From Stramenopiles sp. TOSAG23-2 (Eukaryota), in NCBI GenBank assembly GCA_900128395.1, contig LT649290.1, forward strand, positions 1 to 45,042: a DNA stretch of 45,042 bases. Direction: 5' to 3'. Shown here in pieces: positions 1 to 45,042 of the stretch. How positions within the stretch are numbered: the stretch's first letter is position 1; each line of letters opens with the position of its first letter. The notes below the pieces were generated by a model. The model searched no databases. It had not been told where the DNA came from and was given only the letters and a program-made list of their open reading frames with translations. A program made the position numbers and the translations under genes.

Positions 1-161
1 GCAACTACACGTACTAAAACTTGTCCATGTGATGGTTTAGGTACTGGAATGGTACAGACTTCGACTTTAATTTTATTGAAATCTGCATTTTTTTCAACAA
101 TATAAAATGCTTTTTGTGTGTCTGGAATGGAGGTATCTATTGCAGATGGTCCATTTCCCAT
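1..161 (-). CDS. N-terminal part of a medium-chain dehydrogenase/reductase (quinone oxidoreductase/GroES-like ADH_N domain); runs off the window
   Basis: Manual translation from ATG at 161 (not in the ORF track): MGNGPSAIDTSIPDTQKAFYIVEKNADFNKIKVEVCTIPVPKPSHGQVLVRVVA. 'IPVPKPxxGQVLVRVxA' is the typical MDR N-terminal motif. The MGN start is compatible with N-myristoylation. Confidence 0.8.
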   Translation of the reverse strand, partial: MGNGPSAIDTSIPDTQKAFYIVEKNADFNKIKVEVCTIPVPKPSHGQVLVRVV

Positions 162-555
162 GATAATGATGACGAATATGTCGCTAAAAAGTTTTCAATT
201 TGCCTAAATTTGCAATTTAAATTAATGAAAAAATTGTTGAAAAAAAAAATATATAAAAAAAAGAAACAAAAATCTGATATAATATACAGTATATATATAT
301 ATATATATAATTTAAATTGTATACGTACAAAAATCTGCATTTTTTTCAACAATATAAAATGCTTTTTGTGTGTCTGGAATGGAGGTATCTATTGCAGATG
401 GTCCATTTCCCATGATAATGATGACGAATATGTCGCTAAAGTTTTCAATTTGCCTAAATTTGCAATTTAAATTAATGAAAAAATTGTTGTTGGAAAAAAA
501 AAATATATATAAAAAAGAAACGAAAATCTGATATATAATCAGGTATATATTTATT
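79..555. repeat. Imperfect tandem duplication (offset 252 bp; copies start at 79 and 331) of the MDR gene 5' end and upstream region; probably two alleles assembled in series
   Basis: aaatctgcat...atgtcgctaaa is identical in both copies; small indels and SNPs occur in the non-coding part (gctaaaaag vs gctaaag; aaacaaaa vs aaacgaaa). Confidence 0.85.
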
Positions 556-1093
556 TCAATTAATATATAAATAGCAAGTAACAGAAATATGTATTCTTAT
601 TGCTTGGATTGGATATACAATATATTCTTTTTTTTCTAGTTTTGTTTTTGGTTTTGCATTCTCTGGACATATATAATATAGATCTTCCGGTCTCCAAATC
701 TATGTTTTCCCAGGAAGACTTTTTATTATTATATAATAAAAGTGGGGACTGATGCAATTAAGTTTAATAAGTTATTAAGTTATTACAGTGTTTCTTCTTC
801 GTCGGGGGGGGGGGCTGCCATCATACGGCCGTATTAATACAAGATATGACATCTAATAGTATATTATTATAATTGTAATGCTTTTTATATCCGTGTGGAT
901 CTTTCCAGAAACAATCGAGCCTACGCGAATTTTGAAAGACCAATATCCAATATTATATATATAAAAGACAAACGAGAAGAAGAGAGAATAGAAAGTGGAG
1001 AAGAGAGTGAGAGAGAGATTAATATATATATATATATTAGGAAATAAGTTGATATTTTAAAAGGAAGTTTATATTATATAATAAAATAATATC

Positions 1094-4000
1094 ATGCCAG
1101 ATAAATGGAAGATATTGAAAATATTGAAAGACCATACAGGTAGTGTCTGGTCAGTTGCATTTAATCATGATGGTACAAAGATTGTATCTGGCTCGGATGA
1201 TAATACAATACGTGTATGGAATGTTGATACTGGTGAATGTATATTAACATTGAAAGGTCATACAAATTATGTCACATCTAGTCTGCGTCGTCAGCCTCTT
1301 TCGACTCTTTCGAAAGAAAGATTCTATGTCACATCAGTTGGATTTAATCATGATGGTACAAAGATTGTATCTGGATCGTCTGATAATACAATACGTGTAT
1401 GGAATGTTGATACTGGTGAATGTATATTAACATTGAAAGGTCATACACGTAGTGTCTTATCAGTTGTATTTAATCATGATGGTACAAAGATCGTATCTGG
1501 ATCGTTGGATAAAACAATACGTGTATGGAATGTTGATACTGGTGAATGTATATTAACATTGAAAGGTCATACAGAATATGTCTACTCAGTTGGATTTAAT
1601 CATGATGGTACAAAGATTGTATCTGGATCGTTGGATAAAACAATACGTGTATGGAATGTTGATACTGGTGAATGTATATTAACATTGAAAGGTCATACAA
1701 ATTATGTCACATCTAGTCTGCGTCGTCAGCCTCTTTCGACTCTTTCGAAAGAAAGATTCTATGTCACATCAGTTGGATTTAATCATGATGGTACAAAGAT
1801 TGTATCTGGATCGTCTGATAATACAATACGTGTATGGAATGTTGATACTGGTGAATGTATATTAACATTGAAAGGTCATACAGGTGAAGTCAACTCAGTT
1901 GTATTTAATCATGATGGTACAAAGATTGTATCTGGATCGAAGGATAAAACAATACGTGTATGGAATGTTGATACTGGTGAATGTATATTAACATTGAAAG
2001 GTCATACAGAATATGTCGCATCAGTTGGATTTAATCATGATGGTACAAAGATCGTATCTGGATCGAAAGATGAAACAATACGTGTATGGAATGTTGATAC
2101 TGGTGAATGTATATTAACATTGATTAGTCATACAGGTGAAGTCAACTCAGTTGTATTTAATCATGATGGTACAAAGATTGTATCTGGATCGAAGGATAAA
2201 ACAATACGTGTATGGAATGTTGATACTGGTGAATGTATATTAACATTGAAAAGTCATACAGGTGATCAGTTGGATTTAATCATGATGGTACAAAGATTGT
2301 ATCTGGATCGGGTGATAAAACAATACGTGTATGGAAAGATCAAGACGCCGCCACACGTCCTGCAAAAGTATTACAACTCCTTCCAGAAAACATACGCCCT
2401 ACAGCAAAACTTGTTTTGAAACGCCTACCAAACATTTTAAACCCATTAAAGCAAGCATATACACAAAAACTAAAATTAACCGCACAAGTTGAAACAGCAA
2501 AAAAAACATTGCAACAAAAACAACAAAAACTACAAGATGCACAAAGTCAAATTAAGACTCTTCTTGCTAGTGCAATCAATGCAACCATATTAGTCCAAGT
2601 AACACAACAAGCAAATACAATTATTAATACCGCACAAGCCGAATTACAAAAAGCACAAAAACAACTCAAGGGAAAACAATCCGAACTGAAAAAAGCTCAA
2701 GCAAATTTAAAAGCAGTTATCAAGTCAACAATTACTACTATACAAAATGCTGACAAGGATCGCATTCAAAGATTACAAAACAAATTACAACAAGAAATCA
2801 ATGGACAAACTGGCAATGCATTTATATCCTTAAACAATACCTATGAATTTTGTTTAAATCGATTTATATATTCTTCTGGTCAAAATCGTGATCCAAAAAA
2901 TATTCTATCCTATTTGAACAAAGTTCAAGATCGAAAACAACAATTGCAAGGGAAAAATTTAACACTTCCACAATTACATCGTAAATCCTCAGATACTACT
3001 GGTAAAACAGTTGCTATATCAAATCCAAAACTATTTGATTTTTCATACCTTGCTGCATTGGCAAATTTAAAAGAACGTTCAGGAAAAATTGAAACTAATA
3101 TAGTAAACAGAAATGAAATGTTTTTTGATGTCATTGTGATTGGTGCCGGGGTACATGAACAAATATTTCAAAATACATTACGTTCTGAAAATTCCAAATT
3201 ACAAGTATTAACAATTGAACGTGGAGAAATTCCATGTGAAACATTTTCTGCTGCAAGTGATCGTGTGAATTCAAATAGTAGTGTTCGTATGGCAGATGAA
3301 GATGTTCAAGCAATTCCATCAGTTGGAAATATTAATACTTTTTTTTTAGGTTTGTTACAATTGGATGATGTAACAGCAGATGGCCTTGGACCACTTGGTA
3401 ATTTTGCAAAAGTTGCAACTATTAATCGTTCATTATCAAATAATGATATTTTATTTGGTTGGGAAGTTGTTACAGTGACAGCAAGAGGAAGAAACAATAA
3501 CAGCAACAACAACAACAATATAAATGTCAATTTGCGTGAACCTTTGAAAAGAACAAAGCAATACGAGGTACAAATTCGACGCAGAGGAACGACGAGAAAT
3601 ACAATTACAATATATTGCCCAGTCGTTGTTGATGCTCGTGGTATTGGTGTTCCAAAGTTTCCACCAATTAATTATGGAAATCAGCGTGTGAATACAGTTG
3701 CAACCGATTTTCGACAACAATTTTATGCAAATCCTTCTGTTGAAACGTTTCCAAAAGTAGTTCATTCCAAAGACTTTTATGAAATGACAACACTATTGAA
3801 TGATCCATATGGCCCATTTGCAAATAAAAAAGTTGCTGTAGTGGGTTCTGGTGATTCTGGGAAAACAATTATGGAATTTTTAACTCGAGTTGGCGTTGGT
3901 GCAGCTGGATTTGGTGGTGGGAACATTGCTGGAGGCACAGCTATTCCAATATGGATTGGGCAAAAAGATCGCACACAAGCGGAATATGAAGCTACATCCC

Positions 4001-5043
4001 GTGCACGCTATCGTCCATTAGGTGCAAAATTTCCAAGACGAGCAAGTGACAATGTATTACAAGGTGCCTGCCCATTGATTAAAGCGTTTCCTGGTAGATT
4101 GAATCGAATTACACAGCAACAAAATGGGAAACTAAGCCTTCGAATTAGTCAAAATAATAATACAAATATCGAAGTGGATGTTGTAGTATTAGCAACTGGT
4201 TTATTACCAGATTATACATTATTCCAAAACTTCCCAGGAATAGATTCAAGACGGCAAATAACAAATGAAACGCAAAGCACTGAACGTATTGATTGCGAGC
4301 AACTTGTTGGCGTAAAACGTGTTGATGCTTCTCCATTTGCAATAATTCCATTAAAACGAATAAAAGATTCCAATGTATTTTTTATTGGACCCGGTGGTGG
4401 TGATTTTATTAACAATAATGCTGTATTGTTACGAAAAATTGAAAAAGCAGGGAAAGATTTAGGTAGACCTGGGTTAGGTAAAATTTTTGGAATCAGTGAA
4501 AATGTTGTAGCCATATTTGCATTAGGTCCAATTAGTGAATATACAGCTCGATTCATCGATGTATTTTCACAACCTGATGGACAAACGCGAAATTTACAAC
4601 AAAATATTCCAATAGCACAAAGTGAAATAATTGGACAAGTGAATCGAAATGCACAAGTTGATTTAATTATACCAAATATTTTGCCAAGCAATATGCTTCA
4701 ATCTATAATTTCACGTGTGAATGATCAAGAATTGATTAAAGAATTTATATTACTTCGTGTTTTATATAATTTATTTCCATTCCGATTAAATGATAATCTT
4801 CGTGAGTTAGTCATTAAAATAAGGCAAGATGGAAATACATTGCAGTATAAAATATTGGATTGTCAATTAGATGCCAGTTCAAGAAATGAATTTACAAATA
4901 GGTGTACGAATGATAAATTTTTATCCCAATCGATTATTAATGTGGGTAGGGAAGTAAGAATTCGTATCAATGATTATACTCCTAGTATGAGTTTTGAGGA
5001 TCTTTGTAAGAATGCAGAAGATGTTACCTTTGGTCGTAGGTGA
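1094..5043 (+). CDS. WD40-repeat / coiled-coil / FAD-NAD(P)H-dependent oxidoreductase (class B flavin monooxygenase-like) fusion, about 1318 aa, frameshifted at 2265/2266 (ORFs 1094-2419 and 2416-5043)
   Basis: Repeat 9 lacks 7 nt (ggt ga[agtcaac] tca gtt). From 2266 the frame reads SVGFNHDGTKIVSGSGDKTIRVWKDQDAATRPAKVLQLLPENIRPTAKLVLKRLP and runs directly into the 875-aa ORF, whose listed start is a TTG rather than an ATG. Confidence 0.8.
1268..1337 (+). other. 57-bp in-frame insertion in WD40 repeat 2 (46-bp core plus 11-bp duplication tatgtcacatc); possible GT-AG intron 1281-1337
   Basis: tatgtcacatc at 1268-1278 and 1325-1335; gtctgc...acatcag spans exactly 57 nt. Confidence 0.8.
1703..1772 (+). 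other. Second identical copy of the 57-bp insertion, in WD40 repeat 5; possible intron 1716-1772
   Basis: Identical to 1268-1337 at offset 435 (3x126+57). Confidence 0.8.
3121..4560 (+). other. Two-dinucleotide-binding flavoprotein domain (FMO / lysine-ornithine N-hydroxylase-like) within the fusion gene
   Basis: FDVIVIGAGVHE (FAD Rossmann motif, degenerate), VVDARGIG, VVHSKDF (HSxxY/F motif), KKVAVVGSGDSG (NAD(P)H Rossmann motif) and DVVVLATG occur in canonical order. Confidence 0.75.
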
Positions 5044-5147
5044 AGCAAAACCAAATCTAAAATCAATGTAAGAGAGAAGAGAGAAAGAGAAAATAAATGA
5101 AATAAATGGCCAACCCGTTCAACGAGAATGAACATGATGGAAGGATC

Positions 5148-5310
5148 GAAACCATACTCGTGCTTGTATGGTGTATATTATAGAGAGTGTAGACGGTGCA
5201 TTTTACATCTTTACTAGATATATAGTAGGATTAACTCCATTTCTTGGATCGAATATTGAGCATACTATATTTATTTACCACACGGGAGGAGGAGAGATAA
5301 AAAATTATTT
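5148..5310 (+). repeat. Dispersed diverged repeat, copy A (hairpin-containing)
   Basis: Collinear blocks shared with 7242-7425: GAAACC, TCGYGCTTGTA, AGAGWGTG, AGAC, TGCATTT(T)ACA, CTTTACTA, GGATT, CATTTCT, TATTGAGCAT, TATTTACC. Confidence 0.7.
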
Positions 5311-5322
5311 CATGTATAAGTT

Positions 5323-5421
5323 TTACCTGGTATAGTTGCTATAGTATTATAAGAATAATATATAATAATTAGAATAAATAATAATATAATATAGATTTTC
5401 TAGCTCTACTATATCAGGTAA
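5323..5421. mobile_element. Small MITE-like element with 14-bp terminal inverted repeats
   Basis: ttacctggtatagt (5323-5336) vs actatatcaggtaa (5408-5421), 13/14 complementary; can be read as TA|CCTG...CAGG|TA; AT-rich interior. Confidence 0.35.
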
Positions 5422-5699
5422 TTACAATGGGAGGAGGAAAGTCATTCTTACCCCCACCACCTGTTTTGCATGATGCTATATAATACAAAAGATGGGAAAA
5501 CAAAGATTGATACAAAAAACGAAAAACAGAAAGCAAGTATTTTTGGAGCCAGATATATTGTGTGTATACATACATATATGCATATTTACTTTAATTAAAC
5601 TACATTACGTAATAATTTTGTTTTTCGTTTTGTTTTCTCTATTTTTGTTTTTTGTATTTGGTTGTTGTAATTTTAAATTTTAAATTTTAAATATTAATC

Positions 5700-7217
5700 A
5701 TGGATAATAATACAAATGATAACAAAGAAGGAAAAAAACAGGATGATCCTTTGTACAAAACAAAGCAAGCAAGGAATGTAGCTACAATGGTCTTTTTGCA
5801 TTTATTACAAAATTTTATTACTATGCCGGTACGTATGGAAATATTAATGCCATATTTTAATTACGATACCGCTATTCCACTGTATTAAATCGTTCATTAT
5901 TAGGTACCTATTTAATGTCATTAATATTAAATCCATTAATGTTAGAATTATCAAATATATATGGTCTATTCCACTGTATTAAATCGTTCATTATTAGGTA
6001 CCTATTTAATGTCATTAATATTAAATCCATTAATGTTAGAATTATCAAATATATATGGTCGTTTACCAGTGATTCAATTTGGTATGTATTATAGTATAAT
6101 ATTAAAAGCATTTTCGTTAATAAATCCTACTGGTAATATGCAAATACTCACTTCGTTTCTAAGTGCACCAGGTATGGTAACTTTAAATTCATTTAATGTT
6201 TATATATCAGATTTATATAAATCATCAACTAATAGTAGTAAAGAACAAGCGGACATTGATTCAAAACAAATTGCAGTTGCACAATCACAAGTAATGGCAT
6301 ATAAATTTATTGGTTTAGTAGTAGGTCCAGTTGTTGGTGGATATTTATCAAAACGTAATGTACGTTTGCCATATGTAGCTGCTATTGTAGCAGGATTGAT
6401 TGAAATTTATTTAGGGCAAGGTTTAAATGAATATATGCCAATTGAAAAACGAAAAAAACAAATTGATTATCATAATTTAAATCCTTTGAAATTTTTAAAA
6501 TTATTTTTGTCAGGTGGTAAATTAATTTCACTTTCCATAATGCATGTATTGTATTTAATAACAAATCCACGTGGATATGGGACGACGGAAGATTTAGTAC
6601 GAACGGTATCATATGGAAGTGTCAATTTTGATGTGATGCAACGTAGTTATTTAAAATCATTTTCTAGTTTTGTTTCCGTTTTGGGATATGGATTTGGTGG
6701 CAAAATTTTAAAACAAATTGGTGTAGCAAAAATGTTTATTACATCATCGTATACATTGATATTACAACGTTTATATCAATGGTTATATTGCAAATCGGAA
6801 ATTTTAAAACAAATTGGTGTAGCAAAAATGTTTATTACATCATCGTATACATTGATATTACAACGTTTATATCAATGGTTATATTGCAAATCGGTATCGA
6901 TTGATTATATTTTAAATGTAATTAATGTTTCAAAACCATTAACAGATGTTTCATCCAATGTAATGTTGCGTCAAGAAGCACGTGAACAAGGTATTAAACC
7001 AGATGAATTGGAAATTATGCTAGGTAATTTAGAAGAAATGTCACTAGTTTTTTCCTATCCATGTTGGGCAATTGTATATGGTTGGTGTTTACGTAGCGGT
7101 GATGTTCGTCGATTTTATGGTATTTTAGCTGGATTGCATGTGCTGCAAAATATATTAGGTTTGTATGTTTTGAAAGGAGGTGGTACACGCTGCATTAATG
7201 AGAAGAGCAACAAATAA
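5700..7217 (+). CDS. Major facilitator superfamily transporter (DHA1/TetA-like), interrupted by duplications at 5872-6059 and 6703-6894
   Basis: ORFs 5700-5888 and 5961-7217; multiple hydrophobic helices; motif A-like LSNIYGRLPV; antiporter motif C-like GLVVGPVVGGYL. Confidence 0.75.
5872..6059. repeat. Exact 94-bp tandem duplication in the MFS gene
   Basis: ctattccactg...tatatggt at 5872-5965 and 5966-6059. Confidence 0.9.
6703..6894. repeat. Exact 96-bp in-frame tandem duplication in the MFS gene
   Basis: Copies at 6703-6798 and 6799-6894; ILKQIGVAKMFITSSYTLILQRLYQWLYCKS appears twice. Confidence 0.95.
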
Positions 7218-7241
7218 AATTTTATTATTATGTATATAAAA

Positions 7242-7425
7242 GAAACCTACTCTCGCGCTTGTAGAGTATTAGAGTGTGCCCAGACATGCATTTACAGCTT
7301 TACTAAAATTACTACTCGTAATTTTTTAGTGGTACAAAGTAAGGATTGAGTGCATTTCTGAGATAGAGTATTGAGCATTACGCATTACGAACCCGTAGTA
7401 TTTACCCTGGGAAGTAAAATTTATT
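7242..7425 (+). repeat. Dispersed diverged repeat, copy B (hairpin-containing)
   Basis: Collinear similarity to 5148-5310; hairpins at 7248-7268 and 7305-7325. Confidence 0.7.
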
Positions 7426-7702
7426 TTTTATTTTTAACTTTTTATTCGTAGATTTCTAAACAGACGAGACATCAAAGAGCAAAGAGAAAAAAGTCTTTTT
7501 GTAAGAAGGAATGATACTCTCTCTCCTCTCTCGCAAAAATATCAACAATTAATATCGACCCTCTTAATATCTCTTCCCACTCCCCACTCTCTCCTATACT
7601 ACACGCACTCTAAAATGCTCCACGACCGCATGATACAAAAAAAACGTCTCGTATATCATATATCTTTTTACTCTTTGTGTCATTTAACAACACAAAACCT
7701 TT

Positions 7703-10700
7703 TCAACAATCAGTTATACTTGCTTTGCATACTGGGCAAGAGCTTTTATAACCCAACCATTCATCAATGCAATTTGCATGAAATTGATGTAAACATGGCA
7801 ATGTACGTAGACTATCCCCTTCTTTATAATCTTCCATGCATACCGTACATGATTTACTACAATTTGCATGAAATTGATGTAAACATGGCAATGTACGTAG
7901 ACTATCCCCTTCTTTATAATCTTCCATGCATACCGTACATGATTTACTAGTACCAGTATGTTTTGCAGATGGTACATAAACAAACTTGGGTAATCTTGTA
8001 ATTTCACTGACGGATGCACCACCTAATTTACGTCTAAAATTGCTACTAATATTATTACTACCACTACTATTATTATTACTACTACTTCTATTATGAACAT
8101 TCAGACTATTGTTATTTCTATTACGACCGATTCTTCCACCACTAACCCTGTTCATCAACAAAGGTGCAGGTATACCACGTGGCCTACCGTCTCTACCAAC
8201 ATTTCCAGGTCTATTATTCATAAATGATTGATATCGCTCTTCAATCGTATTATTTGTATTATTGTTGCGATTATTTGTACTGCTTTCACCTAATACTAAT
8301 TCAATCAACGCTTCCTCTGACATATCATTTACATCATCTACTGTCATTTCTAAATTATTTGCATTTGCAAAGGAATTTTGCAGTTGCCTTGCAAACTCTT
8401 CATCTGCACTAATTTGTCGTTCACGTTCCACATTTAATCGTGGTGGCGATAATCTCGTATTGTTGTTACTGTCATTTCTAAATTATTTGCATTTGCAAAG
8501 GAATTTTGCAGTTGCCTTGCAAACTCTTCATCTGCACTAATTTGTCGTTCACGTTCCACATTTAATCGTGGTGGCGATAATCTCGTATTGTTGTTACTGA
8601 CATTACCAATCGCAGCAAATAATGATGGCGGTGGCAATGATCTATTTGGGCGTGCAGTACTTTGGTTGCTACTGCTGTTGTTGTTATTGAAATTTTGGTA
8701 GATTTCCGGTGGTGGAGATAAGCTGATACGCGTATTTCTTACTTCTTTTTCGTTTATATATGCCCTTCCCCAGCTTAATTTCAAAACTTGGGCGTGCAGT
8801 ACTTTGGTTGCTACTGCTGTTGTTGTTATTGAAATTTTGGTAGATTTCCGGTGGTGGAGATAAGCTGATACGCGTATTTCTTACTTCTTTTTCGTTTATA
8901 TATGCCCTTCCCCAGCTTAATTTCAAAACATAAAATTTATTACCTTCATATACCGTTTCTCGTTCAACACGTCCTTCACCAAACGTTGTTTGCATACATA
9001 GACGTGCACTCATACTTGTATTGTAATACATATTATTTTCATCATTCCCATTTCTATCACCGTTCATATTTTCATTCAACATAGCTGATTGTGGCAAGAT
9101 ACGATCATTTACAATATCCTCAACAACTTGATCCAACGTCATGTTACTTGATAAACCATGGTCGATCCATTTGCATAATGTAAATATATCATGCGATGGA
9201 AACATTTCAGTCAATAAAGACATCCATTGTGTCCTTTCTTCATCATTGCCATTGGAATTGTTATTCATTGAGCTTTGCCTGCTATATCGTCTTGGTGGTG
9301 GTGGTGGTCTGAGCGGTGGTGGTGGTGGTGGCTGTGAAAATGTGACATTATTATTTCAGTCAATAAAGACATCCATTGTGTCCTTTCTTCATCATTGCCA
9401 TTGGAATTGTTATTCATTGAGCTTTGCCTGCTATATCGTCTTGGTGGTGGTGGTGGTCTGAGCGGTGGTGGTGGTGGTGGCTGTGAAAATGTGACATTAT
9501 TATTTTGATCAGTATTGTTTCCAACGTTTCCATTCTCATTGTCACCGGCACCATCGTCATCACCATCGTCATCACCATCATCAAGGCCTTCTACTTTGAT
9601 GGAGCTTCTTTTTACTTCTCTGTCCATGTAACCATCATCGTACAACACTGCAAATGTTCGATCTTGTTGATTTATTCTTACAATTACACCAGGATATCAT
9701 CACCATCATCAAGGCCTTCTACTTTGATGGAGCTTCTTTTTACTTCTCTGTCCATGTAACCATCATCGTACAACACTGCAAATGTTCGATCTTGTTGATT
9801 TATTCTTACAATTACACCAGGATAGTATCCAGGAAAAGAACGTTGTGTACCTTCTTTCCATAATGCCGTGATGCGATCTCCTACCACAATATCAGCAGTA
9901 TTACGTCCTCCTTCTTGTTCCGAGTTGCTGTTCATATTATAAGTTGGCAAGCGTCCATCGGCATACATATAACCATCGCCAAATTCATCTTCTTCTTCAT
10001 CATACATTTCATCTTCATCATTACCTAATAGATGCCTTGGTTTTGATGAGGTGACAAAGCGACGTTCACATGCTTTCTTCGTTGGCTCAGCAATATTTGG
10101 CAAATACGTACCTTTGCAACACTCTGGGCAAACGACAATTTGTGTAGTTTTATTACATGATTGATTATTCTTGTGGAACAAGTTATCATCTTCGTTATCA
10201 GATGGATTTGGTTCGATTTGAATCATATGACCACATTCAATGTTCATGCATTTTAAATATGGAGGAGAATCAAAGTTACGAGATTTCAATGCATTTTCAA
10301 TGGCATTTTGGATAGTATTATTTGCACGTCTCGTCGTTAACGCATTAGCTTTTTTCTTCCCATCTTTTTTCTTATCAATGATGCCACTCTCTGTCTCTAT
10401 TTCATCATCTTCTACGATTAAAATCTCTTTCGCAATATTTGACAATACAATTGATACACGGAAAAATTCCCCAATGCATGAATTCATTTCATCTACTAAA
10501 TTTAAATCGCTACGCTTCAATGTGATGATGCGATCTCTTACATCAACATCTGTATTACGAGTGGCTATTTCTTTTTGTTTTTCTTCTTCACCCCAATCAC
10601 TATGTTCTTTTACAATGTCCCGATGATGACCTACTATATCTTCTTCATCCAATGGCATGTTATCATTATCGTAGCTGCCGTATTCATCTTCACTTTCATC

Positions 10701-12597
10701 ACTATCGACAATATTTGTTGGTCGTTTAAAATCACAACATGAAGATGTACGTAAGATTGCATCAAATAATCGTACACCCGGTCTACCATTTGGTAAATGA
10801 TATATACGTATTTGAAATTCTGAATCTACTTCAATATTTGGATGGAATGATATAACATTATCCAACCACGTAGCATTACGTACACCGCCAATCATGCTTG
10901 TAAATAATAATTCATTTTTCGAATTCATAATCATTACATATGGTCTACACCCAGTCACTGTTACATGTGGTATACTATGTAATAAAATTGTCCGTAATTT
11001 CATTCTAGATTTTGGAGGTAAAGCTGATATTTTTATCCCCAACATAATTTGTGCTGTTGTTATTCATATTAATTAATAATCTTTCTTGTTTATGCGCATA
11101 TAATAAATCACCTAATAATCTAGATTTCTTTAAAAATTCTGCTTTATCAAACTTCGAATATATTCCTAACTTTTGCTTTACGTAATCAACCATTTTTTGA
11201 CCATTACTTGTTCTTCCATTGCTAACTTTGTTGATATTATTAGTATTATTGCTATTACTTTTACTTTTATTTTTCTTTCGTTTAGGCGATTTTAATCTCC
11301 GTATTGGCGTTACTCTTGTATTTTGCTTCATTACACCTAATGCATAACGCATTGATTCTTCCACTGATGGGTCATTGGACATACGTAAATAATATGCTGT
11401 TGCTATTGTATGCATGACAACAGTGGAGGATCCTAACAAGACAATGGCATGCTGTTTATGTGGATATTTAACAAAATTATTTCTGTAATTATTGCTCTCA
11501 TGATTGATGCTTATATTTGCATCGTTTGTGAAATATGGGCCAAAATAATAAAGCCAATCTGCAATATCACTTGTTACTTTAAATAAGATATTCCATGATG
11601 GTCCTAAATGATTTCCATTATGCGATGCTTGCAAAATGTTTTGTTTATTATATTCATTTGCATTTAATAATCGTTTCATTTTCTCAGGGCAAACATCGTC
11701 TTCCTCTTCTGTATTTCGTGGAATGCCACAATCAAAAACTTTATAAATATTTGTTTTAGAACAAAATTTTCCAATACTATTTAAAATTTTACGTGCATTG
11801 GATGTATTTCGATTCGATATCAATGCATCAGCTAAGATAGCTGTGCTATTTGGATCTAATATATAAAAATTATCCATAAAACGTATCGTATGCGGTGGTG
11901 CCTTCGTAGTATTGCCATTACTACTGCCATTGCTTGTTATGTAACTCTTGCCCCCAACGCTACTATTGCTTTTTGAACGCTTTAGCAATGAATATAAGGA
12001 TAAACGTTGTTTTGTTGGTGATTGTGGTGGTGTTGCTAATGAAAAATGTTCTTGTTCTTTAAAATGATGAGATGACGAAGGACTTTGTGGTGGTGTCACC
12101 ATACCACGTAGTTCTGGTGTAGTAAATGGAGAACCATTTCGACTATTGTAGCCCGTATTTCCATCATAGTTACTTGGATCATGGTTCCCATCATCATTAT
12201 TATCAAAATTATCTTCATATTCCACATCGTACGAGTCATCATTAGTGGCTAAAGAACGTGCTCTTGCACGTGATGCTGAGGAACTACTACTACTACCACG
12301 TCGCAATAAGGACCACATTTTTGAACCAATTTTTGCGCCAAATGAACGCCTACGTTTTGGTGATATTTGTGTAATATTTGGTACACTACTTGAACGAACT
12401 GTTTTTGAACCAATTTTTGCGCCAAATGAACGCCTACGTTTTGGTGATATTTGTGTAATATTTGGTACACTACTTGAACGAACTGGGCGTGTATTATATG
12501 TCACGTTGTTTCTATGTCTATTAACATTATTTAGTCCTACTACTTCTTCTTCATTATTATTATTAGAAGAAGAAGATGCGGATACAAAAATCGACAT
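7703..12597 (-). CDS. Multidomain RING-H2 E3 ubiquitin ligase (PTEN/tensin-type C2, Cys cluster, Tudor, Pro-rich, CUE-like, MIU/UIM-like, RING-H2), about 1390 aa after collapsing duplications
   Basis: Six same-strand ORFs (11005-12597, 9684-11045, 9265-9648, 8684-9268, 8434-8784, 7703-8431) join into one frame when duplications of 84, 128, 149, 142, 128 and 90 bp and one base near 11030-11040 are removed. Motifs: [19 protein letters not shown] (C2), [23 protein letters not shown] (Tudor), LTEMFP (CUE), DEEFARQLQ (MIU), [14 protein letters not shown] (UIM), [29 protein letters not shown] (RING-H2). Confidence 0.8.
7770..9824. repeat. Five exact tandem duplications: 90 bp (7770/7860), 128 bp (8339/8467), 142 bp (8646/8788), 149 bp (9204/9353), 128 bp (9569/9697)
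   Basis: Head-to-tail identical copies read directly from the sequence; the four that are not multiples of three each account for an ORF break. Confidence 0.92.
12318..12485. repeat. Exact 84-bp in-frame tandem duplication
   Basis: Copies start at 12318 and 12402; [27 protein letters not shown] appears twice. Confidence 0.93.
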
Positions 12598-14060
12598 CTT
12601 TTATTACTATATATTTTTCAACAGGATGATGGGGGAAAAGCAAGTGCGATAATACAATCTTTTTCCTATCTGATGTGTACGCGCGTGTATGTGGTTTTAT
12701 ATTATGTTATCTACAAGCAAATAATGATATACAAATTGTGTGTTTATATGTTACTATATATTTTATTATAGTTTAATTGAAATAAAAAAAAATGTCAAAA
12801 TGTCTCAAAATGTCGAATTATATATATATTGTACTATTTTCCGTTTCAAATACGTATCACCCTTTCTTTCAAAACAACGTAATAAAATTGAAATGATAAA
12901 TGGATGAAATACGTCGTACTTATTGTCTTTTGTATTTTTTTCTTTTTCTTTACATGTACAGAAATACAACGAGTATCTTCTACACACAGTAATATATCTT
13001 ATTAGCACATATATATAAATTTGCAATGTGACGACTCTTATGGAGGTAGTAAAACTATTGTGAAATAGAAATGGAAATATACATGGTAGAAATATGTATA
13101 TCAATATGTTAGATATACAGGTGATAATGGAAAGTTAGTAGTCGTCAAAAAATCAGTGTATATCGGATATTTTATAATACATGAACTAAGAATTGATATT
13201 TAAAGAAAAGTGCGTGCCATTTTGTGTTCTAGTTTGTCGAACGGAAAATTTTTCATTTTTTCACAAGCAAATAAAAAAAAAAAGTAAAAACAAATGATAG
13301 ACACGTATTCGAGTACAATGTTTGGTATACTAAAACACCACAGGAAAATGAAAAATGAAACCCAAATATAGCGGATCTTCTATTACTCCTCTAAGCAGGG
13401 AGAAGGGAGACTCATTTTTAATACATGGACATACCATTAGCAGAGTAGCTTTGTTTTTTTTTATCAGGATTTTTCAGATTTTGGACACTCTATTCATAGT
13501 CTAATAAGTATAACATGTCACTTTAATATGTAAATAGCATTGCACAAAAAAATGGGATTTCACACATGACTTTTATGAGTTTAAATATTGTCTGTATATC
13601 ATATGAATGAAGAAAGTATGTCGTAATTGGGGGATTTATGCACTCGTACAAATTTTTATTTTTGACATAGTTTGTCTCTGTTCTATGTGTATTTAGTATC
13701 TTTAGAGATATTATTAACTGACTACGTAAATGTTTTTAAACATAAACAAAATGTTTTTTATATTTTTTTTTTTGTCCATCACCATTTTTTTAGTTGAATT
13801 TTACAATTATTGATGCATTCCACAACTGCACGAGATTGGGGTGATTTTTGTAATTTACAAGTGCGTACATGCCCACATGCCCCAGTTTATGTCGTGTTTC
13901 GTCTCGAATTTTTGCATTTAGACCATAAAAATTAGCAGACTTTATACTAATTGTCTAAATATTTTGAATCGTGCTAATTTTTAATATATGATATATAATT
14001 TACGAGAGTTATATTTTAATGTGTTTTATTCATTTTAAACGCCCACGCTCTCTCTCAAAA

Positions 14061-15425
14061 TCACTCCCTCTTCTTCTTGCTCTTTAACTTTCGTATATTA
14101 TCGCTAACGCTGCTGCTACTATTAGCTAATAACATTCTATTTTGACGGCAGGAATGTATTTTCCTTGCAATGAAAGTTAATAATATCAAACCAAGAAATC
14201 CACCAATAATTGATGCAGCTTGTATTTGAACATCATCCCCAGCTAATATATACCAATAGTCAACATATTTTAACGCATCATGTTGTGTATCTCCTTCCTC
14301 GATTTTCTCTGGCAATGCACAATGACGTGGAGAGGTAAAAATATCTGCTCGTTCAGGTGGCATATATAATGGCATGTAACAATAATTGATAAATGGCGAT
14401 GCAAGTTTAAATTTTGTATATCCACGACCATATCCTCCTGTACCTTTGTATATGTAGGAATTAATTCCACGGATCGATACAAGGGAAAAAAATGTACGTG
14501 CATATGTAAATTCTATATTGATGATTCCCATATGTCGTTTAATCTCTTCATAATAATTTACGATATCTGGCCAAATATCAACATCATCATGAATACTGTC
14601 AACCTCTTCCATTTCCGAAGCATATAAAACAATATGATCTCTAAATACATGATTTTCAGGATCAAAAGTGGTTGAATCATCTTCATACAATACCCACAAA
14701 GCATCTGTTATGAAATCATGGCATATTTGTGAAGTAATGACTGTACCTTCCCCAGCAATTGCTAATTCTAACGGTTCAAATGTATCATGTGTTTTGTTGT
14801 ACGTTCGTATCCATTGTGACAATAAATTTACCGCACGGCCACTTGTATATCCTAATGATGTTATGTTTGTATATCGTTCATGGTCAATACCAGTTTCAAC
14901 TTGTACATTTGCTTTATTATTCCATAAAAGTTCATATTTTGATTTATCAACGTTAAATGTATATGGAAATATAGTTCGCAATACTTTATCCATGAAAGTT
15001 TGATCGACTTTTAAAAGATCTGGATGCACCACGTGTCTAATTTCATCCGTTTCTTCAGGTGAATAATCTGCCACTAATGCTTCATGGTCATAATCACTTT
15101 TACTACCGTCCATATTAATATGCATTGGTCGTAATGCAATAGCAGAATGGTATGCATTCCATGGTGTCCCAGATAAATTCCAAGATGCCATTACAAATTC
15201 TAAATATAACATTTCATACTCTGTATCTTCTGATTGCAACGGCCAAACACCTTCAAATACAAATCCCCCCTTGTTTTTCTTTGGGATGCTATTGGCTGAA
15301 GTGGCGGTGCCACTAATGCTGCTGCTACTGCTGCTACTACTACGTGCTATTATTATATTATTAATAATAATAATATTAATTACATAGATACAAATTATTA
15401 TAATTTTTTTAAACAACATCATCAT
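14061..15425 (-). CDS. CLN5: CLN5-like protein (permuted NlpC/P60 His-Cys hydrolase/transacylase) with signal peptide and C-terminal TM helix
   Basis: Blocks match human CLN5 as recalled from memory: AYHSAIALR ~ MHDAIGFR; LWNNKANVQVETGID ~ FWCNQGAACFFEGID; TSGRAVNLLSQWIRTYNKT ~ ISGNMFNQMAKWVKQDNET; SQICHDFI ~ SYDCSKFV; IVLYAS ~ IFLYSG. Several N-glycosylation sequons. Confidence 0.72.
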   Translation of the reverse strand: MMMLFKKIIIICIYVINIIIINNIIIARSSSSSSSSISGTATSANSIPKKNKGGFVFEGVWPLQSEDTEYEMLYLEFVMASWNLSGTPWNAYHSAIALRPMHINMDGSKSDYDHEALVADYSPEETDEIRHVVHPDLLKVDQTFMDKVLRTIFPYTFNVDKSKYELLWNNKANVQVETGIDHERYTNITSLGYTSGRAVNLLSQWIRTYNKTHDTFEPLELAIAGEGTVITSQICHDFITDALWVLYEDDSTTFDPENHVFRDHIVLYASEMEEVDSIHDDVDIWPDIVNYYEEIKRHMGIINIEFTYARTFFSLVSIRGINSYIYKGTGGYGRGYTKFKLASPFINYCYMPLYMPPERADIFTSPRHCALPEKIEEGDTQHDALKYVDYWYILAGDDVQIQAASIIGGFLGLILLTFIARKIHSCRQNRMLLANSSSSVSDNIRKLKSKKKRE

Positions 15426-15800
15426 ATTTATCCTTATTTTATATATATAATCTTCTCTACCAAATATAAGACACTAATATAATACTGTATACTATAATTA
15501 TTATTATGTATATACGATATTGATAAAAAGGGGGTATTACTTCGATCAAACAACAAGAAATGCATTTTCCATATGATCCACTTTGAAATATTATATATTA
15601 TACTTTTGTTTTATTATTTCTTTTTTTGTTGTTTTGTTTTTTTGTGCTTCTTCTTTTTTGTTGTTTTGTTGTTTTGGTGGTGGTGTGGTGGTGTTATTTA
15701 CTGATGTATAATAGTGGTGGGCACGTTGGCAGTTTGTAAAGATGATTTTTACAGTATATAGGCTATATTATAGCCCTACCTGATTGATAAGCACATAAAC

Positions 15801-16053
15801 GAAAGGCACTATGCTACTATGCTTGACCATTTTTTTTTTTTTACGAGATGCACATTTTCGGATATTATTAGATTAAATAATTTAATTTTTCAAGTTATTT
15901 GTCATTTTCGTCATTTAAATAGTAATATCATTAGTTTTTGATTCAGATATTTTTCACTCAAAATTTTACTCAAATCAGTGATGTCATTTTTGGAATTTAG
16001 ATGTCGATATTTTTTCGATCAGAAAAAAAAAATGGTCAAGCATACTGCCTTTC
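15801..16053. mobile_element. MITE-like element with about 30-bp terminal inverted repeats
   Basis: Left gaaaggca(ctatgcta)ctatgcttgaccattttttttt; right aaaaaaaaaatggtcaagcatactgcctttc (reverse complement gaaaggcagtatgcttgaccatttttttttt). No ORF and no clear TSD. Confidence 0.6.
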
Positions 16054-16194
16054 ATTACCTGAGTATACGAATAGACTATAGCATAGCGGGGTTTCCTGAG
16101 TAATACAGAATACAGCCCCTCATTTCCCGAAGACTACCTTACACAAGGAAAAATTTCTGAAATCCCGTCACGTACTTTTTTTAAAATATACTAA

Positions 16195-16457
16195 GTATAT
16201 ATATACTTAATATATTTTAAGATTCCTATTTGATTTGATAGAAATATTAGTATACCAATATATATACTTAATATATTTTAAGATTCCTATTTCCTATTAG
16301 TATACAAATATATATACGTAATATATTTTAAGATTCCTATTTGATTTGATAGAAATATTAGTATACAAATATATATACGTAATATATTTTAAGATTCCTA
16401 TTTCCTTTGATAGAACTATTAGCTATTAGTATACAAATATATATACGTAATATATTT
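16195..16457. repeat. AT-rich minisatellite, about 5 units of 50-70 bp
   Basis: Recurring tattagtatacaaatatatatac(g/t)taatatattttaagattcctattt with alternating tails. Confidence 0.85.
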
Positions 16458-16743
16458 AAAAAAAAAAAGATCCTCCAAAAAAAAATCTATCTTATTCTAG
16501 CACCTCCTACTATGCTGGTATGCACCTATAGAATTATCCATTATTATTTATTATTTATTTATTAATAATATATATATAAAATAAATATATATATACATTC
16601 ATCGAAGGGGAGAAGAGGAGAAAGATTGTTCACTGCGATTATATATATAAAACAGCATTCTTCTAGAAAACAGACAAACTTAAACTTATAATTCTTTTTT
16701 TGTTTCAATTGACATTATATAAACACGCGAATTAAATAGCATC

Positions 16744-17947
16744 ATGTTTGGAAAATTTAAAAAACGTTTTGTAAATACATTGAAAAGTAGTAGTAATAAT
16801 AATAATAAAACACCACCATCCGTGAAAATACCTGCGAAAGATAAACAAGATATTATGGCAGCATTATCTTCCCCTATGAAAAATAATAATAATAACAATA
16901 CTACCACAAATGATGAAATGGATGGTCAGGCAAAAGATAGGTTATTTACATCAAGGCGAGCACGTGGTTCGTTTACACTTGATGATAATGAAGTAAAAAC
17001 TGGAGATATTGGTGAAACATTACGTAGTGAAAAAGAAATATTGCTTCAATTTGATGCTGAATATTTTGATCCTAATTGTGATGCTATTAAAAAAGCATTA
17101 GAAATTATGACAAATAAAATACCATCAAGACCCGCACCAAAACGTTCCAACCCATTTGCAACAGCAAATAAAAACAACAACGCTGTTGCTGCTGCTACCA
17201 CTACTACTAATAATAATGATTCGGGAAATCCCTTCAATAATAATTCCACTACTTCTTCTTTATCTGATGGAAATCCTTTTGCATCTACAAGTACAAATAA
17301 TAATAATAATAATAATAATGTTAACATTGGCAACGCCAACATACAAAATAACAACAATGATGATGAAGATAAACTTGCAAACTCGGTTGTATGGGGAAAA
17401 GAAGATATTGCATATACAAAACGTTCAATACGTGAAATTACCGATAATGTTCTGATGGATTCTATTAGTGAACATGATCGGATAAAAGATGTAATTGATC
17501 GACGTTTAATGAATGAAGTTGTTGCTAATTATAATAAATTTATTAAAGGTTTGCAACATGTAAATGAAGTAGATATGGATTTAACACGAGCTAGTTTATT
17601 TGTTAAAACGGCTAGAAAACAATTATTACATTCAAAGGAAACAGTGGTAAATGATAGCTTAACCCTTGTAACTAAATTAAGACGTGGACAACGAATGCAA
17701 CAATTATATGAAGCAGTTATATTAATAAAACAATTATCAAATTTAGAAAATGATATAACCAATTCCGTAGAAAAAGATGAATTTGTACATGCAGAAAATT
17801 TACTACGAAATGCCTCATTGACATTAAAAGGTGATATGGCAAGTGAATTTACATCTTTGAATAATGTTAGAAATCGATTAGATCATATACGTCCATGGCT
17901 ACGTCGTCAAATTGATGAATTTTTGCAAATCAATATTATACCAACAT

Positions 17948-17993
<46 letters not shown>

Positions 17994-20568
17994 CAACGAG
18001 AATAATAATAATATTATTAATAATAATAACACAAATGATGATAATAATAATAGTCCAAACAAATTTTCAACTTCAAATTATTGTAAAATCATAAAAGCAT
18101 ATCATATTGCTGATTTACATTTAGAAGACATCGATGCAATGGATCGAAATAATAACGATGTTCGTGATGATGATGATGAATATCAAATGACGTATATGTT
18201 TGCTTCAAAATATCGTATGAAAGGTCCATTATATTCTAAAATAGGAATTACTGGAATGGCGGAACGAATGCAAACTTATTTTTTAAATGGAATAGAAAGT
18301 ATCATTCGCAATGAAGTCGATATTACATTGCCAGGTCCTAGCGTAACACGAAATCGTTTAGCATCTGTATCTAGTCGTAGTAGTTTCTCGGGTAGCATAA
18401 GTAGTAACACAAGCAATACAGAACGAAGCAATAGTCCAACGCAACAAGTAGATGATGATGATGCATATCTTGCTGCTTGTAAAAAATTGAATACGAATCA
18501 ATTTATTGATATATTAAGAAAAATATTGTTCAACTTGACCGAATTGTTACATTCGCATTTCTTATGTACACAATGGCATAGGGACCCATTTTCATCTTTA
18601 AATAACGATTTGAAGTATCTGTACCGTGCAAATCGTGATCAAGATGAATCGATGATGGCCCATTTACCATCCACACCTTTAAAGCAAGCAAGGAAAACAG
18701 CACCAAACGATATAGAAAATAAAATAGATATTGATAAAACAGAAGCAGATGAAGCAGACGATGACGACAAGGATAATGATGCAAATAATGAAGAATTAAT
18801 ATACCTTGCAAATGTTATAGCAAAAGGATTATTATCTTCACGTAAAATTGTATGGGATTGCATTGTAGAACGAATAGATTTTTTTCTTTCATCTGTCTCA
18901 ATAAAATGTCCGAATTTTCACATTTATCATGCAGCAGAAGTGGTTACTTTATTAAAAGGGATGGATAAAGTAGGTGCGGATTTCTTGCAAGATCATAGTC
19001 ATGAATATTTTGAAAGTTTGATTCAAAAATTCTCTGAAAAATATTTAAGTTCTTTTCAAAAACATGCATTTAATACACTTTCTGATTTTTTAAATCGTGA
19101 AAATTGGGAATCATTGCATGTATCATTAAAAGAATTAGGTGGTATGGAAACATTGGTATTGCGGCATGCAAAGGATGGCCATTTGAATTCAAAATGGGAT
19201 GAAATATCTAACATAAAAAATGCTTTAATAGGAAATGATGATGATGCATCAATTAATTGTTTTGAGAATTATATAGTAGATGGAAATCCATTTAAAGTTC
19301 TATATACTCCAACAAATGCAGCATTGGCAAAATCTACGACAAGCACGACAACTCCAATGGCAAAGAAAATTAGCTCAGGAAATATCGATGACGATGAAGA
19401 TGATGAAGAAGCTAAATTAAAAGCAGATGCTAGAGTAATGACATCTACATCTGTCAATGGTTATAGTAAATTTGCAGGTTTATATTATCAAATTATGGAC
19501 GTATTTCCACATGTTAGTAAAACAGCGATACATGGATTGTTTCATCTAGTCGATTACTACATGCATGCGGTGATAAATATTTTTTTGCCAAATGAAATTT
19601 TAGAAGATATTTTAAGAGGAACACCCCCAAATGATGATATGAATGGGCCATGTTGGCGTTATATTAATTTACGCAAGACTGCTATACGTATTGATAATAA
19701 AATAAATGGTAAAAATAATAAAGGTCGATTTGTACGTTCATCATCATTAGGAAATGATATGGGTAATGAAAATTCTTTGTATGGATTGGAAAAGTCTTGC
19801 ATAGCAACAGAATCATTGTTTTTTCTTAACGAAATCAATGAATTTTTATTGCGACGTTTAGAAAGTAATATATTGAAAAATAATGAGTTGAAACAATTAT
19901 TCAGCACATGCCATACACAAAGTCAAGTTGCTATTGAAGAGTTCCGTTCGTTAATGTACGATGTCTCTGCACGACGTGTGTTACCACGAAAAGATATATT
20001 AGCACTTGTCGCTCGTTATAAATGGGATAAAAAAGATTTGCCTGAAACATATTATCCATATGTAACGACGATGTTAGAGAAAGTTGGCAAAGCATCTGGT
20101 CAAATGCAATCCATGATTTCAAAGCATTTACATGGCAAGGTATGGGTATCGTTAGTAGATGTATTGATGGAGCATTTGCTCGAAGCATTGAGTCGTGTTA
20201 AAAAATGTACTAATAATGGTAGAGCACAAATGGCGTTAGATTTAGCTACATTGTATCGTGGTTTAGAACAAATTGCATCGGAAAGTACACAATCAAAACG
20301 TAGAAATATACTTTCATCGTTTATCAAAGCATATTATTTTGATAAACCTGAAGACATATTGATTTGGATGGAAGCTGGTTTAACAGAAGGTGGAGAATTT
20401 TCACAAGATCACGTATTAGCAAAACGACATTTCTTATCTTTGATATCGTTAGAAAAATCACCTATATCAAAATTATCAAGATCAAAACGTAATGATTTAA
20501 AAAAGAGAATCGAGGAAGTTTGGATGAAATCGATATTGAAAAAGACGATGGCAAATGAGAATATGTGA
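16744..20568 (+). CDS. VPS50: Syndetin / VPS50 (EARP complex subunit)
   Basis: 1274-aa ORF; Vps54_N-like block DVIDRRLMNEVVANYNKFIKGLQHV..ARKQL; FLNRENWESL; C-terminal EALSRVKKCTNNGRAQMALD..FIKAYY typical of syndetin. Confidence 0.9.
17950..17991 (+). repeat. (AAT)n microsatellite encoding poly-Asn in VPS50
   Basis: Uninterrupted aat run. Confidence 0.9.
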
Positions 20569-20807
20569 GACATTATGAATTATTGTTTATATATTCGTAC
20601 TGTATATTGTTTATTAGCGTTATTATTATATATTCGTACTGTAGTATATTGTTTATTAGTGTAGTGCTGTGTTCCTACTGCATTTTAGCAGGTGAATATA
20701 GTGATTAGAAATATACTCTCATCGCGTTTCTTTTTCCAATTTTATTTCATTTATATAGAATATAATTAATATACTAATAAGTACATTTTTTTGTATTTAT
20801 TTTTTTA

Positions 20808-20925
20808 GGAAGGCGGTCGGCCTACAGCTTTTCCAGATTCCAGAGTTGTTACATCAGCTGCCAGGCCTGCTGGGCCTGGCAGAACTGTGATGGCAGATTA
20901 AGATGCAGAGAAGCCTTTTGTGCAG
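20808..20925. other. GC-rich intergenic island with a perfect 10-bp hairpin
   Basis: ctgccaggcc-tgctg-ggcctggcag at 20858-20882, within very AT-rich flanks. Confidence 0.55.
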
Positions 20926-21639
20926 AAGAAAAAAAAATGTAGAAAAGGTTCCCAAGAAAAGAAAACATTTCTATATATACATTAATTATTTTATCCTTAA
21001 ATTTATAAAGTATCAAGCTTTATATAATTACTACTACAAGAAATATATAAGGAAGTAATTATTTTAAAAAATATCTATTATAGCAAGTACAAAGTTATAG
21101 TCTTTTTTCAACTAATTCTTTGTTAAAAAAGTCAAGTTTGGTTCGTATCCGCTAGATGTAATTTTTGTCGTTGGCTTTTTTTTGAAAAAACATTTTTCGA
21201 TGAAAATAACATTACATACTATAGGAAATAAATAGAATGTCGTTAATTCCGCCAACTTTACTTTTAGTGCTATTTACCTGTATTTTGTAATAGACGTTTG
21301 TTACGTTCGAAACGGACTAGACTTCACACAGCTTTTCCCCTCAACAATTCAACAAAGTACAATTTGATACTATTTCTATGCTATTTTGCAATTTCATTGT
21401 TACACAAGAAAAAACAACAAGAGACTATTAGATGTTGAATAACTCGTAGTACTATTAGAAAAAAGATACTATTCACATATATATAAACACATACATATAC
21501 ATACATATATATATATACACACACACATATATGAACAGTTTATATATATAACAAACTATAACAACAAACAAATAAAAGTACATAATAAACTTTTATCTTT
21601 TTAAAACTATAAAACAAAACAACAAAACACAAATAAACC

Positions 21640-23004
21640 ATGCGTGAATGTATCTTAATCCACTTAGGTCAAGCAGGTGTCCAATTAGGTAATGCTTGTT
21701 GGGAACTTTTCTGTCTTGAACACGGTATCCAGCCTAATGGTCAAAAACCATCTACTGGCGGTGACGACAACTACACTGATGATGATAGTTATGGCACTTT
21801 CTTCACTGAAACCGGTGCTGGTAAATTCGTACCACGTTGTGTTTTCCTTGATTTGGAACCAACCGTAATTGACGAAGTACGTTCAGGTACATACAGATCA
21901 TTATTCCATCCAGAACAATTGATCTCAGGTAAAGAAGATGCAGCAAATAATTATGCTCGTGGTCATTACACAGTAGGTAAAGAAGTTGTTGACCTTGTAT
22001 TAGACAGATTACGTAAAGGTGCTGACCAATGTACCGGTTTACAAGGATTTATGGTTTTCCATGCTTTCGGTGGTGGTACAGGAGGTGGTTTCGCTTCCTT
22101 GTTATTGGAACGTTTAAGTGTAGATTATGGACGTAAAGCAAAAATTTTGTTCAGTGTATACCCATCCCCACAATGCTCCACCGCTGTTGTAGAGCCATAC
22201 AATGCTGTATTAACTTCCCATAGTATGCTTGAGCACTCCGATGTTGCTTTCATGGTTGATAACGAAGCTTTATACGATATCTGCCGTCGTGCATTAGATA
22301 TTGAACGCCCAACGTACACCAACTTGAATCGTTTAGTTTCCCAAATTATCTCCAGTATCACCGCTTCGTTACGTTTCGATGGTCAAATTAATGTTGATAT
22401 GACTGCTTTCCAAACTAACTTGGTACCATACCCACGTATTAGTTTCCCATTGTGTTCATATGCTCCAATTATTGCTGCAGAAAAAGCATACCACGAACAA
22501 TTGTCCGTAAGTGAAATCACAAGTGCTGTATTCGAACCATCCACAATGATGGTTAAATGCGACCCACGTCATGGTAAATACATGGCATGTGTTTTGATGT
22601 ACCGTGGTGATGTTGTACCAAAAGACGTTAACAGTTCCATTGCTGCTGTAAAATCCAAACGTACCATTCAATTCGTAGACTGGTGCCCAACCGCATTCAA
22701 AGTTTCCATTAATAACCAACCTCCAACTGTTGTACCAGGTGGTGATTTAGCAAAAGTACAACGTGCACTTTTGATGATTTCCAACACAACTGCTATCGGT
22801 GAAATTTCAGGACGTCTTGACCATAAATTCGATTTGATGTACTCCAAACGTGCGTTTGTACATTGGTATGTAGGTGAAGGTATGGAAGAAGGTGAATTCT
22901 CCGAAGCTCGTGAAGATTTAGCAGCTTTGGAAAAAGATTACCATGAAGTTGCTGTAGAAACCGCAGAAGGTGAAGGTGAAGATGAAGATATGGAAGAATA
23001 TTAA
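21640..23004 (+). CDS. TUBA: Alpha-tubulin (divergent isotype)
   Basis: MREC start, [74 protein letters not shown]-terminal EEY. Confidence 0.99.
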
Positions 23005-23345
23005 GTGATAAAATGTGTTGAAAGTATTACATTTATGAATGCAAATAAGATGCCGTCGCCCGTTTGTAAAAAAAAAAAAAAAGAAAAATAATTTAATAGT
23101 AAATAAAAGGGAAAGAGTATAGAAATCAGAATGTTGAGAAAGAATGTTTAAGGAGAGGTTTAGTTTTTTATAAAAAACTAATTAAAAAAGAAATGTGCAT
23201 ATTGTATAAAAAGTGTAAAATCTAGATAACTCATGTATATTTAAAAGTTAGAACAGTGTATCTGTAATATATGTAATTGTTATTTTTGTGTGTTCTTCAC
23301 AATTTTCACCACATTTCTTTAACGCCCGCCGGAACCTTTAATTTT

Positions 23346-24692
23346 TTATGGTATCATATCTCTTTTATTTCTTTTTAACAAAATCATACCACTACCTTCC
23401 TCTATTGTGATAATACTTTTCCCGGAGTATTTTACACCATATAAATTTTCATATTCCTCGTTATCAAGATAAATTTGTTTCGTTTCATTAACTGATGGAT
23501 TGACATACGCAATTGCATTTGTATACAAACGCATCCAAATACCACTAGTCGTATTCTTTACAGGCTCACCAATTGGAGAACCAACTTTTGCATCATATTC
23601 TGGTTCCCAAATTGAAAAATTTCCATTTCCTCCGCACCCACCGCCATAACATTGTATACATGTTAAAAAGATACCGGAGCAACGTGAATTTGTCATCATG
23701 AAAGCAGCAACGACAAATTCACGGACTTTCCGTGTTATATTCTGAGGCATACATGATGGATTTATATGATAATCTGGGCCTGGACCCCATTCATTGATAC
23801 TAAAGAAGCCCTTATTGTATTTTTGTAAATTTCGGACATAATGAACTTGGTTTTCAAATTTATCTGGATTAGTCATTGGAGGCAGTTGATGCATTGAAGT
23901 AGTATTTGGAATTGGGTTCCACGATGTAAAACCACCTTCTGCTAATATACCATCTGTCAAATTCCCAATCTCTAATATTTGTGGATTTGACATATCCATA
24001 CTTGAAAAATTTGGTATTACAAGTAACCCAGTTTCTTTATGAATTCGTTCTACCGCTCGTTTTGTCCAATCCAAAACATTGATACCATATTGAAGATCAG
24101 TTTTTGATTTGTAAAGTTGAACCCATGAATTATTTTCACCTTTAAATGCTCCACATGCACCCCACTGATTCGTGATTCCATAATTATCTAGTGCAATAGC
24201 GTTGTAACCAAGTTTATGCGCAGGTAAAATAGCAGCCAGCATTTGATAGTCTAAAGTTTTTGGATTAGTCAAATCAAGTGGTACATTTACATGACTGCAT
24301 TTTTCACCAGCAAAGCATTCCCATGCTGGCGTTTTTCTATCGCACGTATATAATATTAAATCAGGATGATTTTGTTTCCACCATGGTAACCCTGATGGTG
24401 GATTTCCAGTTGTATGAGGCGCTGGATCTCTGGAATATGGCATGTATTTTGATAAAATCACATTTTTATTTGGAGACTTATCACCTCGCCAATATGGAAC
24501 TTTCGATTCGCTACTTCCCCATACATAATCTATTTTGTCCCCATATTTATCTATATTTTCTTTCGTCGCTTTTGCATCAAATGTTAAAAATGCATGAATA
24601 TTAGTTGAAGAATCTATCCATTGAAACGACGAATTCGCAATTTTGATGGGGATCAATAAATTGATCGTAATATAAATAATTATTAGAAGCAT
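23346..24692 (-). CDS. Secreted putative glycoside hydrolase (TIM barrel, GHL15-like)
   Basis: Signal peptide; WWKQNHPDLILY, LDLTNP, GYNAIALDN (candidate catalytic Asp), LVIPN, DGILAEG, and C-terminal WMRLYTNAIAYVNPS beta-sandwich motif. Confidence 0.6.
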   Translation of the reverse strand: MLLIIIYITINLLIPIKIANSSFQWIDSSTNIHAFLTFDAKATKENIDKYGDKIDYVWGSSESKVPYWRGDKSPNKNVILSKYMPYSRDPAPHTTGNPPSGLPWWKQNHPDLILYTCDRKTPAWECFAGEKCSHVNVPLDLTNPKTLDYQMLAAILPAHKLGYNAIALDNYGITNQWGACGAFKGENNSWVQLYKSKTDLQYGINVLDWTKRAVERIHKETGLLVIPNFSSMDMSNPQILEIGNLTDGILAEGGFTSWNPIPNTTSMHQLPPMTNPDKFENQVHYVRNLQKYNKGFFSINEWGPGPDYHINPSCMPQNITRKVREFVVAAFMMTNSRCSGIFLTCIQCYGGGCGGNGNFSIWEPEYDAKVGSPIGEPVKNTTSGIWMRLYTNAIAYVNPSVNETKQIYLDNEEYENLYGVKYSGKSIITIEEGSGMILLKRNKRDMIP

Positions 24693-25146
24693 GGTATATT
24701 TGTAAATCTTCTGTCACGCCTAGATATAGCTGCTGAAACATGAAAGAACGATTATGCGTATATATAAAATGTTGTTATGATATTCCATTTTGATGCTGTG
24801 AACTGCAACTGTGTAATTTTATATATTTTTTTATAATTCAACAAGTTTTGCAGTTGCTTTTCGTTCTTCTTCATCATCATTTTTTTCCCTATTATATATT
24901 ATTAATAATAAATATATAATAAAAAAGGGCACAAACGCACAAAACATAATATATAATTTCAATGATAATTAGTGCAAATAATTTAAATTAATACTGGGGG
25001 GGGGGGATATTTAATAGCGTTATTTTATAAAACAATTTGTTAAAATAAATATACTTAAAGAAGACTTATTTATAAATAATACGAGAGTATAATTTTTATA
25101 TATCTCCAAAACATTCTAGATTTCTCTTTTTTGTACGCGTAAATTT

Positions 25147-28100
25147 TTAATCATCATCAATCGCACCATTGCCCCATTTCACGGCAGTTCGTAATCGTTT
25201 TTCTAAAATTTCTTGTGATGTATATCTTGGAATATCAATTTGAAAGAAACAAGTATGCCCTGTTGGCAATGCATTGTCATCTCCACTTTTAGGATGAACT
25301 GCAAATTTGTGTGTCCATCCATCTTTAGCAACTGGTAATCTAGAACGCCCCCAACAAAATCTTAAGAAATTTTCTCGTTCCTCTTCATCCAACGCTTCTA
25401 ACGATTTCCATAACCAACCTTGAAATTGCAAATTGTTTTCATACGAATCTTTAAATTCGGTATGCTCTTTTAACAAATCTATATCAAAACCTTTTTTACC
25501 ACATACATTTAATTCCAATTCTTCCCACGTCCATAAATGTAACATGCCAACAGGTACAATAGTTGATATACCAGCTTTAATTGCTAAACATTGTTGTTTC
25601 AACTCATTGATTCGATATTGTTCGCACATTGAAACGTATTCGACATAATTTGAGCCAGTTACAGGCACTTCATCCCCACCTTTCATCAATTCTTTCTCCT
25701 CACCTGCATTATTAATGACAACATGGGATAATTTAAACCCTTCAATATCGTTTGCATCACATTTTAAAATACGCTCGTTGATTTGATAAAAACTTTCATC
25801 GATGGCTTTTAAATCAAAACGATTAATTTCTTCCGATACCAATATTTTCCATACCAACGATGGTAGATCAAATGGCAACGGATTATTTATACGCAACGCA
25901 ATTCCCATTATTTTGCCAACGAATCGCCACATTTGTAAATGATCATCAGAAATATTTTCAGGATTAGGCACCAGTTTATCACGCCCAAATTCACCGCTAT
26001 TGTTTCTATTATTTGGCACTTTTACCAACATCATTACATGTTCCGCCCATAAATCCGTCACGCATTGAGTCAATGTATCTCGAAATGGGCCACCTTGATC
26101 TATGGAGCTTTCACCAACAAAATCTACTTTCCATGTTCCATATGGTCCACCCATTTCCTTTGATTTATGCCTCAACATTTTAGGGTCGATATAGTGCAAT
26201 CTTTTAAATATTTGACCAAAAATAGATTTATTCAACGTTTCCACAGTTGCCGTTTTCCCACGCAATGAATATGTAGCAAGTCGATCTATTGTTATCGATT
26301 GATAATTATCCGCATTTGCATATGTGCTTTTTAATGTATCTTGCCATAATAATAATTTCAGATTCCATAATAGAAATTGACGATATTCCATTATCTGTTT
26401 TAAAAGAGATAATTTAGGAACATCAGGCTCGAAACTTATAAAATCAGTTAACGTAACGAAGGACTTGTTAATTGCAAACAATATGCATGTACCCCATTGT
26501 AAAATTTCCGGGGAAACATCATTCAATGCTTTAAATCGCGATGTTACATTGGAATCAAACTGTACTGATAATACTAAATCTTTCAACTGCGTGTTTGAAG
26601 ATGATGTTGATTTTTTCTTTAAAAGATGATTTAAACATTGCACTAATGATTTCATAATTGAAAACGTTAATTTATCAAATGTTGGTACTTTCGTTGTTTC
26701 TTTTTCAGATGCAAACATTTGTAAGTTTTCATTATTTTGAAATCCCAATTCACGAACGGTTTTAACTACATATTGTTTCTCTCCTTTTGTAATAGTAGCA
26801 CCTTCGGTAGTGTTTCCTTCCACATTATCTTGATCAATACTTTCATCTGAAATCACTACATCGCCATAATTATTATTGTTTGTATTATTGCCACTGATTT
26901 TTTCGCACAAACTGAAGCAACATAAAATATCATTCAACCAAGCAGGCAAAGATGCTAAAACCCTTGCATCCATTTTACTAAGCACTAAATACAAACGTAC
27001 CAAATTAGCCATATATTTACTTCGACGACTAGATTTGGATTTAAATAATGAATCCAATTGCCCATCAAAATGGTTTAATACTCTATCAATCAATGGTTTC
27101 TCCCAGACTTTGAAATTTTGTTGTACTAAGGTTACCATGCGCACTAGCACTTCTAGTCCTTCTGAACGCAATGTACCTTCGCTTAAAGATATAAATGATA
27201 GCAATGCTGCTAAAATAGAAGAAGAATGTAAACGTAAAAATTCAGGCACGTCTAAAACTAAACCTAACAACCAAAAACCAAACTTTGGATTTGGATTTTC
27301 AATTGCGCTTCTATCATCTATTACATCCAAATGTTCAGAAGTTAACGTGCCTTTGTAAACACTATTCATGGTACATATAGAGCGCATTAAAACAAAAATT
27401 GATTCCGCAAGCACGGCCCGAGATAGTGATTTTGACTCTGGGCTATCTTGCTTTAATATTTGTTGCATGTACGTGCCTAATAAATCAATCTCAGAATCTG
27501 AACTTGATGCAACTAATAATTGACATACCTTGAAAATATTTGATACATCACCATTTAATGCCTTTACCAACCGCGCCGAATTATTTTTAGACAACTCCAA
27601 TAGACGTAAAGTTGCTCTTCGTGCATATAAGATTTCCAATGCACTTGCCGTATGAATCGTTTGCGACATTAACGATAATCGCCACAACGGCCCTTGCGCG
27701 CATACTACTTTTTGTGCATTGTCACACAACTTTGAACTTTGGGGAATTAAATGATCAGCTGTTTCAAAAGAACCATCAAATGCATTTGATAAAGCGCAGC
27801 TGCATATGTCACCAACATCGCCAACAAATTCAATAGCTTTTTTAAGAGATTTATGCCGTTTACTATTCGGACTAGTTACATTACTTCCTGTATCATTTAC
27901 ACTGCTTTTAGACTCTTGATTTCTATTTATGCCATCATTTCCATTATTCAATAATCGAAACATATTTACCAATTCACCAACACGTTTTTTTCCATCCGAT
28001 TTCTCTCCTGGTACTGATACTTGAAAATCGTTTGAATCGAAAAATGTCGATGCCAATTCAAACTCACGTTTTACTGTGGCATGTAAGATACGTGTTGTCT

Positions 28101-31100
28101 CAGATTCGCTTTTCATGTTTCGTATTGTCACATCATCTTTATCATAATACAATGTTACAGCCGGGTATAGTACTTTGCCACGTATATTTGTATATTTAAA
28201 GCCAACCATTTCACCATTAATTCCCCAAGTCAATGTTCCTAAAACTGTATCAACGTATACTGTTACAACATCCCCGCCTTGGTACTTTGTACTCGTAGCG
28301 TGTGATTTTTCATTATTATGAAATGCATCGCCAGCATTATACAGTCCCCAACTCTCGCTATTTGATCCGACAAAGCTGGTTAAAGACGTTTTCTTTGTCC
28401 CGACACCAATGTTACAATATCGATTTAATTTATTAACACGTACTTCCCAACTGAATTTTCCAGAGCTTAATGGAATGTCTCCTAGCACCGTGCGCCCTTG
28501 CGCAGATGTGGACGTTTGCCTAACTCGAGATGGATCTATAGGATCTATTTTCAATGCCGAATGGCATAAGATGGAGTTCCAATACATTCTCTCTGGACTC
28601 GAAATTCGAAAATCTTTTGAATCTGCTATCCAATCTGGATGACAAATTAAGCCATGCGAACTTGCTTTCACATCATATGCAACATTTCCAACTCCAACCA
28701 TCATTGGGTACCAGTGTATTAACCCTTTCATTGGTTTTCGAGTTGGTACAGGTTCCCTTGATGTATTACTTAAATCGCTTTGAGTTAATCCTCTTTCCCA
28801 GACACGGCATTCTCCAATTTGACCATTAAAGGATTTGAATTTAGTTTCATTTTCGTCACAACCTATCGTAAATTGCCCTTGCACTTTACCTGGCTCGAAA
28901 ATAGAAGGCATTTGACAAATTATTTTTGAATTCTTGAAAAATGTCCATATACCCACCGTTAGCTTGGTTTTGGTAGCAGTACTCGTTTCAACACTGTCAC
29001 CGTCTGATCCAAGTGCTACAAATGGGTGTATTTGTGAAGGACGCAATGCAGTCTCATGGATTTGGCATTGCGAAAGATACGTGAAATTCAAGAAAAATGA
29101 TAATGTTTCGATTTCGCTATTGTACAATACAGTTATTGTATCGCCATTGCTACAAGGTACTTGAGGCGGATCATCGACTGGGTAATCGACACCGCAAATG
29201 TGAATTGAATCAATTTTCCTTGTACTTATGTAACAAATACGCTTGGATAATGGTAAAGTATCATCCTCAAAAATTACACCAATCCTAATTCCACTTTTTC
29301 TGCTTACTATGTTGATATCCCAACAATGCAAATAAGGTACATTATCAGGTATATTCGACAAGATAATTGGTCCTAAAATGGGTTTTAATATTTTTTTGGC
29401 TTTAAAAGTATCCTGTGGGTTATCAAAGACTTTAAATGTATCCCCCGCCGGTTCCCATTGTTGTATACGTTTGGAAGGGCGGATAAATGAGAAAGCAATG
29501 TGTTGCCACACATTTTCAACTGTCCCTGGAGTTGTGTCATTTGACATTTCATCAGATTCAAATAAATCGTATGTTAAAATATCAGATATTAACTTCTCCT
29601 TTCCAGAACTTCCATTATTTCTTTCCATTCCAGTCAAAATAAATTTAGTATTAGACATTGAAAACAATAACGCATTCGATGCTACATCCCCAACGCGCAA
29701 AATACAGCCCTGGTCCCTTTCTATGTTTTCCGTTCTCAGCCATGTCTCAAAAGTAAAATCAGCTGTTTTCGAGAATCCAAGATAGCCAAAGTTTATAAAA
29801 CTAGATTTATTTAATCGCAAAGCGACTTCCGTGTTTTGTTTTCGTAGAAATAATGTACATTCTCCATCCATTGACGTACCAATTAAATCCAATGATGACG
29901 AGGACAGCATAGATATTTCAAACGTACATTTTTCAAGTTGTTTCGCATTACTACTGCTTGTGCAATAGCCAGACAATTCTACCGTGGAGTTATCCGCCAA
30001 TTTACCATTGATTTGGCCAGCTTTTTGTAAGCTCAAAAAGTTCATATGGCCAGAAAAGTCTTTAACATGACCATTGGAATTGTCAACTTGAATATATAAA
30101 CGGACTAATTCAACCTCAGCACTAGCCTTGCAGCATATACCAACATATACACTTTTATCTTGCAACACATCTTGAAAATTGTACGGGTATGTCTTATTAG
30201 ATGTCTTTACTGATATGTCGTTGCTAACTTTAGTGCGCACACCACCCACATTGGATTGTAACATGGTAATTGATGTGTTTGCACCGGCTATTTCAATAAA
30301 TGGTTGCAAAACAGTTGCTGGGATCTGAGTCATTGTATGCGCTAACGAACCATTTACGTACAAGGAGAGCCGACTCAGTTTATAATCGCGTTCAACTTTT
30401 ACCACATCGTTTTCTTTCCATATAGGCATAGTTTCTACATCGACAGCTTTTTCAAATAACGAACAGAAATTCTTATCGGTATAAATCGATAAATCGCTTG
30501 TTTTTCCTTCCGCATTTGCTTCCTCCCCCTTTTTCTTTTTCCGTGGTGCTAGTGTTAAATTATGAAGTTCAGATACAGTTCGCACTAGCGGTTCAGGTGA
30601 TATACCAGATGCAGAACTGGATCCCCCACCTAGAAGGACATCATCGACAGATTCACTGTTGCTTTTGCTTATAATGTCATCCATGTCTCGCAATGTTTGC
30701 AACATATAACGCGATGTTTGTTTATTTATATCGATCGGCATTAATTTAAAATTTTCTCTTGCCTTCTTTCGCTTTGAATAAATAATTCCAAAGTAATCAT
30801 AGACTGCTTTATAACCTTGTGGTGGAGCATATTTCAATTTGCCAGTCCCCCCGAAAAATACTCGTATTTTCATTCTTCCATGACCACTTAATGTGAAGGC
30901 TGGGTATAAACCACCTGTGAAATTACAGTTTACAAATGCATCGCCTTGATACTCATTGTTTACATAAAATCCCATGGTTTTCTTATCAATGTCAACTGCT
31001 AAACCGATTCGGTCGCCATTTTCCCATTTTTTCCCATATGCAGTATCAGCAGCATTCCAAACACGTTTTCTATACCCGTCCACACCCCAACTGTGCTTAC

Positions 31101-34100
31101 AGTCGCCAACACCTTTGCCCACACCATCGTAACATTTAAATTCTTCATCTGCCCACCCCAATTGTGGACAGCTCCCACTCACATCACCAACAACATCAAT
31201 TTCGTAATACCATTTTCCAGATTTTAGACTTATGTCATTTAAACGCCACGTAGGAAAATGCCTTTTCACGGAGCAAAGGAATGGACCAGATGGATCTTCG
31301 CACACAACACTTTGCTGCTGTTTAATGGTGTCATCCACATTGCAAATGTACGACACATGTAACTTTTGAACTTCCTTTGCTTCATTTGCTAACCGGTTCG
31401 TAGCTTTGAACATTTTGCCTTGGCTATTCCATGCAAAAATATCATTTGATTCAAGCTCTTCGGAAATATCAATATTTTCTTTCATTAATCCACAACGAAT
31501 GAAATTTCCAGCTTCGACATTATGATCTGCATGTTGCTTTAGATTATTTATTTTAAACTCAAACGACGCATTTGGTTGAGCACTTATCGTATTTGCCAAC
31601 GTTGCCTGTCCATGCCAATTGACGCCATAACCTTTTTTCATTAGTTCACTCGTCTCATGGACAGTATAACTTTTCCTTCCTAAACCTGGTACGTGAAACA
31701 AATCCATGGTCAATGATTGCGGCCAGACTTCCCCCAATACAATTCCGGCCAGTTTTGGCCTTTCAAAATCACACATTTCACAATTTTGAACATCTGTTTC
31801 ATTCGGTGTTTCACACTGTGGACACTCCCACTCGTCCCCTAAATCACTGTTAACGCGATATGTTGTTTGGTCATCAATTTCTAATAACGAACCGGTGGAA
31901 AAGACTTGAAAGTGACCATCATCGGCTTTCTCCGACACTTGCAACATAGCAGGTGATGTCAATTTATTGATTTCAACTTGCGACAAGTTAATATCACGTA
32001 AAGACATTTTCAATTCTTCCATTTTTTGATTTAAATCATCAAAACTAGGAAATTCATTTTGGATCAAAACACTTGTTGACGCAACCCGTAGCAATTCACG
32101 CAGGCACGTATCATCTATAATCAAATCGTTCCCTTCTTTGCATAAACTATCAATAACGGAGCTAATAAATTGCATTAAACGGTATCTATACGTCGTTCCA
32201 ATTACTGTCAGTGATGCAGACTTCAATTGGAGCAATTGAACGGCGTTGTTAAAGATCGTTTTTAAGTTGGAGGAGTTAATTGTATCAGAAATTACAGAGG
32301 CTTCACAGGAAAGTTCAAATTGATCTAATTCCATGTCTTCAACCACTTCTCCATCCGCCAAGACAACCGATGCACAGTTCTTTTGTTCATCTAAATACAC
32401 AATACGTCCTTGCCTATTTGTCGGAAGCTTGCTATTTTTATCAGTACTAAGAATTTTAACTATGGAGCCAATTCGAATTTTGTAAGAAGTGGTATTTAGT
32501 AACGTCAGCGCAGATAAAACACGCCAAATGTCATAAGTACCATTATCCTTTTGCTCTAGCCCCAATTCCTTATCACCATTATTAAACATACGTTGCATCT
32601 CCCCACATAATGTTTTCACGACAAACACAGACCATAATGATGACGACAAAAGATTTTGAAATAATGTACCGATCTCGAGTATAAATCTAGCAGAAAATTC
32701 AGAATAGCATTGTGCATTTAAAGCATCGTTTTCGTCACGGTTACCTCCACTTTCGATTAAACAATCTAAACTTACATAAATCGAAAACAACCGTTGAACG
32801 ACAGTTCCCGGAGTTAAATTTTTACAAAACATTTCATCATTTTCAATATTTTGTGGTATAATTTCCATCAGTAACGAACTTAAAATTTTAATGGCTTTGA
32901 ACTTATTTGCAGGTGCAGTAGAATTCAAAATATCAAATGTATTTATATCGCCCTTGTTGTCGCTATCATGACCTTCAATGATCGAAAGCAAAATTGAAAC
33001 TAACCTCAAGGATGCTAATGATTGTTTTGGTTCTTGTGTTAATGTGCACCGATACATGAGATCCAATATCCATTCCATATCGACGTGTAGTTTGTTGATT
33101 GAAGAACTCAACATACTTTTCGTCGCAGTATTGTCATTTATCATCATAATGTTTTTCACCATGTTCATATCACTACATACAATAATAGATGTTGCTAAAC
33201 CTTCAAACATAAAATTATCGATATCATGTAAGTACTTTTCTGCAATTTCAGTCGCCGTAGCAGATGTTGCATAATGAGGTGCCATAGAAGGTACTCCGAC
33301 GTACAATGGTAAGCGCGTTGAAACCGTAGCGTCATCCTTACCATCACTTGATGCTGGTTGATGAACAGCATTTGAAATATCAATTATTGGTATATTATCT
33401 GTATTGCTTTTAGTGCCTTCTGAAATATCACCGTTTTTCGTTTCCGCAACATTGTTTCCGTATGTTATATCTGTAGTTCCAGCAATTTTTCCATTTATGA
33501 ATATATACAATTGATCACTACCTTTCGGCAAACGCTTCCTAGCAAAGGTTAGTGATACCCATTGGTTTATTTCTACTTCAACATCTGATTGGACCTCAGT
33601 TATTTGTACTTCTTTAGATCTTCTCACTTTCGTTTTAAATTGAACATGAGCTGTTTTCTTATCTATGAACGCACAACTTTGCGTTTTATCGTTCTCTGTA
33701 CATTTATGTACATTTCCAGTTTTAAATAGCACCGTATCTTGCTCTTTCGATAAGTGATGTAAGTAAATTTTCATAGAAATAACATACGAAAAATCCATGT
33801 TTGGTGGGCGGGAGATGACAATACCTTTAACGGATTCTTTAGAACCAAATTGAATCGGCATAGTCGCTAGATAACGTTTATATTTCAAATTGGAATTTTC
33901 AAGCCCTGGTTCGTTCTGGTTTCTCACTCGTAGTTGCTGCATCAAAATCTCAAGATGACCAGCCATCAATGAAAATAAATTTTGCTTCAGAACAGATGAA
34001 AATATTTTACTTTCATTAATAGACGAAAAAAGTAAAAATTCATACAAATTTAACGTCGTTGGTGAAAGATTTGATTTAGCTATCGCCCCATTATCATTGG

Positions 34101-37100
34101 CATCTACTGATTTTGCCCCTTGTTCAAGTAATTGCTTTAATGCTGTAAACAATTGATCTGAAATATCATAACGATTATCAAAAACATATCGCACACAAAG
34201 TGCTTTAATGCAAAAGTAAAACAAATTATCACTCGTTTTGGAATTTTTATCAAATGTATTTGTATTCAGTAATACGCTGATGATACGTTGCGACAATGCA
34301 AGATGAGCTTCTAGAATTTGATCTATATTATTCGCACCACAACCGGCTACCATATCACAAGCAGACCATGAAATTACCATAGAATTTGAATCATCTGCTC
34401 CACCTCCGTTTTTTTGTAATGAAACTTGCGTGAAATTTCTTAAAATGATCGTTGCCAATAAACGTCCAGTGCTAGTAGTGCTTGATCCCCCAAAGTCATC
34501 TAATAATTCATCTACAGGAAAGACCACTTTGACAAGCGAATTCAAGACTTTTAATCCTTTAATTCGTTGCATCGCGCGTAAGCGTCTTTGTTTCAAACAA
34601 TATCCTATGTCTGGGGCATTAGCTCTAGACAACGCAAAACTCATTGCCGTATCCCTAGGCAACTCTGTTGCTTTCTTCTCATTTAAAAGCAAAGATCTTT
34701 CTTGTAACATTTTTCCAAGTTCACTTTTTTCTAAAAAATTTTCTTGAAATGCTTGCCAACTTCGTTTCGTTGGGGTATGTGCTAATTGGTGTTTTAATGA
34801 TCGCCGTGTAATCCCCTCTTCTCCAGTTGGATCGTATGGTGCAAACCGCAATAAAATATCCAAGCGTTTGTCTACTTGCCCACAAAGTTTGTCATAGCTT
34901 ATGCCAGCCAATTGCTCATGTTCACGTATGAACCATTGTCGTTTTTCTTGAACAAATTCCCATAAATCTAGAAGCTCTGCAGGAACAGTATCGCCATCAG
35001 TAGCGCATATTTCATACCCAAGTGCTTTATTAAATTTTTGTTCGTGTACAAGCACGGCCACATAACACTTGCGCAACATTCGATTTACAACTTCTCCACC
35101 TTTTCGCTGCAGCATTTGCATGTACATGTTCGGTTTATATTCTTCTTTCAATACAGAAAGTAATTTTGAGTTCTTCATTTTTCCACCATCTAAAAATGAA
35201 CTTAAAAAAGTAGATTCTTCTTCTATAGATGATACCGAGCGTTTTAAGGATGGGGGGGTCAAAGGATCCTTTGCAGCCATGGGTGTCTTTGGAATCGCCA
35301 TTTTATTTCCATTGATGGACATACTGCCACGGAAAACCAGGGATGAAAGCCATTTCTCGTTTTTAATTTCAAGTTCTGTCGCGGCACTACCTTTGACCAA
35401 CGTTGATGCAAAACGAGATGTTGTCCACGTTTGATATTGTGTTAGCTTGAATAATATCCCAACTTCGGATAATACATCTTCCTCATCTCCGATGCTTTCC
35501 TCGCGCGCAAGTGGGACCTTTGGTTTTGTTTTATCTCCAGTTGGTCTGTAATGGTTTCTCAAAGCAGTAGGGGCATTCACATGGGCGTACCAACCTGGTA
35601 ATAACGAACCGCGTCGATCACTATTACTGTAGCTAGTAAATTTCACTTCATCTCCCACAGCATGCTGAGATCTGGAGCCAGAAATATAATAAATAGTACG
35701 CTGCGGTGCCCCAATTTTACGTGTCCGGATGTTCAAACTACCTTGTGGGTTGTACAATGCCGGAAACTCGCCAGCATTAATTTGTAAACCTGGTCCATCT
35801 ACTTTCAATTTAACAATTTCATCCAACACAATCGTCTTTCTCTCGATTGGCACAGTTGCTTCCCTCTCTAGTCGAAATTTACTTTCATTTACACGAGTGA
35901 AAACACGCACGAGGAGATTTGATTCCCCTTGCGGCAATGAGCCAAATTTAGCACTCAATCCATCAATCATACCGCTTTTCGTTGCCGGATAATCAATCAA
36001 TGCATATGCAGTTCCCCACGTAGCTTGGTCTGGAATATCATCATCAGAGGGACCTAGAAAGTAGGGAAAGCCAGGTATGGATACTTGCTTTGTCTCCTTC
36101 AGCGTAGATCGTTGCACAAGTTTATACGCAATTCTAGATGGAACATCGTTGCAAATTTCAATTAAAGTGATTGATAAGGACGAACAGGATTGGACTAATT
36201 TTTGTGCAGCTAAACAATCAGTATCTAATGATGTACAAAACACCAGTGCTTGAAATAACAGACGGCTTAGCAAAATACGAACTAATTTCGACATTGCCCA
36301 TAATTTAGACGGTAGTTTATCACCAAGCGTGTTTTGATAATTTTGTAAAATATTTTTAACAACATCGAAGAATGTGGACAAATGCGAAATCAATATGTTG
36401 AACAATGGATTGACATCGGTGCTAGCATCATCATCAATATCATCTACCTTTGTATCAAATGAATTTCTATTCCTAGATGGCGTACGTAGATTATCGGGGA
36501 CTCTATTCGATGATTCTTCCGATAATGGTGTGCTAGGGCTACTATACCGATTACCTTCAGTAACTGACATTAAATACGAATGTATGAGTAGCAAAAATTC
36601 CACAGTTTCTTTAGACGTATCACTTACATCTGGAAACTGAAAATCATTCGTAGAATTCAGCAAAAATGTTAAATTCGTGTCAAAATCATTTGATATGCAT
36701 TGCAAAATGGAATCTAAAAACTGGTGTAATAAAATGCTACTGTTACCAAAGTTATCTTGTAATCGCCCTGCACTTATTGTAGCATGGTCCACATTAACAG
36801 GTAAAAACAATGATTTGATCAAATTTAAATCGTAACATCTTGACAATAAATGTTTTGATATTATATTATAAGCAGCAGGTTTCATTGGAAAAACATTTGA
36901 CTTGCTATTTTGAGCTAAAGTAGGATCCATAATTTGTGTCAAGATTCCTATTTTCTCCGACCACGTCTGTACAAAAATTTCCAATGAAACTGTGAATATA
37001 TCCGCAGCAAGCCCAATCAATGGATCTAAATCCTTACTATCACTACCCAAAATTTCTACTAAAATACGTTTTAAATTTTGTTGATATTTTTTTGTCAAAA

Positions 37101-40100
37101 AAGCGTTATCAGTGGTAAGCAATCCAAGGTCTTGTGCATACTTCAAATGAACATTTAAAATACTAACAAGATAAAACGTAACTGGCAAATGTTTGATTCG
37201 TGTTTTTCCTTTTAACGAGATACAATACAAAATCAAATCAATCAATGAATTCAGCATATCCTTTGAAATTTCTATACATAACGGACTTCCATTATCACCA
37301 TACGTATTATTTTGCCTATTACGTTTAGGCAAGCAAATTTGATTTGAAATATCATTAATAGATGCTAGAATACCTCCTGCTATGATAAGAGGAGAAAATG
37401 GTATTTTTCTATCGTTGCTATTGTTATTGTTGTTATTATTATCATCATCATCATCATCTTTGTTGCCACCAGTACTTGCAATATATTCTTTAAATTTCTT
37501 GCGTACACTCACGAGCTCATCCTTTATAGCAGCTGGTTTATCTTTCTTTGAGAAACTAGATTTATTGAACAAGTACCGTTGTATTTTTTCAGTATCACTT
37601 GGCATCATTTTCCAAACATATTCATTTGCCGCATCAATACAAAACGATTCGTTTGAATATTTACGAAAGTAATATCGGCCATTGCAAATACAGTTGTTCC
37701 GATTAAATTTCCATATACATGCATTTTTCCCTTTCTGAAGTGGGAAACCAACAAAAAATTGCTTACTATCAGCAAAAAAGAAAGCTTGTTTAATTTGATC
37801 TTCAGTGAGAAAATCGTATTTTGAACTGAATGAAGTTTTGGAAATTTGATATTGCTGCTTTTTACCACGTATTATGATACCATTTACAATTGGATTGGAC
37901 CCATCAAATTCAATACGCACTAGATGTTTTGTAATTGTTACAGGAAAATGATAAATTCCACTCTTTGACATACCATTCAATACACTATATGGATTGAAAT
38001 CGATTAAAACGGGTTCATCATTGATTAGTACATCAAATGAACGTTTTGTACTTGAAGAATCTAAAAATTCTTCAAATGCTAATGAAATAACAAATTCACC
38101 ATTTGGAACTGGGATGGAATACCAGAAATTATCATTTTTTGCACGGCACGAGTTGTACATTTGTGATTTATCTTTCTTACCATCGGATATTGAATAATAA
38201 CCACCACCAATTCCAAATGTTTTACCATCATTATGGCCAAAATATTTATCCTCGGAAAAGCTGATACCATTACCATCTTTAAATGCATTTCCACCGCAAT
38301 TTATCGCTGAAATCACTTTTTCTTTATCAATAATGGCTTCATCAAATCCATATTCTTTATATTTACCAATATATTTTAAACTAATAACGTTGTTGCACAA
38401 AAATACGTTATTGTTACTTTGATTAACATTTTTCAAATTATCATATGTGCACGAATAACACGATACTGACGTTTTGGAAACTTGTAACAAATATAATTCA
38501 TTCTTGTAAGATGTCGATAACAGCTCTGGTCGTGCTAATACTGGCGGAGACCCAGTTTCAGCACTATCATTTTTCTCATCTTTGGTTTTAGTATTATTCC
38601 CTGTTTTACTCTTCATAGATGGGCTTTTTGAATTTTCGTTTTCTTCCCCTTTTGATTCAATCGTACCATTTAAATCAATAATATCGTAAATAATACTAGT
38701 CTTATCAGCTACTGAAATAAGGTTTGAAAAAATATCCAATGTATCTTTCATCGATCGATCATCTATCTTGTGATCAATTTGGTTTACCAATGCCGCCGTT
38801 TCAACATTTTCTTTTGCATCCATATCATCGCTATCATTTTGTCCTTGTTTATCATTATTATTCTCAGCATCGCTATTACCTGGTTTTATAATATTTATAC
38901 ATTGTATAAATACAGTTTCCAATGTGTTTTTATCAATAATATCGAGTAATAAAGATGATTGATTTTCATTCAAAGCACTATTACTGCCTGTTGTATGACG
39001 ATGTAAAAAGCCGATATAACTTGCATTTAAATTTACAGTACGTCCTTCCACATTATTGTAAAAAGTAGATGCATGTTTGGTTAACATACCCGCATCTTGT
39101 CCAACGCAATTCAAACGTAATAATCCATTGTTTGTGCAATGGACAAAGATATATGTACCATCACATGCCATGGAAGATACTTTTAATTTGGTACGTATTT
39201 TTACTGGTAAATCAATACTCAACGATGATATTTCACTATCATGTTGAAGTGGAGAAATACGACTTAGTGTTTCAAATTGTACTAAAAAATTTAATGATTG
39301 GCGTATTTCTTCAAATGGATTGACAAAGCCAATATCAATATCTGATAAATCAGTGGATTCATCATCTTCCTCCTCATGTTTCTCTCGTCCTTGTTGTAAA
39401 ATTAATAGCCTTGCCACTTGGATAATATCTGAAACGGATCCTCTTGAAATACCAAACGTTAATAAGAAACGTATAAATTCATATACCATATTATCGTTTA
39501 AATTATATCGTCCTTTATTAACAACTATGGAAGTAAAGGTTGATCGAAGCTTTGAAAATATTTTCATTGTTTGTTGTGATAATGGTTTACCATTATAAAG
39601 AGCCAATGGTGATAATAAACCATGTAATGCATTTTCTAACATTTCAAATGATTCTTGAAATAATGTAGGATCGCTTTTACATGCGGTTTTAATCATCAAT
39701 AATCCCATATTTATTGCTAAATTTGATAATTTAGCTTCCACATCAATTTTATATGAAATTTGCCGTGGTTGTTGTTGTTGTTGTTGAATAATAAAATTTT
39801 TATTATTGTTGATGTTGTTGTTGTTGTTGTTGGTGGTGGTATTGTTGTTGGTATTATTATTGTTAATGTCATCAGCTGTTAGTGTTGATTGTTGTTTTTC
39901 TTCCACATTATTTGCACTTAAACTACTAGTACGTGCTGTATCTGCATTAATTTTTCGTTGATATGCTAAGCGAATACGTGCAAATACTATTATAGCATTT
40001 TCAATATCTTCAAATGTTCCAGCAGTACCACCAACATCAACACGATCTAAACCTATCATTGAATATAATGCGTTTTCAATACCTGCTACCGCTACAACTT

Positions 40101-40419
40101 CTGGTTTCCGTTTCAATATACCTAATATCAATGATTCGCGTTCCCTACGTGTAGTTGCAATATCTCTGGATTCCAATATTCTACTACGATAACCATTTAA
40201 AATTTCATAAACATCTGCCAATTCCATACTAGCCGTTCTACATGATTCCACTAAACGTGCTTTATCAGATATCAGTTGGTCTGCACGTTTTAACATAGAT
40301 ATCCATTCCTCATCTGACTGTGTAAATTTTTTAATTTTATTATTATTATTATTAACATTTGTTTTTGTTTCTTGATTCTCCTCGTCCTCCTCGTCTAAAC
40401 GTCTTAATATATTTCCCAT
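25147..40419 (-). CDS. Giant HECT E3 ubiquitin ligase (HECTD4/HERC-like) with malectin, LamG-like, RanBP2 zinc finger and several SPRY domains
   Basis: Uninterrupted 5090-aa ORF; HECT motifs WKVDFVGESSIDQGGPFRD, FLRFCWGRSRLP, LPTGHTCFF; SPRY LKSGKWYYEI..QLGW and LSSGKFSWEV; WECPQCETPN..CEMCD; AINCGG..DKYF..YSIPVPNG (malectin). Confidence 0.95.
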   Translation of the reverse strand: MGNILRRLDEEDEENQETKTNVNNNNNKIKKFTQSDEEWISMLKRADQLISDKARLVESCRTASMELADVYEILNGYRSRILESRDIATTRRERESLILGILKRKPEVVAVAGIENALYSMIGLDRVDVGGTAGTFEDIENAIIVFARIRLAYQRKINADTARTSSLSANNVEEKQQSTLTADDINNNNTNNNTTTNNNNNNINNNKNFIIQQQQQQPRQISYKIDVEAKLSNLAINMGLLMIKTACKSDPTLFQESFEMLENALHGLLSPLALYNGKPLSQQTMKIFSKLRSTFTSIVVNKGRYNLNDNMVYEFIRFLLTFGISRGSVSDIIQVARLLILQQGREKHEEEDDESTDLSDIDIGFVNPFEEIRQSLNFLVQFETLSRISPLQHDSEISSLSIDLPVKIRTKLKVSSMACDGTYIFVHCTNNGLLRLNCVGQDAGMLTKHASTFYNNVEGRTVNLNASYIGFLHRHTTGSNSALNENQSSLLLDIIDKNTLETVFIQCINIIKPGNSDAENNNDKQGQNDSDDMDAKENVETAALVNQIDHKIDDRSMKDTLDIFSNLISVADKTSIIYDIIDLNGTIESKGEENENSKSPSMKSKTGNNTKTKDEKNDSAETGSPPVLARPELLSTSYKNELYLLQVSKTSVSCYSCTYDNLKNVNQSNNNVFLCNNVISLKYIGKYKEYGFDEAIIDKEKVISAINCGGNAFKDGNGISFSEDKYFGHNDGKTFGIGGGYYSISDGKKDKSQMYNSCRAKNDNFWYSIPVPNGEFVISLAFEEFLDSSSTKRSFDVLINDEPVLIDFNPYSVLNGMSKSGIYHFPVTITKHLVRIEFDGSNPIVNGIIIRGKKQQYQISKTSFSSKYDFLTEDQIKQAFFFADSKQFFVGFPLQKGKNACIWKFNRNNCICNGRYYFRKYSNESFCIDAANEYVWKMMPSDTEKIQRYLFNKSSFSKKDKPAAIKDELVSVRKKFKEYIASTGGNKDDDDDDNNNNNNNSNDRKIPFSPLIIAGGILASINDISNQICLPKRNRQNNTYGDNGSPLCIEISKDMLNSLIDLILYCISLKGKTRIKHLPVTFYLVSILNVHLKYAQDLGLLTTDNAFLTKKYQQNLKRILVEILGSDSKDLDPLIGLAADIFTVSLEIFVQTWSEKIGILTQIMDPTLAQNSKSNVFPMKPAAYNIISKHLLSRCYDLNLIKSLFLPVNVDHATISAGRLQDNFGNSSILLHQFLDSILQCISNDFDTNLTFLLNSTNDFQFPDVSDTSKETVEFLLLIHSYLMSVTEGNRYSSPSTPLSEESSNRVPDNLRTPSRNRNSFDTKVDDIDDDASTDVNPLFNILISHLSTFFDVVKNILQNYQNTLGDKLPSKLWAMSKLVRILLSRLLFQALVFCTSLDTDCLAAQKLVQSCSSLSITLIEICNDVPSRIAYKLVQRSTLKETKQVSIPGFPYFLGPSDDDIPDQATWGTAYALIDYPATKSGMIDGLSAKFGSLPQGESNLLVRVFTRVNESKFRLEREATVPIERKTIVLDEIVKLKVDGPGLQINAGEFPALYNPQGSLNIRTRKIGAPQRTIYYISGSRSQHAVGDEVKFTSYSNSDRRGSLLPGWYAHVNAPTALRNHYRPTGDKTKPKVPLAREESIGDEEDVLSEVGILFKLTQYQTWTTSRFASTLVKGSAATELEIKNEKWLSSLVFRGSMSINGNKMAIPKTPMAAKDPLTPPSLKRSVSSIEEESTFLSSFLDGGKMKNSKLLSVLKEEYKPNMYMQMLQRKGGEVVNRMLRKCYVAVLVHEQKFNKALGYEICATDGDTVPAELLDLWEFVQEKRQWFIREHEQLAGISYDKLCGQVDKRLDILLRFAPYDPTGEEGITRRSLKHQLAHTPTKRSWQAFQENFLEKSELGKMLQERSLLLNEKKATELPRDTAMSFALSRANAPDIGYCLKQRRLRAMQRIKGLKVLNSLVKVVFPVDELLDDFGGSSTTSTGRLLATIILRNFTQVSLQKNGGGADDSNSMVISWSACDMVAGCGANNIDQILEAHLALSQRIISVLLNTNTFDKNSKTSDNLFYFCIKALCVRYVFDNRYDISDQLFTALKQLLEQGAKSVDANDNGAIAKSNLSPTTLNLYEFLLFSSINESKIFSSVLKQNLFSLMAGHLEILMQQLRVRNQNEPGLENSNLKYKRYLATMPIQFGSKESVKGIVISRPPNMDFSYVISMKIYLHHLSKEQDTVLFKTGNVHKCTENDKTQSCAFIDKKTAHVQFKTKVRRSKEVQITEVQSDVEVEINQWVSLTFARKRLPKGSDQLYIFINGKIAGTTDITYGNNVAETKNGDISEGTKSNTDNIPIIDISNAVHQPASSDGKDDATVSTRLPLYVGVPSMAPHYATSATATEIAEKYLHDIDNFMFEGLATSIIVCSDMNMVKNIMMINDNTATKSMLSSSINKLHVDMEWILDLMYRCTLTQEPKQSLASLRLVSILLSIIEGHDSDNKGDINTFDILNSTAPANKFKAIKILSSLLMEIIPQNIENDEMFCKNLTPGTVVQRLFSIYVSLDCLIESGGNRDENDALNAQCYSEFSARFILEIGTLFQNLLSSSLWSVFVVKTLCGEMQRMFNNGDKELGLEQKDNGTYDIWRVLSALTLLNTTSYKIRIGSIVKILSTDKNSKLPTNRQGRIVYLDEQKNCASVVLADGEVVEDMELDQFELSCEASVISDTINSSNLKTIFNNAVQLLQLKSASLTVIGTTYRYRLMQFISSVIDSLCKEGNDLIIDDTCLRELLRVASTSVLIQNEFPSFDDLNQKMEELKMSLRDINLSQVEINKLTSPAMLQVSEKADDGHFQVFSTGSLLEIDDQTTYRVNSDLGDEWECPQCETPNETDVQNCEMCDFERPKLAGIVLGEVWPQSLTMDLFHVPGLGRKSYTVHETSELMKKGYGVNWHGQATLANTISAQPNASFEFKINNLKQHADHNVEAGNFIRCGLMKENIDISEELESNDIFAWNSQGKMFKATNRLANEAKEVQKLHVSYICNVDDTIKQQQSVVCEDPSGPFLCSVKRHFPTWRLNDISLKSGKWYYEIDVVGDVSGSCPQLGWADEEFKCYDGVGKGVGDCKHSWGVDGYRKRVWNAADTAYGKKWENGDRIGLAVDIDKKTMGFYVNNEYQGDAFVNCNFTGGLYPAFTLSGHGRMKIRVFFGGTGKLKYAPPQGYKAVYDYFGIIYSKRKKARENFKLMPIDINKQTSRYMLQTLRDMDDIISKSNSESVDDVLLGGGSSSASGISPEPLVRTVSELHNLTLAPRKKKKGEEANAEGKTSDLSIYTDKNFCSLFEKAVDVETMPIWKENDVVKVERDYKLSRLSLYVNGSLAHTMTQIPATVLQPFIEIAGANTSITMLQSNVGGVRTKVSNDISVKTSNKTYPYNFQDVLQDKSVYVGICCKASAEVELVRLYIQVDNSNGHVKDFSGHMNFLSLQKAGQINGKLADNSTVELSGYCTSSSNAKQLEKCTFEISMLSSSSLDLIGTSMDGECTLFLRKQNTEVALRLNKSSFINFGYLGFSKTADFTFETWLRTENIERDQGCILRVGDVASNALLFSMSNTKFILTGMERNNGSSGKEKLISDILTYDLFESDEMSNDTTPGTVENVWQHIAFSFIRPSKRIQQWEPAGDTFKVFDNPQDTFKAKKILKPILGPIILSNIPDNVPYLHCWDINIVSRKSGIRIGVIFEDDTLPLSKRICYISTRKIDSIHICGVDYPVDDPPQVPCSNGDTITVLYNSEIETLSFFLNFTYLSQCQIHETALRPSQIHPFVALGSDGDSVETSTATKTKLTVGIWTFFKNSKIICQMPSIFEPGKVQGQFTIGCDENETKFKSFNGQIGECRVWERGLTQSDLSNTSREPVPTRKPMKGLIHWYPMMVGVGNVAYDVKASSHGLICHPDWIADSKDFRISSPERMYWNSILCHSALKIDPIDPSRVRQTSTSAQGRTVLGDIPLSSGKFSWEVRVNKLNRYCNIGVGTKKTSLTSFVGSNSESWGLYNAGDAFHNNEKSHATSTKYQGGDVVTVYVDTVLGTLTWGINGEMVGFKYTNIRGKVLYPAVTLYYDKDDVTIRNMKSESETTRILHATVKREFELASTFFDSNDFQVSVPGEKSDGKKRVGELVNMFRLLNNGNDGINRNQESKSSVNDTGSNVTSPNSKRHKSLKKAIEFVGDVGDICSCALSNAFDGSFETADHLIPQSSKLCDNAQKVVCAQGPLWRLSLMSQTIHTASALEILYARRATLRLLELSKNNSARLVKALNGDVSNIFKVCQLLVASSSDSEIDLLGTYMQQILKQDSPESKSLSRAVLAESIFVLMRSICTMNSVYKGTLTSEHLDVIDDRSAIENPNPKFGFWLLGLVLDVPEFLRLHSSSILAALLSFISLSEGTLRSEGLEVLVRMVTLVQQNFKVWEKPLIDRVLNHFDGQLDSLFKSKSSRRSKYMANLVRLYLVLSKMDARVLASLPAWLNDILCCFSLCEKISGNNTNNNNYGDVVISDESIDQDNVEGNTTEGATITKGEKQYVVKTVRELGFQNNENLQMFASEKETTKVPTFDKLTFSIMKSLVQCLNHLLKKKSTSSSNTQLKDLVLSVQFDSNVTSRFKALNDVSPEILQWGTCILFAINKSFVTLTDFISFEPDVPKLSLLKQIMEYRQFLLWNLKLLLWQDTLKSTYANADNYQSITIDRLATYSLRGKTATVETLNKSIFGQIFKRLHYIDPKMLRHKSKEMGGPYGTWKVDFVGESSIDQGGPFRDTLTQCVTDLWAEHVMMLVKVPNNRNNSGEFGRDKLVPNPENISDDHLQMWRFVGKIMGIALRINNPLPFDLPSLVWKILVSEEINRFDLKAIDESFYQINERILKCDANDIEGFKLSHVVINNAGEEKELMKGGDEVPVTGSNYVEYVSMCEQYRINELKQQCLAIKAGISTIVPVGMLHLWTWEELELNVCGKKGFDIDLLKEHTEFKDSYENNLQFQGWLWKSLEALDEEERENFLRFCWGRSRLPVAKDGWTHKFAVHPKSGDDNALPTGHTCFFQIDIPRYTSQEILEKRLRTAVKWGNGAIDDD

Positions 40420-40624
40420 GATGATGGTTTGTTAGTAATATGATGGTATATATATATATATGTAAAAATATACGGTCTGTTCTCTCTCTTCAGATCAATA
40501 TATACATATATGTCTATCTATACCGAATGGTGTGAATATATTTAGTCTTTTTAAATTAGATTTATTATTTTATATTTACAGTTGTTAGATATATATATAA
40601 TAGCACACTACTATTGAAAAATTC

Positions 40625-40930
40625 AATTATTATTATTTATTATTCAATTTCAATTCTTCTTCCTTTTATATACTTCTTCTTTCTTGGATCCTTGGATTCT
40701 TAAGGTATTTTGTATCCTAGCAAATGACCATATTGCATACTTGAAAGGGAATTTAGAATATCAATCATTTATTATTATTCAATTTTTTCAATTCTTTTTA
40801 TTCTTATATTCTGCTATTTTCTTATTCTGTGCTGTTGTAATTTTTCTTGGATTCTTGGATTCTTAAGGTATTTTTTATCCTAGCAAATGACCATATTGCA
40901 TACTTGAAAGGGAATTTAGAATATCAATCA
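40625..40930. repeat. Imperfect tandem duplication, probably two alleles in series
   Basis: An 87-bp block at 40681-40767 and 40844-40930 differs by 2 SNPs; the upstream T-rich segments are related but diverged. Confidence 0.8.
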
Positions 40931-41375
40931 CACCGATAAACAAATTGATAAGCTTTTAGCTTTTAGCAGTTTAGCAGTACACAGCACTGAAATACTGAAA
41001 TACCATATTTTGAGCAAAAAAGCTATATCGACAAAGTGACCGAAATTACAAAAAAAATAGATTTGTATCCATATAAATATCCGATATTATCATTATCATA
41101 GTGAATAATATAGCATGGTGGTATAGGGTAGATAATGAAAAGCTCCTCCAGCCCTACTTACTCATAAATTCCTCCTCCTCAACACAAAGTACCAAATAAA
41201 ATCTATATATCATTTTGAATCAACAAGGAGATAGATAAAAGAGAAGAGGGGATGTGCTGGGTGAGAGACAATTGGAAAAAAAAAGAGAAGTAAAAGGAAA
41301 TTGTTTCTTTAAAGATTTTAACCATTAAGTTTTCTAAATAATAAATTTATAACAACAGTAAATATACAAGAAAGA

Positions 41376-42749
41376 ATGTGGAGCAACAAAGCCAATACAG
41401 AATCTGCTGGGCTTATACCTGGTAGAAAAACAATAGGGCCATTGCTATTAATGTTTGCAACAACAACTTTTGTTGTATTATGTTGGATGACCCAAGAAAA
41501 ATTTCATGGATCATTATCAAATTTATTTTCATATATCATTGAAAATGGTTTTATCGCCACATTAAAAGATGGAGTATATGGCGTTGGGGATGATTACAGT
41601 GGTATGGTGCCAACTATGGATCATTGGAAAATATTAGCATATTTTTCTGCGTTTGAGTTAATTTTAATGAAATTACCAGTTGGAAGAGAATTTAACGGCC
41701 CCGTAACACCAGAAGGGAATGTACCAAAATATACAGATAATGCATTTGCATCATATGTAATCACTATTGTTACATTTATTGTTGGTGTGGAAATGGAATG
41801 GTGGAAAGGTTCGATTTTAATTACAAATTGGGGACCAATGTTATTAGCAATGAATATCTTTGCTTTATTTTTTTGCATTTTCTTAACATTGAAAGGTTTA
41901 TATTTTCCATCCACTACGGATTGTGGTACCACTGGTAATTTTATTGTTGATTTTTATTGGGGTACGGAATTATATCCAAGAATCTTTGGTTGGGATGTAA
42001 AGGTATTTACAAATTGTCGTTTTGGTTTAATGTTATGGGCATTGTTGCCAATCTCCGTTGCATATGCACAAAAAGAAGAATTTAATGGAATATCGAATGA
42101 AATTATTGTTAATTGTTTATTGCAATTAGTATATTTAAGTAAATTTTATTGGTGGGAAAGTGGTTACATGAGTACTGTGGATATCATGCATGACAGAGCT
42201 GGTTATTACATATGTTGGGGATGTTTAGTATGGGTACCAACTATTTACACGATGACATCGCAATATATTTATTTCAAATTTAAATCACAAAGTAGTTTAA
42301 ATATTGATAATGCATTATCAGCAGAACTTGCCATGGTATATGTTGTATTAGGTATTGCATCTATCTTTGCAAATTACGATGCGGATAATCATCGTGCTGT
42401 ATTTCGTCAATTTAATGGAAACGTGAATATCTTTGGTTCACCAGCGAAATGTATTGTTGCGAAATATACACCACAAAATGGTAAACAAAAAACATCATTA
42501 CTGTTACTAAGTGGATATTGGGGTATTTCACGTCATTTCCATTATTTACCTGAAATTTTATTAAGTATTTTTTGGTGCATCCCAGCTGGTTTTGATCATT
42601 TCCTACCGCATTTTTATTATATCTTCTTAACCATTTTGTTAATGGATCGAAGTGTTCGTGATGAAGGACGTTGTACCAATAAATATGGTAAATATTATTT
42701 GCAATACAAAGAGGAAGTGCCATATAAAATCATACCAGGTGTGTTTTAA
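41376..42749 (+). CDS. DHCR7: 7-dehydrocholesterol (sterol delta-7) reductase, DWF5-type
   Basis: ERG4/ERG24 family motifs DFYWGTELYPRI, DVKVFTNCRFG, DIMHDRAGYYICWGCLVWVP, LLLSGYWGISRHFHYLPE, RDEGRCTNKYG. Confidence 0.93.
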   Translation: MWSNKANTESAGLIPGRKTIGPLLLMFATTTFVVLCWMTQEKFHGSLSNLFSYIIENGFIATLKDGVYGVGDDYSGMVPTMDHWKILAYFSAFELILMKLPVGREFNGPVTPEGNVPKYTDNAFASYVITIVTFIVGVEMEWWKGSILITNWGPMLLAMNIFALFFCIFLTLKGLYFPSTTDCGTTGNFIVDFYWGTELYPRIFGWDVKVFTNCRFGLMLWALLPISVAYAQKEEFNGISNEIIVNCLLQLVYLSKFYWWESGYMSTVDIMHDRAGYYICWGCLVWVPTIYTMTSQYIYFKFKSQSSLNIDNALSAELAMVYVVLGIASIFANYDADNHRAVFRQFNGNVNIFGSPAKCIVAKYTPQNGKQKTSLLLLSGYWGISRHFHYLPEILLSIFWCIPAGFDHFLPHFYYIFLTILLMDRSVRDEGRCTNKYGKYYLQYKEEVPYKIIPGVF

Positions 42750-42942
42750 CAAAAGTAATTATATACACTGGGTATATTTTAATAATATAGCGCAAAGAGA
42801 TTGATATGAACGTGAATTTGAGAAAATGTTCGAGGTGTGTAGTGTGTAGTGTGTGTGGAGTTTGGAGTTTGGTGAAATGTGTATCTACACACCTTTAAAC
42901 GAGTTCCTTCAACTAAAATGATTAATATTTTCGATTTTAATT

Positions 42943-42963
42943 ACACACACACACACACACACA
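42943..42963. repeat. (AC)n microsatellite
   Basis: acacacacacacacacacaca. Confidence 0.9.
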
Positions 42964-42988
42964 GTATGTCAAACCAACTTTTTCTTTT

Positions 42989-43498
42989 TCAATTCCATTT
43001 ACCATCTTCCTTAGCTGGTCCTAACATATCCGGTGGCTTTTGACGATCTAATACTTTTTCTTCATAAAATTTATATGCCAATCCAGTTAAACAGAAAAAC
43101 CATACAGTATATACAATACGCCATGTACTTTTTTTATTGACGTCTAAAAACAATTCTGGATTTGTTAAACGAAATAATGATGTTGAATCTGGTGCAGGAA
43201 TTTTACCTTTTCTAAATTCTTCCTCTGCTTTATCGCGTTTCTTCTTTTTTCCTTTCTTTTTCTTTTTTATTTTTTTTGCCATACCATCTGTTGATGGTTC
43301 GATGGATGAGGATGCAGATTTAGATGTTGATGATGTTGTATGAATAAATGAACGTTGATGATTATTAATATTATTCATATAATTATTATTATTATTATAA
43401 TTTCTTTTTAATAATCGTATTGATGATTTATTTATATTATTATTACAATTATGACGATGACCAACATGGCATATACGATTGAATGTTAATCGTAACAT
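42989..43498 (-). CDS. SMIM8: SMIM8-like (DUF4500) small single-pass protein with a probable mitochondrial presequence
   Basis: TSLFRLTNPELF resembles SMIM8 TTLFRAVNPELF and is followed by one TM helix; Arg-rich, acid-free N-terminus. Confidence 0.65.
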   Translation of the reverse strand: MLRLTFNRICHVGHRHNCNNNINKSSIRLLKRNYNNNNNYMNNINNHQRSFIHTTSSTSKSASSSIEPSTDGMAKKIKKKKKGKKKKRDKAEEEFRKGKIPAPDSTSLFRLTNPELFLDVNKKSTWRIVYTVWFFCLTGLAYKFYEEKVLDRQKPPDMLGPAKEDGKWN

Positions 43499-43847
43499 AT
43501 TATTATTTATAAGTATTGTTGTTTTTACATATATAGATCCTATTTTTATGTATGTAATATAATATTTTTGTCTTTTCTATTGACTAAGAAAGAAGACAAA
43601 TATAGTAATATTAAACAAATTGAATGGGAAAAGCGAATGTAAATGCAGTGCGTATATGACGGAGGGGGGTTAGTATACAAAACATCAGGAGGAGAGGAAA
43701 GGTGTTTAAAAATGTTTTCTCCACACACACACACTCTTTTAATAAATTAAAACACTGTGTTTTTAATATATATATATATATATTTTAATTATCTCTGACT
43801 CAATCGTCGTCATCCTCTCCTCGTCTCTTTTTTTTTTTCTTTCTTTC

Positions 43848-44123
43848 TTTGGTCCCCACACACAGTCCGTTTCATCTTCACACTTCCCTTTCTTGCAGCT
43901 CTCTCTCCAATAATTAATGATGATCTTTAGATGGATCGTGGAAATGGAATTTCTCTGCACCAGTAGCATCCATAACAATATNNNNNNNNTTTGGTCCCCA
44001 CACACAGTCCGTTTCATCTTCACACTTCCCTTTCTTGCAGCTCTCTCTCCAATAATTAATGATGATCTTTAGATGGATCGTGGAAATGGAATTTCTCTGC
44101 ACCAGTAGCATCCATAACAATAT
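43848..44123. repeat. 134-bp exact duplication across an 8-N scaffold gap (assembly artefact)
   Basis: 43848-43981 equals 43990-44123, separated by N at 43982-43989. Confidence 0.97.
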
Positions 44124-45042
44124 CGAATATAGCAAATTGACCTGCGGTTAATGAACCAATCATAACACAACGTGCACCTAAACCAGTTAAACATAATTTA
44201 GCGAAACCCATTTCAACTGCTAAATTAGTTAAACGTGATACGATACTTCCTGTACCACCAGCTGTTTCACTTTTATTAATTAATGATAATAAAGTATCAG
44301 CTGGATGGGAAATAATTGCAGCAGCAACACCTGCAATTGTACCAGAACTCAATGCAACTGCCATTTTAGTACCGCCTGTCATGGTTTCTGGGTCAATACC
44401 AGTAGCACCACAAATAACATCTTGTGCACTACCTTGTACAGCAAATTTAGCCATGGTGTATGGAATTTGCTTGAACAAGATTGGTCCGAAACCACTGTAA
44501 AATCCTTTCAAGACACCATCTTGTTTAATAATTTTTGGAAATGCAGTAGCTAAACCACTTGCAAATTCTGGGTTGGATACTAAACGAATACGTGTTGCTT
44601 CCAATGGGCATAAGAAACAATCAGCAATAAACTCAGCACATGCAGCAGATAATAAATAAATTGGTGTTTTTAATTCCCATGCTCTTGCATCACCATAGTA
44701 TTGTGCTTGGTTGATTTTGAAAAATTCAACACCACCGAATTTAAACCAACCTTGAATGAAATAACCAACAACAGTTGGTCCTAAACCAGTTGCTAATGCA
44801 CCGACACCTTCCTCACCAACAACTTGTTTAAATCCACCAAACATACCTTTGTTGTATTTGATAGGATCCAATTGGATTCTGGTTTTAACAACATCGACTG
44901 GGCACAAAGCACCATGGGTAACACCGCAGCAGATACCACCGGCTAAACCACCTTTTAAATAATAGGTCAAATCATATACTCCGTCACCACTTGTTGCGTG
45001 TACAACAGGGGAAGTTGCTAATATTTGTTGTTGTGTTTTAAT
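44056..45042 (-). CDS. SLC25A3: Mitochondrial phosphate carrier, 5'-partial
   Basis: GGICCGVTHGALCPVDVVKTRIQ, GYFIQGWFKFGGVEFFK, CPLEATRIRLVS, KQIPYTMAKF, SHPADTLLS. The frame stays open from 44970 to the window edge (IKTQQQILATSPVVHATSGDGVYD). Confidence 0.95.
   Translation of the reverse strand: MKTQQQILATSPVVHATSGDGVYDLTYYLKGGLAGGICCGVTHGALCPVDVVKTRIQLDPIKYNKGMFGGFKQVVGEEGVGALATGLGPTVVGYFIQGWFKFGGVEFFKINQAQYYGDARAWELKTPIYLLSAACAEFIADCFLCPLEATRIRLVSNPEFASGLATAFPKIIKQDGVLKGFYSGFGPILFKQIPYTMAKFAVQGSAQDVICGATGIDPETMTGGTKMAVALSSGTIAGVAAAIISHPADTLLSLINKSETAGGTGSIVSRLTNLAVEMGFAKLCLTGLGARCVMIGSLTAGQFAIFDIVMDATGAEKFHFHDPSKDHH

Follow-up and report, generated by a model that had tools for sequence, protein, structure and literature searches.

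The NWD and HNWD proteins of the fungus Podospora anserina (het-e, het-d and het-r) combine a NACHT domain with WD40 repeats of high internal conservation (PMC1805685, PMC12222747, PMC4986451). The WRAP domain of Npun_R6612 of Nostoc punctiforme (PDB 2YMU) is a recently amplified propeller, whose relatives are carried on STAND ATPases (PMC6805158, PMC9218822). Highly-Repetitive WD40 proteins, defined by an internal identity cut-off of 0.7, are reported from prokaryotes, fungi and protists (Hu et al. 2017, PMC5587647); and in a stramenopile, the brown alga Ectocarpus, exon-shuffled and fast-diversifying LRR/TPR proteins are described as candidate receptors (PMC3341825). Conserved repeats with hypervariable contact residues are a mark of fast-evolving fungal recognition receptors, and probably of those of filamentous bacteria as well. 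The array analysed here is of the highly internally conserved WD40 type known from fungi and bacteria, in this case in a marine protist, and it is hypervariable at six codons of its repeat unit.

Gene layout and the WD40 array

The array lies in a window of 45,042 nt, the whole stretch of DNA that was analysed; the genome has 33% G+C. By its sterol reductase open reading frame the protein atlas assigns it to the eukaryotes, at no finer rank. Positions 1094-5043 of the plus strand probably form a single gene, whose host would be a unicellular marine eukaryote with an AT-rich, intron-poor genome; this belongs to the explanation preferred below. The gene is laid out as follows.

1094..1132, plus strand: 13-residue leader with the start codon of the open reading frame; the array start in locus L041 has a similar leader
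1133..1258, plus strand: WD40 unit 1, a 126-nt unit
1259..1441, plus strand: WD40 unit 2, 183 nt, with a 57-nt in-frame insert at 1279-1335
1442..1567, plus strand: WD40 unit 3, a 126-nt unit
1568..1693, plus strand: WD40 unit 4, a 126-nt unit
1694..1876, plus strand: WD40 unit 5, the same as unit 2, insert (1714-1770) included
1877..2002, plus strand: WD40 unit 6, a 126-nt unit
2003..2128, plus strand: WD40 unit 7, a 126-nt unit
2129..2254, plus strand: WD40 unit 8, the same as unit 6 but for codon 42
2255..2334, plus strand: WD40 unit 9, strands a-c only, 7 nt missing after 2265
2335..3100, plus strand: Q/K-rich linker, from the translation
3100..5043, plus strand: putative flavoenzyme-like module with two predicted dinucleotide-binding motifs; stop codon at 5041-5043

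Cut from the His codon, 1133-2334 consists of nine WD40 units of 126 nt each, inserts and the shortened unit 9 apart; nine is an unusual count of blades. A Pfam profile search matches PF00400 in 8 stretches at 323.9 bits (cut-off 27), and H1, S19/S21, D23 and W29, the tetrad residues, show no variation among the eight full units. Mean amino-acid identity between blades is 87.3% (range 81-100%; 8 x 42 residues, inserts removed), above the values given for highly internally conserved repeats (>85% over at least 100 residues; Dyrka 2014) and for Highly-Repetitive ones (at least 0.7; Hu 2017). The leader probably supplies the outer strand that would close the last blade.

The variable codons, numbered from the His, are 3, 4, 6, 9, 22 and 24, all multi-allelic and all non-synonymous, so placed that hypervariable pairs surround a conserved Val (d-a loop and strand a) and a conserved Asp (b-c turn). 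Silent variation is seen at codon 17 (ATT/ATC) and codon 20 (GGC/GGA), codons 41 and 42 are altered in units 7 and 8, and every other codon of the eight full units is invariant. Units 2 and 5 are identical across 183 nt, and units 6 and 8 are a single codon apart. The earlier note had described variation concentrated at six codons against near-zero synonymous divergence, and Nei-Gojobori counts on the eight full units bear this out: pN is 0.554 at the six codons, and at the other 36 pS is 0.032 and pN 0.0097. Its codon lists were reproduced letter for letter, and the block combinations that it quoted are correct (RS-L-V with L-K, EY-Y-G with L-K, EY-A-G with K-E). The clustering in six codons exceeds chance, since these 6 of the 42 codons hold 19 or more of the 23 minimal changes (binomial p = 4.3e-13; p = 2.3e-6 once multiplied by all choices of six codons).

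A single-sequence AlphaFold model of the array (pLDDT 78.3) has four strands per unit; it is the one confident model of five, at pLDDT 78 vs 35-48 for the others. Hotspots of the propeller's top face follow a published rule (Wu 2012), a bulge motif (V/L/I)-R1-R2-(V/L/I) together with the residue before the tetrad Asp. By this sequence rule codon 6 is assigned to R1, codon 4 to R1-2 and codon 22 to D-1; codons 3 and 24 adjoin these hotspot codons, and the model places them in the d-a loop and in the b-c turn. Codon 9 lies within strand a and encodes almost only G, A or V; it is probably a packing site off the top face. The earlier note placed most of the variable positions on the top, ligand-binding face; this holds for codons 3, 4, 6, 22 and 24 and probably not for codon 9, surface clustering being judged by the sequence rule rather than from coordinates.

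The linker, predicted from the sequence to be probably helical, is the most polymorphic single-copy part of the gene (36 differences in 2283-3467 vs 4 in 3534-5100, against a contig of run X3). The C-terminal module appears distantly like the N-hydroxylating flavin monooxygenases: PF13434 is matched at 17.2 bits (E 0.003), under its cut-off of 21.3, and the best Foldseek match is SidA/PvdA (6x0k_A; E 3.5e-11, TM 0.34/0.49), obtained with a low-confidence model of mean pLDDT 58.9. Homologues of the module, at 35-42% identity, lack WD40 repeats, and two Gly-rich motifs are kept in 5-6 of six of them. In the search for WD40-fused relatives of the module, none of the six long representatives matched any Pfam family and none was recorded for P0001-P0006; solved structures found by sequence for 2266-5043 matched only 25-45 WD40 residues. 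No NACHT or NB-ARC domain was found at 1094-2419 among the best 25 of 59 matching families, all beta-propeller, or in the Pfam search of 2416-5043, where Lys_Orn_oxgnase is the sole match; the families reported for the gene do not include HET. Rfam gives no match anywhere in the window.

Assembly of the array

The window is a scaffolded assembly of short-read type, so that its unit order, unit number and "reassortment" are provisional. It holds nine exact 2.0-copy tandem duplications of 84-149 bp, one of them around a run of N, which indicates scaffolding artefacts. Illumina assemblies of such arrays are unreliable by a published test, and their chimeric assembly from short reads is documented (PMC12222747). 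It is quite possible, at somewhat less than an even chance, that although the unit pattern is real, the order, blade number, duplicates, inserts, frameshift and reassortment are constructs of short-read assembly and scaffolding, which would be compatible with the explanation preferred below.

Direct repeats of 11 nt bound both in-frame 57-nt inserts, that of unit 2 at 1268-1278 and 1325-1335; the unit 2 insert encodes a low-confidence loop (AlphaFold pLDDT <50, residues 57-75). A search of the window and the 69 loci located the insert core at 1282 and 1717 and nowhere else. As an intron the 57-nt insert was rejected, since none of 12 equivalent excisions starts with GT and ends with AG. In unit 9 the 7-nt deletion after 2265 breaks the frame, and beyond it the unit is in frame with the downstream open reading frame; the 7 missing letters are present in all five listed contigs that cross 2259-2265. 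From 2266 to the first nucleotide-binding motif, where the conserved N-terminal part of homologues falls, there is no ATG, so that the downstream frame depends on the WD40 part for its start. As assembled, the gene is either a recent pseudogene or contains assembly errors, namely the 7-nt deletion and the 57-nt inserts. The pairs 2=5 and 6=8 also speak for a construct, since no other six-codon combination recurs in the family set of 32 units described below.

The listed contigs of four sequencing runs stop inside the repeat and none spans the array. None of those listed joins block 1 of unit 9 to the unique flank; that of run X3 begins at 2283 and that of X4 at 2299. Yet a unit's two variable blocks are 36 nt apart, inside one read, and depths argue against a wholly artificial array. 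In X3, block contigs have depths about 3, 1.5 and 1.3 times that of the flank, and some blocks are truly multi-copy; total depth at the variable block is 10117 vs 968.5 in the flank, which fits about ten units, summed depth not being copy number. A 60-nt contig of the constant part (2201-2260) has a depth of 8150 vs the same 968.5, and its two listed variants 20.7 and 3.4. In X3, X4 and X5, respectively, the summed depth of the repeat bin reaches 22, 108 and some 300 times the flank value, a hint of further copies rather than a copy number. An RNA run, X15, gives contigs on 3657-3909, 3944-4275 and 4593-4845 and single WD40 units, which is not proof of transcription; no X15 contig bridges array and flank.

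Related units and probable selection on the six codons

Nine of 69 metagenome loci and five database proteins carry the same 126-nt unit, variable at the same six codons, and these two sources served for comparison. For the family set, to which units of the window itself belong, units were anchored on codons 10-18 and filtered for at least 30 of the 36 constant residues; 9 of 41 were dropped, leaving a set of 32. Since anchor and filter select for it, part of the amino-acid conservation outside the six codons is built into the set, an effect that does not reach silent sites or the six codons themselves. Across the 32 units, amino-acid entropy is 1.9-3.3 bits at the six codons and no more than 1.6 bits elsewhere, and 30 distinct six-codon combinations occur. 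In the five database proteins (17 units) the three most variable positions are 4, 22 and 6.

The unit scaffold is common to at least four gene architectures. In L002 and L012 a NACHT-like NPHP3_N domain (89-91 bits; cut-off 24.8) precedes the same WD40 units, and L002 has ankyrin repeats as well; HET is not among the best 25 families for either locus. The close homologue P0127 has a precomputed PF05729 match, and the NACHT relatives include one protein labelled by its source as from a MAST-4 stramenopile. In the literature searched we found no report linking MAST-4 with such repeats, the one co-mention of MAST-4 and WD40 being of WD40 enrichment only, nor were such repeats found reported in the papers searched on NLR or NACHT proteins of protists and stramenopiles. 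Run X3 contains the gene on an 8101-nt contig and also a WD40 contig that continues into the array end typical of L002 and L038.

Silent distance from the window to L002, L012, L001, L038 and L040 is 0.017-0.044, vs 0.032 inside the window; within-locus silent distance is smaller than between-locus distance (p = 0.0006; loci from different samples). Concerted evolution, which the earlier note had inferred, is plausible in view of the equality of between-gene and within-array distances. Its third inference, repeat shuffling, was not borne out: four-gamete conflicts are present and the two variable blocks are uncorrelated (Mantel r 0.02-0.04), results given equally by saturation or by chimeric short-read assembly.

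Divided by pS at the other 36, pN at the six codons gives 17 for the window and 4.3 for the full set of 32 units; among 21 core units, distinct but closely related, pN at the six is 13.5 times background pS (bootstrap 9.2-24.7). A tree-based count puts the six-codon excess at 3.2-7.0 times, and the pooled tree count is N 122 vs S 9 (p = 7.9e-5). Site by site, the binomial test reaches significance at two codons, 22 (p = 0.002) and 9 (p = 0.014); codons 3, 4, 6 and 24 give p = 0.12-0.39. Diversifying selection, as proposed earlier, is therefore favoured by the counts, but the strict site-wise test finds it at two codons of the six.

We consider it distinctly unlikely that the array is a recent amplification from one blade, its differences representing ordinary early differentiation with neither homogenisation nor selection for diversity. 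There are almost no silent changes between blades, as for WRAP (PMC6805158, PMC9218822), the best solved relative by sequence is the WRAP protein (2ymu_A, E 5.7e-121), and the frameshift of unit 9 and an in-frame TAG in L002 (4334-4336) recall the disrupted arrays typical of the WRAP branch (PMC9218822); but a pS of 0.03-0.04 is too low for a neutral pN of 0.53-0.55 with as many as 11 residues per site at the six codons, the scaffold is shared by several architectures, and more diverged arrays of the family exist (within-locus pS 0.15-0.42 in L005, L036 and L041).

Neutral drift at six unconstrained loop positions is highly improbable: although these codons lie in or beside loops of the AlphaFold model, and relatives such as P0008 and L041 tolerate loop insertions, drift should leave pN near the silent level of 0.03-0.04 rather than at the 0.53-0.55 observed, and residue choice is restricted, the second base being A or G at codon 3 in 31 of 31 and at codon 4 in 29 of 31 distinct units. 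We know of no DGR-type system in eukaryotes. That a dedicated mutator, such as a DGR-type retroelement, rewrites the codons is scarcely credible, for while DGR-diversified sensors occur in multicellular bacteria (PMC10907252), and codons 3, 4 and 22, which vary in their first two bases and end in T in 24-25 of 31 units, faintly recall adenine-directed mutagenesis of AAY codons, T-ending codons are usual in a 33% G+C genome, codons 6, 9 and 24 depart from the pattern, no template-like invariant copy was seen, and Pfam scans of 12 of the 13 distinct window open reading frames of at least 200 aa gave no reverse transcriptase family.

The explanation that we prefer, and hold to be probable, is a shared pool of blades with a uniform scaffold and with top-face residues diversified by selection on the ligand-binding surface. 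Several genes of the same lineage would take their blades from one stock of near-identical 126-nt units; some of these genes encode proteins of NLR type with a NACHT-like NTPase, WD40 units and, in some, ankyrin repeats. Unequal crossing-over or gene conversion, acting inside genes and from one gene to another, would probably maintain the uniform scaffold, and diversifying selection would keep the top-face residues different from blade to blade (codons 3, 4 and 6 at the d-a loop and the beginning of strand a, 22 and 24 in the b-c turn). In the present gene the variable propeller, most likely a recognition domain for a fast-changing partner, would be joined through the long linker to the flavoenzyme-like module in place of a NOD.

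Meaning and comparison with known systems

If true, the same design in an abundant, uncultured marine protist would carry receptor diversification of this kind beyond fungi and multicellular bacteria: variation falls at the same residue positions, and NLR-type genes have these units in common with a gene of quite different architecture. Such proteins would then be candidates for host-virus or predator-prey recognition in ocean picoeukaryotes. A bolder reading, which we regard as unlikely, is that of an uncultured marine heterotrophic flagellate with a cassette-based recognition repertoire, in which a single pool of exchangeable hypervariable blades would supply NACHT-WD40-ankyrin receptors of NLR type as well as NOD-less fusions. 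In the present fusion the propeller, on capturing its ligand, would regulate a flavoenzyme-like effector by way of the long helical linker; a free-living picoeukaryote would then have a system resembling innate immunity or self/non-self recognition, possibly directed against viruses or prey. A practical warning also follows: unit order and number of such arrays are untrustworthy in short-read or single-cell assemblies.

The Ectocarpus receptors differ in being built of LRR/TPR repeats, with exon shuffling as the described mechanism. Against the catalogue of Hu et al. (2017), internal identity here is 0.87, over the 0.7 cut-off; as described, that catalogue is drawn up by identity alone, not by hypervariable sites. 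The WRAP arrays are alike in their near-identical blades with few or no silent changes, in their association with STAND NTPases and in the frequency of frameshifted or stopped copies, and their main variable site (Trp/Arg) aligns, read by eye from an alignment, with codon 6. Unlike the present array, WRAP is bacterial and C-terminal, shows 10 differences in 14 blades where six codons here are near saturation, and is interpreted as recent amplification rather than maintained diversity.

The Podospora NWD genes differ in host, the present one being a marine protist, and in layout, since here the array is N-terminal, without NACHT or HET, and followed by the flavoenzyme-like module; codons 3 and 9 are strongly variable here too. 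The likenesses are closer. Units there are also of 42 codons and >80% identical, 55 combinations occur in 69 units (30 in 32 here), units are common to genes with different other domains, and some members are broken. The NACHT-like domain and WD40 units stand in the same order in L002 and L012. The positively selected Podospora codons 7, 9, 25 and 27 are codons 4, 6, 22 and 24 here (offset 3), flanking the conserved Val and Asp. These shared units and the matching hotspot and Podospora positions make this a highly internally conserved WD40 array, a new example of a known surface diversification.

Variable codons of the WD40 array

The open frame at 1094-2419 of the window encodes a product that matches WD40 (PF00400) in Pfam at 323.9 bits over 8 stretches. 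We cut the array at the His codon, taken as codon 1 of a 126-nt unit, and obtained nine units:

1133, 1259, 1442, 1568, 1694, 1877, 2003, 2129, 2255, forward strand: starts of the nine WD40 units
1279-1335 and 1714-1770: one 57-nt in-frame insert, present in unit 2 and again in unit 5 and delimited by an 11-nt direct repeat

Recut in this way, the array returned every codon list of the earlier note correctly. Codons 3, 4, 6, 9, 22 and 24 are multi-allelic and all their changes are non-synonymous; synonymous variation is seen at codons 17 and 20, codons 41 and 42 are altered in units 7 and 8, and the remaining codons do not vary. At least 19 of the 23 changes lie within these 6 of 42 codons (p = 2.3e-6, corrected for codon choice). 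In the eight full units pN is 0.554 at the six codons, against pS 0.032 and pN 0.0097 at the other 36, bearing out the claim that change is concentrated at six codons with low synonymous divergence.

Over 183 nt, units 2 and 5 do not differ. Their insert has G+C above its surroundings, includes a 10-nt palindrome, and is modelled as a low-confidence loop; no further copy was found in the window or in 69 metagenome loci, and a GT-AG intron was ruled out.

Proposed selection and homogenisation among related units

Scanning metagenome contigs for the unit yielded those 69 loci, nine of which (L001, L002, L005, L012, L031, L036, L038, L040, L041) have units whose DNA is 85-96% identical to that of the window's units. 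The closest database proteins with this unit are P0125 (75% identity) and P0008 (71%), followed by P0038, P0066 and P0073 (55-58%); in 17 units of these five proteins variation is highest at three positions, 4, 22 and 6.

From 41 anchored units we kept the 32 that were full-length, free of stops and matched 30 or more of the 36 constant residues. The six codons have entropies of 1.9-3.3 bits, and no other codon exceeds 1.6 bits, anchor and filter biasing amino-acid conservation outside the six codons and leaving these and the silent sites unbiased; 30 of the 32 six-codon combinations are distinct. The ratio of pN at the six codons to pS at the other 36 is 4.3 for all 32 units, and 13.5 (bootstrap 9.2-24.7) for a closely related set of 21 distinct units. 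By parsimony count on a FastTree tree, the ratio of dN to the background silent rate is 3.2-7.0 at the six codons and does not exceed 2.4 outside them. The diversifying selection proposed earlier is supported by the pooled count (N 122 vs S 9, p = 7.9e-5), but singly only codons 22 and 9 reach significance.

Codon 3 has A or G as second base in all 31 distinct units of the window and the nine loci, and codon 4 in 29 of them; the third base of both is mostly T, and the residues are therefore limited to Gly, Tyr, Trp and polar or charged ones. Base usage at the variable codons does not fit adenine-directed mutagenesis.

Silent distance from the window's units to those of L002, L012, L001, L038 and L040 (0.017-0.044) equals that within the window (0.032). 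Overall it is smaller within loci than between them (0.074 vs 0.135, p = 0.0006); at the six codons no within-locus likeness was found (p = 0.19). Together with the six-codon diversity, this pattern fits a scaffold that would be homogenised across units while the contact residues are kept diverse. Recent amplification alone cannot explain the array, since near-saturated change at six codons stands beside a pS of 0.03, and drift at unconstrained loops fails on the same contrast. Repeat shuffling, also suggested in the earlier note, is compatible with the four-gamete conflicts between variable blocks and a Mantel r of 0.02-0.04, but saturation or chimeric assembly gives an indistinguishable pattern.

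Gene architecture and assembly

In unit 9, 7 nt are missing after 2265 (window 2259-2266), which breaks the frame between the array and the downstream module: from the start codon the frame meets a stop at 2417-2419, and the remainder of unit 9 shares its frame with an 875-codon ORF ending at 5043. The missing letters are present in all five listed contigs of other runs crossing 2259-2266, their assignment to unit 9 being impossible. Because this ORF has no ATG upstream of its first nucleotide-binding motif, and the homologues' conserved N-terminal part falls in that ATG-free stretch, the original gene almost certainly encoded one protein: leader, nine blades, Q/K-rich linker, and a module with two dinucleotide-binding motifs.

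This C-terminal module only distantly resembles N-hydroxylating flavin monooxygenases; it scores under the cut-off of their Pfam family, and Foldseek returned SidA/PvdA at E about 1e-11 from a query model with a pLDDT of only 58.9. The WD40 part is absent from its relatives, 6 in one search and 253 representative clusters in another, and from all six long relatives examined. A contig of sequencing run X3 differs from the window at 36 positions in the linker (2335-3467) and 4 in the enzyme-like part (3534-5100), with at least 17 affected codons non-synonymous and at least 9 synonymous among the differences listed. The AT-rich region upstream of the WD40 gene holds a 252-bp tandem repeat (79-554, 1.9 copies, 94% identity).

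In loci L002 and L012 window-type units follow a NACHT-like NTPase (NPHP3_N, 89-91 bits), and in L002 ankyrin repeats come after them; the L002 gene has an in-frame TAG (4334-4336) in place of the Lys codon in one WD40 unit. Among the close relatives of the NTPase part is one that a source labels MAST-4 stramenopile. Run X3 includes the window's gene at 97-99.7% identity, and also a unit contig continuing into the array end typical of L002 and L038. Two array genes lie in tandem on the single contig of L005 (2-694 and 766-1872), and both share with L040 (792-1124) a short tail directly after the last Trp. In some family members, such as P0008, an insertion of 7 residues lengthens the c-d loop of several blades, and a metagenome contig of run X5 has the same insertion between joints near 2325/2228.

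The window (G+C 33%) has one unbroken frame each for a tubulin, a syndetin-like protein, a sterol reductase, a mitochondrial carrier and a 5090-residue HECT ligase. Marine and seawater metagenome runs from 12 studies contain 31-mers of the window. It also holds nine tandem duplications (84-149 bp, 2.0-2.1 copies, 99-100% identity). The ligase and the duplications lie at:

25147-40419, reverse strand: HECT ubiquitin ligase with Malectin and SPRY domains, unbroken 5090-codon ORF
5872-6060, 6703-6894, 7770-7949, 8339-8604, 8646-8929: tandem duplications, first five
9204-9505, 9569-9824, 12318-12485, 43848-44123: tandem duplications, last four

The last duplication encloses the window's sole N run (43982-43989), and all nine resemble joins made in scaffolding or gap closing. 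ORFs contain several of them, one doubling a RING finger, and the length of some is not divisible by three.

Contigs listed from the four runs compared break inside the WD40 repeat, and Illumina assemblies are reported not to recover such arrays correctly (Ament-Velasquez et al. 2025, PMC12222747); the order and number of units are therefore provisional, as are the unit duplicates, the inserts and the deletion. At k-mer level, run X3 does bear out the constancy of the 60-nt segment 2201-2260, which there forms one contig at depth 8150 (single-copy flank 968.5), with two listed variants at depths of 20.7 and 3.4.

The blade and known WD40 arrays

In the model, strands a, b, c and d span codons 5-10, 16-21, 25-30 and 36-41. 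A sequence rule names R1, R1-2 and D-1 as three general top-face hotspots (Wu et al. 2012), by which codons 6, 4 and 22, respectively, are the predicted hotspots, with codons 3 and 24 as their neighbours. A top-face position, as expected for the variable sites, is accordingly predicted for these five, but codon 9 lies inside strand a, has mostly G, A or V, and is probably a packing site. We infer that the propeller serves as a recognition domain.

In the NWD family of Podospora, four codons are described as positively selected, 7, 9, 25 and 27; they sit on either side of the purified codons 8 and 26, within the d-a loop and b-c turn at the propeller top, and yield 55 combinations among 69 units (Paoletti et al. 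2007). With an offset of three they correspond to window codons 4, 6, 22 and 24. Such repeats are described as enriched in fungal NLRs and rare elsewhere (Dyrka et al. 2014), and highly repetitive WD40 proteins are recorded from prokaryotes, fungi and protists (Hu et al. 2017, PMC5587647). The best solved relative of the window array is the bacterial WRAP propeller 2YMU, of which the Lupas group reports frequent disrupted copies (PMC6805158, PMC9218822). The array type is thus already known; what is new is its host and its NOD-less fusion to a flavoenzyme-like module.
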